Part shown: positions 1-64,000 of the stretch, piece after piece
How positions within the stretch are numbered: position 1 is the first letter of the stretch
Layout of the letters: the number at the start of each line of letters is the position of its first letter
Assembly (NCBI GenBank): GCA_964393205.1
Contig: CAYMSV010000002.1
Coordinates: 226,767 to 290,766, forward strand
DNA: 64,000 nucleotides
Reading direction: 5' to 3'
Source of the DNA: an uncultured Pseudomonadales bacterium
Lineage (GTDB): Bacteria > Patescibacteriota > Microgenomatia > UBA1400 > PJMF01
Translations under genes and position numbers: made by a program
The notes under the pieces: model-generated
Databases searched by the model: none
What the model was told of the DNA's origin: nothing
Seen by the model: only the letters and a program-made list of their open reading frames with translations

Positions 1-46
1 AAATCTCAATCGCAAAAGCAATAGAAAATTTTGCTACAATAGAAGA

Positions 47-1813
47 GTGCTAAAACGCTTATTATCATCGTCCTCGCTTCTTATTTTAGGATGCACTGTA
101 TTGTTTTTTTTGACTCTCAATGCAGTTAGCTTTAAACAGCCAGCTAGAGCTATTGATGAAGTAGACAAAATACAGCAACAAATTGATCAACTGGATGAGT
201 TAAAAAAACTTTCTGAAGCAGCTACTACACCACTGGAGGCTGAGGTTGCAACTTTGGAATCTCGCATTCGATCGGCTCAGGCAGGTATCAATAGTGCTAA
301 GGTGCAGGCGGCTGAATTGGCTACTAGTATAGAAGAGAGAGAAGAGGATTTAGCTTATCATTATCAACTTTTTGCCAATCGAATTGCCGAAAGTTACAGA
401 CGCATTCGCAGCTATAATCCCTTAGTGTTAATTTTTACTAGTCAAAGCGCTGCTACCTTGACAAAAAACCTAGCTTATCAGGAGTCAGCAAAAGTTCAGG
501 ACGATCGCTTGATTCGCTCAATTTCTGAAGAACTCAAACAACTGGCTAGTGATAAAAAAGAATTAGAAGAAACAGAAGTACGTTTAGCTGCCCTACAAGT
601 GCAACTAGATGAGCAAGCAGACTTTTTTCAAGGAGAAATTGATAAGGCGAAGAGTTATCAGGCAGAACTGAGTGGAAAAATTGCTGAACTTTCAGCAAAA
701 CAACAGGCAATTTTGAATGCTCGTGCTGGTTCTTACACTACTTCTGTAGGAGATGTGCCTTTAGCAGATGATTTTAATGCCTCAATTGCTTTTAAAGCAC
801 AAGCTCCAAATAATAGTTTTGCAGTATTTTCTTTTGGGGCTTATACACATCGAAACGGTATGAGCCAGTATGGAGCGAAAGCCAGAGCAGAGAGTGGTCA
901 GTCAGCTGAACAGATATTATTAGCTTATTATCCAGGTTCACGCTTAGAAAAAAACTATAATGCCATGAATCAAATTAGTGTCGAAGGTTACGGAAGTATT
1001 AGTTTTGAAGGTCAATATTTGCAAGGTATTTATGAGATGCCAGCTTCCTGGCACACTGAAGCACTCAAGGCTCAGGCAATTGCAGCTAGAACCTACGCTA
1101 TTCGTTACACTGACAATGGCAGTCGTTCTATTTGCACTACTGAAAGGTGTCAAGTTTTTAAAAATAGTCCAAAAGGTAGTGATTGGCAAAAAGCGGTAGA
1201 TGCTACAAAAAATTGGGTATTAGTTGATGGAGAGGGTAAACCAATTTCTACCCAATATGCTTCCACCCATGGTGGTTATACTAATTTCATAGGTTGGGAT
1301 TTGGATGGTAGTTATAGTAGTGGTTCGTGGAGTACTATAGCTTGGGAAAATCGAGCTAATAGCCCTTGGTTCTATAAATCTTGGTATCGATCTGGTTATT
1401 CAAGTAGTGGTGCTAATTGTGGCCGCAGTCATCCTTGGCTTTCTCAAGAAGATTTTAGTGATATTCTTAATGCTTACATCGTGCGACAAAACCCTCAGGG
1501 AGCAGATACTGAAAGAATTCAACCAGTGACAATTAATGAGTGTCAAATTGGTGGTCAGGGTGGAAATCCCTTTTCTAATGCAGAGTTGAGAGATTTAGCT
1601 AATAAATCTGGTGGAACTGTTACTAAAGTTAACTCGGTGAGTGTTAGTCATAATAGCAATGGTCAGACTAGTCAAGTTAGTTTTAGCACCAATCGTGGCA
1701 ATATAAGTATGAGTGGTAGTGATTTTAAAACAATTTTTAATTTACGCGCGCCAGGCTACTTAAGAATTCCACAGAGTAGTTTTACTTTTTTCAATATTGA
1801 ACACAAACAATAA
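47..1813 (+). CDS. SpoIID/LytB-domain protein with N-terminal signal/anchor and coiled-coil region
   Basis: GTG start at 47. No in-frame stop exists upstream, so the gene could extend past the window edge. Hydrophobic N-terminus (LLILGCTVLFFLTL), then a long coiled-coil-like stretch. The C-terminal half carries a SpoIID-like signature (HRNGMSQYGAKA, motif GMSQYGA). Confidence 0.6.
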   Translation: MLKRLLSSSSLLILGCTVLFFLTLNAVSFKQPARAIDEVDKIQQQIDQLDELKKLSEAATTPLEAEVATLESRIRSAQAGINSAKVQAAELATSIEEREEDLAYHYQLFANRIAESYRRIRSYNPLVLIFTSQSAATLTKNLAYQESAKVQDDRLIRSISEELKQLASDKKELEETEVRLAALQVQLDEQADFFQGEIDKAKSYQAELSGKIAELSAKQQAILNARAGSYTTSVGDVPLADDFNASIAFKAQAPNNSFAVFSFGAYTHRNGMSQYGAKARAESGQSAEQILLAYYPGSRLEKNYNAMNQISVEGYGSISFEGQYLQGIYEMPASWHTEALKAQAIAARTYAIRYTDNGSRSICTTERCQVFKNSPKGSDWQKAVDATKNWVLVDGEGKPISTQYASTHGGYTNFIGWDLDGSYSSGSWSTIAWENRANSPWFYKSWYRSGYSSSGANCGRSHPWLSQEDFSDILNAYIVRQNPQGADTERIQPVTINECQIGGQGGNPFSNAELRDLANKSGGTVTKVNSVSVSHNSNGQTSQVSFSTNRGNISMSGSDFKTIFNLRAPGYLRIPQSSFTFFNIEHKQ

Positions 1814-1818
1814 AAAAA

Positions 1819-3663
1819 CTAAATTCCTTGTAAGTATTTAGCACTCCAAGGTCGATAATTACTATAATAGTAGTCTTCACGAATGATTTCTCCAAATTTG
1901 TCGCGAATAATATTCGTAAATTCTGCCTTAATTCCAGAACTAGCCCAATCAATCTGTTTAATTTTTCCTGTTGGTAAGCTGGGGTCTGGAATGTAAACTG
2001 GCTCTAGAGCAGCTTGGTAGCCCCAGGATTTATAATTAACAATTTCACTAGTTCGTCCATCACTGGTGCCATAAATTTTAACTGTCATATATAGCTTTTC
2101 TGAATCACTTTGAAATTCTAAGAGAATGTGACCTAGAGTGTCGTTAATAAAGCGTAAATCAACGTTGCCACTATAGACAGTGGCGTCAAATCCTGGTTGA
2201 TTATTGATTTCATAATAACTAACCCGATAAGAGTGGGGAAGACGCCGAGTGATTTCTAGACCGGCATTTAAAACTGCTCGAAAAAGTGTACTACTAACTT
2301 GACAGACGCCACCACCGGGAGCCAAATGAGTGGCCCCGTCTCGGATAATGTAAGCTTCGCGGTAACCTGTAGCACTACTGACATCGCCTAGAGCTTTGTT
2401 AAAGGAAAATTCTTCGCCAGGAGGGATAATAATCCAGTTGAGAATCTGATTAGTCAAGTCGACATTAAAAATACGACTGGCAATTGAACCATAATACCAG
2501 CTTTCGCCAAAACCAATAATTTCTTTAATTCCAAAATCATTAGTTTGGCCAAGAGTAATTTCTGCTTCTTGGCTAGTCATATCTAGTTGGAAAAAATCTT
2601 GATCATTTTCTTCAATCTCTTTTAAATTTTGTTCATTTTCTAGGGTTTTTAAAGCTTGAATAATTTTGTTTTTTAATTTATTTTCGTTAACCCTTAAACC
2701 TTTGAGATCAGGGGTAAACTGATCAACTACAATTTGTTCTTTTTCATCACGGTGAAATTGGAAACTGGCATTTTGTGCGGGGCGATTAATGTGAGTAGTT
2801 TTATCCTCGATTAAATTGATTAATTCCTCTTCATCAAATAATTTTTCATTGATTCCATCTGGGAATTTTAGAATACTTATTAGTTCGCTGTCGTTAAATT
2901 CAATGCGCTGATATTCTCCAGTAAAAACTAAGCGTTCTCCAACTATAGTTTTAACCCTATTAAGAGCTTTTTCTATTTGTTCTTGATTGAGAGCAGCACT
3001 ACTTGAAGCGATAATTGCCTCTATCATTAAATCCTTTTCTTCAAGTTCTAGCCAAGGTGTTTCTAAAATTTGATAAATTTTTTCCTGACTTTCTTCAACA
3101 AGCAATTGCCGTCCATCTGCTCCTGGATTAATTAGTAAGGATTGTGGATTTCCAGAATAATTAAGAGTGGCGCTGGCCGGCTGTCCAACTAAATCAAAGC
3201 GCTCGGCTAATTCGGCCAGCGCCTCTGTCATTTTATTTTCCTCAATGCTGGCTTGGGTGTAAAAATGTTTTTTTTGCCATATTTTTTGTAGACGATTAAA
3301 AAAGTTTCCCTCTTTGCCAAAAGCCATTGCTTCATTTAAAGTTTGAGTAAAATTATCATTCAATGTTAGTTGGATGTTTGTTTCTTCAATCGAATTAGGA
3401 TCATATATGATTTGTAAAGGTAATTGATTACTGGCTGTTAACCAGTTGTCAGCTAATTTAGTTTCTGCCTCGCTTAAGTTTAAGCCAGCTATTTTTACTT
3501 GATCAACATAAGTTCCTGGATAAAAACGGTTTTGATAATGCTTAATATAGATTTTGATTAAAATTATTATTCCAATGACAAAAACTAAGCCAAAACTTAG
3601 TAAGTAAATTTTCTTTTGATGGCGGTAAAAGCTCGTCTTGATTGCTTGCAAATTTTTATCCAT
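1819..3663 (-). CDS. VanW-family protein with N-terminal TM anchor
   Basis: N-terminal TM (LLSFGLVFVIGIIILI). C-terminal VanW-like signature GGGVCQVSSTLFRAVLNAGLEITRRLPHS. Confidence 0.6.
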   Translation of the reverse strand: MDKNLQAIKTSFYRHQKKIYLLSFGLVFVIGIIILIKIYIKHYQNRFYPGTYVDQVKIAGLNLSEAETKLADNWLTASNQLPLQIIYDPNSIEETNIQLTLNDNFTQTLNEAMAFGKEGNFFNRLQKIWQKKHFYTQASIEENKMTEALAELAERFDLVGQPASATLNYSGNPQSLLINPGADGRQLLVEESQEKIYQILETPWLELEEKDLMIEAIIASSSAALNQEQIEKALNRVKTIVGERLVFTGEYQRIEFNDSELISILKFPDGINEKLFDEEELINLIEDKTTHINRPAQNASFQFHRDEKEQIVVDQFTPDLKGLRVNENKLKNKIIQALKTLENEQNLKEIEENDQDFFQLDMTSQEAEITLGQTNDFGIKEIIGFGESWYYGSIASRIFNVDLTNQILNWIIIPPGEEFSFNKALGDVSSATGYREAYIIRDGATHLAPGGGVCQVSSTLFRAVLNAGLEITRRLPHSYRVSYYEINNQPGFDATVYSGNVDLRFINDTLGHILLEFQSDSEKLYMTVKIYGTSDGRTSEIVNYKSWGYQAALEPVYIPDPSLPTGKIKQIDWASSGIKAEFTNIIRDKFGEIIREDYYYSNYRPWSAKYLQGI

Positions 3664-3713
3664 AATAGAGTACTAACAACTATTATATTTTATTGTAGTG
3701 CTTTTATACTTTT

Positions 3714-5639
3714 ATGCCAAATCAAAATCTGCCTCAGCCTAATATACCGGGTCAATCCAATAATCAAACTCCTGTTTCTTCTACACCCCCAACTGCTGAC
3801 AATTCAGATACATCGACAACTACTATCTTCCCTCAGCCTACGCCTGGTATTTCTTCAAGAGAAAATCCAGCCGGTCGGCCACCAGCTAGACCTACTTTAA
3901 CTCCAGATAAATCTTTATCAGAACCAATGCCTTTGGGTTCTCCAGCAGCTGAAGATAAAAGTAAAAACACAAATTCTTCTCAGGATAATCAAAAACTAAC
4001 AATGTCTCAGGATTTATTTAAAAGCGGAACTGTGGCAAAACCACCTCAACCTCAGTTTCCTAGTGAAACTAAACTAGCAGCAAAAGCCACTACTTCTCCA
4101 ATGAATAAGCCCTTAGCCAATAACACTGGTGTTTCCCCCAGTAATTTAGAATCAAATCAGCCAGTGTCTCCGCCAAGTTCACCAGCTCCAGCTCAGGTAT
4201 CTTCTCAGCCAACACCTTCGGCATCAGTTTCAAACACTCCTTCAGCAGAAAACCCAAAACAAACTAAAAAGATAGAAAAAGAAACTGGTAAAAAAGCTAA
4301 GTTTTCACTGCCTAAGCCAATACTAATATTATTAGGAGTATTGTTATTGGGGCTAATTGCTTTTTTAGTTTTTAGAATTTTCTTTGCCCAAGATAGTAGT
4401 CCAACACCAACTCCGCCACCAGCTGAACAGAACAGCGAACCAGTTCAGCCAAAAGAAGTTATTAATATTGTTTATTGGGGTCTATGGGAGGATGGAGAGA
4501 TTTTGAGCAGTATTCTTAGTGATTTTGAAGCTCAAGAAGGAATTAGAGTTGATTATCGCAAACAATCTCATCGGGATTATCGAGAGCGATTAGAACAAGC
4601 CCTTACTTCTGGTAGTGGGCCTGATGTGTTTCGTTATCATATGACTTGGACACCGATGCTAAATGATCAACTAGCAGCCATGCCCACAAGCATTATGTCT
4701 AATGCTGAATATCAACAAACTTTTTATCCAGCTGCTTATGAAAGTTTACAATTAGAAGGTCGCATCGTTGGTATTCCGCTTATGTATGAGGGTCTAGCTC
4801 TTTTCTACAATAAAGAAATGCTGCAAACCGCCAACATAAGTGCACCTACTACTTGGTCAGAACTACGTAGTGCTGCCAACCAACTAACTGTACCCAGCAA
4901 TGTCAGCACTCGTCGAGATGATAATATTACTCAAGGAGGTCTAGCTATTGGCAATGCCAGCAATGTAGAACATTTCTCAGATATTTTAGCTTTATTAATT
5001 TTGCAAAATGGAGGTGATCCAGCTGATCCAACTAGCCAAAATGTTGTAGATGCTTTAACTTTTTATACTAACTTTTTGAAGCAGGATAAAGTTTGGTCAA
5101 ATAATTTACCTAATTCAACAGTTGCTTTTGCTAGAGGTGAAGTAGCAATGATATTTGCTCCATCTTGGAGGGCTTTAGACGTTATAGCTCTTAACCCAGA
5201 TTTAGATTTTGCTATAGCAACTCTTCCTCAACTTTCCAGTGAAGAACAAATTACCTGGGCAACTTTTTGGGCTGAGGGAGTAAATAAGAATAGTGCTAAA
5301 CAAGAGGCAGCTTGGAAATTTTTAAAATATTTGTCTTCGCAAGAAGTTTTGAGAGATTTTTTCAATAGTGCTAGTTTGGTTAGACCTTTTGGAGAAATTT
5401 ATCCTCGTGTTGACATGGCTAGTGAGCTAAGTGATGATCCTTTGTTATCTGCCTTTATTGAAGATGCTCCTTTTGCTCAATTTTCTCCTATGGCTAGTAG
5501 AACCCATGACAACGGAATAAACGATCAAATTATTCAATATTATGCTGATGCAATTAATGCAGTGTTGGCTGGTACAGAACCAGCTAAAGCTTTAGAAGAA
5601 ATTAGTGTAGGGGTGAGTCAGGTTATAGAAAGATACTAA
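3714..5639 (+). CDS. Extracellular solute-binding protein (ABC-type, family 1-like) with long N-terminal Pro/Ser/Thr-rich low-complexity segment and single TM
   Basis: ~200 aa of P/S/T/Q-rich low complexity, then TM (ILILLGVLLLGLIAFLVF) and a PT linker. A periplasmic-binding-protein-like domain follows (VINIVYWGLWEDGE...). No cognate permease or ATPase lies adjacent. Confidence 0.5.
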   Translation: MPNQNLPQPNIPGQSNNQTPVSSTPPTADNSDTSTTTIFPQPTPGISSRENPAGRPPARPTLTPDKSLSEPMPLGSPAAEDKSKNTNSSQDNQKLTMSQDLFKSGTVAKPPQPQFPSETKLAAKATTSPMNKPLANNTGVSPSNLESNQPVSPPSSPAPAQVSSQPTPSASVSNTPSAENPKQTKKIEKETGKKAKFSLPKPILILLGVLLLGLIAFLVFRIFFAQDSSPTPTPPPAEQNSEPVQPKEVINIVYWGLWEDGEILSSILSDFEAQEGIRVDYRKQSHRDYRERLEQALTSGSGPDVFRYHMTWTPMLNDQLAAMPTSIMSNAEYQQTFYPAAYESLQLEGRIVGIPLMYEGLALFYNKEMLQTANISAPTTWSELRSAANQLTVPSNVSTRRDDNITQGGLAIGNASNVEHFSDILALLILQNGGDPADPTSQNVVDALTFYTNFLKQDKVWSNNLPNSTVAFARGEVAMIFAPSWRALDVIALNPDLDFAIATLPQLSSEEQITWATFWAEGVNKNSAKQEAAWKFLKYLSSQEVLRDFFNSASLVRPFGEIYPRVDMASELSDDPLLSAFIEDAPFAQFSPMASRTHDNGINDQIIQYYADAINAVLAGTEPAKALEEISVGVSQVIERY

Positions 5640-5653
5640 AAATAATTAGTTAT

Positions 5654-6685
5654 TTAATCAAGAATTTCAAGAATTGCCTTGGCTACTTTATCCTTATCGT
5701 GTCTTAGTAAGCTGTGGCTGTGACTTTGGTCATGACTGACTAAAACTGTAGATAATAAGCTACGTCTTCTAATTTTTAATTTTGACCAATCAATTTTAGA
5801 TAATTTTTTTTGTTTTTTAGCCTGATTAAGATCATCAAGGACTGGCCATTCATTTTGACTGGCATAGTGTTTAATTACCATTGGAGCAATTTTTTCTCGA
5901 TTAATAAGAATATAATCTGGTTGTCGTTGACAATATTTGGTAACTTCTCTTAAGTGGTCTAGGGCTGACATTTGATGAGTTTGAGAAAAATGTGTCATTA
6001 AATTGAGAACATAAACAAACTTACCTCCAGCATTTAAATTATCTTGCAATGCTTTTGCAAAACCGTTAACCAAAGAGTTGGCTAATAAACTAGCATATAG
6101 ATCGCCTGGACCTAAAATAATTAAGTCAGCTTCTTTAATTGCTTGGGCAGCTCGATGGTAAATTTTTTGAGGTTTTTTGAATTTAATTTTTTTAATTTTT
6201 TGACCGCCGAGCTTGGGATCATCTAAATATTTTTCTCCAATAATTTGCCGATCCTCATAATCTATTACTAAGTCGGCTGCCTGTTCGCTGATCGGGTAGA
6301 CTCGACCAGCAATTTCAAAAATCTTGCTGGCAATTTCAATAGCTCTGGCAGAACTGTCTTTACGTTGTTTGGCCAGATCTTCAAGCGCTGTCAAAATTAA
6401 GTTGCCTAAATTGTGTCCCTTGAGACTAGATTGTTCACTGAATCGATACAAAAGGATATCACGAATTAAAGGTTCATTTTCTCCAGTTGCTAAGGCAGCT
6501 AAGCATTGGCGTAAATCTCCAGCTGGTAAAAAACCGAATTCATCACGAAGTCGACCAGTAGAGCCACCATTATCCGAAACTACCACAATGGCAGTGATTG
6601 CTAGTTGAGGATATTGCTTTAAGCCACTCAAAACTACTGCTGTGCCAGTTCCACCACCAATAACGACTATTTTTTTCTTTTTCAT
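5654..6685 (-). CDS. YvcK/UPF0052 (CofD-like) gluconeogenesis-factor family protein
   Basis: N-terminus KKIVVIGGGTGTAVVLSGLKQY and LRDEFGFLPAGDLRQCLAAL, characteristic of the YvcK/CofD family. Confidence 0.6.
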   Translation of the reverse strand: MKKKKIVVIGGGTGTAVVLSGLKQYPQLAITAIVVVSDNGGSTGRLRDEFGFLPAGDLRQCLAALATGENEPLIRDILLYRFSEQSSLKGHNLGNLILTALEDLAKQRKDSSARAIEIASKIFEIAGRVYPISEQAADLVIDYEDRQIIGEKYLDDPKLGGQKIKKIKFKKPQKIYHRAAQAIKEADLIILGPGDLYASLLANSLVNGFAKALQDNLNAGGKFVYVLNLMTHFSQTHQMSALDHLREVTKYCQRQPDYILINREKIAPMVIKHYASQNEWPVLDDLNQAKKQKKLSKIDWSKLKIRRRSLLSTVLVSHDQSHSHSLLRHDKDKVAKAILEILD

Positions 6686-6727
6686 TTTGCCTTTTTATTT
6701 TAACAGATCATTGGTTAGAATAGGCTT

Positions 6728-7213
6728 ATGGACTTACCAGAAGAACTAAAGACAATTTTACGAGTGAGACAACGCAGTCGTAGCCAACTAACTCTGGTAA
6801 CTGGAGTTTTTGATGTTTTGCATCATCAGCATCGGCAGTTTTTGCAAGCTGCTAAAAAACTTTCTAGTATTTTGTTAGTAGGTCTAGAAACTGATCAGCG
6901 AGTCAGACAATTAAAGGGTCAAGGGCGACCAATTAATTCTGTAGCCAAACGTAAAGAAAATTTACAACAATGGGGCATAGCTGATGTTATTTTTGTCTTA
7001 CCAGCTGATTTTGATCAGGAACAAGTGAGACGAGCTTGGTTAGAGCTTATTAAGCCAGATTATTTAGCCGTATCTAGTCATACTCCCTTTTTGGCTATTA
7101 AAAAGCAGGAGCTTAAAGCTGTAGGCGGTAAAGTTAAAATTGTTCATCAATTTAATCCTCAGGTTTCTAGTAGTAAACTAATTAATAAAGAAACTAAGTT
7201 AAAAAAGGAGTAA
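6728..7213 (+). CDS. Cytidylyltransferase-superfamily nucleotidyltransferase, RfaE/HldE domain II-like (heptose-1-phosphate adenylyltransferase-like)
   Basis: VTGVFDVLHHQH (HxGH-type motif). LKGQGRPINS closely resembles the HldE domain II LKG(P/E)GRPIN. Stand-alone 161-aa protein. Confidence 0.5.
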   Translation: MDLPEELKTILRVRQRSRSQLTLVTGVFDVLHHQHRQFLQAAKKLSSILLVGLETDQRVRQLKGQGRPINSVAKRKENLQQWGIADVIFVLPADFDQEQVRRAWLELIKPDYLAVSSHTPFLAIKKQELKAVGGKVKIVHQFNPQVSSSKLINKETKLKKE

Positions 7214-7217
7214 TTAC

Positions 7218-8591
7218 ATGGCCAAGTCAGCTGCAACTCAATTTGTTTGTCAAAACTGTGGAGCTAGCTATGCTAAATGGCAAGGTCAATGCACAGAGTG
7301 TCAGCAGTGGAATACTTTGGTTGAAGAAATATTAACTCAACAAAGTTTGGGAAAAAAGTCTTCAGTAAAACTATCTAAAACAGCTTTAAGTAAAAAAATG
7401 CTGAATTTTTCTCAAGTCGAGCGTCTAAGCGAAGCAAAACAGCGCTTTCCAACTGCCATTGGGGAGTTAGATCGGGTGTTGGGCGGCGGTTTAGTGGCGG
7501 GAGTAACTGTTTTAATTGGTGGAGAACCGGGAATTGGTAAATCTACGCTTTTAACTCAAATGGTGTTAGCGATGACAGCTAATAATAAAAAAGACTTAAA
7601 CATTTTTTATGTGTGTGGCGAAGAAAGTCCTAATCAAATTAGTTTACGTATAGAAAGAATGTTAAAAAATAGCCAAAGTAAAAATTTACGTGGCAAACTA
7701 AGTCAATCACTACAATTTATTACCAGCAGTGATGTGGATGAAATTACTGCACTGATGTCAACTAAAAAACCAAATTTAGTGATTGTTGACAGTATTCAAT
7801 CAGTGACAACCAGTGATTTGAGTGGGGCTAGTGGCAGTGTTGGGCAAATTAGAGAATCTAGTGCTCGATTAATTGATCAAGCTAAGGCCCAGGGGATTCC
7901 GGTATTCTTAGTTGGTCACATTACTAAAGATGGAGTAATAGCTGGTCCTAAAATTTTAGAACATATGGTTGATACAGTTTTACTGATGGAGGGAGAGCGA
8001 TCTGGTCAATTGAGGATGTTGCGTTCATTGAAGAATCGCTTCGGGGCTAGTGATGAAGTGGGTATTTTCCAAGCTGTGGATTGGGGCTTAAGTGAAGTTA
8101 ATAATCCGAGTGAGCTCTTTTTAGAAAACCAAGATCAAGCTGTTAGTGGGGCAGCCACTGTTTGTGTTATGGAAGGTACCAGACCTTTGTTGGCAGAGGT
8201 TCAAGCCTTAGTCGTTGCTAGTCAATTGGCAATGCCACGTCGAGTTGGTCGAGGTATCGATCTTAATCGCATTCAAGTGTTGGCGGCTGTTTTACAAAAG
8301 CATGCGCGTTTAGCCTTAAGTAACTATGATGTTTTTGTTTCAGCTGCTGGGGGGTTTAAATTAAGCGAGCCAGCTGTTGACTTAGGTTTAGCAGTAGCAA
8401 TTGCTAGTTCGCTGTCAGCAAAAAAAATTCCACAAAAGACAGTTTTTATTGGTGAGATTGGTTTGTTAGGGGAGATTAGACAAGTGGCTTATTTTGAACG
8501 ACGAGTAAAAGAGGCCAAGCGCTTAGGTTTTAAAAAGATTATTTCTGCCAAGACTCACAAGCATATTAGTCAAGTGATTAAATCACTTTAA
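7218..8591 (+). CDS. radA: DNA repair protein RadA/Sms
   Basis: N-terminal C4 zinc ribbon (CQNCGASYAKWQGQCTECQQW). Walker A GGEPGIGKST. KNRFG motif. C-terminal Lon-protease-like domain. Confidence 0.9.
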   Translation: MAKSAATQFVCQNCGASYAKWQGQCTECQQWNTLVEEILTQQSLGKKSSVKLSKTALSKKMLNFSQVERLSEAKQRFPTAIGELDRVLGGGLVAGVTVLIGGEPGIGKSTLLTQMVLAMTANNKKDLNIFYVCGEESPNQISLRIERMLKNSQSKNLRGKLSQSLQFITSSDVDEITALMSTKKPNLVIVDSIQSVTTSDLSGASGSVGQIRESSARLIDQAKAQGIPVFLVGHITKDGVIAGPKILEHMVDTVLLMEGERSGQLRMLRSLKNRFGASDEVGIFQAVDWGLSEVNNPSELFLENQDQAVSGAATVCVMEGTRPLLAEVQALVVASQLAMPRRVGRGIDLNRIQVLAAVLQKHARLALSNYDVFVSAAGGFKLSEPAVDLGLAVAIASSLSAKKIPQKTVFIGEIGLLGEIRQVAYFERRVKEAKRLGFKKIISAKTHKHISQVIKSL

Positions 8592-8770
8592 TTATTTAGC
8601 TAAATTTAGCAATTGCAAAATTTTAAGAGTTTTCCCAAGTTTTTCGCAAAAATGTGATTGTTTATTTTAATGTGGATAACTTTATTTTTTCTCTCAAGTT
8701 ATTGTCTAAAAAAAATAATATCGGATATTCAAAAAAAGCTAATTTTTAAATTATAGGATATCATTAGTGC

Positions 8771-8799
8771 TTGTAAAAATTATAAAAACTGCTAAAATT
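8771..8799 (+). promoter_or_regulatory. Candidate sigma70-type promoter for rho (TTGTAA - 17 nt - TAAAAT)
   Basis: ttgtaa at 8771-8776, a 17-nt spacer, and taaaat at 8794-8799, inside a 760-nt AT-rich intergenic region upstream of rho. Found by eye only. Confidence 0.3.
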
Positions 8800-9351
8800 A
8801 TTTTTGTCTTAGTACTTTAATTAAAACAGGAATTTCTAGCCGTTTTTCAAACGCTTAGATTAGTCTTTAGTATAGATATAGATTAGTTTAAGGATGTTTC
8901 GAAAAAGGGTGGAATAAAAAATCCATCCCGTTTAAGTCTTGGGTTTTAAGGCAGTCAAGAACCTAAACAGAATGGATTGTTGAGAACATTGTTACCGCTG
9001 ATAGTTCACAAATAACAATGTAATCCTGTCGTTGTTGAAAAATATCAACAACTGATCGCTTATTAAGCTAGCATTTTTTGTCGTCTTTGACAATTCTCGC
9101 TTAAGCTATAAAAAGCTATCAAAAAGTATCATAGCCGAGTAAAGCTGCCTGCACGAAGAACTTTTTGTGGAATCTCGGTCGTTGGGCAGGCTACCGAGAC
9201 TCCGCAGAAAGTTTTTTATTTTTTCTTTAGGCTTGATTTTTTCTCGTTTTTTTGTCATAATCTCCTTGGTTTTCAGTTCTTATTAAGTGATGCCCCTTTT
9301 TTCTTATCTATTTTTTCAAAAAATGAAATTTATTATTTAGAAGGTAATTTT
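8800..9351 (+). promoter_or_regulatory. Long putative 5' leader of rho containing several hairpins
   Basis: 760 nt lie between radA and rho. Hairpins include gttgttgaAAAATAtcaacaac (~9036-9057) and gcctgc...ctcggtcg/ctaccgag...gcaggc (~9146-9215), followed by a T-run at ~9220-9240. Rho genes commonly carry long autoregulatory leaders. Confidence 0.3.
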
Positions 9352-10689
9352 ATGCAAAACAGCCAAGATGCTTCTGTCAAAACTAGTGATAAAAAAACTG
9401 ACACTGGAACAGAATCGGTTAATAAAAGTAAATCAACCACCCGGGTGATTCGACGTCGAGTTGGTCAAAACAATAATCTAAAAACAGATGATCAAAGAAA
9501 AACTCAGTCTGAAAATAAGGGAAAATCTACAAACAATAGTCATCAAGATATGAATAAAAATGACGAAACAATAATTACTGGTATTTTAGACAATTCTAAA
9601 GATGGTCATGGCGTATTACGTCCAGAATTTTCTGAATCAGAGCGTGACGCCTACATTGCTAGCTCACAAATTCGTCGTCTTAGATTGAGACCTGGTGATT
9701 TAATTAGTGGTCCAGCTCGTCAACCTAAGGATAATGAGCGTTATTGGGGTTTATTGCGAGTAGACAGAGTTAATGACCGATCAGTAGAGGAATATCGCCA
9801 GTTAGATCGAAAAAAATTCTTAAGCTTAACTCCAGTTTTCCCAGACGAACAAATTAAGCTAGAAATAGATGTTGAGCCTTTATCCCTGCGCCTAATTGAC
9901 TTAGTAGCGCCAATAGGTAAAGGGCAACGTAGTTTGATTGTTTCTCCGCCAAAAGCAGGTAAAACTACTATCCTTAAAGATATTGCTTTGGGAGTAGCGA
10001 AAAATAACCCAAAAATTCACTTAATGGCAGTTTTAGTTGGTGAGAGGCCAGAGGAAGTAACGGACATTCATCGTCATATTGCCAGAATTACTGATGGTAA
10101 AGGTGAGGTGGCAGCTAGTAATTTTGATGAATCGGCGCAAAATCAATGTCGAGTTGCTGAGCTAGCTTTGGAAAGAGCCAAGCGTTTAGTCGAAGAAGGT
10201 CAAGATGTATTAATTTTATTAGATTCGATTACTCGTTTAGCAAGGGCCTATAATCTAGCCATGCCAACTTCAGGCAGAACTTTGTCTGGTGGTTTTGATC
10301 CAGCAGCTCTTTTTCCACCCAAAAGATTTTTTGGAGCAGCTCGTAATTTTGAAGTTCCAGGATCGCTAACTATTATTGGCACAGCCTTAGTAGATACAGG
10401 TTCTAGGATGGATGACTTAGTTTATGAAGAATTCAAGGGTACAGGCAACCAAGAGTTACATCTGGAGCGTTCTTTAGCTGAGAGACGAATTTATCCGGCA
10501 ATTGATGTTCAACGTTCTGGTACTCGTCGCGATGATTTGTTAATTGATCCAGTTACTTATCAATCTATAATTACTTTACATCGTATGTTAGATATGTTGG
10601 GTAAGGATGAAAGAACTAGTACTTTAATTGATAAATTAAAAAGGACTAAGTCTAATAAAGAATTTTTAGCTTCTCTCAAAGGTGGTTAA
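9352..10689 (+). CDS. rho: Transcription termination factor Rho (with N-terminal hydrophilic insertion)
   Basis: RNA-binding and ATPase domains: LIDLVAPIGKGQRSLIVSPPKAGKTTILKDIA, LLDSITRLARAYN, TALVDTGSRMDD. Confidence 0.9.
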   Translation: MQNSQDASVKTSDKKTDTGTESVNKSKSTTRVIRRRVGQNNNLKTDDQRKTQSENKGKSTNNSHQDMNKNDETIITGILDNSKDGHGVLRPEFSESERDAYIASSQIRRLRLRPGDLISGPARQPKDNERYWGLLRVDRVNDRSVEEYRQLDRKKFLSLTPVFPDEQIKLEIDVEPLSLRLIDLVAPIGKGQRSLIVSPPKAGKTTILKDIALGVAKNNPKIHLMAVLVGERPEEVTDIHRHIARITDGKGEVAASNFDESAQNQCRVAELALERAKRLVEEGQDVLILLDSITRLARAYNLAMPTSGRTLSGGFDPAALFPPKRFFGAARNFEVPGSLTIIGTALVDTGSRMDDLVYEEFKGTGNQELHLERSLAERRIYPAIDVQRSGTRRDDLLIDPVTYQSIITLHRMLDMLGKDERTSTLIDKLKRTKSNKEFLASLKGG

Positions 10690-10694
10690 GCTTT

Positions 10695-11843
10695 ATGTTA
10701 AATAGAAATTTACATCAGCGCAGCCATAGAAAATCTAGACCCCTTGCTAAAGACTTGCAGGATTTCATTGTTTTTTTAAGAGCGTATGTCAAAATTCGTC
10801 TTTATGTGCTTTTTGATTTTTTTGAACGCCTCAAAGATGGTTTAGTTGCTGTTTTACATCAAAAAAGAGGTAAATATACCAGGCCATTTTTGCATTTTGG
10901 AACCATTGCTCTTAGTTTTGTGATGGTGATTTTTGGCCCACGTATTTTAAGTGCTAGTGAGGAAGCGCCAGATGGTCAGTTGGTTTTGGCTACGCCTATT
11001 TTAGCAACTTCCACAGCTAGTGCTCCAGATTTTTATACTTATCAAGCAGAAGAAGTTCGTCAATATCGAGGAGGAGAAATTATTTCTCATGTTGTCGAAG
11101 AAGATGAAACTATTTCTAGTATTGCTGAAAGATACGGTTTGCGCAGCGAAACCGTTTTATGGGCTAACAATTTAACAGAGAAAAGTACTATTAAGCCTGG
11201 TCAAACTTTAGAAATTTTACCGGTTGATGGTGTAAGACACAAAGTTGTTCGAGGAGATACTATTTATTCGATCGGTAAAAAATATGGTTTGAGTGGTTCT
11301 CAAGTGCAGATGATTGTTGACTATCCTTTTAACGAATTTCTTAACGATGAAACTTTTGATTTAGTAGCAGGACAGTTTTTGATGGTTCCAGAGGGAGAAT
11401 TAAAACCTGTTGTCAGCATAGCAAGCACTTCTCGTAGTACTTTTGGAACAATTACTCCAGACGCAGGTACTGTTTCAGCAACTGGAGCATTTATTTGGCC
11501 AGCTAGCGGAGGTATTAGTCAGGGCTATACTTTTTATCACAAGGCAATAGACATCTCTAATCGAGCTGGAGGGGCAATTTTAGCTGCTGATGCTGGTGTG
11601 GTGACTGTTGCTGGATGGGTTGATGGTTACGGCTATGGTAATCGAGTAATGCTTGATCACGGGAATGGCTTCGTAACTCTTTATGCCCACTTAAGTGTAG
11701 TTCAAGTACGAGTTGGCCAAAGAGTAGGACGTGGGGACGTACTTGGTCAAATGGGTAGCACTGGTCGAAGTACTGGTACTCACCTCCACTTTGAAATTCG
11801 CCAAGGTGGTGCATTACAAAATCCACTTAGTTTTTTAAGATAA
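10695..11843 (+). CDS. Membrane-anchored peptidase M23 with two LysM domains
   Basis: TM near the N-terminus. Two LysM-like modules (DETISSIAERYGL, GDTIYSIGKKYGL). M23 signature HKAIDI...GYGYGNRVMLDHGNGFVTLYAHL...GSTGRSTGTHLHFEI. Confidence 0.8.
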   Translation: MLNRNLHQRSHRKSRPLAKDLQDFIVFLRAYVKIRLYVLFDFFERLKDGLVAVLHQKRGKYTRPFLHFGTIALSFVMVIFGPRILSASEEAPDGQLVLATPILATSTASAPDFYTYQAEEVRQYRGGEIISHVVEEDETISSIAERYGLRSETVLWANNLTEKSTIKPGQTLEILPVDGVRHKVVRGDTIYSIGKKYGLSGSQVQMIVDYPFNEFLNDETFDLVAGQFLMVPEGELKPVVSIASTSRSTFGTITPDAGTVSATGAFIWPASGGISQGYTFYHKAIDISNRAGGAILAADAGVVTVAGWVDGYGYGNRVMLDHGNGFVTLYAHLSVVQVRVGQRVGRGDVLGQMGSTGRSTGTHLHFEIRQGGALQNPLSFLR

Positions 11844-11852
11844 GGTTATTTC

Positions 11853-13070
11853 ATGATTGATCTTGTTACTCTTAAAATAATGGCAGGCGACGGTGGTAGG
11901 GGAAAAATTTCTTTTCGGCGTGAAAAATATGTACCTAAAGGTGGTCCTGATGGTGGTGATGGTGGTGATGGTGGGTCTATTATTATTCGAGCTAGCAATG
12001 CTATTTCAACCCTACGCCAGTATGCAGGAGTTAAAGAAATTGCAGCTAAAGATGGTCAAACGGGTCGCAAGCGCAAACAGCATGGTCAGCAAGCTAAGGA
12101 TGTATTAGTTGAGGTTCCAGTAGGCACAACTGTAACTTTATTAGCAGAAAATGAAACTAGTGCCTATCGAAGACAGCGTTATGGTTTTGTTAATGAAGAT
12201 GGTAGTCAAAGATTATTGAGATCGGCAGATTTACAACCAGGCCAGGTGCCTAGTGGCCGTATTGCTCGTCAGCGTTATTTTATTGATTATGATGTGGTTG
12301 ATGGCAATCTCAATTTGGAGCCAGATGCAATTCAAGTTTTAGCAGAACCAGAAGAAATTTGTCGCTTGATGGAATCTGGTCAAGAGTTGGTGCTTTGTCA
12401 GGGAGGTTTTGGCGGACGAGGTAATACTCATTTTAAAAGTAGTAAAAAGACTACTCCTCGCGAAGCAGAACATGGTACTTTTGGTGAACGAAAACTAATT
12501 AAATTGGAATTAAAGTTATTAGCAGACTTAGCTCTTGTCGGTTTTCCTAATGCCGGTAAAAGCACTTTTTTATCAAAGGTAACTGCTGCTAATCCTAAAA
12601 TAGCTAGCTATCCTTTTACCACTTTGGAACCCAATTTAGGAATTATGAAAGTGAAAAAATCAACTCAAGAAATAGTGGTGGCTGATATACCTGGTTTAAT
12701 TAAGGGTGCTAGTCAAGGAAAGGGCTTAGGACATGACTTTTTGCGTCATATTGAAAATTGCCAAGCACTAATGTATGTACTCTTTTTAGAGGAAAACATT
12801 GTGTTTGATACTTCCTTGTCACTTGAAGATAAGAGTCAACTGCTTTGGGATCAATATCAAAGTCTTAATTTAGAGCTTAGCCAACATGATGTTGGTTTGT
12901 TAAAAAAACCAAATATAGTGACACTCAATAAAACGGATTTATATTCTCCAGAAGAAATAGAGATTTTTAAGAAGGCTTTTAAAAAACAAAAAATTGACTT
13001 ATTGGGCTTTAGTGCTATTACTGGTCAGGGTTTAGAAAACATAGTAGAAGCTGTTGAAAAGCTGTTTTAG
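11853..13070 (+). CDS. obg: GTPase Obg/CgtA
   Basis: Obg fold N-terminus (DLVTLKIMAGDGGRGKISFRREKYVPKGGPDGGDGGDGG). G-domain GFPNAGKST, DIPGLI, NKTD. Its 4-bp 3' overlap with the convergent gene is noted. Confidence 0.9.
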   Translation: MIDLVTLKIMAGDGGRGKISFRREKYVPKGGPDGGDGGDGGSIIIRASNAISTLRQYAGVKEIAAKDGQTGRKRKQHGQQAKDVLVEVPVGTTVTLLAENETSAYRRQRYGFVNEDGSQRLLRSADLQPGQVPSGRIARQRYFIDYDVVDGNLNLEPDAIQVLAEPEEICRLMESGQELVLCQGGFGGRGNTHFKSSKKTTPREAEHGTFGERKLIKLELKLLADLALVGFPNAGKSTFLSKVTAANPKIASYPFTTLEPNLGIMKVKKSTQEIVVADIPGLIKGASQGKGLGHDFLRHIENCQALMYVLFLEENIVFDTSLSLEDKSQLLWDQYQSLNLELSQHDVGLLKKPNIVTLNKTDLYSPEEIEIFKKAFKKQKIDLLGFSAITGQGLENIVEAVEKLF

Positions 13071-15136
13071 TTAAGAGCTTCTTCTTCAGAAGTTAATCTA
13101 TTTTCGCGCAATAAATTTGAGGTTTCTTGTTCGTTGAGTAGGTTGGTGAGGCTAGAATCTTCTGTTGCTTCTAATAGTGGTTCTGTTCCTGGATCAATTA
13201 TTTCAGGTTCTAAATTCAAAACTTGAGATTCAGCTTGTGTTTCAGCTTGAGTTCGTAATTGATCAGCTTGTTCACTGACTGCAGCTAATTCTTTTTCAAC
13301 TATAGTGTAATCTTCTAAATCAGTTTCCGGATTGATAAGGGCGAGGGCTTGTTGTAGAGCATTTTCTGCCTCTAAAATTTGTCCACCTTGGATGTAAGCT
13401 TGAGCTAGATTGTAGTAGGCAACAGCTAAATCTGGTTTTCGCTCAATTGCTTGAATAAAGAAGTTGCTTGCTTGTTCCCATTGCTCAAGTCTCATAAGCA
13501 ATAATCCGAGATTCATTCTAACTAAAGGATCATTGGGACTTGTTAAAACAGCTTGAGACAAAGATTCGAAAGCCAACTGGCCAGCATCTTCGGTGACTTC
13601 TAGAAGTTGTAAATATACGTTAGTTAACACCAACCAGTTTTGATAAAATTTTGGTTGTAAAATTGTTGCTGCCCTAGCTTCGGTAATAGCAACATTAATT
13701 AGTTCTAGTACTTGCTCTTGATCTACTGGAGTAATATCTGTTTTGTTTGATAGAGCTATTGCCAACTCTAGAGAGGTAGTTGCATAATTTCTTCGCCAAA
13801 TTGCTGAGCGGTTAGCTAAATTTCGTGCCTGTTCTTGTTTAACAAAAGCAAGGTTAAAATCTTCTTTGCTTACAGCTACTGTAGCTTGATAAGTGGCAAC
13901 ATGAGCTGCATAATTTAAGATAAGTTGATAGGCTAGAAAAATCACTCCCGTCATAAACAAAAGTGAAATTGTAGTGAAAGTATAGCGATTAGCCTTGTTA
14001 TTAGGCTGCAGATTAAAGGGATCAAAAAGATTATTGAAGGAAAATTTTTTAATTTTATAGTTGTCTAAATTAGCTGCTAGATAGAAGCTGGTTACTAAAG
14101 CTAATAGCCCTAACATTAATATATTAAGAGGTAAAATTATTTGCCAGATAATTGCTGTAATAATAAAATATTTAAGCACCTGGGCTCTTTGGGTTTTTTT
14201 AATATTTACTAAAGTTATTGTTCTAGATATGAAAAACAACCAACTCAAAAACGCCAATAAACCCCCACTTACAATTAAAGTTAGAGGAAAAGCAGTGGCG
14301 CTTTCAAAACTAAATTGCCAAAACTCAGAAGTATTAAGCCAAGCCGGCTTAAGTAAATGAAAAGCTTGTCCGTAGCTATTTGGGCCAAAACCAAATAAGG
14401 CAGTACGACTAACTGCTAAACTTTCTCTAGCAATAGCTATGCTGGCTGGAAGTGGCAACAATATTGGACTAGTTTCTTGGCTGGGTAGAGCGGCATATAT
14501 ATTAATGCCCAAACCAACAACTAAGGTAGCAATGATTATTTTTTGCAAAATGTTTGATCTTTGACTTTTAGATAAAATATTGGTCACTATTAGGGCAGAG
14601 AGTAGTTGAATGTTTAATAAAACTCCGCCACTTAGGCTAAAAGAGAGGTTGTTGGGAAATTCAAAAACACTTAGTTGATTGAAAATTTGATTAAAACCAA
14701 AACCAAATAGTTGTAATATTGAACCAAAAACAATAATCAATCCAGCAACATTAAGAACCTGTATTAGTTTTTGACTATGATCTTTTTTAATTAGGGTTGG
14801 CGCGAAAATGATGATAGTTGCGAAGCTTAAGAAAAAACCACCCCAACCAACCAGTTGATCAAAGGGATATTGATGAGTAACTAAGCTGCTTAGTAAGATA
14901 CTTCCAGCAAAGAGAACGAGAGGTAACACTAGGGGATTGGAACTAATTAGCCATTTTTTCTCTTTAAAACTCTGAACGATGTAAGTGACCAGAGTACCTA
15001 AAGCTAAGAAAAATAACAGTATGCCTTTGGTGCTAACAAAAGGGTTATTAATGGAGGGAATCAATAAAACAGGTAATAAAAATGCTAAGATTAGAGCGAA
15101 CAAGGTAAAGGCGTTTGTCTTATTGTTTTTGAACAT
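13067..15136 (-). CDS. Polytopic membrane protein of the O-antigen ligase/polymerase (Wzy_C) family fused to C-terminal TPR repeats
   Basis: About 10 or more predicted TM segments. Periplasmic-loop motif LFGFGPNSYGQAF of the kind seen in WaaL/PglL/Wzy_C proteins. The C-terminal ~250 aa form TPR repeats (AYYNLAQAYIQGGQILEAENALQQAL...). Confidence 0.55.
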   Translation of the reverse strand: MFKNNKTNAFTLFALILAFLLPVLLIPSINNPFVSTKGILLFFLALGTLVTYIVQSFKEKKWLISSNPLVLPLVLFAGSILLSSLVTHQYPFDQLVGWGGFFLSFATIIIFAPTLIKKDHSQKLIQVLNVAGLIIVFGSILQLFGFGFNQIFNQLSVFEFPNNLSFSLSGGVLLNIQLLSALIVTNILSKSQRSNILQKIIIATLVVGLGINIYAALPSQETSPILLPLPASIAIARESLAVSRTALFGFGPNSYGQAFHLLKPAWLNTSEFWQFSFESATAFPLTLIVSGGLLAFLSWLFFISRTITLVNIKKTQRAQVLKYFIITAIIWQIILPLNILMLGLLALVTSFYLAANLDNYKIKKFSFNNLFDPFNLQPNNKANRYTFTTISLLFMTGVIFLAYQLILNYAAHVATYQATVAVSKEDFNLAFVKQEQARNLANRSAIWRRNYATTSLELAIALSNKTDITPVDQEQVLELINVAITEARAATILQPKFYQNWLVLTNVYLQLLEVTEDAGQLAFESLSQAVLTSPNDPLVRMNLGLLLMRLEQWEQASNFFIQAIERKPDLAVAYYNLAQAYIQGGQILEAENALQQALALINPETDLEDYTIVEKELAAVSEQADQLRTQAETQAESQVLNLEPEIIDPGTEPLLEATEDSSLTNLLNEQETSNLLRENRLTSEEEALN

Positions 15137-15202
15137 ATTTTCCAGGCTAGTTAATTGTTTTTTTTACTAGTTTATACTACACTAAATACACAAACAATTT
15201 CT

Positions 15203-15925
15203 ATGTTCAATATAGCGAAAAAAACTATTAAAGTGAAGCGGCAGTTGCTCGAAAAATCAGAGAAAAAAACTCAAAAAGCTGTTACTCTAGTAGAACTATT
15301 AATAGTGGTGGCTATTCTTTTATTGTTAATGGTGTCTCTTTATCGAACCATAGGTCGTGAAATAGATAAATCCAGAGATGCTAATCGCAAAAAAGATTTA
15401 AAAGAGATAAAAATTGCATTTGAAAATTATTATAATGACAATAGCTGTTATCCTCCGGATGATATTTTAGAAAACTGTGGAGGAGAAGAGTTAAGGCCTT
15501 ATTTATCAGAGATCCCCTGCGACCCCTTAGGTGTTCCTTATTTATATTTACCAATATCTGATATTTTTGCTAATAATAATTGTGGTGGCTATAGAGTGCT
15601 AACTCGCATAGGTATTATTAATGATCCTGATATAGAAGCAGTTGGTTGTCCAGAAGGTTGTGGAGGAATACCAGCGGGAATTTCTTCACCAGAAAGCTAT
15701 AATTATGGTATAGCTGAAGGAATAGCGCTTGATCAAACCCCGCCACCAGCAGAAACAATAGATCCTGCTCTATGTACACCTGATGAACATTGTTATTGTT
15801 GTCCTGGTCCAGGAAATCAGTGCAATTCTTGGTGGCCATCCTCAGGAGGAGTTTGTAGTGTTGGTGGGCCATACAGAACACTGAATGATTGTTATAATAG
15901 TACAGAGTGTACTCCGTTTTTTTAA
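15203..15925 (+). CDS. Type IV pilin-like protein (class III signal peptide, Ala at -1), Cys-rich C-terminal domain
   Basis: The ORF is open from 15155, but the ATG at 15203 avoids the divergent promoter region. Leader ...KKTQKA|VTLVELLIVVAILLLL has Glu at +5. The block SRDANRKKDLKEIKIAFENYYNDNSCYP is shared with the next two genes. There are 15 Cys in the C-terminal domain. Confidence 0.6.
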   Translation: MFNIAKKTIKVKRQLLEKSEKKTQKAVTLVELLIVVAILLLLMVSLYRTIGREIDKSRDANRKKDLKEIKIAFENYYNDNSCYPPDDILENCGGEELRPYLSEIPCDPLGVPYLYLPISDIFANNNCGGYRVLTRIGIINDPDIEAVGCPEGCGGIPAGISSPESYNYGIAEGIALDQTPPPAETIDPALCTPDEHCYCCPGPGNQCNSWWPSSGGVCSVGGPYRTLNDCYNSTECTPFF

Positions 15926-15938
15926 TTCTAAAATAATT

Positions 15939-16487
15939 ATGTTGACAAAAAATTTAAATAAACAACAAGCATCTTCAGGATTTACGCTATTAGAATTATT
16001 GGTAGTCATGATCATTTTAGCCTTGTTAGCAGGTATAGGACTAATGTCTTTTGGCACTGTACAACAAAAATCTAGAGATAGTGCTCGCAAGCAAGATTTA
16101 GCCAGTATCTCCAAAGCACTTGAGCTTTATCATAATGATTACGGATCTTATCCACTCTCTAGTTCCATAGATGGGCAAATTGAGGGTTGTGGAATGGATG
16201 CATTAGAAGCATGTGTATGGGGAGAGATTTGGTCAAATAGTTCTGACGACACCCTATACATGAACATGTTACCTAAAGATCCTTTAACAAATTGGAAATA
16301 TTATTATCGTCAAGAGAATAATGGTTATTATCTTTTTGCCCGTTTAGAAAATGAAGAGGATCCATCAATGGCACTCAGTGGTGGTAATCCAGCGTTTTAT
16401 GCAAACACCAATTGTAATGGAGAAAGTGATAGTTGCAATTATGTAATTAAGAGCAGTAATTTAAGTGAGGAGCCTACAATATTTTAA
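15939..16487 (+). CDS. Type IV pilin / pseudopilin (canonical G|FTLLE prepilin motif)
   Basis: The ORF is open from 15885, but that would overlap the previous gene, so the ATG at 15939 is preferred. Leader MLTKNLNKQQASSG|FTLLELLVVMIILALLAGIG. The shared block SRDSARKQDLASISKALELYHNDYGSYP. Confidence 0.7.
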   Translation: MLTKNLNKQQASSGFTLLELLVVMIILALLAGIGLMSFGTVQQKSRDSARKQDLASISKALELYHNDYGSYPLSSSIDGQIEGCGMDALEACVWGEIWSNSSDDTLYMNMLPKDPLTNWKYYYRQENNGYYLFARLENEEDPSMALSGGNPAFYANTNCNGESDSCNYVIKSSNLSEEPTIF

Positions 16488-16510
16488 AATTAAGAGGCAA
16501 GGTTTAAATT

Positions 16511-16984
16511 ATGATAAAAATTAGCAAATTTGATCAAGAAAAAAAAGCTTTTACTCTTATAGAATTATTGATAGTTATCGCTGTTATAGGTGTTTTAATA
16601 GCAATAATTTTACCCAATTTAATTGGAATGCGTGAGCGAGCGAGAGACAGTAAGAGAAAAAATGATTTAGCACAACTAAAAACTGCTCTTAGGATGTATT
16701 TTAATGATTATAATAGTTACCCCCAGTCTTCTATTGATGAAAAAATTTGTTGCAGTGATCCCAGTACTTGTGATCAATGTATTGGCAGTACTTTTGAAGT
16801 AGCTGGTCAGACATATACCAAAGATTTATCTGATAACTACACCTATACGCCTCGAGATGCTGGACAAGGCTTTTTGTTAAGCACCACCTTAGAGAACGCT
16901 TCAGATAAAGACATAGCAGCTAGTGTTACTCGCTGTCAGGTTATTTCACCAATACCCAACTTCTTCTACGTGTGTGAAGATTAA
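16511..16984 (+). CDS. Type IV pilin-like protein (Ala at -1, FTLIE motif)
   Basis: Leader MIKISKFDQEKKA|FTLIELLIVIAVIGVLIAII. The shared block SKRKNDLAQLKTALRMYFNDYNSYP. Conserved Cys pairs (CCSDPSTCDQC). Confidence 0.7.
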   Translation: MIKISKFDQEKKAFTLIELLIVIAVIGVLIAIILPNLIGMRERARDSKRKNDLAQLKTALRMYFNDYNSYPQSSIDEKICCSDPSTCDQCIGSTFEVAGQTYTKDLSDNYTYTPRDAGQGFLLSTTLENASDKDIAASVTRCQVISPIPNFFYVCED

Positions 16985-17025
16985 TGCTTCGCAAAAAACT
17001 AAGATAATTTAATCGATATCTTTAT

Positions 17026-18174
17026 TTAGAGATTTAGACCTTCAAGATTAATGCCTTGGAATTCCAAGCCACCACCTTCACCATCTTCTCCAATATTTAA
17101 GGCTGGTGTTTGACACCACTCTCCAGTTACCTGATTTTTAACAATGGCAATTTGATATTGATATTTATTGCCTGCAGTCGTTGAATCATCAGTATATTCG
17201 CGTAAAGACGAGGAGACATTGGTGTCTAAATCAGCAAATCCCGTGTCATTAACATTACGTTGAATAATGAATTTTTCTACGCCTGTTAGTTCTGTATCCC
17301 ACAAAATCAGTAATTCTGTATTCTCGGCATTTCTTTTTAACAAACAACTTGTCGGACGTTCTGGACCAAGATTAGCTGTAGCAAAACTTCCAGCGGTAGA
17401 CCAATTGCCTACGCCACCTTGATTATCAGAAAATCTAATTCTCCAATAATAAGTAGTGCCGTTAAAGGATAGGGCATTACCACCATAAGTTATGTTGGGA
17501 GATCTAGCACCAATAGCTGTATTGGTCATGGTTTGCAAGCCGCTATCCCACATGCTGGTGCCATCAAAATTTATTGATGTGTTGACTTGAACTTGATAAT
17601 AAGTGCCATAATCTCCTGTATTTGGATCTTGAAAAATTGCGCTAAAATAAGGACTAGTAGTTTCAATTTCGGTCGGGTTGGTTAATCCATTTGTCAATAA
17701 AGCTGTTGGAGTTGTGGGTGGAACGTTCATGCTAAATGAAGCAATGCTTGACCAAGCGCCTTCTGTATCTTCTCTGTCATAAAACCTAATCCGCCAATAA
17801 TAAGTACTACCATCTAAGGACAGGGTATTTCCAGCATAAGTTATATCTGGAGATCTAGCACCGATATTTGTATTGGTCATTGCGACTTTACCACTATCCC
17901 ACATACTGCCAGAAAGATCCGCTGTTTCAAAAACTTGTAATTGATAATGCATTCCATAATCATTTATATCTGGATCTTGAAAAATTGCGCTAAATTCTGG
18001 TGAAGTATCGGTAATGCCAGTAGGATTTGTCTGACCTTCACACAGAGGGGCGGTTGGAGCTGTTGGCGGCGTGCCATAAGAAGCATGAGCCGAGCTGGCC
18101 ATAGTTAAACAGGCTAAAGTTATTACAACTAAATAAAAAATTTTTAAGGTTTTTTTGTTTTTTTGTTTGATCAT
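17026..18174 (-). CDS. Secreted protein with two tandem ~115-aa FN3-like repeats
   Basis: Signal peptide (ITLACLTMASSAHA). Two paralogous modules, each ending ...GSTYYWRIRFYD / GTTYYWRIRFSD with shared SAIFQDP..DYG.YYQ.QV...SMWDSG...MTNT.IGARSP.ITY.GN.LS. Confidence 0.5.
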   Translation of the reverse strand: MIKQKNKKTLKIFYLVVITLACLTMASSAHASYGTPPTAPTAPLCEGQTNPTGITDTSPEFSAIFQDPDINDYGMHYQLQVFETADLSGSMWDSGKVAMTNTNIGARSPDITYAGNTLSLDGSTYYWRIRFYDREDTEGAWSSIASFSMNVPPTTPTALLTNGLTNPTEIETTSPYFSAIFQDPNTGDYGTYYQVQVNTSINFDGTSMWDSGLQTMTNTAIGARSPNITYGGNALSFNGTTYYWRIRFSDNQGGVGNWSTAGSFATANLGPERPTSCLLKRNAENTELLILWDTELTGVEKFIIQRNVNDTGFADLDTNVSSSLREYTDDSTTAGNKYQYQIAIVKNQVTGEWCQTPALNIGEDGEGGGLEFQGINLEGLNL

Positions 18175-18175
18175 T

Positions 18176-18844
18176 CTATCTTTTTATAAATTTTTGTTTT
18201 ATTTCTTTTACCTTATCAACTACTTTTTTATTTTTGCTGAGGATAATCCCACTTATTATTAGACCTACAAGAACGACAACTACAATTAGATATGTCATTA
18301 ATTGTTTAGTTCCAATATTGCTGAGCCAATTAGTTTGAGTAGCAAATAGTTTATTGTTTTCATCTTCTGCTTCAATTTCCTCAAGTCCATCTCCTAAAGA
18401 TATTGTGCTTAAAGTCACTTCTTCTTCACCTTCTTCTGATAGGCTAGAAAAATTCTCACTTTTGTCTAATTTGGCCTGAATATCATAGAAACCATCTTCT
18501 AGATTTAAAACGCTAAAGAGAACAAACCAGTTTCCATATTGATCAACGGTTGTTTCTAATTGTCTTTCTCCAAAAATGATAGTAATTTTAGCTCCTGGTT
18601 GGGCCTGACCGGCTATTTTAACCGCATCGCCTTCGGAAACACGCACTCTATCTGATTGGTTTTTATCTACAACCTCATTATTAATGGCAACATAATCTAG
18701 TACTGGTGTCGATTTTTGATTATTTTGACTAACGGACAGAGTGTTGGCCTCTAATTTATTTGGGTAGGAGAAAATAAGTCCAAGTGCAATAAGAGTGGCG
18801 ATGTTTATGAAGAGCTTTGTTTTGTTTGGATGGAATTTAGACAT
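18176..18844 (-). CDS. Hypothetical cell-surface protein, N-terminal signal plus C-terminal TM anchor with K-rich tail
   Basis: N-terminal hydrophobic segment. An acidic stretch (SEEGEEEV...EIEAEDENN). C-terminal TM LMTYLIVVVVLVGLIISGIIL, then KNKKVVDKVKEIKQKFIKR. Lies 1 nt upstream of the FN3-repeat gene on the minus strand. Confidence 0.45.
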   Translation of the reverse strand: MSKFHPNKTKLFINIATLIALGLIFSYPNKLEANTLSVSQNNQKSTPVLDYVAINNEVVDKNQSDRVRVSEGDAVKIAGQAQPGAKITIIFGERQLETTVDQYGNWFVLFSVLNLEDGFYDIQAKLDKSENFSSLSEEGEEEVTLSTISLGDGLEEIEAEDENNKLFATQTNWLSNIGTKQLMTYLIVVVVLVGLIISGIILSKNKKVVDKVKEIKQKFIKR

Positions 18845-18954
18845 TTTTAAAATTTAAATTAATACTATAATAACAGTGTATTGTAAATTTTTCATTTTGA
18901 AAACATGTAATTAGCATATGGCGTTTTTTTTGTAATATTTATATCTAATTTTAT

Positions 18955-21900
18955 CTAGTTGACAATCCACCAGTTAAATTGAACATCCTTATTTAGAGCA
19001 AAATCAAAACCAGCAATAAATTCTGCTTCATTTTCAATAGTAAATGTGCTGTCTAGTAATTTGTTTTTAATATAAATAACTTGATTGTTGGTAGATGTAA
19101 GAGGTGTGATGTAAATCATGCTGTTTTCAGTAAGACGAGAAGTTTTAACTTTCACCTCAGTTTGACCTGCAAGAATGACTGCTTGTCCAGCACTGTTATT
19201 GTTGATATTTGCAGAAGCACTGGCATCAGCAGAAGCACTGGCATTGGCAGGCATCTGATCAATTTTTAGACCACCACGCAAGGTCAGATCTCCGCTGGCA
19301 GACATTGTTGCTATTGGTTCTCCTTTTTCATCTATAAACTCAAAATTATTTTGTCTAATCACTTCTTCGCCCATTTCGTTAGCGACAGCTTGAGCAAGCT
19401 GTATGCGAATATTTTCATCAGGGTTTTCGGCTCTAATGAGATTGGTGAGTAGAGTATCTTTGACTTTTAGCTCTTCAGCAACTTCTAAAGTACCAGCCAC
19501 TTTAAGATCACCACCAATGGTAATTAGACCACTTTCGTCTAGAACTAATAAGTCAGCCATTAAAGATAAGCGGCCTCTACCAGCTGGCTGAATGGATAAA
19601 TCATAATTTTCATTATTTTGGAAAGCTATATAGCCATCTCCCATAGTTAAACCCTCACCGACCAATAGGGTCTGCTTAACTGCCAGAGCTTCTTCAATTA
19701 AAGCACTACCATTAACTTCAAAATAACCATCAATATAAGCATTGTGTGCTGTGATAGTATCACTTATGAAGTTGTTTTCATCATTGTTTAAGTCAGTGTC
19801 ATTATTAGTGTTGTTTAGATCAATGTTGTTATCTTGAGCCACTTGTTCTAGGTATTCTTCAGTAGTAGTGTCATTATTCATCAATGAGGCAAGTAGAGTA
19901 GAGTCTGCTAGTTGCTTGGCAACCGCCGTTTCTAGTCTTTCCTGTAGGCCGTTGATGATGTTGGCATCAACACTATTGGTATAGAGATTGTCGGTAGTTA
20001 TGGACTGGGCATGAAGTTCTCCAGAAACAGAGGCAGTATTCATTCGAGCACTATTAATTTCTGCTTCTTCGGCTGTTAATTGATTTAATTGGCTAGAGCC
20101 TTCAACTGCAAGATTGCCAGCTAGTTGTGCATTACCTTGATTATCGATACTGGCTACATTTTCACCTAAATTATTTTCAATCAATAATTCAGCTAAAATA
20201 GTGGGTTGTTTTTCTGCAACACTTAAGTTGTTATTTGATGTAATTAGCTCATCATTATTGAGGGCTAGTTGAACAACGTCTTTGATATATTGATCGAGAG
20301 TCTGGCCACCAATTTCTATTTGCTCTGTCACAATTTTTTGAGCGTTGAGAAGACTGGTGTTAATGGCAGTTGCAATTGAGTTATTTAATTGAGTAATTCT
20401 TTGATTTGTTTTTTCAACGAAATCAATATACTTGAGATTTAATTCTTGTATCGCTTTTGTTAACAAAGCTGTGAGGTGGACATAGTTAACACTAATTAAT
20501 TTTCCCTCTAGATAGGTGGCAAACATTGGATTAATTTGTTCTATTTCTTCTGCAATAAAACCCAAATCTTTTCTACCATCTTCTCTCCAGATATATTCAC
20601 GAGGGGTGAGCTGCATCAGTGTGTCCAGTCCATCTCCTAGATCTTTGATATCTTCTTTTAAGTTTTGGGTAGACGCACATGGTCTAATAAATTGATATCC
20701 AGTATAAGTAGTACTTGCGCTATAACACAAAGTAGCTCCTCCGCCAGTAGTGTAGTTGTAATACAAGGCATTGTCGGCCATCACATTTGTTGAAGAATGT
20801 ACGCCGGTTAGAGGGGCAGTTTTACCAATTCCCAGGTTGCCATCTTTATCTAGTCTCATTTTTTCAGTTGGTGAGCCTCCGCTAGTGGTAGTGGTCCAAA
20901 ATAATAAATTACCTTCATTTGTGTTGGTGGTTTGTTTTCTAGCTGTTATATAAGCTAGTTCACCACCAGTGGCAGAAGAATCAGTAAATCTGATTTGTCC
21001 AATATCACTAGTTGTTGAAGTAGTTCTTGCTCCGATTAGGTGCAGAATGGCATCTTGTGCGCTGGTTGCGCTAGTTCTAATATAGAGCTCTGGTGTAGCG
21101 CTGGATACAACGTCTAGGGTGCCTGAGGTGCTGGTGTCGCCAATAGCTACGCTACCATCTGAAAGGATATGTAATGCATCACTGCCGCCAACTGAAAATC
21201 CAAGAGAGTCACTAGCGGGATTATACATACCAGTGTCACTATCCGTGCTAAAACTATAAGTAGGGGCCCCAGCACTACCGCTTGCACCAAGCAATTGAGC
21301 AAAATTAATTAAGCTACCACTATTTAGACTTACTTGATCACTGGCAGCAGCAATAGTAATGTCTCCAGAAGTATTAGAAATTACAGAACTTGTACCACCA
21401 ACGATTAAACCACCCCCTCCACCTCCACTCATAGGAAATTCAACTGTTCCATCATCTTTTAAGGTCATAACGACAGCATCGGCAGTTTCAGTCCAGGAAG
21501 CAGTTGATTTTAATACAATATCCAATTGTGTTCCTGGTCCAGAGCCACTAGAGCTATAGGAAAACACATTAAAATCAGCTACAGCAGGGAATAGTCCTGA
21601 AGTTGCACCTTTTCTAACTAAACGAAGTAGTGTTTCTGTAGTAGTACTGTTAGCATTAGCACCTATCAATCTTGCCGCAGGTGTATTGCCAATTAATTGA
21701 CTTGCATGGGGAGTTCCAATCTGCAATAGTGCCTCTGGTGCAGTAGTACCAATTCCCAGATTGCCACCGATTACTGCCAATCTAGCGGTGCCAGGAGTGT
21801 GAGAACCGATAGCGGCACTACCTGCAGTAGTCAATGAAACTCCAGAAGAAGCTGGATCTAAAAAATAAGCATTGTTGCTATAGTCCATGACTTTTTCAAC

Positions 21901-24900
21901 AATAGCTGAACCGTCAACCACGAGTTTTTCACCAGGATTAGTGACACCAATGCCAACATTTCCATCTGCTCTTATTCTCATTTTTTCGGTTGGCGCTGCA
22001 TTATCGGTAGAGGTTAAAAAAGCTAGTGCTCCTTTGTAAGAAGTGCTGCCAATGTCTGTAATTAAACCTCTAATCTGTGCTACTTCTGTTATTCCTCCCG
22101 TAGTTCTGTTTAGGGCAAAACCGATTTGGGCAATATTGTCAACGTGAGCAGCCGTGGTATTAGTAATTCTTTGAGCAGTAGTAGCTGTGCCAAAAGCTCC
22201 AACCACATCCAATTTAGCTCCTGGAGTTATTGTCCCAATTCCGACACTGCTCCCACCAACAAACAAAGCTTCATCGGTATTGTTAGTAATTCTGAAGGCT
22301 CCGCTAGTAAAATTCCAAGTAGTGTTGAAGGCATCCATAGTTAAGGTTTGATCACTAGTAGTTGGACTAACAATACTGTCCCATCTAACTGCTACGTCAC
22401 CTTGACTTGTCCAAGTTGGAGCACCAGCTCCTTGTGAGGTGAGTAATTGACCAGTATCTCCTGCAACAGTAAATGCATAAGCATCTCCAGTACCATAAGC
22501 AACTGTTCCAGCAGTGGGAGTGGCTGTGGAGTTAGTACCACCTCTTGCAATAGCAAGTAATCCTGTCCAACCTAGTGTCCAAGTTCTATCAGTAGTCAAA
22601 TCTTGAGCAACTCCTGAATTAGTTACCGTTACATTAGTATCTTGAGTAATAGTTAAAGATCGATCAGCTCTAACTGCTTCAGTTGCGACAGTGGCTTGAG
22701 ATCCTAAAATAATGTTATCTCCGTTAATAGTAGTATTGGTTCCCGATCTACCAAGAGTTAATCCTGATTGAGTGGTACCACCAATAGCTAGAGTACCAGC
22801 AGCTCTGGTATCTAGATTGCCTCCACCTTGAACTAAGATATCACCAACCACATCCAATTTAGTTCCTGGGGTAGAGGTGCCGATACCAACACTACCACTT
22901 GCATCAATCACAAATGGAGTAGTGTCAGTAGCACTGTCATCAACTCTAAAGGAAGCGGCATTACCCAAGTTTTTAACATAAAGGGGAATGGCTGTTGATG
23001 AAGCCAGAGTAGAAGCAGTTAGTATAGAAGCATCTCCAGTAGCAGTTGAAGCACTACTTTCTCCAAAAGTAAAAGCACTCTTACCGGCAGTAGTTAGTGC
23101 CCAGTTCCAAACTTGAGCAAGATCTCCACTAGCGATAGTGTTAGCAGCTGTAGCAGCAGTAATACCGGATAGTGGTACATTAGAAGCAGCTCCTGGAGCA
23201 GCCCACACTGGCACACCTCCACTCACAGTTAATACATGACCAGTATCACCAATAGTTCTTTTAGCTAGAGTGTTAGCTGCACTAGCATAAAGCATGTCAC
23301 CAGTTGCATAACTTATTTGATTAGTTCCTCCATAAGCTTCAGTAATGGTACTAGCATTCCAAGTACCACTAGTTAAAGTACCAACTGAAGTTAGAGATGA
23401 ATTAATGACCCCTGATCCAAGAGTAGTAGCATTGAGTACTGAAGTATCATTGATGTAATATTCGTTACCTAAACTTAAATTAGCACTACCAGCGACGTCG
23501 AGCATATGGCCTGGATTGATGTCGCCAATTCCTACTTTTCCTCCACCAACATAGAATGCTTCATTACTATTGTTAGTAATTCTGAAGGCTCCGCTAGTAA
23601 AATTCCAAGTAGTGTTGAAGGCATCCATAGTTAAGGTTTGATCACTAGTAGTTGGACTAACAATACTGTCCCATCTAACTGCTACGTCACCTTGACTTGT
23701 CCAAGTTGGAGCACCAGCTCCTTGTGAGGTGAGTAATTGACCAGTATCTCCTGCAACAGTAAATGCATAAGCATCTCCAGTACCATAAGCAACTGTTCCA
23801 GCAGTGGGAGTGGCTGTGGAGTTAGTACCACCTCTTGCAATAGCAAGTAATCCTGTCCAACCTAGTGTCCAAGTTCTATCAGTAGTCAAATCTTGAGCAA
23901 CTCCTGAATTAGTTACCGTTACATTAGTATCTTGAGTAATAGTTAAAGATCGATCAGCTCTAACTGCTTCAGTTGCGACAGTGGCTTGAGATCCTAAAAT
24001 AATGTTATCTCCGTTAATAGTAGTATTGGTTCCCGATCTACCAAGAGTTAATCCTGATTGAGTGGTACCACCAATAGCTAGAGTACCAGCAGCTCTGGTA
24101 TCTAGATTGCCTCCACCTTGAACTAAGATATCACCAACCACATCCAATTTAGTTCCTGGGGTAGAGGTGCCGATACCAACACTACCACTTGCATCAATCA
24201 CAAATGGAGTAGTGTCAGTAGCACTGTCATCAACTCTAAAGGAAGCGGCATTACCCAAGTTTTTAACATAAAGGGGAATGGCTGTTGATGAAGCCAGAGT
24301 AGAAGCAGTTAGTATAGAAGCATCTCCAGTAGCAGTTGAAGCACTACTTTCTCCAAAAGTAAAAGCACTCTTACCGGCAGTAGTTAGTGCCCAGTTCCAA
24401 ACTTGAGCAAGATCTCCACTAGCGATAGTGTTAGCAGCTGTAGCAGCAGTAATACCGGATAGTGGTACATTAGAAGCAGCTCCTGGAGCAGCCCACACTG
24501 GCACACCTCCACTCACAGTTAATACATGACCAGTATCACCAATAGTTCTTTTAGCTAGAGTGTTAGCTGCACTAGCATAAAGCATGTCACCAGTTGCATA
24601 ACTTATTTGATTAGTTCCTCCATAAGCTTCAGTAATGGTACTAGCATTCCAAGTACCACTAGTTAAAGTACCAACTGAAGTTAGAGATGAATTAATGACC
24701 CCTGATCCAAGAGTAGTAGCATTGAGTACTGAAGTATCATTGATGTAATATTCGTTACCTAAACTTAAATTAGCACTACCAGCGACGTCGAGCATATGGC
24801 CTGGATCTGTATCACCAATACCGACTCGACCGGTACTAGCTTTTATAGTTAATCTGTCGGCATTATTGGTTCTGAGCCAGAAATCGTGATTGGTCATTGA

Positions 24901-26499
24901 TCCAGCAAAAGCGCCACCAGCCGCACCAGTGCCCATAATAAACTCAATATCATTAGTTACATCTCTACCCAAGAAGTAGGCTTTTCCATCGCCCTGAACC
25001 GCTACAGCAGCATTTTGTGATGAGTCAATGACAGCCGATGATTCAGGAGTGATGCCGGTTTGAGCAAATAAGGCTAACCAATTGGTGCCAGCTGCTGAAC
25101 CACTGGTGTGTAGGCTAGCAATTGGATCAGTAGTGCCAATTCCTACATTACCAACTCCATCTGGAGCTAAAACAATATCTCCATCACTGCCACTTTGGGT
25201 TTGAATCATGATCGAATCGGCCTCCAACATTAAGCTACTGCCAGTAGCAGTTTTAATTTCAGGATCATCAGTACCAAGCACCAATTCTCCTTGGTCATTT
25301 AGCATTAACAAAGTGCTATGAGTAGCAATTAAGCTAGGACGAATGCCCTGTACGGTTTCAGAGTTAATGGCGTAGGCTACAGTGCGAATTGGTTGGCGTG
25401 GTGTAAGGGTTTCAGTGCTTGGCGCTGTACCAACCGTAACTTCTAGCCAAACATTGCTATTCTCAGTAAATACACTGTCATCGATAGTTCCACCACAATC
25501 ATGATCGTCGCTACCAGCGCCACTACCAGCTCCAAGATTAGTGCTAAAAATACCGTCTTGATCTGGGGTAATAGCACAAGTATTAGATGACCAGAGCAGA
25601 TTGCCTGAAGTAACATCATCATAGAGCTCAAAAGTGACATCTGTTTCCGCAGCAATGGGAGTGCGGGCGGTATTGGTCAAGCGTCCCTGGAAAGAGAGAA
25701 TCCGATTTGGACTGGTAGGTAGGCTCGGATAAGCAAGTGACAAGACCGCTTGACCGAATTGTTGATAGGCTAGATAGCCTAAGCCGCCAATAAAAAATAA
25801 TAATGCAATAACATTAAGCGCAATAGCTAGTTTATTTGCTCGTTTACGACTTATCTTACTAGCTTGACTAACCTTGCCAAATAAGTTTCGTCTTTTCTTT
25901 GTTCCTTGTTCTTGAGTAAATTTCGCTAAAGTTTCGTCATCACTACTGAGGTTTTGAGTTTGTTGATTTTCGAATTGATCTGTTTGATTTTGAGGGCTAA
26001 TGGCTCTCCTCAAATCAATGTTTTTTGAATCTTTAGTATCAGAGTTATCTTTTTTAGGAGCAAGGGGAATTTCTGACTTGAGTAGGCCCTCTTTTTTTAA
26101 CCAATTTTTAAACTGGCTAACACTGACAATTTTACGCTTAATTGAACTATCTTTTAAACCCTTTTCTCTCTGGTACTTAGCAAAAGCTAAGAGTTTGGGT
26201 TTGCTTCCCAAACCATCTAAATTTTTTTCACCTAGAAAATCTAAAAATTGCTTGATGTCACTTTTGTAATTGCGAATTGTGGTTTTTGAGCGACCGCTCT
26301 TCTTGACTGCCAATAGGTAGTTATTTAGATTTTTTTCGATCTCTTTTGCTACGTTAAGACTATCGTTAGTGCTTTGTTCTTGTTTTTTAGTTTGGCCAAC
26401 TGCTTGATTTTGCAATAACTGCAAGAACTGTTGCTCACCGCTCAGTTTTTTTGCTTCTTTACTGTTTTGCTTGGTAATTTTGTTTATTTTGGCAGGCAT
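18955..26499 (-). CDS. Giant (2514 aa) membrane-anchored surface protein: N-terminal phage-integrase SAM-like (core-binding-like) domain, single TM, tail-fibre-like VGIGT repeats with a 430-aa exact duplication, internal S74-type intramolecular-chaperone-like motif, C-terminal coiled-coil/beta region
   Basis: Residues ~55-140 (YLLAVKKSGRSKTTIRNYKSDIKQFLDFL...SSIKRKIVSVSQFKNWLKKEGLL) resemble the XerD/phage-integrase N-terminal SAM-like domain. TM LAIALNVIALLFFIGGLGYLAY at ~aa 222-246. The extracellular part carries many (V/N)(G/S)IGTxxP motifs. A SxxNLKEDI...L(T/R)P..Y.W.....GFIAEE...I.P segment encoded at ~20560-20690 resembles the Peptidase_S74 autoprocessing module. One continuous ORF. Confidence 0.65.
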   Translation of the reverse strand: MPAKINKITKQNSKEAKKLSGEQQFLQLLQNQAVGQTKKQEQSTNDSLNVAKEIEKNLNNYLLAVKKSGRSKTTIRNYKSDIKQFLDFLGEKNLDGLGSKPKLLAFAKYQREKGLKDSSIKRKIVSVSQFKNWLKKEGLLKSEIPLAPKKDNSDTKDSKNIDLRRAISPQNQTDQFENQQTQNLSSDDETLAKFTQEQGTKKRRNLFGKVSQASKISRKRANKLAIALNVIALLFFIGGLGYLAYQQFGQAVLSLAYPSLPTSPNRILSFQGRLTNTARTPIAAETDVTFELYDDVTSGNLLWSSNTCAITPDQDGIFSTNLGAGSGAGSDDHDCGGTIDDSVFTENSNVWLEVTVGTAPSTETLTPRQPIRTVAYAINSETVQGIRPSLIATHSTLLMLNDQGELVLGTDDPEIKTATGSSLMLEADSIMIQTQSGSDGDIVLAPDGVGNVGIGTTDPIASLHTSGSAAGTNWLALFAQTGITPESSAVIDSSQNAAVAVQGDGKAYFLGRDVTNDIEFIMGTGAAGGAFAGSMTNHDFWLRTNNADRLTIKASTGRVGIGDTDPGHMLDVAGSANLSLGNEYYINDTSVLNATTLGSGVINSSLTSVGTLTSGTWNASTITEAYGGTNQISYATGDMLYASAANTLAKRTIGDTGHVLTVSGGVPVWAAPGAASNVPLSGITAATAANTIASGDLAQVWNWALTTAGKSAFTFGESSASTATGDASILTASTLASSTAIPLYVKNLGNAASFRVDDSATDTTPFVIDASGSVGIGTSTPGTKLDVVGDILVQGGGNLDTRAAGTLAIGGTTQSGLTLGRSGTNTTINGDNIILGSQATVATEAVRADRSLTITQDTNVTVTNSGVAQDLTTDRTWTLGWTGLLAIARGGTNSTATPTAGTVAYGTGDAYAFTVAGDTGQLLTSQGAGAPTWTSQGDVAVRWDSIVSPTTSDQTLTMDAFNTTWNFTSGAFRITNNSNEAFYVGGGKVGIGDINPGHMLDVAGSANLSLGNEYYINDTSVLNATTLGSGVINSSLTSVGTLTSGTWNASTITEAYGGTNQISYATGDMLYASAANTLAKRTIGDTGHVLTVSGGVPVWAAPGAASNVPLSGITAATAANTIASGDLAQVWNWALTTAGKSAFTFGESSASTATGDASILTASTLASSTAIPLYVKNLGNAASFRVDDSATDTTPFVIDASGSVGIGTSTPGTKLDVVGDILVQGGGNLDTRAAGTLAIGGTTQSGLTLGRSGTNTTINGDNIILGSQATVATEAVRADRSLTITQDTNVTVTNSGVAQDLTTDRTWTLGWTGLLAIARGGTNSTATPTAGTVAYGTGDAYAFTVAGDTGQLLTSQGAGAPTWTSQGDVAVRWDSIVSPTTSDQTLTMDAFNTTWNFTSGAFRITNNTDEALFVGGSSVGIGTITPGAKLDVVGAFGTATTAQRITNTTAAHVDNIAQIGFALNRTTGGITEVAQIRGLITDIGSTSYKGALAFLTSTDNAAPTEKMRIRADGNVGIGVTNPGEKLVVDGSAIVEKVMDYSNNAYFLDPASSGVSLTTAGSAAIGSHTPGTARLAVIGGNLGIGTTAPEALLQIGTPHASQLIGNTPAARLIGANANSTTTETLLRLVRKGATSGLFPAVADFNVFSYSSSGSGPGTQLDIVLKSTASWTETADAVVMTLKDDGTVEFPMSGGGGGGLIVGGTSSVISNTSGDITIAAASDQVSLNSGSLINFAQLLGASGSAGAPTYSFSTDSDTGMYNPASDSLGFSVGGSDALHILSDGSVAIGDTSTSGTLDVVSSATPELYIRTSATSAQDAILHLIGARTTSTTSDIGQIRFTDSSATGGELAYITARKQTTNTNEGNLLFWTTTTSGGSPTEKMRLDKDGNLGIGKTAPLTGVHSSTNVMADNALYYNYTTGGGATLCYSASTTYTGYQFIRPCASTQNLKEDIKDLGDGLDTLMQLTPREYIWREDGRKDLGFIAEEIEQINPMFATYLEGKLISVNYVHLTALLTKAIQELNLKYIDFVEKTNQRITQLNNSIATAINTSLLNAQKIVTEQIEIGGQTLDQYIKDVVQLALNNDELITSNNNLSVAEKQPTILAELLIENNLGENVASIDNQGNAQLAGNLAVEGSSQLNQLTAEEAEINSARMNTASVSGELHAQSITTDNLYTNSVDANIINGLQERLETAVAKQLADSTLLASLMNNDTTTEEYLEQVAQDNNIDLNNTNNDTDLNNDENNFISDTITAHNAYIDGYFEVNGSALIEEALAVKQTLLVGEGLTMGDGYIAFQNNENYDLSIQPAGRGRLSLMADLLVLDESGLITIGGDLKVAGTLEVAEELKVKDTLLTNLIRAENPDENIRIQLAQAVANEMGEEVIRQNNFEFIDEKGEPIATMSASGDLTLRGGLKIDQMPANASASADASASANINNNSAGQAVILAGQTEVKVKTSRLTENSMIYITPLTSTNNQVIYIKNKLLDSTFTIENEAEFIAGFDFALNKDVQFNWWIVN
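22278..24806. repeat. Perfect tandem direct duplication, two copies of ~1239 bp identical sequence, period 1290 bp (copy 1 ~22278-23516, copy 2 ~23568-24806), inside the giant CDS
   Basis: Aligned by eye at several sampled positions along the unit, with no mismatches seen where compared. For example tgttagtaattctgaaggctccgctagtaaaattccaagt occurs at 22281 and 23571, and agcgacgtcgagcatatggcctggat at 23491 and 24781. The ~51-bp junctions differ. Each copy encodes 430 aa (VGIGD(T/I)(D/N)PGHMLDVAGSANLSLGNEYY ... SGAFRITNN). Confidence 0.9.
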
Positions 26500-26992
26500 T
26501 AGTTTTTAGCTTTTTTTTGGCTGTCTAATCCAGAGGAGTTAGACAGGGATTTAGCTTCGGTTTTTTAAACTTTTTCCAGTCTAGAGAATTTATAGAGGCG
26601 AAACAAGTAGGGTTTTTTATTCGGGTTTTGGTCAGTTCAGTTAAATATTCACTCCAGAGGTGAGTACTATATATATTGCAAAGTAGTTTCACTCATTTTC
26701 ATGACAATCAAACTTATCTTAAAGAGATCAAAAAATATCATCAGTAAAAAAGTTATTCTTGGTTTTCCGCAAAGTCTTTCACAAAATTGCTAGTTGTGAA
26801 TTTACTCAAAAGTGTTGTACTATGTGAAGTAATATCTAAATATATGCTTTTTATCTGGGTCGTCTACTTGAGTAAAAAGTTTTTTTAATAAGCTCTTTAA
26901 GTCTAAAAACTAGCCTTCGGGTTTAAAATAATGGGGAAAACTCAAATACTGTTATTTTGGGACTAATTTATATTATTGAATTTATTACAACA

Positions 26993-27757
26993 ATGAAGAA
27001 AAATACTCGAAAAATACTCTTGCTTTTATATCCAGCCGAAAATGATCTCCAGAATAATCCAGGCGAAAAACCAATGCTTAGTTTTAGGCAGCTTCGTTTC
27101 TTACTACCCGGATTATCTATGGCTGGTTTAAAGTCTTTATTATTTTATTTAGAGAAAAATGAATACTTATTTAAGCAACAGCTAAATGAAGAAGTTTTCT
27201 ATAGCTTGACAAACTATGGCAGTGACGAGCTGGAACGGCAATTTCCGGCTCTTTCTATTGCGCGTCGACAATGGAGTGGTCAATGGACAATGATTGTCTT
27301 TTTACAATCGATCAAATCTGATCAAAACTTTCGTTATCTAAGAACTTTTCTTTTAAAGAATGGTTGTCTTGCTTTGACGCGTGGAATTTTCCTTTTTCCT
27401 GGTCAATTAAGTGATCTGGTCTTAGCCGAGTTGAATAATCGCTACCGACAAGGGGTAATGGTCTATCAACTAGGAAATTGCATAATTGGAGAAGAACGCA
27501 TTATTATAGGACAAAAAATTTCATTAGCTGATAGTTTAAAAATTTACTCTAGTATTAGCAGAGAGTTGGACGAACTGATAGAGATTACATCGCCAATAAA
27601 AAAATTAAAAGATCAGCATAAATTGACTTTTTATTCGATTTTTGATCGGTTTGAAACTTTTTTGCTGGAAGACAGTGGTCTAATTAAGCACTACTATCCT
27701 CAAGTAGAAGGACCCCTATCTATACTAACTAAATTACAAAAAGTGTTGAAAATATAG
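26993..27757 (+). CDS. PaaX-like winged-helix transcriptional regulator (tentative)
   Basis: The ORF is open from TTG at 26957, but the ATG at 26993 (MKKNTRKILLLLYP...) is preferred. N-terminal wHTH-like region, then a WSGQWTMIVF and RYLRTFLLKNGCLALTRGIFLFPGQL pattern reminiscent of PaaX/PaaX_C proteins. Weak, recognition only. Confidence 0.35.
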   Translation: MKKNTRKILLLLYPAENDLQNNPGEKPMLSFRQLRFLLPGLSMAGLKSLLFYLEKNEYLFKQQLNEEVFYSLTNYGSDELERQFPALSIARRQWSGQWTMIVFLQSIKSDQNFRYLRTFLLKNGCLALTRGIFLFPGQLSDLVLAELNNRYRQGVMVYQLGNCIIGEERIIIGQKISLADSLKIYSSISRELDELIEITSPIKKLKDQHKLTFYSIFDRFETFLLEDSGLIKHYYPQVEGPLSILTKLQKVLKI

Positions 27758-28268
27758 GATTTTTGGGTTTAATTTGCTTAATTAATTTTTTTCTGTCTGG
27801 TATTTATCTGGAGAAAATCTAAAAAAACAACTGTATAGCAGCTATTTTTAGTCTATATTCGTTATATCTTTGGTGTAATTTATTTTAGTTTTATAATTTT
27901 GGGTAGTTTATTTTTTTTCATTACCCAAAACAGATTGATCGATTAGGATATACTTATAATACCGAAAAGGCTAGTTGCGTTAATCTGATTTTAAGATCAT
28001 GCAATAATTATACGGTAATTATGCGTTAATAAAGTTTTGTGTCTTTATTATATTAGTTCGTTTAAAATTCGTGTTTATTTATCTTTTTTAGTGACAATTT
28101 TGGGTCTAATTTTTACTTGTTTTTTATTTGCTTAAAAATAAGGCTTCGTTGATTCTTCGTTTGTATTATTTATATTTTTTAACGTTTTTTATCTACTGTT
28201 TTTTAGATAGTTATAGGATTTAGATACAGCGCTCTTCCCAAACTTTGCTTTTGCGCTAAAATAGGCAT

Positions 28269-30926
28269 ATGGTAAAAATTGAATACAATCATCAGGAAGT
28301 GGAGCGACGCTGCTTAGAACGCTGGAGTAAACTAGCTCTTTTTCAAGACACTCAATTAGACTTAAATCCAGAAGAAATTGATAAAAAGAGTTATTTGCTT
28401 TTTGCTTTTGCTTATCCCAGTGGATCTGGTTTACATGTTGGTCATGTAGAATCAAAAACTGCTCTTGATATTTTGGCTCGTTACCAGAGGATGAACGGCC
28501 AAGCGGTCTATTTTCCGGTTGGTTGGGACGCCTTTGGTTTACCTGCTGAAAACTATGCTATTAGTACCGGCATCCATCCTCGCGAAACAACTAAGTCGGC
28601 CATTGATACATTTAGGGAGCAAATTAAACGTTTAGCAATTTCTTACGATTTCACTAATGAATTAGCCACTAATCATCCAGAATATTATCGCTGGACACAG
28701 TGGCTGTTTTTACAACTATATAAAGAAGGCTTAGCTTATCAAGAACAAGGCAAGGTTAATTGGTGTACTAGCTGTCAGACAGTATTGGCTAATGAACAAG
28801 TGGTTGAGGGTTTATGTGAACGCTGTGAGAGTGAGGTAATACAGAAAGATTTAAAACAGTGGTTTTTTAAAATTAAAAAATATCAAGACGAGTTAATCAG
28901 TGGCTTAGAGGGTCTTGATTGGCCTCAGGCTACTAAGCAACAACAGTTAAATTGGATTGGTCGACATGAAGGGGTTAATATTTCTTATCCAGTTTTTGCT
29001 TTTGGAGAGAAAAATGAGAACGATGCAGTCGAGAGTGAAGCTGTTGCCGAAATAACTTGTTTCACTAGTCGGCCAGATACTAATTTTGGAGCAACTTTTG
29101 TGGTGCTGGCGCCCGAGCATGAATTTGCCAAACAAGTGGCTGCTGAGAAACCAGAGGTAGCTGAGTATTTAGCAAAAGCGGAGAAAAAAACAGAGCTTGA
29201 GCGCCAACAGGAAGGTAAACAAAAAAGTGGAGCTTTTACTGGTTACTATGCCTTTAATCGACTAACTGGTCGCCAGATGCCAATCTGGGTGGCCGATTTT
29301 GTTTTGGCTAATTATGGGACAGGAGCGGTAGTGGGAGTTCCCGGTCACGATAAGCGTGATTTTGAATTTGTGGAATTTGTTAATCGTCAGCATCCAGATC
29401 AGAAATTGGAAGTGATACGGGTGGTAGCTGGGCCTGATGGTAATCAAGAAAAGATTGATCAATTAGACCAGGTTTATGATGGAGAAGGAGAAATTATTAA
29501 TTCCGATTTTCTTAATGCTTTATCCGTTGCAGAAGCTATTGAGAAAATTGCAGATTATTTAGAGGAAAAGGGCTATGGTCAACGAGTAGTAAATTATAAG
29601 TTGCGTGATTGGTTAATTTCTCGACAACGTTATTGGGGAACACCGATTCCCATTGTTTATGATCCAGAGGGGAAAGCTCATCCGGTCAGAGAAGAACATT
29701 TGCCATGGACTTTGCCAGACGATGTAGATTTTAAACCAACTGGTGAATCACCCCTCAAATCTTCAAAAGAATTCAAAGAGCGAGTAAAACGTTTGTATGG
29801 TCAGGGATGGACTCCCGAGTATGACACCATGGATACTTTTGTTGACTCGAGTTGGTATTTTTTGCGCTATTGCGACAGTCGCAATCAAGAAGTTTTTGCT
29901 CGACCAGAACGCCTCAAGAAGTGGTTGCCAGTCGATCTTTATTTAATTGGCCCAGAACACATAGTTTTACATCTCTTATATTCTCGCTTTTTCACTAAGT
30001 TTCTAAGAGACCAGGGTTATTTGGATGTTGATGAACCCTTTGCCAAAATGCGTCATCAGGGGATGATTTTGGGTCCAGATGGCAAAAAAATGAGCAAGAG
30101 CAAAGGTAATGTTATTAATCCAGATGAAATAATTGAGAAACATGGAGCTGACACCCTACGTGTTTATGAAATGTTTATGGGGCCACTAGAGGCTGATAAG
30201 CCTTGGGATGATCGAGCGGTGGCCGGAGTAGCACGCTTTTTGCGTAAATTTTATCGACTTAGTGTGGAGGAAATTGAGGCGATAGCTCAACTCAGGAGTG
30301 AGAGCTCTTTAGACGAGAGATCGGCCTTGTTGCAAAAATTACACCAGACTATTAAAAAGCTGAATGATGATTTACCCAAGCTTAAATTTAACACGGCTAT
30401 TGCTATGTTAATGGAATTGACCAACCTATGGGAAAAAGCTAGTTTAGCTAGGAAAAAATTGGCAATTGAAGAACAAGGTTTGTTGTTTACTGCTCAGGAA
30501 CTATTGAAGTTATTGGCTGTTTTGGCCCCTCTAGCACCTTTTTTAACCGAGGAATTATATAGTCAGACTAAATATGCTTGGCAGAATATTGCTGATCAGA
30601 CCCTTGGTGAAGTAAAATGCGAGACAAATGAGGCGCGAGCGCGTCGTCAAACATTAGAAAGCCTGGAGTTTGCCGAGTCGGTTCATTTAACTAAATGGCC
30701 GAGTTTTGATCCGGCGCTCGCGCAAAGTCAACAGATAACTATAGCAGTTCAAGTTAATGGCAAAGTTCGAGCTGAGTTAACTCTGGATCATGATTTAATT
30801 AATGATCAAGCTGAAGTTTTATCCAGAGCTAAGGCTTTGCCGGCTTTAAATAAATGGTTGGCTGATCAAGAGATTATCAAGGAAATTTATATCCCCGGCA
30901 AAATTATTAGTTTTGTTATTTCTTAG
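28269..30926 (+). CDS. leuS: Leucyl-tRNA synthetase
   Basis: Class I HIGH region (YPSGSGLHVGHVESKTALD). CP1 editing domain. KMSKSKGN. C-terminal anticodon-binding region. 885 aa. Confidence 0.95.
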   Translation: MVKIEYNHQEVERRCLERWSKLALFQDTQLDLNPEEIDKKSYLLFAFAYPSGSGLHVGHVESKTALDILARYQRMNGQAVYFPVGWDAFGLPAENYAISTGIHPRETTKSAIDTFREQIKRLAISYDFTNELATNHPEYYRWTQWLFLQLYKEGLAYQEQGKVNWCTSCQTVLANEQVVEGLCERCESEVIQKDLKQWFFKIKKYQDELISGLEGLDWPQATKQQQLNWIGRHEGVNISYPVFAFGEKNENDAVESEAVAEITCFTSRPDTNFGATFVVLAPEHEFAKQVAAEKPEVAEYLAKAEKKTELERQQEGKQKSGAFTGYYAFNRLTGRQMPIWVADFVLANYGTGAVVGVPGHDKRDFEFVEFVNRQHPDQKLEVIRVVAGPDGNQEKIDQLDQVYDGEGEIINSDFLNALSVAEAIEKIADYLEEKGYGQRVVNYKLRDWLISRQRYWGTPIPIVYDPEGKAHPVREEHLPWTLPDDVDFKPTGESPLKSSKEFKERVKRLYGQGWTPEYDTMDTFVDSSWYFLRYCDSRNQEVFARPERLKKWLPVDLYLIGPEHIVLHLLYSRFFTKFLRDQGYLDVDEPFAKMRHQGMILGPDGKKMSKSKGNVINPDEIIEKHGADTLRVYEMFMGPLEADKPWDDRAVAGVARFLRKFYRLSVEEIEAIAQLRSESSLDERSALLQKLHQTIKKLNDDLPKLKFNTAIAMLMELTNLWEKASLARKKLAIEEQGLLFTAQELLKLLAVLAPLAPFLTEELYSQTKYAWQNIADQTLGEVKCETNEARARRQTLESLEFAESVHLTKWPSFDPALAQSQQITIAVQVNGKVRAELTLDHDLINDQAEVLSRAKALPALNKWLADQEIIKEIYIPGKIISFVIS

Positions 30927-30976
30927 AACATTTTGTAATTGTCAGTTGTTTGTCAACTTAGCGTTTAATAATTTGT

Positions 30977-31648
30977 TTGATGACAATTAAACATTTATCT
31001 AGGCGTCTTTTTCTACTCATTTTCCGTTTTTTACCATTTTGTTTGATAATTATAGCTCTCAGTCTGGCTTGGCCGGCTCTCGAATCCTTGCGAGCTTCAG
31101 CGGAGAGTTTAGAGTGTTATTGTCCTAGCTGCCCTGAAAACTTGCTACCAGAGTCAGGTTTGCAAAAACTAGGTCGAATCAAGGTTGAAATCGCTGGGGC
31201 AGTAAACAAGCCAGGAATTTATGAACTTGATTTAGGGCAAAGAAGAGCCGATTTATTAAAGTTAGCTGATGGTATAAATGCCGAGGCATCTCTAGTGTTT
31301 ATGGCCAAAACCTTCAATCTCAGCAGCATCTTAAATGATGGGGAAAAAATATACATTCCTTATGCTTGGGAGGAAGAATGGCAATTAGCGTCTCTAACAA
31401 ATCAGGGGGTCTCATTAGAAAAAACTGAAGCGCTAATCGGTCATAGCTCCTCTGAAAGTGCTAATTCTCAATTAATTTCAATTAATACGGCTAGTGCCAA
31501 AGAATTAGAAAATCTACCAGGAATTGGTGAAAAACGAGCCAGTGATATTGTTTCTAACCGCCCCTTTTCCAGTCTAAATGAACTAGTGAGCAAGGGTGCG
31601 GTTACTCAAACCATTTTTGATTCAATTAAAGAATTAATTACTTTGTGA
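30977..31648 (+). CDS. comEA: ComEA-family DNA-binding competence protein (TM anchor, SLBB-like domain, C-terminal tandem HhH)
   Basis: N-terminal TM. Its C-terminus INTASAKELENLPGIGEKRASDIVSNRPFSSLNELVSKGAVTQTIFDSIK is the canonical ComEA helix-hairpin-helix pair. Confidence 0.8.
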   Translation: MMTIKHLSRRLFLLIFRFLPFCLIIIALSLAWPALESLRASAESLECYCPSCPENLLPESGLQKLGRIKVEIAGAVNKPGIYELDLGQRRADLLKLADGINAEASLVFMAKTFNLSSILNDGEKIYIPYAWEEEWQLASLTNQGVSLEKTEALIGHSSSESANSQLISINTASAKELENLPGIGEKRASDIVSNRPFSSLNELVSKGAVTQTIFDSIKELITL

Positions 31649-31822
31649 GGAAAAGTAAGGAGGAAATAATTTAAAAGAATTTTGTGAAAGATTTAGCATA
31701 TTATTATAGGATTTTAGAGCTTTCAATAAAGTGCAAACTGCTTTAGCAAAGATTCTAATTGATTGCTAAAAAGTGACTACTTTTTTAGTTAATAGAGAGT
31801 AAACAAGGGAATAAAGCAACTT

Positions 31823-33229
31823 TTGACTTTAATATTACTTTTTAGATCAGTTGTTTGTATGACTTATAAGAGAATTAATAAAATAAAAAGAACGTTTTTG
31901 ATATTATTTACAATATTTATATTATTGCATAATTTTAAATTTATATTTTATACCCGAAACTGGCCATTTTTCTCGATTAGTACACACAAACAGGCTAATT
32001 TTTTCTTAAATAACTATAAAACCAAAAGAATAGCGAAAATAGCTATTTTAAATATCAAGAATTACTATAAAACCACTTATTTTTCTTGTCTTTTATCTCA
32101 AGTTGGGGACTATTACAAAAATATACAGACTAGATCATTTAGCAAGTCCAACGCTTACTTGTTAAAGATATTGAATAGCTTAAAAAGATTGTTAAAAGCG
32201 ACTAAAGGACTATTTGATTTAACATATATTTCGTTAAAGTATCGGTTTTTTAGGGTTAAAAATCAACTTTTAATTATGCGGGAAAAACTTGTCTGGTTAC
32301 TTGAGGGAAGTTTTTCCACTCGAGAAGCTACTCTGGGTAAAGCTTTTGTCTTTGCAGAGCTGTCTGGAGCCCCCGAGACTCTCTATCACTCTTTTAAAGT
32401 TATAGGGATATTGCATTTGATTGCTGCTTCTAGTGCCAATATACATTTAATTCTCTTCTTTTTAAAGCCCTTATTAGCTCTTCTTGAGGTTTGGAAAGGT
32501 CAAAAATTATTGTCTTTAGCAAGTTCGATAATTATTGCTATTTATTTTTGCTTGATAAATGGGCATTTTAATCTAGTTGATTCTAGTCCTTCAATTCTAC
32601 GCGCCTCATTATCATGTGTTCTAGCTGTTTTAGCTAATAGCTATTTCAATTTGTCAGTAAAGCGCCTTAATTTACTTATCTTAGTAGGAATATTATGCCT
32701 TTTTATCAATCCTTTTTATCTCCAAGCCTTGGGGTTTCAATTGAGTTTTTTGGCTACTTTCATTATTCTTTTTTATTGGCCATATATCAGAAAAAAGATT
32801 GCTAAATCAAACTTAATGCTTAGTATGACGGTACAATTTTTTCTATGGCCCTTGCTCATTTTCTATTTTTCTAATGTTAATTTGATTGCTATACCAGCCA
32901 ATGTTTTATTATCACCTCTGGTAGAATCATTAACTTTTGTTTATTTTATATTTATTAGTAGCAAAATCCTTGATTTTCACTTTTTAGCTGATTTTTGTAG
33001 TAATTTGATATATTTTGTTTGTAATATATTTTTTAAATTTTTAGATTTTTTAGAAAAAATGCCTGCTAAATCTATTGATATACATCAAAATAAAAGTCTG
33101 GTGATTGCTGTCTTAATTCTTATTCAAGTTTGTATTACTTATTTAATTTTGCGAGAAAAAAAACTATATTTTAAAAAAAATAAATATAGGATATTAACTA
33201 AGTGGGCTAATTACTTAGCAAAACAATGA
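31823..33229 (+). CDS. comEC: ComEC/Rec2 competence channel, membrane (competence) domain ORF
   Basis: Polytopic membrane protein with HLIAASSANIHLILFFL, similar to the ComEC HLLAISGLH motif. Ends in TGA overlapping the next ATG (caATGAaa). Confidence 0.7.
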   Translation: MTLILLFRSVVCMTYKRINKIKRTFLILFTIFILLHNFKFIFYTRNWPFFSISTHKQANFFLNNYKTKRIAKIAILNIKNYYKTTYFSCLLSQVGDYYKNIQTRSFSKSNAYLLKILNSLKRLLKATKGLFDLTYISLKYRFFRVKNQLLIMREKLVWLLEGSFSTREATLGKAFVFAELSGAPETLYHSFKVIGILHLIAASSANIHLILFFLKPLLALLEVWKGQKLLSLASSIIIAIYFCLINGHFNLVDSSPSILRASLSCVLAVLANSYFNLSVKRLNLLILVGILCLFINPFYLQALGFQLSFLATFIILFYWPYIRKKIAKSNLMLSMTVQFFLWPLLIFYFSNVNLIAIPANVLLSPLVESLTFVYFIFISSKILDFHFLADFCSNLIYFVCNIFFKFLDFLEKMPAKSIDIHQNKSLVIAVLILIQVCITYLILREKKLYFKKNKYRILTKWANYLAKQ

Positions 33230-34191
33230 AAAGAGTAGCATCATTCTTAATTTTAGGCTTTTTTATTTGGCAATTTATGACAAAATTCCCTGATAAATCA
33301 GTCAATTTAATAATGTGTGATGTTGGTCAAGGAGATGCTATTTTAATTCAGCAAGGCTTTTTTCAAGTTTTAATTGACACTGGTCCCGATGAAGCAGTTT
33401 TGACTTGTCTTAATCGTTATTTGCCATTTATAGATAAAAAGATTGATGTATTAGTCTTAACTCATTATGACAGCGATCATATCGGTGGTTTTACTAGTTT
33501 GTCGACAAATTACCAATTTGGCACAATTTTTGCTCCCCTAAGCGAAAATAAAGATAGTGAGCTTTTTCTCGAGTTAAATCGGGTTTTTTTTGACTTAATT
33601 GAGCAAGGAACGAGAGTTAAACAGCCGATTTTGGGCCAGCAAATGGCTTATCAGGATTTTAGCCTGGATAATCAGGCCAATCAATTATTGTTTACCTTCT
33701 TAACTCCAGCTGACCTCGAGTTAGAGTTTTTGCAAAGTCTTAATTTTTTCCAGGGGGAGTCCAGGCTACCCGAAACTATATTATCGGCTCTTAATCAAGA
33801 AAATTTTAGAAATTTTAAGCCTCTAGAAAGCACAAATAACCGATCTATCGCTCTTTTATTTGAATATGGCCAGTTGGATATCTTCCTATCTGGTGACCTT
33901 GAGGAAGAAGGGGAGCTTAGCATTATTAGCTCGGCTTTGATAGATCAAGTAGACATCTTAAAAGTAGCGCATCATGGGTCAAAAACCTCAAGTGCACCGG
34001 CTTTTTTGTCTCAAGTGTTACCCGAATTGTCTCTAATTTCTGTAGGTAAAAACAACAAGTTTGAACACCCTTCACCAGAGGTTTTAGACAATTTAGAAGC
34101 TTTTTCTTCTCAAATTGTCCGAACCGATCAAAATGGGGACATCAAAATTGTATTGTTAACAGATGTTTACTATTTTTTAACAACAAAATAA
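33226..34191 (+). CDS. comEC: ComEC C-terminal metallo-beta-lactamase-fold domain encoded as separate ORF
   Basis: MCDVGQGDAILIQ...VLVLTHYDSDHIGG...KVAHHGSKTS, the MBL-fold motifs of the ComEC C-terminal domain. 4-bp overlap with the upstream ORF. Confidence 0.75.
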   Translation: MKRVASFLILGFFIWQFMTKFPDKSVNLIMCDVGQGDAILIQQGFFQVLIDTGPDEAVLTCLNRYLPFIDKKIDVLVLTHYDSDHIGGFTSLSTNYQFGTIFAPLSENKDSELFLELNRVFFDLIEQGTRVKQPILGQQMAYQDFSLDNQANQLLFTFLTPADLELEFLQSLNFFQGESRLPETILSALNQENFRNFKPLESTNNRSIALLFEYGQLDIFLSGDLEEEGELSIISSALIDQVDILKVAHHGSKTSSAPAFLSQVLPELSLISVGKNNKFEHPSPEVLDNLEAFSSQIVRTDQNGDIKIVLLTDVYYFLTTK

Positions 34192-34679
34192 TTTTCTTGT
34201 AATGCTCAATTTTTTTAATTGTCGCTTTTTACAAAAAATAACTGTTGCGAGCAACTTAGCAATGTGGGCAGAATTGCCAAATTGTCACTGTTAAATACTA
34301 TGCAATAAGTTACAAAAAAATGCAAGTTTTTATGTTCAATTATTGATTTTACTAAAATAAAGCCAAGTAAAATTGTGCTCAATTCTTACAGTTTTTTGTT
34401 CATTTTTGCAAAATTTTTTACTAGTTTTTGTTAAGAAAAAATAAATTAAACTCTTTTTTTTCTTATACTTTTTACTCAATTTTTTGATTAAGATCATTTT
34501 TTAGATCACTTCTTGGCTAATTGCCTGGTTTTCTAGGGGAAAGGGCAGGCTTTTGACTTAGTTTTTATTCTGACCGAAGTCAGTCCGAAATAAATTTATA
34601 GATAAATTTACTAAAAGTTAAAAATTGAGTACAAAATTTTTCTCATAAAACACTATAATTAATTTTCAATATTAAAAAT

Positions 34680-36143
34680 ATGAAGAGTAATAAATATACT
34701 CAAAACTGTTCGTCTTTTATTTGTAATTTGTGTCGCTTATCAAATTTTAATTGGTGTTACAATAACCCTATGTTTAACCATCGGCTCCACCAAATTCATC
34801 TAACTAAATTTAAACAAAATTTGCCGCTTTTGACGATTGATCTGCCCACTACTAAATCGATCACGATAATGTTTTTGGCTAATACAGGTTCTCGCTTTGA
34901 ACCGGTAGGAAAAGAGGGTATTGCTCACTTTTTTGAACACATGGTTTTCAAAGGGACGACAAACTATCCAAACGCTAAAAGTTTGGCAAGAACCCTAGAC
35001 AGTGTTGGAGCAGATTTTAATGCTTTCACTAGCAAAGAGTACACTGGCTATTATGTTAAATCGGCAGCCACTAATTTTGATTTATCCCTAGATGTTTTGT
35101 CAGATATGCTTTTTGCACCCTTATTGAGACAAGAAGATATCGATCGAGAAAAAGGAGTGATTATCGAAGAATTGAATATGTATGTGGATATGCCACAGCA
35201 TCATATTAGCAATGTTTTTGAACAATTAATTTTTGCTGATTCAACGCTAGCTCACGATATCATTGGCTACAAAAATAGCATTCGTTCTCTAACTACTGCT
35301 GACTTTCAAAATTTTCTTAATCAATATTATGGACCAGAAAACTTATTGTTGGTGATTGCTGGTGGTTTGGATAAAATTAGTCGGGATCGGGAAGTTTTAG
35401 CAGACAAAGTAGCTTTGGCTTTTAACAAGTTAGAAAATAAACGTGGTCAAAATACTAAGTTGCCCGCACCCAAAGCAAAGCAAAGTGTTGCTGGTCGGCC
35501 CGTAGAAATCAACAAAAACGCCTTTTCTAGGCGTCGCTTTAAACTGATTAAACGAGCTAGTGAACAAGCCCATTTTGTGATGGCATGGCCCTCGCTTGAT
35601 CGTCATCATCCCGATCGCTTTGCCTTATCAGTATTGTCTACAATTTTGGGGGGCAATATGAGTTCGCGTTTATTTACCGAAGTGCGCGAAAAACGAGGTC
35701 TTTGTTATTATGTGCGCAGTAATTCGGAATACTATCACGATAGTGGTTATTTGGGTGCTAGTGCAGGGGTTGATCCAAGCCGCCTAAAGGAGGCTATTCA
35801 AGCCACTAAAGATGTTTTTTATAATCTAGCAAATGCTAGTGGTAAAAAGGGAGAGAGTGGAGAAATTAGTGCTGTTGAGTTGCTACGTGCCCAAAATTAC
35901 CTTAAGGGTACAGCCATACTCAATTTAGAAGAGAGCAATAATGTTGCCCAATTTTATGGGTTTAAAGAGCTTTTAAATAACAAGATTTTAACTCCCGATG
36001 AAGCTTTAGCTAAAATTGATGAAGTTAAAATCGAAGATGTGCAGCGTTTAGCTAAACTTATTTTTCAAAAAGAGCAGTTGCGCTTTGCAATAATTGGCGA
36101 TTTTAGCGATTCTAAGCAAATTCGACAGTGGGCTTTGAGTTAA
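34680..36143 (+). CDS. Peptidase M16 (insulinase/pitrilysin family) zinc protease
   Basis: Inverted zinc motif HFFEHMVFKGT (HxxEH) and EELNMY downstream. The real start may be the in-frame ATG at 34770 (MFNHRLHQIHL...), because the first 30 codons look non-coding and Cys-rich. Confidence 0.75.
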   Translation: MKSNKYTQNCSSFICNLCRLSNFNWCYNNPMFNHRLHQIHLTKFKQNLPLLTIDLPTTKSITIMFLANTGSRFEPVGKEGIAHFFEHMVFKGTTNYPNAKSLARTLDSVGADFNAFTSKEYTGYYVKSAATNFDLSLDVLSDMLFAPLLRQEDIDREKGVIIEELNMYVDMPQHHISNVFEQLIFADSTLAHDIIGYKNSIRSLTTADFQNFLNQYYGPENLLLVIAGGLDKISRDREVLADKVALAFNKLENKRGQNTKLPAPKAKQSVAGRPVEINKNAFSRRRFKLIKRASEQAHFVMAWPSLDRHHPDRFALSVLSTILGGNMSSRLFTEVREKRGLCYYVRSNSEYYHDSGYLGASAGVDPSRLKEAIQATKDVFYNLANASGKKGESGEISAVELLRAQNYLKGTAILNLEESNNVAQFYGFKELLNNKILTPDEALAKIDEVKIEDVQRLAKLIFQKEQLRFAIIGDFSDSKQIRQWALS

Positions 36144-36409
36144 ACTATTTTGATTCTCTATTTTATATATTGATATATTAAACAATGTTTAGACTAGTTT
36201 AAGTCGGAGCTTAGATTTTTCTTCTTTTTTTCTGATCTGTTACTTAATCTTTTGATATTTTGCTTTATGTTTTGATATATCTAAATTAGACAAAAGTTAC
36301 GATCAAAATAATAAAAAACCAGGCCTTTAAAAACTCCGCTTGGCTTTTGCTTGATTTTTTAAGATAATCCCCAATAAGAGATTAATTGAAAAAAGAAAGG
36401 GAAAAGTCT

Positions 36410-36898
36410 ATGAAAGTTACTCGTACTGCCGTTTTGGTTAAGCCTGATGGCTTACAAAGAGGTTTAATTGGTGAAATTATCAGTCGTTTTGAACGTAAAG
36501 GTTTAAAGTTAGTAGGACTCAAAATGTTGAGAATGACTGACAAGCAATTGGATTCCTGGTATAGCGAACATCGTGAGAAAAGTTTTTTTAACGACCTCAA
36601 GTCTTTTATGGGCTCCATGCCTATTGTAGCCATGGTTTGGGAGGGTATAGATGCTGTACCAGTGGTAAGACTTTTAGTTGGTACCACCTTTGGGCGAGAA
36701 GCTGAAGGAGGTTCAATTCGTGGTGATTTTGGAATGAGCCAACAGATGAATTTGATTCATGCTTCTTCTAACAATGAAGACGCCGAGCGAGAAATTGCTA
36801 TTGTTTTTGGGGAAGACGAATTGTTCCATTATCATGGAGTGACCGAGGCAGTGATTTATGCTGAGGGTGAAGCTGAGTTTGACGAAAATGGGGAATAA
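36410..36898 (+). CDS. ndk: Nucleoside diphosphate kinase
   Basis: MKVTRTAVLVKPDGLQRGLIGEIISRFERKGLKLVGLKM. NDK active-site region with ...NLIHASSN... An RBS-like aaagaaagggaaaag lies upstream. The ORF is open from 36386, but the ATG at 36410 fits NDK N-termini. Confidence 0.9.
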   Translation: MKVTRTAVLVKPDGLQRGLIGEIISRFERKGLKLVGLKMLRMTDKQLDSWYSEHREKSFFNDLKSFMGSMPIVAMVWEGIDAVPVVRLLVGTTFGREAEGGSIRGDFGMSQQMNLIHASSNNEDAEREIAIVFGEDELFHYHGVTEAVIYAEGEAEFDENGE

Positions 36899-37105
36899 AT
36901 AGCAAGAAAATTGAGATTCCTTTTACTCAAGTAGTTGATTTTAGTTTTAGCATCACTATATTTTTTTATTTTGGACTAGCTGTCTTGATCAGAATGTCTT
37001 AAATTGCTCAACATTTGTCCTCAAAAATGTGTAATAATTATTTTTAATGAAAAAACCACCAGTATTTGGAGGTTTTCTTATGTTGATAATTAATTTAGTT
37101 AAAAA

Positions 37106-40100
37106 ATGAAAAAAACCAGGCTGCCCAAGGCTGTTTCGATATTAACAATTTCCACCTTGAGTCTTTTGGTCGCTATCATTTGTTTTAAACATTTTATTTC
37201 TAACTCCCAAGCGGGAAGTTTAACTATTACTCATCAGGTTGATTGGGAAGAGGGAACACTGCTCGATGTTGAAGCAGACAGTAAAGAAGGGGAAATTAAA
37301 CTATCTCCTCTCGGTACTTGGGGCGTTCAATCTCTAAAGAGCCCCAATAAACCAATTTCTGTTGGCAGTGCTTTTGGTACTGATGGTACTCATATCTACG
37401 TTGTTAGAGGCTATGGAGACATTACTTTTTGGCGTTATAATCCGGCAACAGATAGTTGGACAGATCTAGCTAATTTGCCTAGAGGTGCGTATTACGGTAT
37501 GGATTTGCAATATTTGGATGGTTATTTTTATGCTATTTTTGGCGGTTATCAACGATCTTTTGCTCGTTATTCAGTTGCTGATGATAGTTGGGAGATGTTG
37601 TCTAGTATTCCTGATTTAGTCCATCAAGGCGGATCCCTAACTAGTGATGGAACTGATATTTATGCAACCAGAGGTAATAATACTCAAGACTTTTATAAAT
37701 ATAGCGTAGATACAGATTCATGGATGCCGCTGGCAGGACCACCAGCTGCTTTGAGAAATGGAGCAGATATTACTTATATTGATGGTTATATTTACACCCC
37801 AAGGGGGAGTAATACGACCACTTTTTATCGCTATTCTGTGGCAAGCAATAGTTGGGAAAGTTTAACTAATGTTCCAGGAACTATGTATGATGATATTGAT
37901 GCTACTACCGATGGGACTTATTATTATCTACCTCGTCAATATAATTCTACAAGTTTTTATCGCTACGATCCTAGTGACAATAGTTGGACAACTTTAGCAG
38001 AAGCACCACTCACATCTCGATACGCTGGTGTCCAATATGTGGAGTCAACAGACTTAATTTATTTCTTCAGAGGTAATGGTGATTATCGTTTTTGGAAATA
38101 TGATCCTAGCACTGATGAATTTTTAGGTCCTAGTGAAGCACCGAGCACTTTAGCTACTGGTTCAGACATGGTTTATCATGATGAATATTTCTATGTGCCT
38201 AGAGGAGCTAATGGTCAAATTTTTTATCGTTTCGATCCTAGTGCTAATAACTGGACCGAATTGGAAAACGCTCCAGAGCGTTTTAATGATGATGTTAAAG
38301 GAGAAGCAGTTGGTGACTATTTATATTTTTTTAGGGGTAGTAATACGCTATCTTTTTATCGTTACCACCCAACTAGTAACACCTGGTCTACACTAGCTGA
38401 TGCCCCTGCCACTGTCAGATTTGGCGCTTCATTAGTTTATCCAGGAACTGGTGATTACCTATATGCTACTAGGGGTGCAACAACAAGCACTTTTTGGCGT
38501 TATCATATTCCCACTGACACTTGGCTGACAGACGCATCAGATATTCCAGACAATGTAAGAGCCTCTTATGGATCAAGGTTAATCTCAGATGGTACTGATA
38601 TCTTTTTTACAGCTGGTATTGGTATTAAGCGAATGTTCAAATACACTGTGGCAACAGGTCTTTGGACTGAATTAGCTGCACTGCCGTATTCTCCATATTA
38701 TGGTTCAGATATCAGTTATGCTAATGGCAAAATTTTAGCTCTAGCAGGTTACTATACTCCAGATTTATATGAATACACCATCTCAAGCAACTCTTGGAAA
38801 AAGTTGGATTCGCTAGACACTTATGGACCGAATGATGTTGGAACTTATAACGGAGCCTCGATAGCATATGACCCCGTAGGAGAAAGTTATTATGTAACTA
38901 GAGGTTATGGTCAAGCTGAGTTGCTTAATTATACGCCTGGCAGCACCACTTATCCAATAACTGGCACTTGGACTTCTCCTGCTTATGATTTGGAATATGT
39001 GGAGTCTTGGTCGGGTATCAGCATTGGTCAAGAAACTCCAGATGATACAATTTTGTTATTCCAATCTAGAACTAGTAGTGATGGTCTGAACTGGACTGAG
39101 TGGCAAGAAATTACCAATGACAACGTAGTCTCTCCAGTCAATAGATTTCTGCAATTAAAGATAACTTTTTCCAGCTCTAGCGATCATGAACTAACCCCCG
39201 TTGTCAGAGATATTAGTTTCAATTATGTCGGTGATCAATCACCGCCAGCCGCACCAGAAAATTTTCTTGGTTTTTCTCGTCAAATCAGTGGCGAATCCTT
39301 AACGAGTGAGAGTTCTTATCGATTTACCAATCCCTATTTTACTTGGGATGCTGCCTTAGATGAACAAACAGCAGTTCAAGGTTATTATGTGTATTTTGGA
39401 CAAAATGAGGACGCTAATCCAGAGGAAGATGGCTTTTTTCAATTAAATACTAATTTCCAAGTTAATCAAACTTTGGAAACTGGCACTTATTATTTGAAAG
39501 TGGCTTCGCAAGATTTAGCCGGTCATACTAGTTCGACAACAACTGGTTTTATATATGATTATCGTGGTATTTCTCCAGCACTAACAAGTACTTTTAGTGA
39601 AACGGGAGATTTTTTAGGAGAAGTCGATTCGATTAATATTAACAACAACTATTTACAATTGAGTAACAACAGTGAAGGTTTTTGGTTGGAAGAGAGACTG
39701 ACTTTTCCACCGGCAAGCATTCAATATGCAGGTAAAAATGCTGCATATTTAGCAGAAGAGGGAAAATTATATGTACTACGTGGAGCAAATAATGCTACCT
39801 TTTATGAATATGATGTGAGTGCGGATACTTGGTCAACACTCGCTGATGCTCCTGGAGCGGTCAGGTTTGGAGGCGGAGTAGTAGAGGGTCCTCCGGGATA
39901 TTTATATGCAGCTCGTGGCAATAACTCTACTGATTTTTGGCGCTATGACATTGAAGCCAATACTTGGGACGCTGATATTGCTAGTGCACCTTTAACCATT
40001 AGTTATGGAGGTTCTCTGGTTTTTGATGGTGAACAATATATTTATGTATTGAGGGGTAACAATTCCAACAATTTCTGGCGCTATGATACTTTTTCAGATG

Positions 40101-43100
40101 AATGGCAGACATTGAGTTCGGTTCAGTTTGGTGCTCCTTCGGACTCTATTAATGATTATGCTCATATTTCTGCTGATATAACCATTGATCGAGAAAACCA
40201 ACTAATTTATGCTACTGCAGGTAATTTAAGACATGGTTTTTCAGTTTATGATATTAATACTGATGCTTGGACAGTTTTGCCAGATACGCCGACCTTAGCT
40301 TATTTTGGCTCGGCGCTTGAATATGACTCTAATACTGAGGCGGTTTATTACACGGCTGGTTATTATTCTCACCACTTTTTTAAATACGATGTTGGTGCTC
40401 AAGAATGGATTCAACTGAGCTCTTCTCCAGACCGTTTTTATTATGGTGGTGGTTTAACTTTAGTGGATGATTATTTATTAGCCTTTAGAGGTGAAAACAA
40501 CACTGGTTTTTATAAATATGATATTGCAAAAGATAGTTGGCTGGTTCCTAATAGAGGCTTATTTGGTCGAGTGTTTGAAACAAATAGTGTGTTTACCACT
40601 AACTATGGGGCAGACATAGTGATGGGAGATGGTGATAATTTTTATTTAACGAGAGGTAACTATGCTGATCAATTTGTGCGCTGGAATCAAACCACAGGTG
40701 CGATCACTAAATTAGCCAACACTCCTGCAGGCTTGCATAATGGTGCTGGTTTGGTTTATGACAACAATCAAAACAAAATTTATTTAACTGGTGGTACCTA
40801 TAATCAAAAATTTTATGTTTATGACATAACTAGCAATGTTTGGAGCGAAGAAACGGCAGATCCTACACCTCTAGTGACAGGCTATGGTTCTTCTATGGTT
40901 TATGATGGAGAACGCTACATTTATCTTAATCGTGGTAGTCATACCACCTCTTTTTATCGTTTTGATACACAAGGTGAAAGTGGAGCAAAGTGGGAAACAT
41001 TAACTAACGCACCCGCTGGTCTTGGTTATGGAGCTAAACTTTTATTTAGAGATGATCTTATTTATACGATGAGGGGTCAGAATGTGGCCAACAACCCCCT
41101 TTATTTTTATGATACCAACACTGAATCTTGGAATACTACTTTATCACCAATGCTATCACCCATCTACAACGATGCTTTTTTAGTTGATGGTAATGAAGGT
41201 CATTTTTATCTAGCTAGGGCTCATAATACTAGCGAATTTTACCGCTATTCATTAACTGGTGATTCGTGGCAACAACTAGCTGATATTCCAGCTCAATTAT
41301 ATGCAGGAGCTTCTGCTGAAAGTAACTTGGAAAACAAAATCTTTGTTTTAACTGGTTCTGGAACTAATAGTTATAGTGATGCTTTATACACCTATGTAAT
41401 GGAAACTGAAGACTCGGCCTTTGTTGAGGAGGGTTCTTATATTTCTCAAACTCATGATTTGGGTGGAGTTTATCGTTGGGCGGGCTTGGAAGTTACTCAA
41501 ACTACACCAAGTAACACTAGTTTAAATATTGAAACTCGCACCTCAGTTGATGGAGAAACTTGGTCAGATTGGGCAGGAGTAACTCAAGCCAAAGAACTTG
41601 TTAATGATCGATATTCCTATCGTATTAATTCTCAAGCCAACCGCTATATTCAAATTAAATTCGAGTTTTCGTCTAGTGATGGTGTATCTTCTCCTAGAGT
41701 AGAAGACTATACAATTAATTATTTCCAAGATCTTGATCCTCCTTCTAATCCACAAGACGAGGGTTTAAGTATTTATAGTCAGGAAGAAGAAGGAGAGCTT
41801 TTAGTTTCTAATGTTTGGTACAACCACGCCAATCCATATTTTGAGTGGCCAGAACCTGAAGAGAGTTATGGAGCTAGCGATACAGCAATTGGTTCTGGAG
41901 TAGCAGGTTATTATGTTTATTTTGGTTCAGATGAACTAGCTGATCCGGCTTTAGATGGTCAGTTTCAGGTAGACAATAGTTTTGAAGCAGATTCGCTAGA
42001 AGATGGAGAGATTTACTATCTGTTAATTAAAACAAGTGATGAGTCGGGCAACATTAATGAAAATATTTGGAACCCTTTTATTTATAAATATGATTCTAGA
42101 GATCCTGCTGCTCCAGAAAATTTAACGGCTGATCCTTCTGGATACACTGCTTTTAATAATTTTAATTTCTCTTGGGACGCTGTGATTCCAGCTGGCGCTG
42201 ACATTGTGGCTTATTGTTACAAAACTGGAGCTAGTGAGGGTGAATATGCTAGTGATCAGTGTATAGAGAGCACGACGGTTGAAGGCATTCCCTCATATAA
42301 GGTAGGAGTGAATACTTTTTATGTTCGAGCTAAAGATCAGGCAGGTAATTATAGTGCTTATGCTAATATTAATTATTTTTATGCTGATATTTCGGCTGCA
42401 CCTGCTCCGCCTCAAAATTTACAAGTTGAACCAGAAACTAGCACCAATAACTTATTTAGTTTTACTTGGGACGAACCAATGTCTGGTACTTTCTTGGGTT
42501 CAGCTTCAAATCTATCCTATCATTATAGTGTTAATGCGCTACCTACTGCTTTTAGCACTTCTACCACTAGTTTAAAATATTTAAATCCTGGTGCCTATGC
42601 AACTTTACCAGGTGAGAACATTTTGTATGTAGCTACTAAGGATGAAGCAGGTAATATTAATTACAGTAACTATGCTCAAGTTTCCTTTTTTGCTAACACT
42701 GTCGCTCCGGGTATTCCTCTTGATGTAGAGATTGCTGACGTTTCGGTCAAAAGTACATCCTCTTGGCGACTAGCTATTTCTTGGGATGAGCCAACAGACG
42801 CGGGTAGCGGAGTAGACAACTATCAAGTATATCGCTCTTTTGATGGAGAAAATTTTGATTTCCATTCTTCCAGCGGTGGTACTTCTTTTGTAGATACAAG
42901 GCTGACTCAAAAAACTCACTACTATCAAATTAAAGCTTGTGACAACACCAATAATTGTGGTGCTTTTTCTGATACGGTCAGTCTCTATCCAGACGGTCGT
43001 TATACAACAGCGGCTGAATTAGTCTCTGGTCCGACAGTCACAGATATTACTACAAAAAAAGCCATAGTTAGTTGGGCCACTGCTAGAACCAGTGATTCAA

Positions 43101-44233
43101 GAGTAGCTTTTGGCACTAGTTCTGGTGAATATGCAGAAACTGAGGTTTCTAGCTCTGAACATGTTTCCAATCACTCTCTAGAATTGGATAATCTATCTCC
43201 AGGAACTACTTATTTTTATGTTACTCGTTGGGTAGATGAGGATGGTAATCGAGGGGAGTCTGAGGAAGCGACCTTTAGCACCTTGCCGCCACCATCAACC
43301 ATGGAGCCGGTTGCCAAAAGTGTTGGTTTAGATTCGGCCCTGATCGAATTTACTTCAAAAAATGCTAGTAAAATTAGGCTTTATTATGGTGAGAGTTCAG
43401 CTTTTGGTGGACTTAAAGAAATTGCTACTGGAACAGCAGAAACTGTCCATACTGTAGAGCTAGATGGTTTAACAGATGGTACTAAATATTATTTTAAGAT
43501 CAATGCGGTGGATATCGATGGCACAGAGTATGAAGGAGAAATTCATGCATTCGAAACCTTACCTAGACCAGAAGTGTCTGATGTTGAAATAACTCAGGTA
43601 GTAGGAACAGCACAAACCACGCTTTTATTGCGCTGGACTGCCAATACTGAGGTTAGTTCAATTGTTACCTATTTTCCTTCTGATCGTCCGGATTTAGCTA
43701 GAGATGAGGTTAATATTGCGCTGAAAAGTGGTCGGCACCGTATGATTCTATACAATTTAGAACCACAAAGAGCTTATACCATCATTATTCGTGGAACAGA
43801 TGTGGCTGGCAATGAGGCTATCAGTGAACCACAGTTAATTACTACAGCTTCAGACACCAGGCCACCCCAAGTTTTAGATCTTAATGTTGAGTCAGAGATT
43901 ATTGGTGAGGGAGAAGAAGCTAAGGCGCAACTGATTGTTACCTTTAAGACTGATGAGCCAGCTAGTTCTCAGGTTGAATATGGTGAAGGTACAGGCACTA
44001 GTTATTCACAAAAAACCCAAGAAGATGGATCACTTAAAGCCAACCACTTAATTGTTATCTCTGGCCTGACTCCTGCAAAAATTTATCATTTGCGCGCCAT
44101 TGCTAAAGATGAAGCTGGTAACCTAGGTGAATCATTAGATAAAGTAGTGGTCACACCTAAAGCCACAGAGAATGCTCTAGATCTAGTATTAAATAATTTA
44201 CAATTTGCTTTTGGCTTTTTGAATAGAAACTAA
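37106..44233 (+). CDS. Giant (2375 aa) secreted/anchored surface protein: two arrays of ~47-aa Kelch-like beta-propeller repeats followed by multiple FN3 / purple-acid-phosphatase-N-like domains
   Basis: Signal/anchor MKKTRLPKAVSILTISTLSLLVAIICF. Repeats of the form ...Y..RG.....F(W/Y)RY......W..L...P... recur roughly every 47 aa at ~aa 80-600 and ~870-1400. The C-terminal ~900 aa hold FN3-like modules (P.AP.NL.......F.W.........V..Y.VY and ...V.LDGL..GT.YYF). Confidence 0.6.
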   Translation: MKKTRLPKAVSILTISTLSLLVAIICFKHFISNSQAGSLTITHQVDWEEGTLLDVEADSKEGEIKLSPLGTWGVQSLKSPNKPISVGSAFGTDGTHIYVVRGYGDITFWRYNPATDSWTDLANLPRGAYYGMDLQYLDGYFYAIFGGYQRSFARYSVADDSWEMLSSIPDLVHQGGSLTSDGTDIYATRGNNTQDFYKYSVDTDSWMPLAGPPAALRNGADITYIDGYIYTPRGSNTTTFYRYSVASNSWESLTNVPGTMYDDIDATTDGTYYYLPRQYNSTSFYRYDPSDNSWTTLAEAPLTSRYAGVQYVESTDLIYFFRGNGDYRFWKYDPSTDEFLGPSEAPSTLATGSDMVYHDEYFYVPRGANGQIFYRFDPSANNWTELENAPERFNDDVKGEAVGDYLYFFRGSNTLSFYRYHPTSNTWSTLADAPATVRFGASLVYPGTGDYLYATRGATTSTFWRYHIPTDTWLTDASDIPDNVRASYGSRLISDGTDIFFTAGIGIKRMFKYTVATGLWTELAALPYSPYYGSDISYANGKILALAGYYTPDLYEYTISSNSWKKLDSLDTYGPNDVGTYNGASIAYDPVGESYYVTRGYGQAELLNYTPGSTTYPITGTWTSPAYDLEYVESWSGISIGQETPDDTILLFQSRTSSDGLNWTEWQEITNDNVVSPVNRFLQLKITFSSSSDHELTPVVRDISFNYVGDQSPPAAPENFLGFSRQISGESLTSESSYRFTNPYFTWDAALDEQTAVQGYYVYFGQNEDANPEEDGFFQLNTNFQVNQTLETGTYYLKVASQDLAGHTSSTTTGFIYDYRGISPALTSTFSETGDFLGEVDSININNNYLQLSNNSEGFWLEERLTFPPASIQYAGKNAAYLAEEGKLYVLRGANNATFYEYDVSADTWSTLADAPGAVRFGGGVVEGPPGYLYAARGNNSTDFWRYDIEANTWDADIASAPLTISYGGSLVFDGEQYIYVLRGNNSNNFWRYDTFSDEWQTLSSVQFGAPSDSINDYAHISADITIDRENQLIYATAGNLRHGFSVYDINTDAWTVLPDTPTLAYFGSALEYDSNTEAVYYTAGYYSHHFFKYDVGAQEWIQLSSSPDRFYYGGGLTLVDDYLLAFRGENNTGFYKYDIAKDSWLVPNRGLFGRVFETNSVFTTNYGADIVMGDGDNFYLTRGNYADQFVRWNQTTGAITKLANTPAGLHNGAGLVYDNNQNKIYLTGGTYNQKFYVYDITSNVWSEETADPTPLVTGYGSSMVYDGERYIYLNRGSHTTSFYRFDTQGESGAKWETLTNAPAGLGYGAKLLFRDDLIYTMRGQNVANNPLYFYDTNTESWNTTLSPMLSPIYNDAFLVDGNEGHFYLARAHNTSEFYRYSLTGDSWQQLADIPAQLYAGASAESNLENKIFVLTGSGTNSYSDALYTYVMETEDSAFVEEGSYISQTHDLGGVYRWAGLEVTQTTPSNTSLNIETRTSVDGETWSDWAGVTQAKELVNDRYSYRINSQANRYIQIKFEFSSSDGVSSPRVEDYTINYFQDLDPPSNPQDEGLSIYSQEEEGELLVSNVWYNHANPYFEWPEPEESYGASDTAIGSGVAGYYVYFGSDELADPALDGQFQVDNSFEADSLEDGEIYYLLIKTSDESGNINENIWNPFIYKYDSRDPAAPENLTADPSGYTAFNNFNFSWDAVIPAGADIVAYCYKTGASEGEYASDQCIESTTVEGIPSYKVGVNTFYVRAKDQAGNYSAYANINYFYADISAAPAPPQNLQVEPETSTNNLFSFTWDEPMSGTFLGSASNLSYHYSVNALPTAFSTSTTSLKYLNPGAYATLPGENILYVATKDEAGNINYSNYAQVSFFANTVAPGIPLDVEIADVSVKSTSSWRLAISWDEPTDAGSGVDNYQVYRSFDGENFDFHSSSGGTSFVDTRLTQKTHYYQIKACDNTNNCGAFSDTVSLYPDGRYTTAAELVSGPTVTDITTKKAIVSWATARTSDSRVAFGTSSGEYAETEVSSSEHVSNHSLELDNLSPGTTYFYVTRWVDEDGNRGESEEATFSTLPPPSTMEPVAKSVGLDSALIEFTSKNASKIRLYYGESSAFGGLKEIATGTAETVHTVELDGLTDGTKYYFKINAVDIDGTEYEGEIHAFETLPRPEVSDVEITQVVGTAQTTLLLRWTANTEVSSIVTYFPSDRPDLARDEVNIALKSGRHRMILYNLEPQRAYTIIIRGTDVAGNEAISEPQLITTASDTRPPQVLDLNVESEIIGEGEEAKAQLIVTFKTDEPASSQVEYGEGTGTSYSQKTQEDGSLKANHLIVISGLTPAKIYHLRAIAKDEAGNLGESLDKVVVTPKATENALDLVLNNLQFAFGFLNRN

Positions 44234-44235
44234 TA

Positions 44236-44643
44236 ATGAAAAAAATTAAAAAAAACACTTGTTTTTCTAAATTCTGTAAAGCAATGCTGGCTGTTGCATT
44301 AATTATTGGTTTATTTTTGGGTTGGTTGATTTTTAATGCCAAAATAAGATCAATAGAAAGACACATTGAAGTGACTTTTGTTAGTCCTCATCAGGCTTTA
44401 GTTTTTTGGAAAAGTAATAGTCAGTCTTTAGGTTATATTAAATCTGGTGAACACAAGTATTGGCGCAGAACAAAAACTTATCAGACAAGCAGTGAGCCAG
44501 GAGATGTACACGCGGTTCTATTAGAAAATGTGCCGATTGAGGGTTTATATATAAGTGTTCATAATGATAACGATAGTGTTCACTATTTTCCAGACATTAT
44601 TGAAATTCGCTATCATCCCGAGTCAATGGAGAATGAGTTATGA
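44236..44643 (+). CDS. Small membrane-anchored protein with one FN3/PAP-N-like domain
   Basis: TM AMLAVALIIGLFLGWLIF, then VTFVSPHQALVFWKSNSQSLGYIKSGE, similar to the terminal FN3 modules of the upstream giant protein. Begins 3 nt after its stop and overlaps the ABC ATPase start by 4 bp. Confidence 0.45.
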   Translation: MKKIKKNTCFSKFCKAMLAVALIIGLFLGWLIFNAKIRSIERHIEVTFVSPHQALVFWKSNSQSLGYIKSGEHKYWRRTKTYQTSSEPGDVHAVLLENVPIEGLYISVHNDNDSVHYFPDIIEIRYHPESMENEL

Positions 44644-45467
44644 AAACTCAAACAAGCAACACATCAAACACTAGCAAACCAATCACTTTAGAGATTAAGG
44701 ATGTTCGTAAAACTTTTAGTATTGGTGATAGCGAAATAGAAATCATTAAAGGTGTGAGCTTTAATGTTCGGCAAGGTGATTTTGTTATTGTCTTTGGTCC
44801 CTCTGGTTGTGGTAAAAGCACAATTTTAAATATTTTGTTAGGGTTGGAGCCTCCTACCCAGGGGACGGTTAATTTTCTCAGTAAAGATCTTTATAAAATG
44901 ACAGAGGATAATCGAGCCCAAGTGCGTAAAAAAGAAGTTGGTACCGTTTACCAGCAGTCTAACTGGATCAAAGCTTTGACAGTAATGGAGAACGTGTCTT
45001 TTCCTTTAACTTTGCAGGGTGTAGATCAAGAAGAAAGGCGAAAACGAGCCGAAGAAGCGTTGGCGCTTGTTGAGATGACTCAAGCTATTGACCAAATACC
45101 GACAGAATTATCGGCTGGACAGCAACAGCGAATATCTTTAGCCAGAGCTTTGATTACCAAACCAAGTTTGCTGGTGGCTGATGAGCCAACTGGTAATTTG
45201 GATTCAAAGGCTAGTGAAGACATTATGGAACTTTTTAAGAGCTTTAATCAAAGGGGACACACTGTGGTGATGGTTACTCATGACTTAGAGTATTTAAAAT
45301 ACGCCTCACGCTCAATCCAAATATCCGATGGGGAAATAGTACAAGAACATAGAGCTAATTCAGAAACACTTAAAAAATTGTCTGTTTCGAAACGTGGCAA
45401 TATTGATTCCTCAAAAAAGGTTGAAAAAGAACAAGTGAGCGATGAAAAGAATGATGAAAAAAATTAA
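44640..45467 (+). CDS. ABC transporter ATP-binding protein (MacB/LolD/FtsE-like)
   Basis: Walker A GPSGCGKST. Q-loop. ABC signature LSAGQQQRISLARAL. Walker B LLVADEPTGNLD. H-loop VTHD. Confidence 0.85.
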   Translation: MKTQTSNTSNTSKPITLEIKDVRKTFSIGDSEIEIIKGVSFNVRQGDFVIVFGPSGCGKSTILNILLGLEPPTQGTVNFLSKDLYKMTEDNRAQVRKKEVGTVYQQSNWIKALTVMENVSFPLTLQGVDQEERRKRAEEALALVEMTQAIDQIPTELSAGQQQRISLARALITKPSLLVADEPTGNLDSKASEDIMELFKSFNQRGHTVVMVTHDLEYLKYASRSIQISDGEIVQEHRANSETLKKLSVSKRGNIDSSKKVEKEQVSDEKNDEKN

Positions 45468-48039
45468 TATTCAACCAGCTAAGATTGCTAAATTTTTTAA
45501 AAACTTTGTAGTTGAACTCTTGGTATTGCTTAAGTTTTTCTTCCTTTTAGCAGTGATGTCACTTTTTAGTCTTGTTGATTTAATTTACAAAATTTTATCA
45601 ATCATTCCCGGTTTGAAAAAATTCTTAAAAAAGAAAGTTAGTCTAAGAAAAAAGATTTTAGATTCGATTGATATTGCTCGTGAGGGTGAAATGACTGGTA
45701 GAGATATTATTCTTTTGGCTACTAAACATTTAAAAGTGAAAAAAGCCAGAACAGCAATTACTGTTGGTGGTATGACCATTGGTTTTGGTTCAATTATCTT
45801 TTTATTATCACTTGGTTATGGATTTGAAAGGTTAGTAGTTTCTCGAGTGACTAACTTAGGAGAGATGAAGCAAGTCGATCTCAGTATTGGTCAAGCTAGT
45901 TCTTTGACTTTTAGTGATCAAGTGATGAAGCAAATCTTAGATATTGAAGCAGTAGAAGAAGCTCTACCAATCGTTTCTTCGGTAGCCAGAGTGAGTTACC
46001 AAAACTCTGTTTCTGATGTGGTGGCTTATGGTGTCACTACTCGCTTTTTGACTGAGTCGGCTACTCGACCTAGCAGGGGCTCTATTTTTGAAAATGAACA
46101 ATATTCTGCTGAAGAATTTTTGAAGATGCAGTTAGAAAAAGAAAAGCAAGAGGCAGAATCAGCAGAGGAAGATGAGGATGGCGAAGTAGCTGGTATAAGC
46201 ATTGAAGTCAATGAAATGGTTGCTATGGGTCAAGAAAGTGCTCAATTAAGTTACTCGATTTATCCTTTGGTTTGGAAAGCAGTTTACGAAAGTCCTTCGC
46301 CCCAAGCTGAGATTATTGGCTACACTAAGCGACAGCCAGGAGAACAGCGAGCTACTGAGGTTTGGGGGCAACCTCATCCTGCCGATAAAGAAAAATTAGT
46401 TCAAAATGCAAATGGCAAACAGTTTAGCACTTGGATTCTCGACGATTTTCCATTGTGGGTGAAAACCACTTGCTCAGCTCAAGATTTGAATTGTATTGAC
46501 GGTGAATACATGAGTCTAAAAGAAGCTGCTCACCAAGCAGTCAAAACCGGATACATCACCAAAGATTCTGTTACCTTGGAAAGGTTTAATATTATTTCGG
46601 TTTCAAAACCGGTATTTGTAGAGGGACAAAGTTTGGGAGAAGTTGAAATAAAAGTTGATCATGACGATTGGTATCAACTTTATAGTCAGCCTAAAACTTC
46701 TTCTCTGATTTTGCTTGAATTCACAAAATTTAGCAAACCTTTGACAGAAACAATTAAGGCAGAATTGGTCATTGGAGAAATGTATTATGGAAAATATGGT
46801 TCAGTTGCTGAAAATGCTTCAGGAAGAAAGTTAGGTTACTGGTTAAAAGCTCAGTGGCCAGTTTGGGAACGGATTGATTGTGGTGAAGGTTGTGACCAAC
46901 ACTTTCTAAGTAAGAGAGATAGTAATAATTCTCAAGAAATGCTCACGGCCTACATACGAGCAGAAGATTTAGAATTATTAGATTTACCTCTTAGTTTGGC
47001 TCGTTCAGGTCAGGTTTTGGGAGAGAGTACAGTCGCAGCTGAAGAAGATGAACTTGCGCTTGATACGGCTACGGTCAGTAGCGGTTTAACAGCAACAGCA
47101 TCAGCCGGAGTTAGTCAAAGCGGAGATGCAGATATTAATAGTTTATTGGCAGAATTTAGCGAAGACGAAGATTTAGAATTAGTTGAAATTATATCGCAAC
47201 TTGAAACGGTTAATCGCGTTGAAAAAATAGTTATGCCTTTTAGAAGTGACGCAAAAAAAGTAGCCTTAGTTAATAAATCAATGTTAAATCTCTTAGGAAT
47301 TGATGAAAATTCAGCTTTGGGAGAAACTTTTACTGCCACTTTAGTTTTTGATGGTAAATTATTTAACCAGTCTGAGTCACTAGTTGAATCAGACGAAGTA
47401 GAGATGACTATTGCTGGAGTTTTGCCAGATGATAAGACTCCAGCCTTCTATTTGCCATTTAGCGATGTTAAGGGTACCGGTATTAGCAATTACTCTCAGG
47501 CAAAAATTATTATTGGTGATCAGGATAAGTTAGCTGCAAGCAGGCAGGAAATTGAAGGAATGGGTTTTCGGACTAATTCGGTGGTAGATACAGTAGAGAG
47601 AATAAATAACTTATTCAAGAGTCTGAGACTAGGCTTATTAGTCTTTGGCTTAGTGGCTTTAAGTGTGGCGGCACTAGGAATGTTTAACACTTTAACGGTG
47701 TCTTTATTGGAGAAAACTAGAGAAGTGGGTTTGATGAAGGCGATAGGTATGAAATCAGAAGAGGTCAAGATGTTATTTTTAGCAGAATCAGTAATTATGG
47801 GTTTCTTTGGTGGAATTTTAGGTTTAATTTTTGGCTTTTTACTCGGTCAGGTTTTAAGTATAGTTTTAAGCAGTATTGCGGTAGCCAGTGGTTTTGATCC
47901 AATTGCAGCCACTTATATTCCTATTAATTTAGCTTTAGCCATTATTGGATCTTCTTTTTTGATTGGAGTTGGTACTGGTTTTTATCCGGCATATCGGGCC
48001 ACTCATATTTCAGCCTTGAATGCTTTGAGGTATGAATAA
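45442..48039 (+). CDS. ABC transporter permease, FtsX/MacB-type, with ~600-aa extracytoplasmic domain
   Basis: A TM near aa 100-125, then a long hydrophilic domain. The C-terminal three-TM FtsX-like module (LGLLVFGLVALSVAALGMFNTLTVSLLEKTREVGLMKAIG...). An extra N-terminal hydrophobic hairpin lies at ~aa 19-58. Confidence 0.75.
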   Translation: MKRMMKKINIQPAKIAKFFKNFVVELLVLLKFFFLLAVMSLFSLVDLIYKILSIIPGLKKFLKKKVSLRKKILDSIDIAREGEMTGRDIILLATKHLKVKKARTAITVGGMTIGFGSIIFLLSLGYGFERLVVSRVTNLGEMKQVDLSIGQASSLTFSDQVMKQILDIEAVEEALPIVSSVARVSYQNSVSDVVAYGVTTRFLTESATRPSRGSIFENEQYSAEEFLKMQLEKEKQEAESAEEDEDGEVAGISIEVNEMVAMGQESAQLSYSIYPLVWKAVYESPSPQAEIIGYTKRQPGEQRATEVWGQPHPADKEKLVQNANGKQFSTWILDDFPLWVKTTCSAQDLNCIDGEYMSLKEAAHQAVKTGYITKDSVTLERFNIISVSKPVFVEGQSLGEVEIKVDHDDWYQLYSQPKTSSLILLEFTKFSKPLTETIKAELVIGEMYYGKYGSVAENASGRKLGYWLKAQWPVWERIDCGEGCDQHFLSKRDSNNSQEMLTAYIRAEDLELLDLPLSLARSGQVLGESTVAAEEDELALDTATVSSGLTATASAGVSQSGDADINSLLAEFSEDEDLELVEIISQLETVNRVEKIVMPFRSDAKKVALVNKSMLNLLGIDENSALGETFTATLVFDGKLFNQSESLVESDEVEMTIAGVLPDDKTPAFYLPFSDVKGTGISNYSQAKIIIGDQDKLAASRQEIEGMGFRTNSVVDTVERINNLFKSLRLGLLVFGLVALSVAALGMFNTLTVSLLEKTREVGLMKAIGMKSEEVKMLFLAESVIMGFFGGILGLIFGFLLGQVLSIVLSSIAVASGFDPIAATYIPINLALAIIGSSFLIGVGTGFYPAYRATHISALNALRYE

Positions 48040-48041
48040 AG

Positions 48042-48113
48042 TGCCTCCACCAAGAATCGAACTTGGATTTAAGGTTTAGGAAACCTTCGTTCTATCCATT
48101 GAACTATGGAGGC
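48042..48113 (-). tRNA. tRNA-Arg (anticodon CCT), 72 nt, no encoded CCA
   Basis: Reverse complement GCCTCCATAGTTCAATGGATAGAACGAAGGTTTCCTAAACCTTAAATCCAAGTTCGATTCTTGGTGGAGGCA. A 7-bp acceptor stem, D arm GTTC/GAAC, anticodon stem AAGGT/ACCTT with loop TTCCTAA, T arm CCAAG/CTTGG with TTCGATT loop. Confidence 0.85.
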
Positions 48114-48156
48114 TGTTTAGCCAATTACGCTTTTTTATAATTTCTTTTTTATTCTA

Positions 48157-48233
48157 TGGTCGGAGATGGCGGACTCGAACCGCCGACCTCGGCGTCCCGA
48201 ACGCCGCACTCTAGCCATCTGAGCTAATCTCCG
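48157..48233 (-). tRNA. tRNA-Pro (anticodon CGG), with encoded 3' CCA
   Basis: Reverse complement CGGAGATTAGCTCAGATGGCTAGAGTGCGGCGTTCGGGACGCCGAGGTCGGCGGTTCGAGTCCGCCATCTCCGACCA. Acceptor CGGAGAT/ATCTCCG. Anticodon stem CGGCG/CGCCG with loop TTCGGGA. T arm GGCGG/CCGCC with TTCGAGT. Confidence 0.85.
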
Positions 48234-48247
48234 CAGCTGTGACGCTC

Positions 48248-49771
48248 TTATTTTAGATTAATTGCGTATAAATTAAAGGGCGAGTCAGGGCTAAAACTGG
48301 TATGAATAATTACCTGACTACCATCTGGCCAAGGATAAATAAATTCATCAGCAAATGGTCCAGAATAAAGTACGGTATTATTATGGCCATCATATTCCAT
48401 AATTTGTACTTTACCATCTGCCACATACAAAAGATGTTTTGAGTCAGGGAACCATTGCAAACTATTTAGTTTGACCCCGGTGTAATAATTACTAAAGTTG
48501 ATGGCTGTTGTTTCTTTATTAATAATACTTTCAGCCTGAAGACGGAGAAAAGCTTCGGGAGAAGATTCTAGTTGACGCATTTCGGTAGTGAACAGATCAT
48601 CACTTAGCAACTGTTTGTCGACATAAGTTAGTTCAATTTCAGTTTTATCTAGATCATTTAACTCATTATTGATGTTAATTAATTCTTCTTCAGTCTCATT
48701 GGGCACTAAATTTTGTAAAGGAAAGCTTGGTCGCAATTCCTCACTCAGGACTAGAAAATTTTTGTCTTCTTCTCGATCATAAACATAAATATTTCCAGCT
48801 TTTAATTCTCTTTCCTCAACTTGATTGCTGGTTGCTGGCAAAGGAGGAATTAAGTTGTCTGCTAAGTTTACGTCAGCAGTGGCAGTGTAGAGTAGGCGTT
48901 TTTTATCTGGGGAGATATAAACATTTTTAGCAGATTCACTAGCGACTCGCAATATCTCTGAAGGAAATTTTTCCAAAAATTGTCGTTCCTTCTGATAAAT
49001 TTCTTCCTCCCAAACGGACAGAGTGTTAGCTCGCAGATGAGAAATATCAGTCTGGTCAAGTAGTGAAATCTTTCTATCAATTGAAATTAAAAATTCTCTG
49101 CCTCCTAATTCTTCATCAACTAAAATCATTAGCTCTCGACTATTGGGTGACCATATAATGTGGGCCTTGTCTAGTTCTAAGCTTGGTACGTCATCGGTGA
49201 TTTGTCTTGGGCCACTTTGCAAAGACAAAAAGTTACTGGTTAACTCCAGTAAATAAAAACCATTATTACTTGAGGAACTAGCTTGATTAACATAGAAAAG
49301 AATTTTCTGACCATCTGGAGAGGGATGAATATTGCTCACACCAGTAAAAGTTAGAGGAGATAAGCTGGGCGCTGCGGGGAAGAGATTAGCATTGGTTTGA
49401 GTCACTAATTCTTTTTGTACTAGTAAATTTTTTTGCCAAACTGAATAGCCTTCCTTAACAATTTTAACCAAGTATTCACCAGGATCGATATAGATAGTGT
49501 CATCGGTAGCTGTAATTAGTCGGTCATTAATAAAAACTTGAGCCCCAGTGGGGAAGGAGTTAACATTGAGTAAACCAGTGTTTGCTACAACACCTTCTTT
49601 GGTTAAGCGCCAATTACCTCGTGCATATTGAATAGCCAAAATACTACCAATAATGACAAAAACTAGGGAAAATAAACTATATCCTAGTCTAGTAGTAAAA
49701 ATTGCTTGGAAAACTTTTTTGAATTGTTTACCAGCTTTTTTAAAAGTTATTTTCTTCTTTTTAGCTGTCAT
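48248..49771 (-). CDS. Membrane-anchored PEGA-domain protein with TolB-like beta-propeller repeats
   Basis: N-terminal TM (LFSLVFVIIGSILAI). PEGA-like segment SFPTGAQVFINDRLITATDDTIYIDPGEYLVKIVKEGY. Repeated blade-like motifs (SPDGQKILFY, SPNSRELMIL, SPDKKRLLYT, FPDSKHLLYV). Confidence 0.55.
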   Translation of the reverse strand: MTAKKKKITFKKAGKQFKKVFQAIFTTRLGYSLFSLVFVIIGSILAIQYARGNWRLTKEGVVANTGLLNVNSFPTGAQVFINDRLITATDDTIYIDPGEYLVKIVKEGYSVWQKNLLVQKELVTQTNANLFPAAPSLSPLTFTGVSNIHPSPDGQKILFYVNQASSSSNNGFYLLELTSNFLSLQSGPRQITDDVPSLELDKAHIIWSPNSRELMILVDEELGGREFLISIDRKISLLDQTDISHLRANTLSVWEEEIYQKERQFLEKFPSEILRVASESAKNVYISPDKKRLLYTATADVNLADNLIPPLPATSNQVEERELKAGNIYVYDREEDKNFLVLSEELRPSFPLQNLVPNETEEELININNELNDLDKTEIELTYVDKQLLSDDLFTTEMRQLESSPEAFLRLQAESIINKETTAINFSNYYTGVKLNSLQWFPDSKHLLYVADGKVQIMEYDGHNNTVLYSGPFADEFIYPWPDGSQVIIHTSFSPDSPFNLYAINLK

Positions 49772-49843
49772 CTAATGAAATTCCTTAATTAATATTTTTT
49801 GCGCCTTGTTCTTGGTTTAGTCTTTGACTATTATATCAATTAG

Positions 49844-50950
49844 ATGCATAAAAGTCTTGATTTTGAACAAAAGTCAAAAAAACCTTCATTGTGGCAAAGA
49901 CTTGATTGGCGACAGGCTTTAGCGATTGATTTGGGGAGTAATGAGATCCGTATTTTCAGAATTAATCGGGTTAAAAAACAAGAAATGGAAATTTTAACAA
50001 TAGATCAGGCTTGTGTAGCAATCAAACGATCTAGTAGAGGAAAAAAAGCCCAAGTTTTGGCTGTTGGTAAAGATGCTTTGGAGATGAGAGAGAGGTTGGG
50101 CGATGAAGTAGAAGTCATTTTTCCGATTATAGCTGGACGGATTATCAATGAAGATATGGCTAAAGTTTTACTCAAAGAATTGTTAAAAAGAGCGCTAAAA
50201 ATTGATAGAATTTTGCCCTTTGTGATTAGTCCGGTGGTAGTAGTGACAGTAAGAGCTGGCACCAGTGAGTTATCGCGACGCAGTTTAAGTCGTTTATTTT
50301 ACGATTTAGGAGTCAGCGAAGTCCATCTATTGGCAGAACCCTTGGCGGCCGCCATTGGTGTCGGGGTTCCTATCGCTGATGCTAGCGGGGTGTTGTTAAT
50401 GCAAATGGGGGCCAGTAGTATTGAGGCGGCCGCTCTAGCTTTAGGTTCCATTGTTAGTTTTCAGAGCAACCTTTGGACTGGGACAATTGCTGGTTGGGAG
50501 TTGGACGAATTACTCCGTGCCTATTTAGTGAAAGAACACCATTTATTGATAACTTTGGAAGCTAGCGAGCAATTAAAAAAGCAAATCAAAATTGATCAAG
50601 GTGATGATTTTTCAATCAAACTAGTGGGTAAAGATTTGCTTAGTCAAAAAGCTAAAACACTTAATATCAAAAATGAAGAACTGTCTAGTGTATTAATGCC
50701 GGTGCTCAAAGATTATTTATTTTTAATTGAACGTCTTTTGGAAGAGATGCCCAACGCTTTGCTGAGTGATGTGTTAGACCGTGGTCTACTTTTATCTGGA
50801 AATTTGTCTAAATTAGCTGGTTTAGATCACTTTTTGGCTAAATCTTTAAAAATGCCGGTTGCTTTGGTTGATGATCCAGATTTAGCAGCAGCTACTGGTG
50901 CATTGACGGTTTTGGAAAATTTGGATTTATTTAAAGCTAGTTTAATTTAG
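49844..50950 (+). CDS. mreB: Actin-like rod-shape protein MreB (divergent)
   Basis: Alignable to MreB along its length: AVGKDALEM (AVGEEAKQM), PIIAGRIINEDMAKVLLKEL (PMKDGVIADF...), EVHLLAEPLAAAIGVGVPIADASGVLLMQMGASSIEAAALALGSIV ([45 protein letters not shown]). Confidence 0.75.
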   Translation: MHKSLDFEQKSKKPSLWQRLDWRQALAIDLGSNEIRIFRINRVKKQEMEILTIDQACVAIKRSSRGKKAQVLAVGKDALEMRERLGDEVEVIFPIIAGRIINEDMAKVLLKELLKRALKIDRILPFVISPVVVVTVRAGTSELSRRSLSRLFYDLGVSEVHLLAEPLAAAIGVGVPIADASGVLLMQMGASSIEAAALALGSIVSFQSNLWTGTIAGWELDELLRAYLVKEHHLLITLEASEQLKKQIKIDQGDDFSIKLVGKDLLSQKAKTLNIKNEELSSVLMPVLKDYLFLIERLLEEMPNALLSDVLDRGLLLSGNLSKLAGLDHFLAKSLKMPVALVDDPDLAAATGALTVLENLDLFKASLI

Positions 50951-52344
50951 GCTTTATTTTTGGTTTTAAGCCAATAAGGTGTTTGTCGACAGAGAACTTT
51001 TTTAGCTAAGAGATTATTGTCTAATAATATTTCAGCAGCCTTTTCTAAGTAAAGGGTATTTTGTGAACCCTTGATTAACACTAGATCTCCTGATTTGAGA
51101 TTGTTGAGTAGAGTTTCACCAGCTAATTGACTATTATTGAAAACTGTAACTTTTTTTAATTTGCCTTCTTTTTCATTTACTTTTTCTTTTAGAATTGCTA
51201 AGGCGTACTTTGTCATCAGTGGTCCTACTAAATATATCTCACTGAAATCCTTGGCTACTAATTGAGCCACGTTTTGGTGAGCTAACTTGGCTTCTTTACC
51301 CATTTCTCGCATATCTCCTAAAATAGCTACTAAGCGTCCAACTCTGTCGTCATTAGCTGCTAACTGACTGGAAAGCTTAATCATTTCCAACATACCAGAG
51401 GCGTTATATGAGCTATCTAATAAATAGCTATTTTTTTTACCAGCCAATAGGCTACTGCGTCCCGCTTCCAGTTGCCAATATTTTTCAATATTATTTTTAA
51501 TCTCACTAAGGCTGAGACCTAATTTTAGGGCTAGTAAAATAGCGCTGGCTAAAGAAGCGCTATAGTGTTGACCAACTATTAATTTAGATAAATTAACCTC
51601 TAGATTTCGATTATTTGTGATTTGTTTTTTTAAGTTTTTACTAATTTCAAAAACAAAACGACTGCCATCTAAGTTAACTTGCCAATCACCAAGGCGTAAA
51701 TCAGCTTCACTTTTTTGGCCAAAACTCAAAATTTCGGCTTGAGTTTGTCGGCTAAATTGCCAGATCAAAGAATCGTCACGATTAATAATTGCCAGACCAT
51801 TTTTGGCTAAAGATTGTGCTAATTTACTTTTTTCCTTGGCAATTTCTGCAACGATGGCCTTTTGGCGTTTTTGTTCATCTGTTTCTGCAACTAATGAGTC
51901 AAAATTTTCACTATGAATAGCACGAGCATTGAGCATGATAGCTATTTGTGGCTGAATAATGCTCAACAAATAGCTCATATTTTTTGGTGGATGAGGGCTA
52001 TCGATACCCATTTCAACTACATAGACGTCAAATTGTTCCCAATTTGTTAATAGTTGCCAAGGAGCGAGTAAAATTAAACGAGCCCAATCCAAAGGAGAAT
52101 AATCTTTGATTTTTAACCCTAAAATATCTAAAGGTATGCCTGATTCCGAATTGGCTTTTTTACTAATTTTAATTTTTAAGCGACCCTTATTTTTCCCTAG
52201 GGCAGCCAGCACAGCTGTCTGACAGCTGGTTTTGCCAGCACTGCCTGTAATACCCACAATTTTAGCTTGAGCATTTTTTTTGAGTTGCAATTTAGCAAAC
52301 AAGCGCAAGTAATAAAGTACAAAAGAGCCTAGTTGTTTTTTCAT
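50947..52344 (-). CDS. murF: Mur ligase family protein, MurF-like (UDP-MurNAc-pentapeptide synthetase-like)
   Basis: Walker-like IVGITGSAGKTSCQTAVLAAL, NSESGIPLDILGL (MurF NNEIGVPL) and VVEMGIDSP. It lacks an obvious MurF N-terminal domain, so assignment within the Mur ligase family is tentative. Confidence 0.6.
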   Translation of the reverse strand: MKKQLGSFVLYYLRLFAKLQLKKNAQAKIVGITGSAGKTSCQTAVLAALGKNKGRLKIKISKKANSESGIPLDILGLKIKDYSPLDWARLILLAPWQLLTNWEQFDVYVVEMGIDSPHPPKNMSYLLSIIQPQIAIMLNARAIHSENFDSLVAETDEQKRQKAIVAEIAKEKSKLAQSLAKNGLAIINRDDSLIWQFSRQTQAEILSFGQKSEADLRLGDWQVNLDGSRFVFEISKNLKKQITNNRNLEVNLSKLIVGQHYSASLASAILLALKLGLSLSEIKNNIEKYWQLEAGRSSLLAGKKNSYLLDSSYNASGMLEMIKLSSQLAANDDRVGRLVAILGDMREMGKEAKLAHQNVAQLVAKDFSEIYLVGPLMTKYALAILKEKVNEKEGKLKKVTVFNNSQLAGETLLNNLKSGDLVLIKGSQNTLYLEKAAEILLDNNLLAKKVLCRQTPYWLKTKNKA

Positions 52345-52368
52345 ATATTTTTTACTTGCCTTAAATTA

Positions 52369-53817
52369 CTAGTGTTTTTGCAAATCCTTAACTGCTGCTT
52401 GGAATTGTTGACCTCGATCTTGATAGTCTTTAAACAAACCAAAGCTAGCACAAGCTGGACTAAGCAAAACTATATCTCCTTGTTGAGCCCATTTTTTTGC
52501 TTGCCCAACAGCTACTGACATATTTTCACAATTTTTAAATTTTGGAAAATCTGCTGTTGCTAAATTGCGTTTTTGCCAGAGGTTTTGCAATTCTTGAAGA
52601 ATTTTTTCTCCAGTAGGAGGAAAGAGCAAAATAGCTTTAACTTTTTGTTCGATGATGGTTTCAATGTACTCAGCGAAATCTAGTTTTTTATCAGATCCAC
52701 CAGCTAAGATAATCACCTTTTCTTGAGGAAAACTGCGAATGGCAGCGCTGCTAGCAATAGGATTAGTGGCAATTGAGTCGTCATAATATTTGACGCCCTC
52801 TATTTCAGCCACCAATTCTAGGCGATGAGCTAAGCCTTTAAAACTTGTAATGCTTTTGCACAGACTTTCTTGGTTAATTTTAAAAATCTGAGCAACGGCA
52901 ATGGCGCTTAAAACATTATATAAATTATGTTTGCCAATTAGATTGACTTGATCAATATCCATGACTTTTATTAAGTCCGAATGATTATTGATTTCTCGCC
53001 AATGAATTTGTTTATCTTTGATAAACAAGCTGTATTTACTTGATTCACTTTCATCTTCGATAGAGTGGCGTAGACGATGATTGTTTCTCACTGCACTTAA
53101 TTCAGCCAATTTTTTAGCGCCAGCCAGATGAGGGTTGTAAACTAGCCAGTCGTTGGGGTTCTGGTAGCGAGTAATAGCAGTTTTTGAAGCAAAATAATGA
53201 TCAAAATCTGCAAAATAATCTAAGTGTTCAGGAGTAACATCTAGGAGAACAGCTACTTGGGGGCTGGCTTTTAATTCAGCTAATTGATGAGAAGAAAGTT
53301 CAGCTACTACCAAAGTATCTTCATCAATGACGGATAGATAATTAAGAGCTGGACGACCAATATTGCCTACCAGGACACTTTTTCGACCAGCTTCACTCAA
53401 GATATCAAAAAGCAATTGACTGGTGGTGCTTTTTCCTTTGCTGCCAGTAATACCAATAATTGTTCCCTGACAGCGATCGAAGAAAAGCTGCATATTAGAA
53501 CTGATTTGTAAGCTAGGATTTAACTCGAGTGCTTCTTGAATAGCTGGTAAAGTGATTGGAATGCCAGCAGTTTTAATTAAGAAATCAAAATCTGCTAATT
53601 CATCAAGATAATGATCGCCAATTTTCCAGATTAAATTATTGTCTTTTCTACCAATTTCTTTCCATTCGGGGAAGTTAGCCCACAATATTTCAGTAGGTGA
53701 TTGATCTGCTAGGGTCAAGATTTGTTCGGGAAATTGCTCACGCAAGTAGTAATAGGTGGAAAGTCCCTCTCTGCCTAAACCCAAGATAATAATGCGACCG
53801 CCAGCCAAATTAGACAT
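52369..53817 (-). CDS. murD: UDP-N-acetylmuramoylalanine--D-glutamate ligase
   Basis: N-terminal Rossmann RIIILGLGREGLSTYYYL. IIGITGSKGKSTTSQLLFDILSEAGRKSVLVGNIGRPALN (the MurD GNIG.P motif). Confidence 0.8.
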   Translation of the reverse strand: MSNLAGGRIIILGLGREGLSTYYYLREQFPEQILTLADQSPTEILWANFPEWKEIGRKDNNLIWKIGDHYLDELADFDFLIKTAGIPITLPAIQEALELNPSLQISSNMQLFFDRCQGTIIGITGSKGKSTTSQLLFDILSEAGRKSVLVGNIGRPALNYLSVIDEDTLVVAELSSHQLAELKASPQVAVLLDVTPEHLDYFADFDHYFASKTAITRYQNPNDWLVYNPHLAGAKKLAELSAVRNNHRLRHSIEDESESSKYSLFIKDKQIHWREINNHSDLIKVMDIDQVNLIGKHNLYNVLSAIAVAQIFKINQESLCKSITSFKGLAHRLELVAEIEGVKYYDDSIATNPIASSAAIRSFPQEKVIILAGGSDKKLDFAEYIETIIEQKVKAILLFPPTGEKILQELQNLWQKRNLATADFPKFKNCENMSVAVGQAKKWAQQGDIVLLSPACASFGLFKDYQDRGQQFQAAVKDLQKH

Positions 53818-53850
53818 ATTAGCTATATTTTAGCATTTTTTACTCCTGCT

Positions 53851-54726
53851 TTGTGCTATGATAAAAAAATGAAGCGTTCATTGTTTCAATTACCGATATA
53901 CACGGCTAGTTGGCAGGAATTTTGGGACTTATTGAAAAGTAGATTAGAACGAAAAGACTCAAAAGATCTATTACTAGTCTTTACTCCTAATCCAGAACAA
54001 ATAGTTCAGGCCAGCAAAAATCAGGACTTTTTTAAAATTTTAAAGACTGGGGATATTTTGTTGCCAGACGGAATTGGTTTACTTTTGGCTAATCGTTTTA
54101 TTCGTTTTCGCCAAACAGCCCGAGCTTTTTTAAAGCTTTCACCAAGCAAACCGGCAATGCCCGCAAAAATCACAGAAAAAATTACTGGAGTGGAAACAAC
54201 AGACAAGCTACTTATGGAAGCAGCTAAAAAAAATTATGTTAGTTTAATTATTGGTGGGCGCAATTATGCTGAGTTTTGGGGGAAAGAAGGGGGAGAATAT
54301 GAGGGAGAAATGTTTGAGGATGAACAAAGTTTGATTCAATTGAAGAGAAACTTATATTGGACTGAAGCTTATCAGGATAAAGAAGAACCTTTGCCGGTCG
54401 AAGATCAAGCACTAGAGAAAATTTTAAAGAAAATTAAACCACAGCTAGTTTTTGTAGCCTTGGGAGCTCCAGATCAGGAAAAGTGGTTAGTAGACTGGCG
54501 CGCGCGTCTTGAACAAGCGGGCGTGGTGGTGGCGATGGCCGTTGGTGGTTCTTTTGATTTACTATTTGGCCGAATCGCGCGCGCCCCTCGTTTATTTCGC
54601 AGTTTGGGTTTGGAATGGTTTTGGCGCTTGTTGCAACAGCCGTGGCGTTGGCGACGTCAATTGCGTTTAATACAATATCTTTTTTTAGTGAGACAAGAAG
54701 CTAGAAGGTGGCAAAAGTTTAAGTAA
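53851..54726 (+). CDS. WecB/TagA/CpsF-family glycosyltransferase (N-acetylmannosaminyltransferase-like)
   Basis: VFTPNPEQIVQASKNQDFFKILKTGDILLPDGIGLLLA and FVALGAPDQEKWL match family hallmarks. Confidence 0.7.
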   Translation: MCYDKKMKRSLFQLPIYTASWQEFWDLLKSRLERKDSKDLLLVFTPNPEQIVQASKNQDFFKILKTGDILLPDGIGLLLANRFIRFRQTARAFLKLSPSKPAMPAKITEKITGVETTDKLLMEAAKKNYVSLIIGGRNYAEFWGKEGGEYEGEMFEDEQSLIQLKRNLYWTEAYQDKEEPLPVEDQALEKILKKIKPQLVFVALGAPDQEKWLVDWRARLEQAGVVVAMAVGGSFDLLFGRIARAPRLFRSLGLEWFWRLLQQPWRWRRQLRLIQYLFLVRQEARRWQKFK

Positions 54727-54742
54727 ATTGAATTAAATCAGC

Positions 54743-55027
54743 TTAATTATCTTTTAACTCATCTGGATTAACGCCTAAGAGCCACAAAACGGCCTCTTTT
54801 TTATAGCGACGATCACCACGAGAGTTAATTCTGATTGCTGGTAACTTACCACGCTTACCCCAACGTTTAATAGTGAGAGGGGAGACTCTGAGTAAATCAG
54901 CGACTTCTCTAACTGTTAGTAGGTCTGGTAAATTTTTTATATCGAGTTTGGCTGCATCTTTAGCTCGGCCAGTTTTTTTATCGAGGTCTTCACCTAGGTT
55001 CGGATTAATGCTTGGGCTATCGCTCAT
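54743..55027 (-). CDS. Small helix-turn-helix DNA-binding protein, excisionase/MerR-like HTH
   Basis: LLTVREVADLLRVSPLTIKRWGKRGKLPAIRINSRGDRRYKKEAV is typical of the excisionase-family HTH_17 domain. Confidence 0.55.
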   Translation of the reverse strand: MSDSPSINPNLGEDLDKKTGRAKDAAKLDIKNLPDLLTVREVADLLRVSPLTIKRWGKRGKLPAIRINSRGDRRYKKEAVLWLLGVNPDELKDN

Positions 55028-55295
55028 TTTCCCTTTCTGTGGCTTTTTTTATTAAGCCTATAAGACTTGTTAATTTTAGTATTTGTTCGATCTATTATGA
55101 TCTATATTCAACAATAGCAGACTAAGACAAATTAAGTCAATAAGCAATTTCTCTTGCTAGATTTAAAGGGCAATAATTAAACAATTTTTATTTTATTTTA
55201 TTAGTTTAAGAAATTGAGAGAAGATTCAATATCCTATAGTTTTTCAAATCTAATAAAAACTATCCCATAACTTTTTAAAGATGATCAAACTACTA

Positions 55296-55323
55296 CAAAA
55301 AACCCCGCCATTTGACGGGGTTT
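55296..55323 (-). terminator. Rho-independent terminator downstream of rplL
   Basis: The minus-strand transcript reads ccccgTCAAATGGcgggg then UUUUU. On the plus strand this is aaaaaccccgccatttgacggggttt at 55296-55323. Confidence 0.65.
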
Positions 55324-55359
55324 AATTAGCAATATTTGTGTTGCTAAATGCTCTCGAGC

Positions 55360-55758
55360 TTATTTAAGCTCAACTACGCAACCAGCTTCTTCCAGCGCTT
55401 TTTTGGCTGCCTCGGCATCTTCTTTCTTGGCGCCTTCTAAGACTGGCTTAGGGGCTGATTCCACGAAAGTTTTAGCGTCACCCAAACCTAAATCAGGCTT
55501 GAGAGTGCGAACTGCTTTGATGGCGGCAATTTTATTGCTACCAGCTTCTTTGAGGATGACATCAAATTCGTCTTGTTCCTCAGCAGCAGGAGCTGCGGCA
55601 GCAGGACCAGCAGCCATCATCATAGGAGCTGCGGCACTAACACCGAACTCTTCTTCGAGGGCGCTGACCAGTTCAGAAACTTCCATTAGGGAAAGTTCTT
55701 TGACTGCATCAACAATTTTTTGCACTTTGGCGCTTAATTTCTTAGCTTCATCTGCCAT
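55360..55758 (-). CDS. rplL: 50S ribosomal protein L7/L12
   Basis: [31 protein letters not shown]..., an Ala-rich hinge, and the C-terminal domain [24 protein letters not shown]. Confidence 0.9.
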
Positions 55759-55826
55759 AGTGATCCTTTCTGTTAATTAGTGGTTTAACTAATTATTAAT
55801 AATTTAATACCTAATATTTAATTAAT

Positions 55827-56333
55827 TTATGCTTTTTTATCAGCAATAGCCTTGAGTACGTAAACTAAATCTTTGCTCTTGGCGGTTAAAGTATTGACTA
55901 AGCCTTGACCCGGACCTTTGAGTCGTTGAATTAACATCACTATTAATTCGCTCTTGCTTGGTAACTTGCTTAATTTCTCGACTTCGCTTAGGGATAAGAC
56001 CTTATCCTCCATGAAACCTTGTTTAATGCTAAGTTTTTTACTCTCTTCATGAAAATTAAAAAGAGCTTTGAATCCAGAAACAGCATCTTCATAGGAGAAG
56101 ACAATAGCGTTCATCCCAGTTAGAGATTCAGTCAATTTACCCTTGCCAATGGCAATATCTATCAAAGTGTTTTTGGTGACAAACATTTCACCACCGGCTT
56201 CTTTGAGGGCATTGCGCAGAGTAGTTAAGTCGTTTACGCTACTTCCTGAATAGTCAACAATCACTAAAGATTTAGCGCGGTCAATCTTTTCTTGAATAAT
56301 TTTCACTTGTTCTAAATTATCTTTGCTAGGCAT
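55827..56333 (-). CDS. rplJ: 50S ribosomal protein L10
   Basis: Immediately upstream of rplL in the canonical order. Length and N-terminal conservation fit L10 (KDNLEQVKIIQEKIDRAKSLVIVDYSGSSVNDLTTLR). Confidence 0.85.
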   Translation of the reverse strand: MPSKDNLEQVKIIQEKIDRAKSLVIVDYSGSSVNDLTTLRNALKEAGGEMFVTKNTLIDIAIGKGKLTESLTGMNAIVFSYEDAVSGFKALFNFHEESKKLSIKQGFMEDKVLSLSEVEKLSKLPSKSELIVMLIQRLKGPGQGLVNTLTAKSKDLVYVLKAIADKKA

Positions 56334-56545
56334 AGTTCCTTTTTATCAATTTTTTTAATTAAAAAATAAGACCAGTTGCTTGGCCAAAAACTAAAGAAAG
56401 GGAAAAATAAATTTTACTTCCTCGGTGTGATGATTAAGCCCTGAGGCCCACACTGTCTTTGGACAACAGAGAAATTATAACAGAGAATACTTGGCTGACA
56501 AGGCGCATTTACAAGTTTTAGTGAATGAGGCATAATAAAAATTAG

Positions 56546-58747
56546 ATGAAAGAAAAAAAATTTATTCCCAGATTGTCTTTAGTAATCTTCGCATTTTTGC
56601 TAATAGCTAGCAGTAGCTTAATTTCAAGTCCAGCTGTTTTAGCAAAAAGCTATAGCATTGATCAGACTCAAATTGAAGTTTTTCTTGAAAGCGATGGTTC
56701 GGCTGAAGTCATTGAAAGACGTATTTTCAATTTTCAAGGGGATTATCGTTTTGTTTATCAGAAGATCAATTATCAAAACGATCAAAGTTTATCTCAATCA
56801 GGTCGGAGTGAACCATATCTGTTGAATAATTTTGAATTATGCGAAGTTGATTTCAGTAGTGGTGTATCACAATTCAATTGTTATCGAGCACTAGAGCGAG
56901 ACCAGGTTGATTTAAATGAAGCACGGGACAATCCAGATGATACTTTTTATGTAGAGCAGCGGGCAAGGGAATATTTTGTACAGTGGCATTATCAGGCCAA
57001 TTTTGAAACAAAAAATTTTGAACTGCGCTATGAAATTGAAAATTTAATTACTGCTCAAGATGATGTCGCTGAGTTCTATTGGCAATTCGTTGGTAGCGAT
57101 TGGGGAATAAATCATGGTCCGGTGGAAATTGTTGTTTGGTTGCCTTCCAACTTATTAGCCTCACAATTGCAAGACGTTAGAGCTTGGGGGCATGGTCCTT
57201 TATCAGGATCAATCAATATTGATAGTTTACCTGGGGACAATGCATTGTATGCAGTCCGTTTTGAAGCCAATTATTTAGCTGCTGGTCAGTTTTTGGAAGG
57301 GCGCATTATTTTGCCGCTCGAAGTTTTTTTTGATGCTGACAGTTTAGTAATGGGTAGTTTAAGTGCTCAAGAAATTATCAAACAAGAAGAAGAATTTATT
57401 GCTCAAACGGAAGCAAAATTCAAACGAGAAGAGTTTTTTGCTAAGGCTTTATTCTTTTTTGCGCTGTTGCTTAGTATTTTAAATTTAGTTTGGTTTATTA
57501 AAAGTTTAGCCCGTCATCTTAAATTAGCTAAAGAAGAGCGCTTACGAGTTTTGCCAGGTATGTGGGAGCCACCTAGCGATTTAGAACCGGCTTTAGTTCA
57601 TCAGCTGTTGCATAAGAGCAAGAAGTTAAGTCCAACAGTTTTTACAGCCACTGTTTTGTCCCTAGTGCATAAAAAAGTATGTCGGATAGTTCGCAGTGAC
57701 AAAAAAGAGGGATTTTTGAAAAAAGACTATCGCTACTTTTTAGAAACGACCGATAAATTAGATCGGGTAGATTTATCTACTGTAGAACAAGAGGTCTATG
57801 ACTTTTTGTTCAACAAGGTAGCCAGGCTCTACAGTAATTACTATCATGAAGCTAGTCGTAAATGGGTAAATGAAAAAAAATTCAATCAACTTTGGCGTCA
57901 AGCTAATCCTAAGGCCAGTCGCGAAGATTTATCAACTGCTCAAGACCAAGCTAGAAAAAATTTAGATTTAAAAGATATTGGCAAATATACCAAAACTTAT
58001 GCGAGTAGTAGTTATAGTTTTTTCAAGGGTTTGGAGGCAAAAGCTTTTAAGGCTAATTTGGCTAAGGGTTATTTTGATGATAAGGTTCACCGTTATGCCG
58101 GCAGTTTTAAAAACTTTAGATTATTGTTGGCACCGGTTGTTAGCTTTTTCTTAATCATTGTTGTGGCAAACTTTGAAGCAGAAACGAGTTCTCTTTTAGC
58201 TCAATCTTGGTTAACTTTGTCTTGGCCCTTTATTATTGCCAACGTAACTTTAGGTTTCAGTGCTGCCATAGTGATGTTGGTATTGCAATATGGTAGTGAA
58301 AAAAGAAGTGAAAAAGGACATCTGGAAGCTGAGCAATGGCTGTCTTTTAAAAAGCATTTAAAGGATTACAAAAAAACCAAAAATTACGCGATTGATTCAA
58401 TTATTCTTTGGGAAAAATATTTAGTTTATGGCACTTTATTTGGGGTGTCGATGAAAGCTCTCTCTCAATTACCAGTCAAATTTAAAGATTGGTCAGAGAA
58501 TGATCAGCGCTCCCTAATGACTTATTGGGGTATGTCTAGTGTAGATTTGAGCAAATCTGCTGTGCTTGACATGAGCAATTTTAATTTGGGTAGTATTAGC
58601 CATTCACTTAATTCACTAGGCAGTGCTTTTCAAACGATTAACAGTGGGGCCTCACGTAGTTATGGTGCTAGTGGGGGTGGTTCAAGCGGTGGATTTTCTG
58701 GAGGCGGCGGTGGTGGCGGTGGAGGTGGTGGAGGAGGAGCCGGGTAA
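56546..58747 (+). CDS. DUF2207-type membrane protein with C-terminal poly-Gly tail
   Basis: Signal peptide and a large extracytoplasmic N-terminal domain. Several TMs in the C-terminal third. The tail GGGSSGGFSGGGGGGGGGGGGGAG is typical of this family. Confidence 0.55.
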   Translation: MKEKKFIPRLSLVIFAFLLIASSSLISSPAVLAKSYSIDQTQIEVFLESDGSAEVIERRIFNFQGDYRFVYQKINYQNDQSLSQSGRSEPYLLNNFELCEVDFSSGVSQFNCYRALERDQVDLNEARDNPDDTFYVEQRAREYFVQWHYQANFETKNFELRYEIENLITAQDDVAEFYWQFVGSDWGINHGPVEIVVWLPSNLLASQLQDVRAWGHGPLSGSINIDSLPGDNALYAVRFEANYLAAGQFLEGRIILPLEVFFDADSLVMGSLSAQEIIKQEEEFIAQTEAKFKREEFFAKALFFFALLLSILNLVWFIKSLARHLKLAKEERLRVLPGMWEPPSDLEPALVHQLLHKSKKLSPTVFTATVLSLVHKKVCRIVRSDKKEGFLKKDYRYFLETTDKLDRVDLSTVEQEVYDFLFNKVARLYSNYYHEASRKWVNEKKFNQLWRQANPKASREDLSTAQDQARKNLDLKDIGKYTKTYASSSYSFFKGLEAKAFKANLAKGYFDDKVHRYAGSFKNFRLLLAPVVSFFLIIVVANFEAETSSLLAQSWLTLSWPFIIANVTLGFSAAIVMLVLQYGSEKRSEKGHLEAEQWLSFKKHLKDYKKTKNYAIDSIILWEKYLVYGTLFGVSMKALSQLPVKFKDWSENDQRSLMTYWGMSSVDLSKSAVLDMSNFNLGSISHSLNSLGSAFQTINSGASRSYGASGGGSSGGFSGGGGGGGGGGGGGAG

Positions 58748-58870
58748 TTTCAATTATTCTTTATGCTATAATTATTGATCAAATGTTAAACATTATCTTA
58801 ACTACCAGCACTACTACCAGCCCCTAGCGGGTATTGTGTGATGGTGTTTAGATAATTGACCAAAGAACGC

Positions 58871-58896
58871 AAACCCGCAATCAAGGCGGGTTTTTT
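58871..58896 (+). terminator. Rho-independent terminator, downstream of the DUF2207 gene and upstream of thrS
   Basis: aaacccgcAATCAAGgcgggtttttt: a 6-bp GC-rich stem plus a T6 run. Confidence 0.6.
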
Positions 58897-58942
58897 GATG
58901 GTAATTATCTACAAAATTCATTAAAATGATTAATAGACAAAG

Positions 58943-60973
58943 ATGGAAGGATTTATGAATCAAGAAGAAAAATTATTCGCTCTACGCCACAGTGCGGAGC
59001 ATGTATTGACCTTAGCTATGGAGCGACTGTATTCGCCCAACAAAAAAAATCAAGGTTTAATTAAGACTGCTAGTGGGCAATTCAAACTTACTAAGCCAGC
59101 GATTGTTAAGGCGATGGGGCCAGCAATAGAGGAAGGCTTTTATTTTGATTTTGACTTATCAAAGGAGGCAGAAAAAGCAGGCTTTCGTTTAATTGAGGCG
59201 GATTTAGCTAAAATTGAAAAAGAAATGGGCAAACTCATTGGTCAAAATTTGTTGATGGAAAGACTGGAGGTGCCAATTGATTTAGCTAGAGCAATTTTTT
59301 ATGACAATCCTTATAAACAGGAGTTATTGGATGAGCTTGCAAAATTAGATGCTAGTCAAACCCAAGTGGATGAATCTTCACTACGCCTTGATCAAGAGCA
59401 TAATCTGGTTCGTCCAGGGATAGTGAGTATTTATTTAACTGGTAATGCTGCACAAATTAAAGCTGATAAGGAATTATTGGAAGGTTTAGATTCAGCTAAA
59501 TTAAGCAATAAAAAAAGTCAGATTGATTTGCAAAGTTTTGTAGATCTCTGCAAAGGTCCCCATGTTGGCAGTATTGGTGAAATTAAGGCTTTTAAGTTGT
59601 TGAGTATTGCCGGTGCTTATTGGCGGGGGACAGAAGACAATAAGATGTTAACTCGCATTTACGGAACGGCATTTGCCAAGCAAGCGGATTTGGAAGAATA
59701 TTTAACCAATCGTCAATTAGCGCTAGAGCGTAATCATCGCAAAATTGGTAAAGAAATGGGACTCTTTGCTGTCATCAGTGAGATTGGTCAGGGTCTACCA
59801 GTTTGGTTACCCAATGGTTATGCAATGCGCCGAGCTATTGAAGATTATATGATTAAATTTGAACGTAGTTTCGGTTATAGTCACGTCTTAACTCCTCATA
59901 TTAATCGCAAAGAATTGTTTGAGAAGTCAGGACATTTAGGCTTTTATGATGAAAATATGTACCCACCTTTGACTTATCATGAGGAGGGAGAGGATTCGGT
60001 TGCCGATGAAACATATTATCTAAAGCCAATGAACTGTCCAGCAGCGATGATGATTTATAATCTTCAGCCTCACAGCTATCGTGAGTTACCACTAAAGATG
60101 GGTGAATTTGGCACTGTTTATCGGCGCGAAAAATCTGGAGAACTGCATGGTTTACAGCGAGTGCGAGGATTTACGCAAAATGATGCTCACATTTTTTGTA
60201 CAGCAGATCAGCTTAAAGAACAGTTTCTAGAAGTCATGGAAATGTTGGAGATTTTTTATAAAGCAGTCGGTTTTGATAACTACAAATTTCGTTTATCTAT
60301 TTCTGATCCAGAAGATAAAAAATTTCAGGCTTGCGGTTCACCAGCTGATTGGCAAAAGGCAGAAGATACAATGCGCCAAATTCTCAAGGAAGCTGGAGTG
60401 GAATATGAAGAGGTTAAGGGTGATGCTGCTTTTTATGGTCCCAAGCTCGACGTTCAAGCAATTAACGTTTTTGGTAAAGAGGATAGTGTTTCTACCATCC
60501 AAGTTGACTTTAATTTACCAGAGCGTTTCGACGTTAGCTATATCGATGAAAAAGGTGAAAAGCAACGACCCTTTATTATCCATCGGGCACTAGTCGGTTC
60601 TTTTGAGCGTTTCTTTTCTTTCCTAATTGAGCATCATGGTGGTGATTTTCCTTTGTGGTTTGCGCCAGTACAAGCTAAATTGTTGCCAATTGCTGATCGG
60701 CATTTAGATTACGCTCAAAAAGTTATGAAGAAGTTATTGGCGGCAGGGGTCAGAGTAGAAATTGATAATCGCTCGGAGCGCTTACAAGCGAAAATTCGTC
60801 AAGCTGAAACAGAGAGAGTGCCTCTCATGCTAATTGTTGGTGATCAGGAGGTAGAAAAAGAAGAATTGAGTCTGCGTACTCGTGCTCAAGCTCAAGGTTT
60901 ACTGCCCGAAGGTTCGATTAAGTTAGAAAAAATAATTAGTGTCGCAACCGCACTGCCAAAACTCAGCTTATAG
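58943..60973 (+). CDS. thrS: Threonyl-tRNA synthetase (lacks N-terminal TGS domain)
   Basis: An N2 editing-domain HxxxH motif near the N-terminus (RHSAEHVL). Class II catalytic core (RVRGFTQNDAHIF, HRALVGSFERFFSFLIEHHGGDFPLWFAPVQ). C-terminal anticodon-binding domain. Confidence 0.9.
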   Translation: MEGFMNQEEKLFALRHSAEHVLTLAMERLYSPNKKNQGLIKTASGQFKLTKPAIVKAMGPAIEEGFYFDFDLSKEAEKAGFRLIEADLAKIEKEMGKLIGQNLLMERLEVPIDLARAIFYDNPYKQELLDELAKLDASQTQVDESSLRLDQEHNLVRPGIVSIYLTGNAAQIKADKELLEGLDSAKLSNKKSQIDLQSFVDLCKGPHVGSIGEIKAFKLLSIAGAYWRGTEDNKMLTRIYGTAFAKQADLEEYLTNRQLALERNHRKIGKEMGLFAVISEIGQGLPVWLPNGYAMRRAIEDYMIKFERSFGYSHVLTPHINRKELFEKSGHLGFYDENMYPPLTYHEEGEDSVADETYYLKPMNCPAAMMIYNLQPHSYRELPLKMGEFGTVYRREKSGELHGLQRVRGFTQNDAHIFCTADQLKEQFLEVMEMLEIFYKAVGFDNYKFRLSISDPEDKKFQACGSPADWQKAEDTMRQILKEAGVEYEEVKGDAAFYGPKLDVQAINVFGKEDSVSTIQVDFNLPERFDVSYIDEKGEKQRPFIIHRALVGSFERFFSFLIEHHGGDFPLWFAPVQAKLLPIADRHLDYAQKVMKKLLAAGVRVEIDNRSERLQAKIRQAETERVPLMLIVGDQEVEKEELSLRTRAQAQGLLPEGSIKLEKIISVATALPKLSL

Positions 60974-61000
60974 TTCTATAAGCTGAGTTGTTGTTTATTT
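60962..61000. terminator. Bidirectional rho-independent terminator between convergent thrS and rplA
   Basis: A perfect 11-bp inverted repeat ctcagcttata-GTTC-tataagctgag (60962-60987) overlaps the thrS stop codon. It is followed by a T-rich run on the plus strand and TTTTGG on the minus strand. Confidence 0.6.
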
Positions 61001-61873
61001 TTCTTCTTCTATTTTGTAATCGACTTTGATTGCTGGTCCCATACTGGGAGCAATAGCTAGTTTGACAACTTTATTCTTCAAAGCTCTCATAACAGTTATT
61101 AAATTTTCTTTGATTTTTTTGTCATCCATGCTAACTTTGCCAATTACCAGATGCATAAGAGGTGCTTTTTTTTCAGTTTTCAGTGTAAAGGCTCCAGCTT
61201 CCATTTCTTTTTTCTTAACTTCTGGTTTAGGAGTTAGAGTGCCATTTTTAGGATTTGGCATTAAACCCTTGGGGCCAAGAATTTTGGCTAATTTAGCAAG
61301 TTTAGGCATCAATTCTGGTGTAGCCAATAATACATCAAAATCAATTTCTCCCTTTTCGACATTCGCTAAGACTTTATCATCGGCAATTACAACTTTTACA
61401 TCTTTGCCAGTGCTGTGAGGGAGTTTGAGATCAACGCTGGTGCCAATTTCTTTAACTACAATATGAGCATCAATGGAAGCATCAAACTTAGCGTATGAGA
61501 ATTTTTTGACCAGAGTAATGGCTTTTTCAGGGCTATAAGTCTTGGTTTTATCTAATTGAGCTCTAACTGCTTGATATTTTTTGCCACGAACTTTTTTAGA
61601 TTTTTTTTGTTTCTGAGTTTTTTCATCTTTAGTGCTGTCTTTTTCTTCAACTTTTTCTTCAGTTTTTTCTTTTTTAGCAGCAGCTTTTGATTCAGTAGTT
61701 GGCTTTGACTTAGTTTTTTTTGCAGACTCTTTTTTAGTCTTTTTCTCAGTTTTTGGCTCAGCTTTTTTCTCAGACTTTTTCTCAGTTTTTGGCTCAGTAA
61801 CTTTTTCTTCGAGTTCGATTTTTTTAACCTCACTCTCAGTTTGAGTCATGTCAACATTTTTTTTGCTTCCCAT
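60995..61873 (-). CDS. rplA: 50S ribosomal protein L1 with ~95-aa Lys/Glu-rich N-terminal extension
   Basis: L1 core from GKKYQAVRAQLDKTKTYSPEKAITLVKKFSYAKFDASIDAHI onward. It is preceded in the same ORF by a K/E-rich low-complexity segment (EKKSEKKAEPKTEKKTKKESAKK...). No alternative in-frame ATG or GTG occurs near the core start. Confidence 0.85.
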   Translation of the reverse strand: MGSKKNVDMTQTESEVKKIELEEKVTEPKTEKKSEKKAEPKTEKKTKKESAKKTKSKPTTESKAAAKKEKTEEKVEEKDSTKDEKTQKQKKSKKVRGKKYQAVRAQLDKTKTYSPEKAITLVKKFSYAKFDASIDAHIVVKEIGTSVDLKLPHSTGKDVKVVIADDKVLANVEKGEIDFDVLLATPELMPKLAKLAKILGPKGLMPNPKNGTLTPKPEVKKKEMEAGAFTLKTEKKAPLMHLVIGKVSMDDKKIKENLITVMRALKNKVVKLAIAPSMGPAIKVDYKIEEEK

Positions 61874-61956
61874 AATTCCTTTCAGTAAAAGTGGTCTTAG
61901 CGACTGGGGTAAAGCTTAAGTCTACCACTTTAATATTTATTAAATTTTATGATTAT

Positions 61957-62382
61957 TTAGTCAACGATATCAACACCCATGCTTTGAGCGGAACCCATGA
62001 CAATACGAGTTGCAGCTTCAAGATCTTGAGTATTAAGATCGGCTAATTTTTCCTCAGCAATTTCTCTTGCTTGAGCTTTAGTTAATTTGCCTTTATTTTC
62101 TCTGCCGGCTAGGGAACTGCCTTTTTTTAGTTTAATTTTTTGCTTAATTAAGTCAGAAACTGGAGGCAGTTTGAGAACAAAGGTGAATGAACGATCTTCA
62201 TAAACAGTAATTTCTGCAGGAATGATTTGTCCGCGTTTGTCTGCGCTTAAATCATTATATTGTTTAATGAAATCCATCATGTTAATTCCAGCTTGACCAA
62301 GAATTGGACCCACTGGAGGGGCTGGTGTAGCATTACCAGCTGGTAAGTTGAGTTTTAAGATTTGTTTGACTTTTTTTGCCAT
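61957..62382 (-). CDS. rplK: 50S ribosomal protein L11
   Basis: MAKKVKQILKLNLPAGNATPAPPVGPILGQAGINMMDFIKQYN is the canonical L11 N-terminal domain. Confidence 0.9.
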   Translation of the reverse strand: MAKKVKQILKLNLPAGNATPAPPVGPILGQAGINMMDFIKQYNDLSADKRGQIIPAEITVYEDRSFTFVLKLPPVSDLIKQKIKLKKGSSLAGRENKGKLTKAQAREIAEEKLADLNTQDLEAATRIVMGSAQSMGVDIVD

Positions 62383-62396
62383 TTAAATACTTTCTA

Positions 62397-63170
62397 TTAA
62401 ACCTTTTTGACTTGTAAGAAATCTAATTCTACTGGAGTTTCTCGACCAAAAATATTAATTAAAACAGTAACCTTACCTCTTTCTTCATCGATTTGGTCAA
62501 CAGTGCCCAAGAAGTCGTTGAAAGGACCATCGGTAATACGTACTGCTTCACCATCAACAAAGTCAGCTTTGTATTGAGTGTCGCTTTGTTCAGCATATTC
62601 CATAATTGCTTCGACCTCACTTTTTGGCAGTGGGGTGGGGCGACTACTCATGCCCACGAAGCCAGTTACTCCTTCAGTAGTGCGAATAGCGAGCCAAGCA
62701 TTATCTGTCATTTCCATTTCTACTAAAATGTAGCCGGGAAAAATCTTTTCACTGACAGTACGACGCTGTCCGCGTCTGATTTGAATTTTGTCTTGAGTAG
62801 GAATAAATACTCGCAAAATTTTATCAAGTAAATGCAGGGTTTCAGTTCGTTGTCTTAGGGCTTCTGCCACTTTTTTTTCGTGACCAGAATAGACGTGCAC
62901 CACATACCAACGAGCTTTTTTGTTAGTTAAATCACTAATAAAAATTAAATTCTCATTAACCTGTTTTTCATTCTCGATTTCTTTTTTTTCTTCAGTTTCT
63001 TTTTCTTTTTTGCTTGCAGCTTTTTTTTCTACAGCTTTCTTTTCTGAGACAACACTTTTTTTAGCAGTTTTTGCTTTTTTTGTCTTAGATTTTGCTGGTT
63101 TTTTTGTTTCTACCACAACTTCATCTGCTTTTTCAGCTTTTGTACTAGTGGTTTTTTTGCGCTTTGCCAT
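62397..63170 (-). CDS. nusG: Transcription antiterminator NusG with ~85-aa Lys-rich N-terminal extension
   Basis: NGN domain ARWYVVHVYSGHEKKVAEAL. C-terminal KOW (GEAVRITDGPFNDFLGTV). Preceded by a K-rich segment (KSKTKKAKTAKKSVVSEKKAVEKKAASKKEKETEEKK). Confidence 0.85.
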   Translation of the reverse strand: MAKRKKTTSTKAEKADEVVVETKKPAKSKTKKAKTAKKSVVSEKKAVEKKAASKKEKETEEKKEIENEKQVNENLIFISDLTNKKARWYVVHVYSGHEKKVAEALRQRTETLHLLDKILRVFIPTQDKIQIRRGQRRTVSEKIFPGYILVEMEMTDNAWLAIRTTEGVTGFVGMSSRPTPLPKSEVEAIMEYAEQSDTQYKADFVDGEAVRITDGPFNDFLGTVDQIDEERGKVTVLINIFGRETPVELDFLQVKKV

Positions 63171-63214
63171 AAATGCCTTTTGACTTGCTTTTTGCGAAAA
63201 GTAATTATACCAGA

Positions 63215-63415
63215 TTAAACGAAAACTGCCATTAGCTTTTGAAAGATGAAATCAAAGAGTCCTACATAGAGGGCTAATAGTAGACTAACAACAATTACCA
63301 GCACAGTTAGATTCTTGGTAGCTTCTTTATCTGGCCAGCTAGTTTTTCCAAGTTCAGTTTTAACTTCGACTAAATAGTTTTTAATTGCTTGCAACATAGA
63401 GTGGCATTCTATCAC
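63215..63415 (-). CDS. secE: Preprotein translocase subunit SecE
   Basis: 66 aa, a single TM (LTVLVIVVSLLLALYVGLFDFIF), immediately upstream of nusG in the canonical order. Confidence 0.7.
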   Translation of the reverse strand: MIECHSMLQAIKNYLVEVKTELGKTSWPDKEATKNLTVLVIVVSLLLALYVGLFDFIFQKLMAVFV

Positions 63416-63972
63416 AAATCAAGTTTTTTATTTTCTGGAATTGCTAGTTGTTCTTGTTCTATTTTTTGTTTAATTTTTTGTTCTATTTTGTTCTGATTTT
63501 TTTTATTGCTCATATCCTTTTTCTTTTTTGAGGATTTTTGCGGATCTTGAGTTAAGCCTAGAATAATAAAAACTATAGCAATTATTATTAATAAACCAGC
63601 TAGGGCTAAATATTGCCAATTAAAACTATTGAAAAAATTAGCTAGAGCTGCTGATAAATTAGCAAAAATAGCTGTGGGTTTCTTTTCAGCAATTTCTTCT
63701 TTGTCCTCATCAGCAATCGCCGTTGGTTCTGTTTCCAATTTGTCAGTTTCTACTTCCTCTATTTCGGCTGAAATAGTGTTAGATTCAATTGTTGGCTCTG
63801 GAGTAGCACTGAGGGTTGCTTCTTCACTCAGCTTTTCATCTTCTTCAAGACTAATGTCTTTTTTCTCAATAACTTCTATTGGTTGAACGACAACAGCTGC
63901 CTCTTCACAAGTTGGGCTTTCAGGATTGCTAGCTAGGCGACAACGACCTTGATAACAACGATAATTAGCCAT
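63412..63972 (-). CDS. Hypothetical membrane protein (N-terminal Cys cluster, acidic linker, one TM, K-rich tail) translationally coupled to secE
   Basis: MANYRCYQGRCRLASNPESPTCEEA... then an E/D-rich region, TM LALAGLLIIIAIVFIILGL, and a KKKKDMSNKKNQNK tail. 4-bp overlap with the secE start. Confidence 0.4.
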   Translation of the reverse strand: MANYRCYQGRCRLASNPESPTCEEAAVVVQPIEVIEKKDISLEEDEKLSEEATLSATPEPTIESNTISAEIEEVETDKLETEPTAIADEDKEEIAEKKPTAIFANLSAALANFFNSFNWQYLALAGLLIIIAIVFIILGLTQDPQKSSKKKKDMSNKKNQNKIEQKIKQKIEQEQLAIPENKKLDL

Positions 63973-64000
63973 ACAGTCGCGATTAGTATTACAACCGTGA

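Follow-up and report, generated by a model that had tools for sequence, protein, structure and literature searches.

A highly divergent WaaL-fold membrane protein with an outward-facing TPR domain, encoded beside type IV pilin genes in Patescibacteria, is a candidate surface-protein glycosylation factor

The Patescibacteria are generally regarded as lacking lipopolysaccharide, and a gene from this lineage for a membrane protein likened to O-antigen ligases, placed back to back with type IV pilin genes, raises the question of what such a protein is and what it does at the cell surface. The gene lies in a 64,000-nucleotide stretch of contig CAYMSV010000002.1, which as a whole we call the window. 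The original prediction assigned the protein, here called TM-TPR, to the Wzy_C/O-antigen-ligase family and proposed that it glycosylates the adjacent pilins. In this study, we found that TM-TPR belongs, as a very divergent member, to the WaaL/Wzy_C (GT-C_B) fold superfamily; both the fold and a remote homology to Wzy_C were demonstrated. A role as a surface-protein glycosylation factor is plausible but unproven.

The TM-TPR open reading frame (13067..15136, minus strand) encodes 689 amino acids, and the predicted polytopic protein with a C-terminal TPR array was borne out. The AF2 model is confident (pLDDT 83.7, pTM 0.83) and contains 11 transmembrane (TM) helices, all within a membrane domain formed by residues 1 to 403 (13928..15136, minus strand), the segment that also gave the structural match described below. 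Lys and Arg make up 21% of the inner loops versus 4% of the outer loops, a bias that places the N terminus inside and the TPR domain outside. The eleventh TM helix joins the membrane domain to the extracytoplasmic TPR domain (residues 427 to 637; 13226..13858, minus strand), which the model shows as helical repeats. Residues ~490 to 610 match TPR_1 (E = 1.9e-9), TPR_2 (3.8e-9), and TPR_19 (9e-9), each above its gathering score. By the model and the positive-inside count, this domain lies on the same side of the membrane as a large conserved outer loop between TM7 and TM8 (residues 217 to 282; 14291..14488, minus strand), whose assignment is supported by conservation and by alignments to WaaL and to a relative, P0195. 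After the TPR domain come an acidic, disordered linker and then, at the C terminus, a conserved helix (residues 638 to 689; 13070..13225, minus strand): pLDDT falls below 50 at residues 636 to 661, a helix is modeled at 669 to 681, S661 and L663 are conserved, and the helix region reads 'S-L-T-N-L-L-N-E-Q-E-T-S-N-L-L-R-E'.

The family assignment stood at the level of fold and superfamily and failed at the level of Pfam. PF04932 and PF13425 gave no match to whole TM-TPR at E ≤ 0.1 and none to the membrane domain alone at E ≤ 10; precomputed Wzy_C annotation was found in 0 of 37 close relatives, and PDB sequences searched with a membrane-domain profile gave no match at E ≤ 10. Structure comparison told otherwise. 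With the membrane domain alone, the sole Foldseek match below 1e-3 was WaaL (7tpg_B, E = 5.9e-4), followed by the polymerase FtsW (8p1u_A, E = 0.066), and the model points to a WaaL-type fold in which a long outer loop lies close to the C-terminal TM helices. The remote homology is carried by relatives. P0177 reaches 1e-44 against the family profile and 42.8 bits against Pfam Wzy_C (cut-off 31.7), and it is one of the 2 members among 56 that the Wzy_C profile matches; since the window protein itself has no such match, its link to Wzy_C is transitive only. P0195, a canonical Wzy_C protein with TPRs, aligns to the family free of gaps through the outer loop. Within that loop, the TM-TPR motif LFGFGPNSYGQAF (residues 247 to 259; 14360..14398, minus strand, from the translation) aligns with WaaL 'WTGVGVGQFARI', and the WaaL stretch 'TGVGVGQF' lies opposite the motif singled out in the original prediction.

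Residue conservation in TM-TPR converges on the region that corresponds in alignment to the WaaL active-site loop. Most of the residues that the family conserves sit in the TM7-TM8 loop (D/E238, K/R241, G249-x-G251-P252, K/R263-P264, N268, and W273), and 31 of the 34 positions with at least 75% identity fall in outer loops or in the outer halves of TM helices. Across 56 diverse members, K37 and K/R263 are each conserved in 100% and N268 in 98%; together with D/E238 and GxGP they form the family's own outer-face set. Active GT-C families show the same outer-face conservation pattern (PMC10920833).

The canonical catalytic residues present a different picture. In Cupriavidus metallidurans WaaL (CmWaaL), R191 and R265 bind the pyrophosphate of Und-PP, and H313, at the start of the helix after the loop, is catalytic; NmPglL conserves all three as R224, R298, and H349, and in PglS H324 is essential, the H324A variant being inactive. 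As far as sequence alignment can tell, this Arg/Arg/His triad is not found in the TM-TPR family. No Lys or Arg is conserved between residues 61 and 240 in the 56 members, so Arg-191 probably has no counterpart, and in an alignment made without superposition the segment of the Arg-265 helix falls opposite a gap and appears not to be alignable. The position equivalent to His-313 is S, T, F, or A in most of 183 family sequences (S 69, T 37, F 17, R 16, A 14, H 4). The window protein has Thr-281 there and has lost the adjacent Asn as well, and the canonical 'AHN' motif is kept in a few members, such as P0150 and P0164. Because the canonical residues are missing, any catalysis would need a rewired active site; glycosyltransferase activity is unproven and, if present, non-canonical.

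The neighboring genes fit their original description. Three tandem pilin genes lie on the plus strand, each above the N_methyl threshold of 21.2 bits and the TIGR02532 cut-off, and each product carries a prepilin cleavage/methylation motif, a hydrophobic helix, and Glu at +5; similarity to T2SSG/GspG is weak in all three, and position -1 of pilins 1 and 3 is Ala, not Gly. Pilin 1 (15203..15925; 27.0 bits) is a Cys-rich prepilin-like protein of about 240 amino acids whose orthologues have 12 to 16 Cys. Pilin 2 (15939..16487; 28.4 bits) has a prepilin site of the canonical form G|FTLLE and ends in a conserved tail, 'CNY...S-(S/T)-N'. Its reading frame is open from 15885, and the start is most likely the ATG at 15939, which avoids overlap with pilin 1 and agrees with a 182-amino-acid orthologue in locus L010, the length of pilin 2 itself. 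Pilin 3 (16511..16984; 29.7 bits) is, at 157 amino acids, the shortest and the most PilA/GspG-like, matching Myxococcus-type PilA at E = 7.6e-15 and GspG at 2e-14, both below the cut-offs. The predicted spacing of less than 70 bp between the divergent start codons holds, with 66 bp (15137..15202) separating TM-TPR from ATG 15203 of pilin 1; with TTG 15155 the gap would be 18 bp. A promoter scan of these 66 bp found 18 sites versus 15.2 ± 4.0 in shuffled sequence, that is, no excess, so a shared regulatory region is something we only infer.

Beyond the pilins lies a convergent three-gene flank (17026..26499, minus strand), recognized by Pfam matches and by its recurrence beside the pilin/TM-TPR cluster in other loci. 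It encodes a secreted protein with two Ig_Rha78A_N domains (17026-18174), a 222-amino-acid membrane-anchored protein (18176-18844), and a 2,514-amino-acid membrane-anchored tailspike-like fiber (18955-26499). No sugar-synthesis, initiating-transferase, or flippase genes were found in the pilin/TM-TPR cluster. Two sugar-related genes noted earlier elsewhere in the window were confirmed: the HldE-domain-II-like gene at 6728-7213 (RfaE-domain-II-like, E = 3.4e-23, below the equivalog cut-off) and the TagA-like gene at 53851-54726, a WecG/TagA superfamily member above its cut-off. The WecG/TagA family acts on undecaprenyl-PP-linked acceptors, and the member in the window is a possible source of donor supply.

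The TM-TPR family is very large, with 4,948 representative clusters at 50% identity, and appears restricted to the candidate phyla radiation, as all named members and sampled loci belong to the Patescibacteria. Comparison of related loci upheld the pilin linkage. Nearly all relatives with 29% identity or more have the pilin triplet next to the TM-TPR gene, and adjacency is kept across about 35 loci and also in three rearranged ones. In L040 the triplet has shifted to the other side of the gene. A pil1-type gene, which is the kind of pilin gene that remains beside TM-TPR, lies upstream and co-directional in L045 and also in L047, where the distance is 40 bp. In the collinear clade, conservation beside the gene extends to Obg, an M23/LysM peptidoglycan hydrolase, and Rho, so much of the pilin adjacency could be general gene-order conservation. 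We therefore regard the genomic link between TM-TPR and the pilins as suggestive.

The best explanation of these data, which we hold tentatively, is that TM-TPR is a WaaL-fold protein that matures surface proteins by glycan transfer. It would act at the outer face of the cytoplasmic membrane, where a polyprenyl-phosphate-linked glycan is predicted to dock in the outer loop at K37, D/E238, GxGP, K/R263, N268, and W273; a protein acceptor would be held by the TPR domain, and the glycan would then be passed onto it. The likeliest acceptors would be the Cys-rich pilin 1, pilins 2 and 3, or the neighboring giant fiber, and the functional analogues would be the pilin and S-layer O-oligosaccharyltransferases TfpO/PglL/PglS, TfpW, and WsfB. 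The narrower claim of a pilin O-oligosaccharyltransferase has only partial support: it is favored by the kept adjacency, the outward TPR domain, and the TfpW and WsfB precedents, whereas the missing triad, the lack of glycan genes, and the distant members unlinked to pilins weigh against it. It is quite unlikely, in our estimate, that the family forms a new GT-C_B class in which Lys-37, Lys/Arg-263, Asn-268, and Asp/Glu-238 replace Arg/Arg/His and the TPR domain aids glycosylation of a Cys-rich minor pilin and/or the fiber. The pilin link may instead be a mere lineage gene order, with TM-TPR serving as a general envelope-glycan ligase or polymerase whose acceptor is peptidoglycan, a glycolipid, or a growing polymer. 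The two best fold matches, WaaL and the SEDS polymerase FtsW, agree with this, as do the position of the gene inside the conserved housekeeping block made up of Obg, the M23/LysM hydrolase, and Rho, the plentiful cell-wall genes of the window (Mur ligases, MreB, SpoIID, VanW, TagA-like), and the report of CAZy GT121 from Gram-positive bacteria too. Moreover, the genes of the most distant relatives are followed by a MurJ-family flippase gene 13 bp downstream or, directly, by ftsZ, and distant members adjoin MurJ, FtsZ, NUDIX, or giant Laminin_G (lectin-like) proteins in the absence of pilin genes. However, such an enzyme would lack the same Arg/Arg/His residues, polymer-synthesis genes are not adjacent, outward TPR domains more typically serve to recognize proteins or partners, and the pilin link outlasts three independent rearrangements; we consider this reading rather unlikely.

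The loss of all three catalytic and phosphate-binding residues of WaaL, with a variable His position, suggests another explanation, a non-catalytic WaaL derivative that serves as a membrane platform or chaperone for assembly of the pilus and/or giant fiber. In this role, pilins or fiber subunits would be bound by its TPR domain, and carrier lipid is the most that its membrane domain would bind. The neighbors that recur consistently are pilin genes and tailspike-like giant proteins, and the cluster is devoid of sugar genes. Such a pseudoenzyme strikes us as rather unlikely too. Conservation is focused on the active-site-equivalent loop, with invariant K37, K/R263, and G249, a pattern less like that of a diffuse scaffold surface than like that of a ligand or active site that has been retained; the 'AHN' motif of P0150 and P0164 also suggests that catalysis was retained ancestrally. 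A polytopic protein whose membrane domain has no Pfam family might also be an unrelated transporter or permease with incidental TPR repeats. This idea is effectively refuted, as transporters appear in the structure search only as noise (E > 0.1, TM-score < 0.2) with WaaL alone on top, and the conserved residues line no transmembrane path but sit on the outer face.

Glycan transfer to surface proteins by TM-TPR would matter because host attachment of candidate-phyla-radiation bacteria depends on type IV pili and giant surface proteins. In work on the pili of Saccharibacteria, pilin glycosylation was predicted but left unexplored, with no transferase named, and it has been demonstrated in no candidate-phyla-radiation bacterium (PMC11623550). 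A very large family whose sole source name is 'TPR repeat protein' is now given an O-antigen-ligase fold and a pilin linkage, which makes it a concrete candidate. Should the new-class proposal prove true, Patescibacteria would have in TM-TPR their first identified enzyme of protein glycosylation, an O-oligosaccharyltransferase with a distinct mechanism. The family is a natural experiment on the WaaL/PglL mechanism: an active TM-TPR would mean that the WaaL fold can do without the Arg/Arg/His triad, and an inactive one that a widespread pseudoenzyme has been recruited to surface-appendage biogenesis.

Among known systems, the small TPR-only outer-membrane lipoproteins PilF/PilW/Tgl could be set aside, as TIGR02521, whose cut-off is 154 bits, matches the TPR region only and with 31.6 bits, and TM-TPR is a 689-amino-acid polytopic protein. 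The SEDS proteins FtsW and RodA also belong to the GT-C_B clan, and FtsW is the second, much weaker fold match; unlike TM-TPR, they contain 10 TM helices and no TPR domain, and the WaaL-His-equivalent position is occupied by an essential Asp. TfpW, the group IV pilin arabinosyl-/oligosaccharyltransferase of Pseudomonas aeruginosa, is encoded beside pilA and shares with TM-TPR the architecture of 11 TM segments and an outward (periplasmic) TPR domain. However, ArnT (GT-C_A) served as the model for its membrane domain, whose loop 1 contains an essential DDX motif, whereas ArnT 5ezm ranks only 48th against the TM-TPR membrane domain (E = 3.0) and TM-TPR loop 1 has no conserved Asp or Glu, K37 being the sole invariant polar residue nearby. 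WsfB, the S-layer O-oligosaccharyltransferase of Paenibacillus alvei, combines Wzy_C with a C-terminal TPR domain for protein O-glycosylation in a monoderm; it has a regular Wzy_C score and lies in an S-layer glycan biosynthesis cluster, whereas TM-TPR has neither adjacent glycan genes nor the conserved catalytic residues. PglL, TfpO (PilO), and PglS, known from Proteobacteria, are members of the same WaaL-like superfamily, and their genes typically lie beside that of the pilin substrate, most PglL homologues adjoining pilin genes. TM-TPR, from Patescibacteria, shares this adjacency; its gene is divergent from the pilins rather than downstream (L045 and L047 excepted), and its Pfam matches are to TPR families only, with neither PglL_A nor PglL_B nor Wzy_C_2 among them, provided that the library copy holds these models. 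WaaL itself (PDB 7TPG/7TPJ; PF04932; GT121; GT-C_B) differs from TM-TPR in its 12 TM helices (TM-TPR has 11, with the C terminus outside), in lacking an extracytoplasmic TPR domain, and apparently in Arg-191, Arg-265, and His-313, and the two share only 11 to 13% identity with no direct profile match. Nevertheless, in both a long outer loop precedes the last TM helices, both carry in register a G-x-G motif and then an 'x-N-x-x-L-...-T-x-G-x-x-G' helix start, and in each the conserved residues lie on the outer face.

The original prediction described a 689-aa membrane protein with the motif LFGFGPNSYGQAF and a TPR array, encoded divergently to three pilin genes across less than 70 bp, and each of these observations was correct. 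The gene for this protein, here called the TM-TPR protein, lies at 13067-15136 on the minus strand, in a window of ~37% G+C whose closest public relatives were assembled from metagenomes and carry the labels Pacebacteria, Paceibacterota, Microgenomates or Patescibacteria. The motif spans aa 247-259, and seven Pfam TPR families score over their thresholds in the TPR array. A gap of 66 bp separates the start codon of the TM-TPR gene from that of pilin 1 (15203-15925, plus strand), and a promoter scan of this divergent intergenic region did no better than shuffled sequence. Pilin 2 (15885/15939-16487) and pilin 3 (16511-16984) follow on the plus strand; the most likely start of pilin 2, judging by its agreement with a 182-aa orthologue in related locus L010, is ATG 15939. 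All three prepilin-type ORFs match Pfam N_methyl (27.0-29.7 bits versus a threshold of 21.2) and TIGR02532, with weaker GspG/T2SSG similarity, and on these profiles we regard them as genuine type IV pilin or pseudopilin-like genes. Pilin 2 orthologues (n=28 sequences) share a tail, 'C-N-Y-x-x-x-S-(S/T)-N-...', beyond the last Cys (16430-16487 in the window); speculatively, its conserved Ser/Thr pair is reminiscent of the Ser at the C-terminus that serves as acceptor in pilins modified by TfpO. The TM-TPR protein also has a distinctive end (aa 638-689; 13070-13225, minus strand), in which a low-confidence acidic linker precedes a conserved short helix, 'S-L-(T/S)-N-L-L-(N/D)-E-...-E-T-...-L-L-R-E'; S661 and L663 do not vary among its close relatives. 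This helix might occupy the TPR groove of the TM-TPR protein itself, or it might serve to bind a partner.

The assignment of the membrane domain to the Wzy_C family held at the level of fold and superfamily and failed by the profile match that had been proposed as its check. Pfam scans of the TM-TPR protein returned TPR families only, nearly all NCBIfam matches fell on the TPR region, and the membrane domain alone (aa 1-426) had no Pfam match, Wzy_C included, at E<=10. None of 37 full-length relatives carries a precomputed Wzy_C annotation. A membrane-domain profile found 0 matches among PDB sequences at E<=10, a search with the full-length profile being swamped by TPR matches, and hhalign of the family alignment against single WaaL sequences (Escherichia coli and C. 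metallidurans) gave nothing significant (probability <1%). The family is nonetheless large: an exhaustive profile search at E<=1e-3 recovered 4,948 representative clusters, and most of the top 150 matches share the ~700-aa architecture. Pfam Wzy_C is matched by 2 of 56 diverse members. One relative, P0177, scores 42.8 bits against a cut-off of 31.7, its match stopping exactly at the conserved 'SNTYLHILTTTGILG' motif, and P0195, a bona fide Wzy_C+TPR protein, aligns to the family gap-free from the GxGP motif to the next TM helix. Because of these two bridges, we conclude that the TM-TPR protein belongs to the WaaL/Wzy_C (GT-C_B) fold superfamily as a remote member. A word-indexed homologue search with the P0177 membrane domain returned 7 proteins only. 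A weak P0177 match to 9rmk_A, 'Oligosaccharyltransferase' (E=0.0024), was set aside, as it was absent with the membrane domain alone, and the structure search effectively excluded an unrelated transporter.

The predicted model of the TM-TPR protein has 11 TM helices. Lys and Arg account for 13 of 61 residues in loops assigned inside versus 6 of 153 in loops assigned outside, which places the N-terminus in the cytoplasm. Outside the cell lie the large loop between TM7 and TM8 and the TPR domain in its entirety.

In WaaL, Arg-191 and Arg-265 bind the Und-PP pyrophosphate and His-313 activates the acceptor (PMC10920833); in E. coli WaaL aligned with 7TPG, these residues sit in 'NGTRGA', 'SVGVRLKIW' and 'EHAHNDIVEAASTTGIPGL'. 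PglL keeps the same three residues, and PglS H324A serves as an inactive control. We mapped the catalytic residues through the bridging Wzy_C+TPR sequences in place of hhalign to single WaaLs, all mappings being by sequence alignment rather than coordinate superposition. Among 183 family sequences, the His position is occupied by Ser in 69, Thr in 37, Phe in 17, Arg in 16, Ala in 14 and His in only 4; the TM-TPR protein has Thr-281 there, and the adjacent Asn is gone too. The family alignment holds no conserved basic residue between aa 61 and 240, so that Arg-191 lacks a counterpart, and the WaaL helix bearing Arg-265 falls in a gap. Other positions are strongly conserved: K37, K/R263 and G249 are invariant (100%), followed by N268 and G251 (98%), W273 (96%), and D/E238 and K/R241 (86%). 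Outer loops or outer halves of TM helices hold 31 of the 34 positions with >=75% identity. So placed, the conservation suggests that the family has kept, rather than lost, a ligand-binding or active site where WaaL has its own. Collectively, the family is large, apparently confined to the CPR and, its TPR repeats aside, without annotation; it joins a WaaL fold to a TPR domain and lacks the catalytic His. Asn-268 is mostly followed by x-Ser/Thr (for instance NTS, NGT or NAT; aa 268-270, nt ~14327-14335) and resembles an N-x-S/T sequon in an outward-facing loop, possibly by coincidence.

Down to 28% identity, relatives keep one gene order: the giant protein, three pilins, then the divergent TM-TPR gene, Obg, an M23/LysM peptidase and Rho. 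Our survey of species-representative genomes, seeded with a 9-sequence alignment of closer relatives, yielded 78 loci, of which ~40 truly match in the membrane domain, and this block is kept in nearly all loci of >=29% identity. General collinearity could alone explain the pilin adjacency, because Obg, M23 and Rho are conserved too. The informative cases for a pilin link, beyond that collinearity, are three rearranged loci. In L040 the pilin triplet is on the other side of the TM-TPR gene, and in L045 and L047 a gene resembling the Cys-rich pilin 1 lies just upstream and co-directional, 40 bp off in L047. Both these genes are Cys-rich with the 'K-x-DL-...-AFE-x-YYND-...-C-YP' motif, as in pilin 1. 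Distant family members lack a pilin neighbor; instead, a MurJ-family flippase gene lies 13 bp downstream of homologues P0038/P0039 (L006-L008), ftsZ lies downstream in L048, and two giant DUF2341/Laminin_G_3 proteins are encoded immediately upstream in L042 and L089, the latter being the locus of a member still carrying canonical 'AHN'. Pilin linkage, especially to the pilin 1 type, is therefore real in one large clade and not family-wide.

The giant protein that flanks this cluster (18955-26499, minus strand; 2,514 aa) has an odd domain architecture. Its N-terminal Phage_int_SAM_1 domain (aa 64-138, E=5.5e-9, over threshold) precedes a single TM helix (aa ~222-245) and is predicted to be cytoplasmic; beyond the helix, a giant extracellular region includes a Peptidase_S74 intramolecular-chaperone domain (aa 1945-1991) and ends with a weak likeness to a phage tailspike terminus (K1-lyase_C, E=4e-5, below threshold). 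From these domains, it looks like a membrane-anchored, tailspike-like fibre. The giants share a C-terminal motif, '...F-x-V-G-[FI]-D-...-[DN]-V-x-F-N-W-W-[ILM]-[VI]-[NQ]' (window copy in 18955-19050), which 23 ORFs from 22 of the 47 loci (L001-L047) carry within their final 30 residues, versus 1 of 11,910 internal 30-residue windows; the rearranged L040, L042, L045 and L047 have it, in L045 including a 278-aa ORF. It could be a common fibre terminus or recognition element. The idea that the TPR domain reads '...FNWWIVN' as a sorting signal was downgraded, since, given the weak K1-lyase_C match, a simpler explanation is that a tailspike-like fibre ends there. A word-indexed search with the giant's C-terminus returned 3 proteins only. 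Within the giant gene, 22199-23788 is a tandem internal duplication of period 1,290 nt (~430 aa) with a local G+C of 0.41-0.43 versus ~0.37 for the window; the repeat finder reports 91% identity over a 300-nt reference segment, and the translated copies look nearly identical over ~430 aa.

A competence-type DNA-uptake set (30977-34191, plus strand) lies ~14 kb from the pilin genes, with a ComEA-like HHH_3/SLBB protein (30977-31648), a ComEC 'Competence' domain (31823-33229) and a metallo-beta-lactamase encoded as its own ORF (33226-34191). Pilus motor genes (PilB, PilC or PilT) are absent from the window. A second giant protein of 2,375 aa, with Kelch/beta-propeller repeats and fn3 domains (37106-44233, plus strand), is followed by a 135-aa ORF and an ABC/FtsX (MacB-like) pair (44236-48039). 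The minus-strand RNA features at 48041-48233 and 56351-56480 are ordinary: tRNA-Arg(CCU), tRNA-Pro(CGG) and, ahead of rplJ, a ribosomal protein L10 leader.

The proposal that this locus glycosylates pilins stays a reasonable, unproven hypothesis, weakened because the catalytic triad is missing. The reading we consider most likely, while holding it tentatively, is that the TM-TPR protein works at the outer face, in glycan transfer to surface proteins or in their maturation, with non-canonical chemistry. In this scheme, the conserved outer loop would bind a lipid-linked glycan and the TPR domain would hold the acceptor, a pilin or the fibre, to which the protein would transfer the glycan by that chemistry. 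The organism probably makes undecaprenyl-PP-linked glycans, because a WecG/TagA-family transferase is encoded elsewhere in the window; the pilin/TM-TPR cluster itself contains no donor-synthesis genes. A general envelope-glycan ligase or polymerase with no relation to pilins is a less probable account, to be set beside the pilin-free distant loci on one side and the three rearranged loci on the other. We give similarly low credence to a WaaL-derived scaffold that lacks catalytic activity and helps to assemble the pilus or fibre, for which the lost His and the conserved outer face have to be weighed together.

Our literature search found no paper linking the candidate phyla radiation with O-antigen ligases, and a study of Saccharibacteria pili lists pilin glycosylation as predicted and unexplored (PMC11623550). 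Set against known systems and judged residue by residue, the TM-TPR protein does not qualify as a WaaL, PglL or PglS. It is like TfpW of Pseudomonas aeruginosa in having a cytoplasmic N-terminus, 11 TM segments and a C-terminal TPR domain (periplasmic in TfpW), and in adjoining a pilin gene; however, the TfpW membrane domain is ArnT-like with an essential DDX motif, and the TM-TPR protein fails the TfpW fold test. WsfB, an S-layer O-oligosaccharyltransferase of a monoderm, has a C-terminal TPR motif in addition to Wzy_C, and most PglL homologues adjoin pilin genes. By analogy, the TM-TPR protein may at most function like the TfpW, WsfB and PglL enzymes.

Follow-up and report, generated by a model that had tools for sequence, protein, structure and literature searches.

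A family of probable giant surface fibres in Patescibacteria with a predicted cytoplasmic core-binding domain of the tyrosine-recombinase type

What kind of protein joins an integrase-type domain, a membrane anchor and a body resembling a phage tail fibre in one reading frame, and does it belong to the cell or to a phage? The window, by which we mean the whole 64,000-nucleotide stretch of DNA that was analysed, contains such a gene at positions 18955..26499 of the minus strand. A first-pass annotation made from the sequence had described it as a single unbroken reading frame in four parts, from what was guessed to be a small-genome bacterium. The source is a Patescibacterium with a small genome; the frame opens with ATG and runs through 2514 codons and a stop with none inside, and each of the four parts was found where it had been placed. 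The two Pfam families predicted at that stage both score above their curated cut-offs in profile searches.

Within the gene, 1239 nt are repeated exactly and in direct orientation (22278..23516 and 23568..24806, both on the minus strand and 100% identical in a self-match of the sequence). The exact 2514-aa protein is present in public collections on 3 contigs, and a public protein of 2084 aa (P0098; two cluster members, on 2 public contigs) is the same apart from one repeat copy, providing the single-copy counterpart of 22278..23516. As both forms occur in public assemblies, the true length is one of these two, 2514 or 2084 aa; the number of copies makes no difference to the domain architecture.

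The N-terminal part contains a core-binding (SAM-like) domain of the tyrosine-recombinase type, predicted to be cytoplasmic, at aa 44-143 (26071..26370, minus strand). Phage_int_SAM_1 matches aa 64-138 above its curated threshold, which agrees with the integrase-type domain first proposed, and models of XerD and XerC align to the protein only over model positions ~7-89 of ~290. The earlier remark that a catalytic recombinase domain, which would bring the R-K-H-R-H/W-Y active site, is lacking also holds: a profile search of the 2514 aa gave no match to Phage_integrase, and thus the protein cannot be a recombinase. The best PDB sequence match of the core-binding profile is chain 9i5v_14, which a P. 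gingivalis ribosome entry labels 'RaiA'; this chain goes without discussion in the paper on that structure, and we base nothing on the match.

Downstream of this domain the AF2 model gives a disordered linker and then a transmembrane (TM) helix. The linker (aa 144-217; 25849..26070, minus strand; pLDDT <50) is basic; the net charge of aa 1-222 is +23, and the family-wide median for the cytoplasmic part is +13. The only hydrophobic segment lies at aa ~221-246 (Kyte-Doolittle 19-mer score up to 2.19), with its hydrophobic core at aa 223-246 (25762..25833, minus strand), and is covered by a modelled helix that spans aa 218-249. A single TM helix had been claimed, and 243 of 250 relatives have one TM segment at the equivalent position and no second. 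The charge is +9 over the 23 residues before the segment and +2 after it, which by the positive-inside rule points to an N-in/C-out topology. Because the segment begins at aa ~221, behind a basic folded domain, it is predicted to be a signal-anchor rather than a signal peptide.

The ectodomain begins with a membrane-proximal beta domain at aa 255-386 (25342..25737, minus strand), which contains an invariant LSFQGRLT and is the best-conserved stretch of the family alignment A1. AF2 models it as a beta sandwich (pLDDT 82-91). It appears to be related to the N-domain of Bdellovibrio MAT proteins: the NCBIfam model NF053851 (Bdello_MAT_N) matches aa 261-384 with 25-30.3 bits, below its cut-off of 60, and is matched by 17 of the 20 family members tested (best E 3.2e-7). 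A variable fibre region follows (aa 387-1942; 20674..25341, minus strand) with nine capping-loop motifs of the form VGIGxxxPxxxL. Counted in the ectodomain with the pattern [VLIA]G[IVLGNA][GSAN]x2-3Px3[LVIM], nine compares with a mean of 0.16 in 1000 shuffles. This is in line with the tail-fibre-like extracellular repeats of the earlier description, as are matches of PHROG tail-fibre families to aa 1720-1926, by which the last ~220 aa of the fibre region resemble phage tail-fibre tips. The central region differs even between near-identical relatives, in the number of repeat copies and in an indel of ~840 aa (the closest relative, L001, is without aa 485-1328).

At aa 1943-2050 (20350..20673, minus strand) lies an S74 intramolecular-chaperone/autoprotease module. 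The proposed S74-type motif was recovered by Pfam PF13884 (Peptidase_S74) at aa 1945-1991, at 36.3 bits, where the gathering score is 22. S1943 (codon 20671-20673) is the candidate nucleophile, with K1948 at +5; the serine, the lysine and the glycine of GFIAxE are invariant among the 14 family sequences of the S74 alignment A3, and the canonical SDxxxK reads STxxxK here (STQNLK), with threonine in place of the aspartate after the serine. A profile built from A3 matches the solved S74 domains 6f45, 8jov, 7dc3 (MyRF), 8hqz (T5) and 3gud, with E-values from 1.5e-17 to 7e-5, and the top Foldseek match of this part of the protein is the ICA domain of MyRF. We infer from these matches that the giant protein would cleave itself. 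It had also been observed that the module is not C-terminal, and indeed the stretch from S1943 to the C-terminus has 571 residues; among solved S74 examples an internal position is shared by MyRF only.

These 571 residues include a ~415-aa module (aa 2100-2514; 18958..20202, minus strand; alignments A2 and A4) in which 95 of the 144 family representatives terminate, while S74 is missing from most family members, which retain the module. The residues after S74 are the conserved C-terminal module of the family and not an odd appendage, and S74 is the optional element. The final ~80 aa form a beta domain of the tailspike type, which accords with the beta-rich terminal domain noted at first: Pfam K1-lyase_C gives a weak match in the module (E=0.0013), and Foldseek pairs the terminal domain, at probability 1.0 and E~0.02, with the domains at the C-termini of K1 lyase, K64-1 S2-4 and the Pam1 tailspike. 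For the C-terminal 594 aa (1921-2514) AF2 gave a poor monomer model (mean pLDDT 49), from which we used the S74 core and the last ~80 aa alone. Comparison of the full protein and of its C-terminal 601 aa with PDB sequences by phmmer gave nothing useful; profiles were required.

A profile of the N-terminal module recovers 752 clusters (50% identity) at E<=1e-30, and 379 loci among species-representative genomes; the matched members are essentially all from Patescibacteria, and the longest has 7697 aa. From the N-terminus the shared architecture consists of one or two core-binding domains, a basic linker, the TM helix and the MAT-N-related beta domain, followed by a variable fibre with capping loops, an optional S74, which some subgroups have and others lack, and the ~415-aa module. 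It defines a large conserved family of which the giant gene is one member, not a one-off. The fusion of N-domain, TM helix and fibre recurs in ~250 relatives at 25-87% identity, which speaks against a frameshift or assembly artefact and against the N-terminal part being a separate gene. In public annotation such proteins are commonly mis-named "site-specific integrase, partial". As far as sequence can tell, this is a large, Patescibacteria-specific and so far undescribed family of probable giant surface fibres. The whole architecture had not been recognised as a described one, and this stands in so far as a search of open-access papers on CPR (Patescibacteria) found nothing that combines a core-binding domain with a surface fibre; the ectodomain is of a known kind, as it falls within the lineage of Bdellovibrio MATs and phage tail fibres.

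The giant gene lies among housekeeping genes (leuS, comEA/comEC, obg, rho) whose synteny is conserved, and a domain search of the flanks found no phage genes. Co-occurrence of comEA/comEC is limited to 12-17 closely related loci and is probably lineage synteny; we reject a functional tie to these DNA-uptake genes. Divergently upstream of the giant gene lies a putative regulator (26993..27757, plus strand). Its product gives 19.2 bits with Pfam PaaX_M (threshold 24; E=0.0013), 18.9 bits with TIGR02277 (threshold 264.6; E=8.6e-4) and E=0.4 against the PDB PaaX structure 8a39; since the similarity covers most of its length but is remote, we call it PaaX-like only. The PaaX-like regulator noted beside the giant gene thus keeps its name below the curated thresholds, and in 67 of 77 loci its gene lies upstream in divergent orientation; in 24 of these 67 there is no leuS close by. 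Conversely, look-up from the PaaX-like gene found an adjoining family member in 3/3 cases.

On the other side, three type IV pilin-like genes (15155-15925, 15885-16487 and 16511-16984, plus strand; N_methyl and T2SSG matches) are convergent with the giant gene, and homologues lie directly downstream of it in L001, L002, L007, L035, L038, L041, L048, L049 and L060. As conserved partners we count the PaaX-like gene and, in loci with a readable 3' flank, the pilin-like genes. An operon with two secreted or anchored proteins had also been proposed. Both genes (18176-18844 and 17026-18174, minus strand) are downstream and co-directional, and their Ig-like products have signal peptides and Ig_Rha78A_N / Big-like domains; homologues were found only in L001 and L002, the two closest relatives. 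This operon is therefore lineage-specific, and we reject the Ig-like genes as a conserved part of the system.

The giant gene is preceded by a conserved non-coding leader (26500..26700, minus strand), with 83% mean column identity over six loci and invariant blocks over 16. It contains the palindrome TGTCTAA-N10-TTAGACA at 26522-26545, which occurs once in 64 kb (0.04 expected) and 29 times in 1.28 Mb of loci, almost always directly upstream of a family start codon. The motif, built as arm, spacer and arm of 7-10-7, sits 24-45 nt before the start codon, and 68 of 80 leaders have GTCTAA shortly before that codon. Distant loci have lost the 3' arm and keep GTCTAAT, which favours a sequence motif over a hairpin. 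A structured RNA is further disfavoured by the lack of any Rfam match at E<=1 and by the absence of a consensus structure or covariation in the leader. Read as an ECF-type -10 element, GTCTAA has a spacing to the candidate -35 that, by eye in alignment A6, is inconsistent between lineages.

To which known systems can such a protein be compared? The mosaic adhesive trimer (MAT) fibres of Bdellovibrio bacteriovorus are adhesins with a capping-loop motif V-G-G/N-pi-x-x-P-x-x-x-L (PMC10769870). This motif is common to both groups (nine copies here), as are a mosaic, variable body and S74-bearing and S74-free subgroups. [quoted passage not shown] MATs are trimeric adhesins that resemble tail fibres but are cellular and not viral, and the bacterium that makes them lives on other bacteria (PMC10769870); the present fibres would likewise be trimers and adhesins. 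However, MATs start with a cleavable signal peptide and end at S74, with tips that vary (PMC10769870), whereas the Patescibacteria proteins have a cytoplasmic region of 150-450 aa with one or two core-binding domains and a TM anchor, are 2 to 7 times longer, and in nearly every complete member end in the conserved ~415-aa module after S74. A conserved module and a variable fibre are the reverse of the variable tips of MATs, and this suggests that the module might be the functional end instead of a shed chaperone.

Phage fibres and tailspikes with a C-terminal chaperone (endosialidase K1F, 3GW6; T5 pb1, 4UW8/8HQZ) share with the giant protein the Ser-Lys dyad of S74, a tail-fibre-like segment right upstream of it and a tailspike-type terminal beta domain. 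They differ in that the giant protein is outside any virion, with no phage genes nearby, that its N-terminus would be anchored in the cell membrane, and that its internal S74 would release 571 aa rather than ~110-150 aa. The eukaryotic myelin regulatory factor MyRF (ICA 7DC3) is also a single-pass protein with a DNA-binding-type domain, an internal S74/ICA and a long C-terminal region. Both the DNA-binding domain and the ICA of MyRF precede the TM helix and so share one side of the membrane, and cleavage frees a transcription factor; in the giant protein the order is core-binding domain, TM helix, fibre and S74, and with the TM helix in between, S74 cleavage cannot free the cytoplasmic domain. 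The cytoplasmic domain itself has the four-helix core-binding fold and conserved signature of XerC, XerD and integrases and of the non-catalytic regulators FliZ, MrpR and SroF. Unlike the recombinases, the giant protein is without a catalytic domain; unlike FliZ and MrpR, it is membrane-tethered and fused to a giant ectodomain; and many family members differ from all of these in having two tandem core-binding domains. ToxR and CadC resemble it in the sequence of a cytoplasmic DNA-binding-type domain, one TM helix and an extracytoplasmic domain, but have an OmpR-type winged helix in place of the core-binding domain and a small sensor domain in place of a fibre of >2000 aa.

We consider it rather probable (about 0.6) that the giant protein is a type II (N-in, C-out), probably trimeric surface fibre of a Patescibacteria family, with an ectodomain from the phage tail-fibre/MAT lineage. 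The basic N-terminus of ~220 aa would lie in the cytoplasm, anchored by the single helix, and the MAT-N-like domain, placed at the membrane or wall, may be the base on which the fibre stands. Going by what is known of S74 and of MATs, we propose that three chains would form a beta-helical fibre punctuated by the capping loops, with the S74 chaperone and the C-terminal module registering the folding from the C-terminal end. The S1943/K1948 dyad would then cut the chain and shed a C-terminal trimer of 571 aa per chain, exposing the tail-fibre-like tip at aa ~1720-1942; that the family S74 profile matches cleavage-competent solved domains supports this reading. The exposed fibre would bind some structure on the surface of the bacterium that the episymbiont depends on as its host, while its middle part diversifies through the duplications and indels seen among relatives. 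The leader and the linked PaaX-like regulator may control expression, and the core-binding domain may bind DNA or a protein partner, so that DNA binding or signalling is a possible role for it.

The core-binding fold, which is well supported, retained family-wide and often duplicated, together with the strongly basic cytoplasmic part and the family-specific motif so near the start codon, also suits an unlikely alternative: a transmembrane signalling device like ToxR/CadC, whose fibre senses contact and whose trimerised core-binding domains bind GTCTAA of their own leader or other DNA, coupling host contact to transcription or tethering the nucleoid. However, binding of the motif is more simply assigned to the PaaX-like protein; the motif lacks its 3' arm in distant members; core-binding domains on their own bind DNA weakly; there is no evident way of relaying a signal along >2000 aa; and DNA-binding folds of bitopic membrane proteins can make protein contacts instead, as in RodZ, which binds MreB. 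A bolder form, somewhat more doubtful again, is that these proteins are a new class of DNA-binding proteins, tethered to the membrane and sensing contact. The phage-fibre-like trimer on the outside would gather three (or six) core-binding domains in the cytoplasm; these would bind the leader GTCTAA and, as part of the same proposal, act with or against the PaaX-like protein.

We regard as improbable, slightly more so than the last, that the protein is a structural component of the envelope and no host-specific adhesin: a spacer, a filament that spans the wall or is associated with an S-layer, or a partner of the neighbouring type IV pilus-like system. Structural docking would predict the conservation of both protein ends, pilin-like genes recur as neighbours, and most members keep the C-terminal module with S74 absent; but even among close relatives both the length and the sequence of the central part are hypervariable, as is typical of recognition proteins, and phage fibres and MATs, the nearest relatives to have been characterised, act as adhesins (PMC10769870). 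It is very improbable that the cut frees the C-terminal 571 aa as a diffusible, depolymerase- or toxin-like trimer against host envelopes. The internal S74 with its intact dyad and the likeness of the terminal domain to that of a capsule depolymerase would fit such an effector; against it, profile searches detected no catalytic beta-helix or enzyme domain in the module, which is conserved and looks structural, about three-quarters of module-bearing members are without S74, so that the module stays attached, and no immunity-like gene was found nearby. Hardly credible is a prophage remnant or misassembly, in which a truncated integrase is joined to a tail-fibre gene. The public integrase labels of relatives and an exact internal repeat, which makes a region hard to assemble, might suggest one, but the same fusion with its intervening TM helix in so many independent relatives, the housekeeping flanks and the occurrence of the exact protein on several contigs effectively refute it.

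Patescibacteria make up a large share of bacterial diversity, and most appear to live attached to host cells. To our knowledge, how they find and hold their hosts is unexplained outside a few cultured Saccharibacteria. The giant fibre is a strong candidate for host recognition by these host-dependent bacteria, and its family, present in at least 379 species-level genomes and with an ectodomain that resembles the receptor-binding fibres of phages and of the predator Bdellovibrio, offers a concrete, widespread and syntenically fixed candidate for host finding and attachment, whose variable fibre or tip could serve as an expressed probe for the hosts of uncultured lineages. Hundreds of public "site-specific integrase, partial" entries are mis-annotated fragments of these giant proteins. 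We found no described precedent for a recombinase core-binding domain on a surface fibre; with its partner gene and cis motif, it suggests a way, open to testing, in which minimal cells might signal from the outside in. If contact sensing is true, attachment to a host would act directly on the transcription programme of an organism that has very few signalling systems of the conventional kind.

The gene at 18955-26499 (-) is one unbroken ORF of 2514 codons with an ATG start, and all four parts that the first-pass annotation had described in its product, namely an integrase-like N-terminus, a transmembrane (TM) helix, a fibre and a Peptidase_S74 (S74) autoprocessing module, were found in the protein. 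The profile check proposed there, against the integrase SAM-like and S74 families, gave matches above the Pfam gathering scores for both: Phage_int_SAM_1 reaches 36.6 bits over aa 64-138 (gathering score 22.3), and Peptidase_S74 reaches 36.3 bits over aa 1945-1991 (gathering score 22). Alignment to the XerD, XerC and XerA models of NCBIfam is confined to about the first 90 model positions, and no recombinase catalytic domain was detected with Pfam or NCBIfam models; the N-terminal domain is referred to here as a core-binding (CB) domain. Residues 1-222 have a net charge of +23, and a +9 stretch lies just before the single strongly hydrophobic segment at aa ~221-246. In an AF2 model of the N-terminal part, built from an alignment of 20 sequences, aa 44-136 fold into a helical bundle (pLDDT >90), aa 144-217 make up a basic linker that is disordered, aa 218-249 form a long helix and aa 268-360 a beta sandwich (pLDDT 82-91). 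Thr, Gly, Ala and Ser abound in the ectodomain, where a VGIGxxxPxxxL-type motif occurs nine times (0.16 expected); aa 1720-1926 are matched by PHROG tail-fibre families.

Within the gene, 22278-23516 and 23568-24806 form an exact direct repeat of 1239 nt. P0098, a public 2084-aa version of the protein, corresponds to ours with one repeat copy (identical prefix of 977 aa, identical suffix of 1519 aa), and both the one-copy and the two-copy (2514 aa) proteins occur in public assemblies. The difference stems either from polymorphism between strains or from the assembly process, in which the repeat was collapsed or expanded, and it leaves the domain architecture unaffected. The closest species-level relative, L001, is 87% identical at the N-terminus and 89% at the C-terminus and does not have aa 485-1328.

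A search with the first 386 aa returned Patescibacteria proteins, mostly partial, many of them labelled "site-specific integrase, partial". A family profile built on the module of CB domain, TM helix and beta domain matches 752 cluster representatives at E<=1e-30; nearly all of the top 150 matches span the whole module, with lengths of up to 7697 aa. Scanning one genome per species yielded 379 loci, in records titled Paceibacterota, Pacebacteria, Woesebacteria, Microgenomates or "Patescibacteria group". We surveyed the topology of 250 members using HMMs built from family alignments: a hydrophobic 19-mer separates the CB and beta domains in 243, none has a second TM segment, and the cytoplasmic part has a median charge of +13. 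About half of members carry two CB domains in tandem.

Among the related loci fetched for comparison (L001-L080), the title 'uncultured Pseudomonadales' on many TPA MAGs is evidently wrong, as the bins are clearly Patescibacteria; TM6, Vitreimonas, Limisphaerales and Methylococcaceae are titles of single loci, and the odd titles probably reflect mislabelled or contaminated bins. The best PDB sequence match of the CB-domain profile is chain 9i5v_14 (401 aa), which a P. gingivalis ribosome entry labels 'RaiA'; the N-terminus of this chain resembles the XerC/XerD core-binding domain, and the entry's paper is silent on it.

The candidate nucleophile of the S74 module is S1943, from which 571 residues extend to the C-terminus. 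Three residues never vary in the family S74 alignment: the Ser, the Lys at +5 and the Gly of GFIAxE. The solved S74 domains that the family profile matches come from phage fibres, T5 pb1, the GA-1 appendage and MyRF. What had appeared to be a stray tail after S74 proves to be a conserved C-terminal module of ~415 aa (aa 2100-2514). It terminates 95 of 144 representatives, the remainder being mostly fragments truncated at contig ends, whereas S74 was detected in just 24 of the 144, lying 50-250 aa ahead of the module in 23 of these. Pfam S74 is also absent from the HMM-negative members (positive controls were detected); thus, S74 is optional and the C-terminal module constant. The last ~80 aa give a weak K1-lyase_C match and resemble the C-terminal domains of the K1 lyase, K64-1 S2-4 and Pam1 tailspikes, a likeness drawn from the sole confident part of an otherwise poor monomer model.

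The membrane-proximal beta domain matches NCBIfam Bdello_MAT_N below threshold yet consistently (17 of 20 members, best E 3.2e-7). [quoted passage not shown] Each of the four features has a counterpart in the present family, the beta domain being a putative one and self-cleavage a predicted one. However, where MATs have a signal peptide the present family has a cytoplasmic CB domain and a TM anchor; it also differs in its conserved module after S74 and in proteins several times longer.

The giant gene lies among housekeeping genes: leuS, comEA, comEC in two parts, obg, rho, and genes for an M16 peptidase, an M23/LysM peptidase, a second giant surface protein and an ABC transporter. DNA-uptake genes at 30977-34191 (+) adjoin leuS: comEA encodes SLBB and HHH domains, and comEC is divided between two overlapping ORFs, one for the Competence domain (31823-33229) and one for the metallo-beta-lactamase (33226-34191), a split present in related loci too. 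The second giant ORF, 37106-44233 (+), encodes 2375 aa with Kelch/mutarotase-like repeats, a C-terminus matching the MXAN_2561/MXYO-CTERM-type anchor family and no fibre-family modules; an ABC ATPase and a MacB/FtsX-type permease follow (44236-48039). An ordinary ribosomal-protein leader lies at 56351-56480 (-) (Rfam L10_leader, 58 bits, gathering score 44). The operon earlier proposed with two Ig-like secreted proteins does not extend through the family, as their homologues are confined to the two closest relatives. A block of three type IV pilin-like genes (15155-16984, +), convergent to the fibre gene, and after them a gene whose 689-aa product has TPR repeats at its C-terminus (13067-15136, -) recurs 3' of the fibre gene at nine other loci of the family, spanning 30-95% identity. 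Upstream of the fibre gene lies a PaaX-like gene (26993-27757, +), which has a counterpart in 67 of the 77 loci with enough flanking sequence, always in divergent orientation; leuS is not nearby in 24 of those 67, and reverse look-ups from PaaX-like homologues adjoined a family member in three of three cases. The ORF list starts this gene at a TTG at 26957, but 254-aa homologues support the ATG at 26993 and a product of 254 aa.

The non-coding leader of the fibre gene (26500-26700) exceeds the flanking proteins in conservation, with 83% mean column identity over six loci and invariant blocks across 16. It contains the palindrome TGTCTAA-N10-TTAGACA at 26522-26545, 24-45 nt ahead of the ATG, which occurs once in the window (0.04 expected). 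The 1.28 Mb of fetched loci hold 29 palindromes, almost all immediately 5' of a family member's start codon, with a few lying a few hundred nt off by the estimated start positions. The 7-10-7 form is found in closer relatives; distant loci retain GTCTAAT and have lost the 3' arm. The family-specific motif GTCTAA lies on the sense strand <=120 nt upstream of the start in 68 of 80 loci, with 85 copies against ~1.4 predicted (background 0.017 per 126 nt), a ~60-fold enrichment. As the leader has no Rfam match and no covariation, and distant loci lack the 3' arm, we favour a protein-binding or promoter motif over an RNA hairpin.

We favour, with a probability of roughly 0.6, the reading that the giant protein is a trimeric host-recognition fibre that resembles MATs and tail fibres and is anchored in the membrane in type II orientation. 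Such a fibre would be exposed at the surface and fold from its C-terminal end; in this member, self-cleavage at S1943 would then release the C-terminal module and leave a tail-fibre-like tip exposed. The domains, the family, the topology signals, the conservation and the synteny are direct results of the analysis, from which trimerisation, cleavage, surface exposure, host binding and regulation are to be distinguished as inferred. That the C-terminal fragment is instead set free as an effector is very improbable. The GTCTAA motif may be bound by the PaaX-like protein or by the CB domains of the fibre itself, both of them candidates; inverted repeats are bound by CB domains, and in FliZ a domain of this type acts as a regulator (PMC3367168). 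A ToxR-like protein signalling from contact to DNA is an unlikely reading, and a structural filament of the envelope is more doubtful still. No phage genes were found in the flanks of the giant gene, and an artefact or prophage remnant is the least credible explanation.

We found no description in the searchable literature of an architecture joining a CB domain, a TM helix and a tail-fibre-like ectodomain. The ectodomain of the family is of an already known kind; its novel elements are the CB domain on the cytoplasmic side, the anchor, the conserved module at the C-terminus, the partner gene and the motif in the leader.

Follow-up and report, generated by a model that had tools for sequence, protein, structure and literature searches.

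A giant fibre gene in the 64-kb window analysed here (the whole stretch of DNA, from an ultra-small Patescibacteria/CPR-type bacterium in anaerobic-digester metagenomes) carries two in-frame copies of a 1290-bp unit in the region encoding its shaft, and we think it likely that this array was recently homogenised and that a one-copy allele arose from it by deletion. The relevant precedents are the MAT ("mosaic adhesive trimer") fibres of Bdellovibrio bacteriovorus, S74 subgroup, as described by Caulton et al. 2024 (PMC10769870). According to that paper, which also supplies the capping-loop description and the fibre dimensions used below, a GIG-type motif caps the beta-helix domains in MAT fibre crystal structures (PMC10769870).

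In a base-by-base comparison at an offset of 1290, positions 22278-23516 and 23568-24806 matched over 1239 bp in one unbroken run with 0 mismatches. The initial annotation had aligned the copies by eye and named many mismatches between them as the result that would speak against it; the comparison gave 0/1239, and the coordinates, the period of 1290, the identical length of 1239 bp and the junction length of 51 bp all proved exact. Identity at this offset falls to a background of ~25-35% beyond ~50-80 bp on either side of the repeat. A chance origin is excluded by the exact match, the sole long exact repeat in the 64-kb window. With a period of 430 codons, the repeat keeps the frame of the minus-strand ORF 18955-26499, which bears out the claim that the reading frame is preserved and a 430-aa unit duplicated. 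Direct repeats that are DNA-identical at 1239/1239 positions inside a coding region are a mark of repeat-number-variable adhesins. The features of the array and its gene are as follows.

18955-26499, minus strand: giant gene, 2514 aa, predicted from the ORF list, its translation, Pfam, PHROGs and NCBIfam to encode a membrane-anchored, MAT-like, S74-type fibre protein.
24807-24857, minus strand: linker U, a GIG/capping-loop motif region adjoining the first copy on its upstream side (gene sense); 24/51 identical to J.
23568-24806, minus strand: copy R2, the upstream copy in gene sense, aa 566-977, modules A and B minus the linker; exact match to 22278-23516.
24134-24200, minus strand: internal A-to-B linker motif of R2, with its R1 twin at 22844-22910; marks a 645-bp (215-aa) sub-period.
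23517-23567, minus strand: junction J, aa 978-995, SNEAFYVGGGKVGIGDIN; the inter-copy linker, with its own GIG motif; unique in the window.
22278-23516, minus strand: copy R1, the downstream copy in gene sense, aa 996-1407; exact match to 23568-24806.
22227-22277, minus strand: linker D, a GIG/capping-loop motif region adjoining the second copy on its downstream side; 34/51 identical to J.

The protein is built from modules whose boundaries carry the conserved motif GNVGIGTxxPxxxLxV, with GIG sites at aa 560, 775, 990, 1205 and 1420. The repeat unit thus corresponds to two whole 215-aa modules, A and B, and the internal linker motif was recognised as a repeat family (D2) with four copies at 645-bp spacing. 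Modules A and B are just 29.5% identical over 88 aa, and the modules flanking the array share only a ~16-aa motif with the unit; these comparisons speak against the older array of the same unit that the initial annotation had envisaged. Its description of the flanks as related but diverged fits the conserved linker motif, over ~50-80 bp, and does not extend to the neighbouring modules, which are unrelated.

The age of the array is best read from its three linkers. J matches D at 34/51 positions and U at 24/51, and the residues that the linkers still share are frequently encoded by different codons (5/6 between U and J, 5/10 between J and D). U, J and D have therefore diverged anciently and independently, with saturated synonymous sites, whereas the copies lying between them show 0-1 differences per 1239 bp, and from this contrast we infer that the copies were recently homogenised. 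What had been taken for a simple new tandem duplication is accordingly better described as an old, independently diverged linker between copies whose identity reflects homogenisation. The two module slots would be old, and their contents would have been made alike by gene conversion between the copies or by unequal crossing-over. Gene conversion between linkers of such divergence requires the interiors to have stayed similar, and the pattern fits an old duplication kept alike by continuous concerted evolution as well as it fits a single recent conversion. A donor paralogue was also sought in the window and rejected: the second giant gene (37106-44233) encodes an unrelated Kelch/fn3 protein with no BLASTP match, and J has no second site in the 64-kb window with up to 3 mismatches allowed. 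J is likewise absent among the viral contigs.

Near-identical contigs, found via the neighbouring 222-aa and 254-aa genes, revealed a 2084-aa one-copy allele beside the 2514-aa two-copy allele. Five other assemblies of the same strain, at no more than ~1 SNP per 10 kb, hold a single clean copy, and contigs of the two alleles otherwise differ by 0-2 SNPs per 10-20 kb. Contigs L001 (18.7 kb) and L045 (16.3 kb) match the window with 23517-24806 taken out, save for 1 SNP and 2 SNPs, respectively; the further one-copy contigs are L055 and L059 (JGI) and L069 (MEGAHIT). J with the repeat on both sides was independently recovered in L050/L064 (JGI 3300033170, a 231-kb contig), L061 (JGI 3300033172) and L066 (MEGAHIT, ERZ27252305), giving a tally of five one-copy assemblies versus four that contain J. 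Copy number per sample, including possible alleles of at least three copies, was read entirely from contig structure. The JGI, ENA and Logan data count as independent assemblies, though not necessarily as independent samples, because some of the reads behind them may be shared. An exact look-up of the 2514-aa product returned no record; the protein is identical to database protein P0001. The proposed comparison with related genomes uncovered copy-number variation, and the suggestion of recent or ongoing length variation gains support from the coexistence of both alleles in near-identical strains of one sample series. Differences between close strains by whole units are a second mark of repeat-number-variable adhesins.

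Such data also have to be weighed against an assembly artefact, in which there is one true copy, or a mis-expanded repeat, and the assembler made the second copy and J. These are short-read metagenome assemblies, in which repeats longer than the reads are error-prone, and several assemblies of the same strain yield one copy. However, the unique 51-bp J, with a motif of its own and without long k-mers common to U or D, must join the repeat on both sides in real molecules. The copy-J-copy structure recurs in three further contigs from two assembler types, and comparable exact intragenic repeats are present in related genomes, long contigs included. The positions at which contigs break off are equally telling: MEGAHIT and Logan contigs of other samples stop exactly k-1 bases inside the repeat, as at a real branch, and nine contigs end exactly k-1 bases from the repeat edge or an internal SNP. 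Ends fall at 22418 (repeat edge +140; two MEGAHIT k141 contigs), 22307 (repeat edge +30; Logan, k=31), 24577 (SNP -141; three MEGAHIT contigs) and 24591 (SNP -127; JGI), positions at which de Bruijn graphs branch when both paths exist. The contigs of sample ERZ27252302, with a break at the SNP and none at the end of the repeat, are not fully reconciled with the other contig ends. Since J was recovered by metaSPAdes-type and MEGAHIT assemblies alike and the breaks sit at k-1 offsets, the artefact that the initial annotation had raised is largely excluded, and we now consider it very improbable. The k-1 end-points offer a clean example of how a repeat can be validated without reads.

The internal SNP also varies between contigs.

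24718, minus strand: synonymous site (Ala GCT/GCC), repeat base 89, twin position 23428; T (sense) in both copies here.

Elsewhere among two-copy contigs this site is C in the upstream copy and T in the downstream one. The repeat was called perfect, which is right for the window (0 mismatches) but not for the population, because the copies differ by this one synonymous change at 24718/23428 in two other two-copy assemblies. Repeat base 89 is C in 4 one-copy assemblies and T in 1, and the overall pattern, with C,T and T,T two-copy and mostly-C one-copy contigs, is what crossovers lying mostly downstream of base 89 would give. Short-read assemblers pass a collapsed repeat node twice, and differences deep inside the copies may therefore have been smoothed out; chimeric assembler paths in mixed samples likewise mean that the haplotypes, apparently four (C,T; T,T; C; T), may come down to as few as two real ones. 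The one-copy/two-copy difference is a real, if ordinary, repeat-driven length change in a surface protein.

The direction of this change runs, most simply, from two copies to one by deletion. We infer as much because J is not rebuildable from U and D, and because the one-copy allele equals the two-copy allele minus one period. Homologous recombination between the 1.24-kb direct repeats would remove exactly 1290 bp and yield the 2084-aa allele, and the fibre shaft would change by two modules, or 430 residues per chain. Scaling from the MAT fibre dimensions in PMC10769870 suggests a change in shaft length of roughly 15-30 nm. A one-copy allele would probably be unable to regenerate the array, because J is lost and is anciently diverged from the outer linkers. 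The opposite course, with one copy ancestral and the second added recently by tandem duplication (through unequal crossing-over or slippage at the conserved motif), seems unlikely to us. Arrays of this sort commonly arise by tandem duplication at short conserved motifs, one-copy contigs are the commoner in the tally above, and a related species (L046) has just one region homologous to the unit. Against this, a one-step duplication predicts a 1290-bp match and a junction joining a D prefix to a U suffix, whereas the exact match of 1239 bp falls short of the period and J is no such hybrid, which rejects a one-step event. Beside 1239 unchanged bp, J differs from D at 17/51 positions and from U at 27/51, many of the differences being synonymous, and an ancestral single copy would need an extra event such as the import of J from another allele.

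Loss of one unit from a two-copy array is thus the account we favour, and the two copies themselves could in principle be the minimum path that assemblers give through a longer true array of at least three units, U-(R-J)n-R-D, in some or all cells. Whatever the value of n (1, 2, 3 or more), reads below 1.24 kb produce one and the same graph; three-copy and one-copy products arise together when a two-copy array undergoes unequal exchange; and the relative L047 carries a near-perfect array of 3-4 units of 990 bp. Close database matches comprise only 2514-aa and 2084-aa proteins, with none of the 2944 aa expected for three copies, which is weak evidence, those records being subject to the same assembler limitation. 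On balance we judge a longer array quite unlikely.

Outside the array the gene has four further predicted features.

26086-26310, minus strand: Phage_int_SAM_1-like domain (tyrosine-recombinase core-binding), aa 64-138; Pfam PF02899, E=5.5e-9, 36.6 bits versus a cut-off of 22.3.
25762-25830, minus strand: transmembrane helix, the only one predicted, aa 224-246; Kyte-Doolittle hydropathy peaks at 2.19 (aa 224-226).
25348-25719, minus strand: region weakly similar to MAT_N, aa 261-384; NCBIfam NF053851 Bdello_MAT_N, E=1.3e-5, 25 bits versus a cut-off of 60.
20527-20673, minus strand: Peptidase_S74 intramolecular-chaperone domain, aa 1945-1991; Pfam PF13884, E=7e-9, 36.3 bits versus a cut-off of 22.

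About 220 residues, including the Phage_int_SAM_1 domain, precede the helix and are predicted to be cytoplasmic: the basic stretch KKRRNLFGKVSQASKISRKRANK lies just upstream of the helix, and by the positive-inside rule the N-terminus would be in and the fibre out. Bdello_MAT_N matches, likewise sub-threshold at 21-25 bits, occur in 3/5 relatives, just after the recombinase-like N-domain in P0004 and P0007 and further downstream, at aa 418-452, in P0032. Near the other end, the S74 domain has a putative catalytic Ser1943 and Lys1948 (STQNLK), a dyad whose Ser and Lys are invariant in a 10-sequence alignment (A2); the Asp of the SDxxxK motif, as given in PMC10769870, is Thr here. The S74 profile matches the tail-fibre chaperone structures 6f45 (1.4e-16) and 8jov (6e-15) and MyRF 7dc3 (1.8e-7), PHROG tail-fibre families match aa 1720-1926, and ~570 aa lie downstream of the predicted cleavage serine. 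Within the PDB, a profile of eight GIG linkers finds only Bdellovibrio MAT structures (8ond, 1.6e-14; 8oml, 1.2e-8; 8ol4, 1.5e-6; 8ojn; 8on4). The Peptidase_S74 domain, the PHROG matches and the MAT-fibre motifs together support the description of the region as tail-fibre-like. PDB searches returned nothing with the full protein sequence and nothing credible for the module interior with the unit alignment. An AlphaFold2 monomer of the unit (aa 555-994) is poor (mean pLDDT 56.7), and both the fold of the module interior and the estimated length should accordingly be read as predictions.

The recombinase-like N-terminus raises the question of programmed diversification, by a diversity-generating retroelement or by cassette switching with a site-specific recombinase. 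The protein begins with what resembles a tyrosine-recombinase core-binding domain, its relatives are named "site-specific integrase" in databases, and the differences are concentrated in 51 bp. Nonetheless, only the N-terminal SAM-like part matches, with no catalytic domain bearing an active-site tyrosine after it, and the XerC/D models match over just ~7-90 of their ~290 positions, at 32-36 bits versus cut-offs >329. The window encodes no transposase or complete recombinase, its ORFs of at least 150 aa include no reverse transcriptase, and neither a retroelement nor a mobile-element context was found in it. There are no inverted repeats, and J is a full paralogous linker rather than a mutagenised copy. 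The neighbours are core genes, including those for RadA, Rho, Obg, LeuRS, ThrRS, Mur ligases and ribosomal proteins, and the neighbourhood (LeuRS, ComEA/EC, pilins, Obg, Rho) is conserved across species and is not a prophage. We therefore regard programmed diversification as exceedingly improbable and retain ordinary recombination between the repeats.

Exact internal repeats of the same kind recur in related giant genes, and the phenomenon is of a known kind. Two relatives have DNA-exact repeats that are, as here, shorter than their period (L048, 1352 bp at offset 2274; L049, 1085 bp at offset 2145). Among 28 large internal repeats with at least 90% identity, 16 start within 12 aa of the motif, where 15% would be expected. 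A syntenic orthologue of 5102 aa differs in its central modules, and scans of metagenome and genome contigs with the unit protein gave, among the matches listed, only distant partial relatives (59-73% over 60-200 aa). A further idea, less likely than not, is that the GIG capping-loop motif, besides marking a structural boundary, serves as a preferred joint at which whole fibre modules are copied, swapped, expanded and deleted in a large family of membrane-anchored, MAT-like giant genes of Patescibacteria. If this were true, genome-reduced epibionts would possess a fast, recombination-based means of re-tuning fibre length and specificity, and the co-occurrence of 1- and 2-copy alleles in one digester population would show it caught in real time.

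Patescibacteria/CPR bacteria probably live on the surface of host cells, and few molecules that mediate this attachment are known. We found no description of CPR S74/MAT-like fibres in the literature, and these giant MAT-like genes are currently mis-named "integrases"; judged by their sequences, the widespread giant CPR proteins so annotated bear the hallmarks of membrane-anchored trimeric fibres of a phage-like, MAT type. One such shaft changes by whole modules within a single near-clonal population from a bioreactor sample set, and cassette-like copying recurs in related genomes. Recombination between in-frame repeats of a surface protein is well known. The length change may tune attachment to a host cell. 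The locus offers a specific candidate, open to testing, for a host-contact structure that evolves rapidly, and the existing read sets of the Wageningen anaerobic-digester series, IMG 3300033169-3300033178 with SRR10872584 and its sibling runs, could be used to follow the allele frequencies.

Among known systems, the MAT fibres offer the closest parallel: both are cell-surface, phage-tail-fibre-like fibres of a bacterium living on other cells, with shaft modules capped by a repeated motif of the V-G-x-G-x-x-x-P-x-x-x-L type, a C-terminal S74 chaperone/protease with a Ser-Lys dyad (here read from sequence) and a mosaic module content between relatives. Just behind the membrane anchor, a stretch resembles the MAT N-terminal domain weakly, at 25 bits and below the NCBI cut-off of 60. 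Unlike MAT proteins, the giant protein is anchored by a cytoplasmic recombinase-like domain and one transmembrane helix in place of a signal-peptide start, is 2-5 times longer (2084-5102 aa), continues for ~570 aa after the predicted cleavage serine, and belongs to a Patescibacteria-type host rather than a predator of Gram-negatives. A term search in passages of PMC10769870 found no case of shaft modules varying in copy number.

Phage tail fibres and tailspikes (K1F endosialidase, T5 pb1, the S16/T4-type long tail fibre) resemble the protein in its S74 domain above the Pfam threshold, its matches to 6f45 and 8jov and its PHROG matches, but the giant gene stands in a core chromosomal neighbourhood and encodes a membrane-anchored and far larger product. 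T-even fibre genes, too, are reported to swap segments by recombination at short conserved motifs (Tetart et al. 1998). For the array itself, a parallel is offered by surface adhesins such as streptococcal alpha C protein, staphylococcal SasG/Aap and Bap, in which identical in-frame DNA repeats vary in number between strains. The present unit departs from theirs in being very large (430 aa, two different modules) and in having been seen once or twice rather than in long arrays, although three or more copies would be invisible in short-read contigs. It shares with them long, DNA-identical, in-frame direct repeats, close strains that differ by whole units, and recombination between the repeats as the obvious mechanism.

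The 1.29-kb repeat lies within a giant gene for a fibre-type protein. Comparing the window with itself base by base at an offset of 1290, we found that 22278-23516 matches 23568-24806 in a single unbroken run of 1239 bp with 0 mismatches, exactly the coordinates and numbers reported in the initial annotation. Identity at this offset drops to background beyond ~50-80 bp on either side of the repeat. Within the 64 kb, the pair at 22278-24806 is the only long repeat that is exact, and no inverted repeats were found. Tandem Repeats Finder does not list the 1290-bp repeat because its maximum period is 500. The period corresponds to 430 codons, and the gene and its parts are laid out as follows.

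18955-26499, minus strand: giant gene, an ORF of 2514 aa
26086-26310 (aa 64-138): Phage_int_SAM_1 domain, Pfam, above the curated cut-off
aa 224-246: strongest hydrophobic segment, with a very basic stretch just before it
24807-24857: U, linker upstream of the repeat copies in gene sense (right flank), identical to J at 24/51 positions
aa 566-977 and aa 996-1407: the two repeat copies (R) in the protein
23517-23567 (aa 978-995): J, 51-bp linker between the copies
22227-22277: D, linker downstream of the copies in gene sense (left flank), identical to J at 34/51 positions
aa 1720-1926: PHROG matches to tail-fibre families
aa 1945-1991: Peptidase_S74 domain, Pfam, above the curated cut-off

The initial annotation had proposed recent or ongoing changes in the length of a surface fibre, with an assembly artefact as the alternative. 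The former, in a phage-like fibre, is supported by the presence of one- and two-copy alleles in near-identical contigs. Among database proteins, P0001 is identical to the window's giant protein, and P0002 and P0121 (2084 aa) are exactly 430 residues shorter. The contigs encoding these two shorter proteins, L001 (18.7 kb) and L045 (16.3 kb), match the window with 23517-24806 taken out, save for one and two SNPs, respectively. About 20 further contigs of the same strain were collected via the exact products of the two neighbouring genes; their sources are JGI assemblies, ENA-deposited MEGAHIT (k141) assemblies and a single Logan assembly. The R-J-R structure is present in L050/L064 (JGI 3300033170, a 231-kb contig), L061 (JGI 3300033172) and L066 (ERZ27252305), and a clean U-repeat-D path in L001, L045 and L069 (ENA) and in L055 and L059 (JGI). 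Other contigs stop at telling positions: two at 22418, the repeat edge +140 (k-1 for k=141); the Logan contig at 22307, the edge +30 (k-1 for k=31); three at 24577 and a JGI contig at 24591, respectively 141 and 127 bases past an internal SNP at base 89 of the repeat; and others at 23427 and 23429, adjoining that SNP. A de Bruijn graph that holds both paths branches at just these places. The very assemblers that ran unbroken through a single copy in some samples thus hit a genuine branch in others. Together with R-J-R in further contigs, these stops largely exclude the artefact. Contig structure thus provides strong evidence, from assemblies that may share read sets, that the two-copy form is real and that copy number differs among samples. 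L051 and L063 (both ERZ27252302) break at the internal SNP yet are unbroken across the repeat/D boundary, a pattern to which no single simple mixture of the other haplotypes seen could be fitted.

The internal SNP falls at 24718 in the upstream copy and at 23428 in the downstream one, where it changes an Ala codon synonymously. The window reads T in both copies, L050 and L061 read C in the upstream and T in the downstream copy, and L066 reads T in the upstream copy; of the one-copy assemblies, four carry C and one carries T. A crossover in a C,T array would leave T if it fell within the first 88 bases and C anywhere in the last 1150, and recombination in a T,T array would yield T only. The allele distribution is thus consistent with recurrent recombination between copies, with the number of apparent haplotypes possibly inflated by chimeric paths in mixed samples. 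L066 also differs from the window by 7 SNPs in 82 bp (25567-25648, where the giant gene encodes its MAT_N-like part) and 4 more in 19 bp (30731-30749, near the leuS end), and is otherwise identical; these look like brief stretches brought in by recombination. Other contigs have comparable SNP clusters at their ends, which may be artefacts of mixed strains.

As for the origin of the repeat, a one-step tandem duplication would leave copies that match exactly over the full period, joined by a D-prefix/U-suffix hybrid; it is ruled out, as the match is 51 bp short and J is no such hybrid. Of 18 linker codons, 6 encode the same residue in U and J, with different codons at 5 of these; J and D agree in residue at 10, with different codons again at 5. 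The linkers therefore diverged long ago. Since the 1239-bp interior shows 0-1 differences between copies, the two slots must be old and their contents recently made identical. Either gene conversion or repeated rounds of unequal exchange could have homogenised them. The one-copy allele is the two-copy allele minus exactly one period, without J, and is therefore most simply a derivative that would arise by homologous recombination between the 1.24-kb direct repeats. The reverse direction, from one copy to two, would need an additional source for J. In L046, a contig from a related species, a single region matches part of the unit (73% identity over 143 aa), and the central modules are otherwise different.

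From its sequence features we infer that the giant protein has a cytoplasmic N-terminus, one membrane helix and ~2270 extracellular residues. XerC/D recombinase models match it over their first ~90 positions only, and the database name of its relatives, 'site-specific integrase', is therefore a misnomer. More than 100 giant Patescibacteria proteins under this name (1.4-5.1 k aa; P0003-P0120 among the relatives) have the same architecture: a SAM-like tyrosine-recombinase core-binding domain, lacking its catalytic partner, is followed by a membrane helix and an enormous extracellular fibre. Residues 261-384 resemble the N-terminal domain of the Bdellovibrio 'mosaic adhesive trimer' (MAT) at a sub-threshold 25 bits (NCBIfam cut-off, 60), and weak matches likewise occur in 3/5 relatives. 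A profile of the C-terminal region matches the tail-fibre chaperone domains 6f45 (1.4e-16) and 8jov (6e-15) and also MyRF (7dc3), and a Ser1943/Lys1948 dyad is invariant across ten family members. The predicted S74 cleavage serine is followed by ~570 residues (aa 1943-2514; 18955-20670), compared with the ~150-aa chaperone of phage fibres; at 52% identity in a 5102-aa orthologue this tail is conserved, and it probably has a role beyond folding.

A GNVGIGTxxPxxxLDVxG-type motif recurs at aa 453, 560, 775, 990, 1205, 1420, 1516, 1582 and 1890. Measured from motif to motif, the repeat unit comprises module A (aa 560-774) and module B (aa 775-989), both 215 aa long, an arrangement that accounts for four 67-nt motif copies at 645-bp spacing. 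The two are weakly alike (29.5% over 88 aa), and the modules flanking the repeat have only the ~16-residue motif in common. When a profile of the eight linker segments of the giant protein alone was searched against all PDB sequences, it matched only Bdellovibrio MAT fibre structures: 8ond/Bd2133 (1.6e-14), 8oml, 8ol4, 8ojn and 8on4. In Bd2133 and the 8ojn chain, it is the recurring motif loops that align; the three entries of the 8ojn chain are deposited only as 'Cell wall surface anchor family protein'. Caulton et al. (PMC10769870) call loops of this kind 'capping loops' in Bd3182, where they sit on the edges of its trimeric beta-helix domains, and Bd2133 has equivalents. For the interior of A and B the PDB sequence search found no solved relative, and an AlphaFold2 monomer model of the repeat unit was poor (pLDDT 56.7). 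The copy-number polymorphism amounts to gain or loss of two whole shaft modules, 430 residues per chain, with the anchor and S74 end untouched. Scaling from published MAT dimensions in the same paper (135 aa, 60 A; 370 aa, ~145 A; full fibre, ~550 A) suggests a change in fibre length of ~15-30 nm per unit.

High-identity internal repeats are present in many of 124 relatives, with three examples listed here in contig coordinates.

9908-13533: P0020 on L048, 1352 bp exact at offset 2274
9329-12558: P0011 on L049, 1085 bp exact at offset 2145
9100-14100: P0019 on L047, a 990-bp array of 3-4 near-perfect copies

As in the window, the exact stretch is shorter than the period in L048 and L049, and two separate repeats in P0019 start directly after 'GIGxxx', like the window repeat. 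Of the 28 internal repeats (in 17 proteins) that reach 100 aa and 90% identity, 16 start within 12 aa of the motif, against 15% for random positions (binomial p ~3e-7, the events being not all independent). Such a bias could come from selection that keeps modules intact or from recombination at the conserved DNA. The L046 orthologue P0123 (10001-25309; 5102 aa), syntenic with window 18955-26499, is twice as long as the window product and shares with it only the N-terminal 580 aa (72%) and C-terminal 660 aa (52%); its entire central shaft is a different set of ~30 motif-bounded modules. Flanking genes in L046 are ~75-80% identical in nucleotide sequence to those of the window.

The window is core chromosome (GC ~37%), encoding RadA, Rho, an M23/LysM peptidase, Obg, LeuRS, ComEA, an M16 peptidase and NDK as well as Mur ligases, MreB, ThrRS, L10, L1, NusG, three pilin-like genes and a split ComEC. 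Synteny around the giant gene is kept in related species (L046, L048, L049), and the named homologues come from Pacebacteria, Woesebacteria and other Patescibacteria. The IMG metagenomes carrying the strain are from an anaerobic digester in Wageningen, as listed in PMC10159854. Directly downstream of the giant gene and on the same strand, two genes (17026-18844, minus) that may be co-transcribed with it encode 222 aa without a family and 382 aa with two Ig_Rha78A_N domains, which form a ~350-bp internal repeat of 71-77% identity (17399-18030); in L048 such a domain lies inside a second giant protein at the equivalent position. The three pilin-like genes, in a row at 15155-16984 (plus), adjoin this fibre operon, as they do in L046; they have an N-terminal methylation motif and one has a T2SSG match. 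ComEC is split into two ORFs overlapping by 4 bases, 31823-33229 and 33226-34191 (plus), with a Competence domain and a metallo-beta-lactamase domain; the split recurs in L046 and L061 and is therefore not a sequencing error. A second giant gene, unrelated to the first (37106-44233, plus; 2375 aa), encodes a protein with a hydrophobic segment at its N-terminus, many Kelch/beta-propeller repeats and fibronectin type III domains.

That the repeat is real and precise is well supported, and the phenomenon is of a known kind. Our literature search found no description of 'integrase'-named CPR giants as MAT-type fibres, of copy-number variation within one strain, or of motif-bounded cassette copying. 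What is modestly new is the link between these CPR giants and MAT-type fibres, the population-level picture of copy number within a single strain, and the recurrence of motif-bounded cassette copying across the family.
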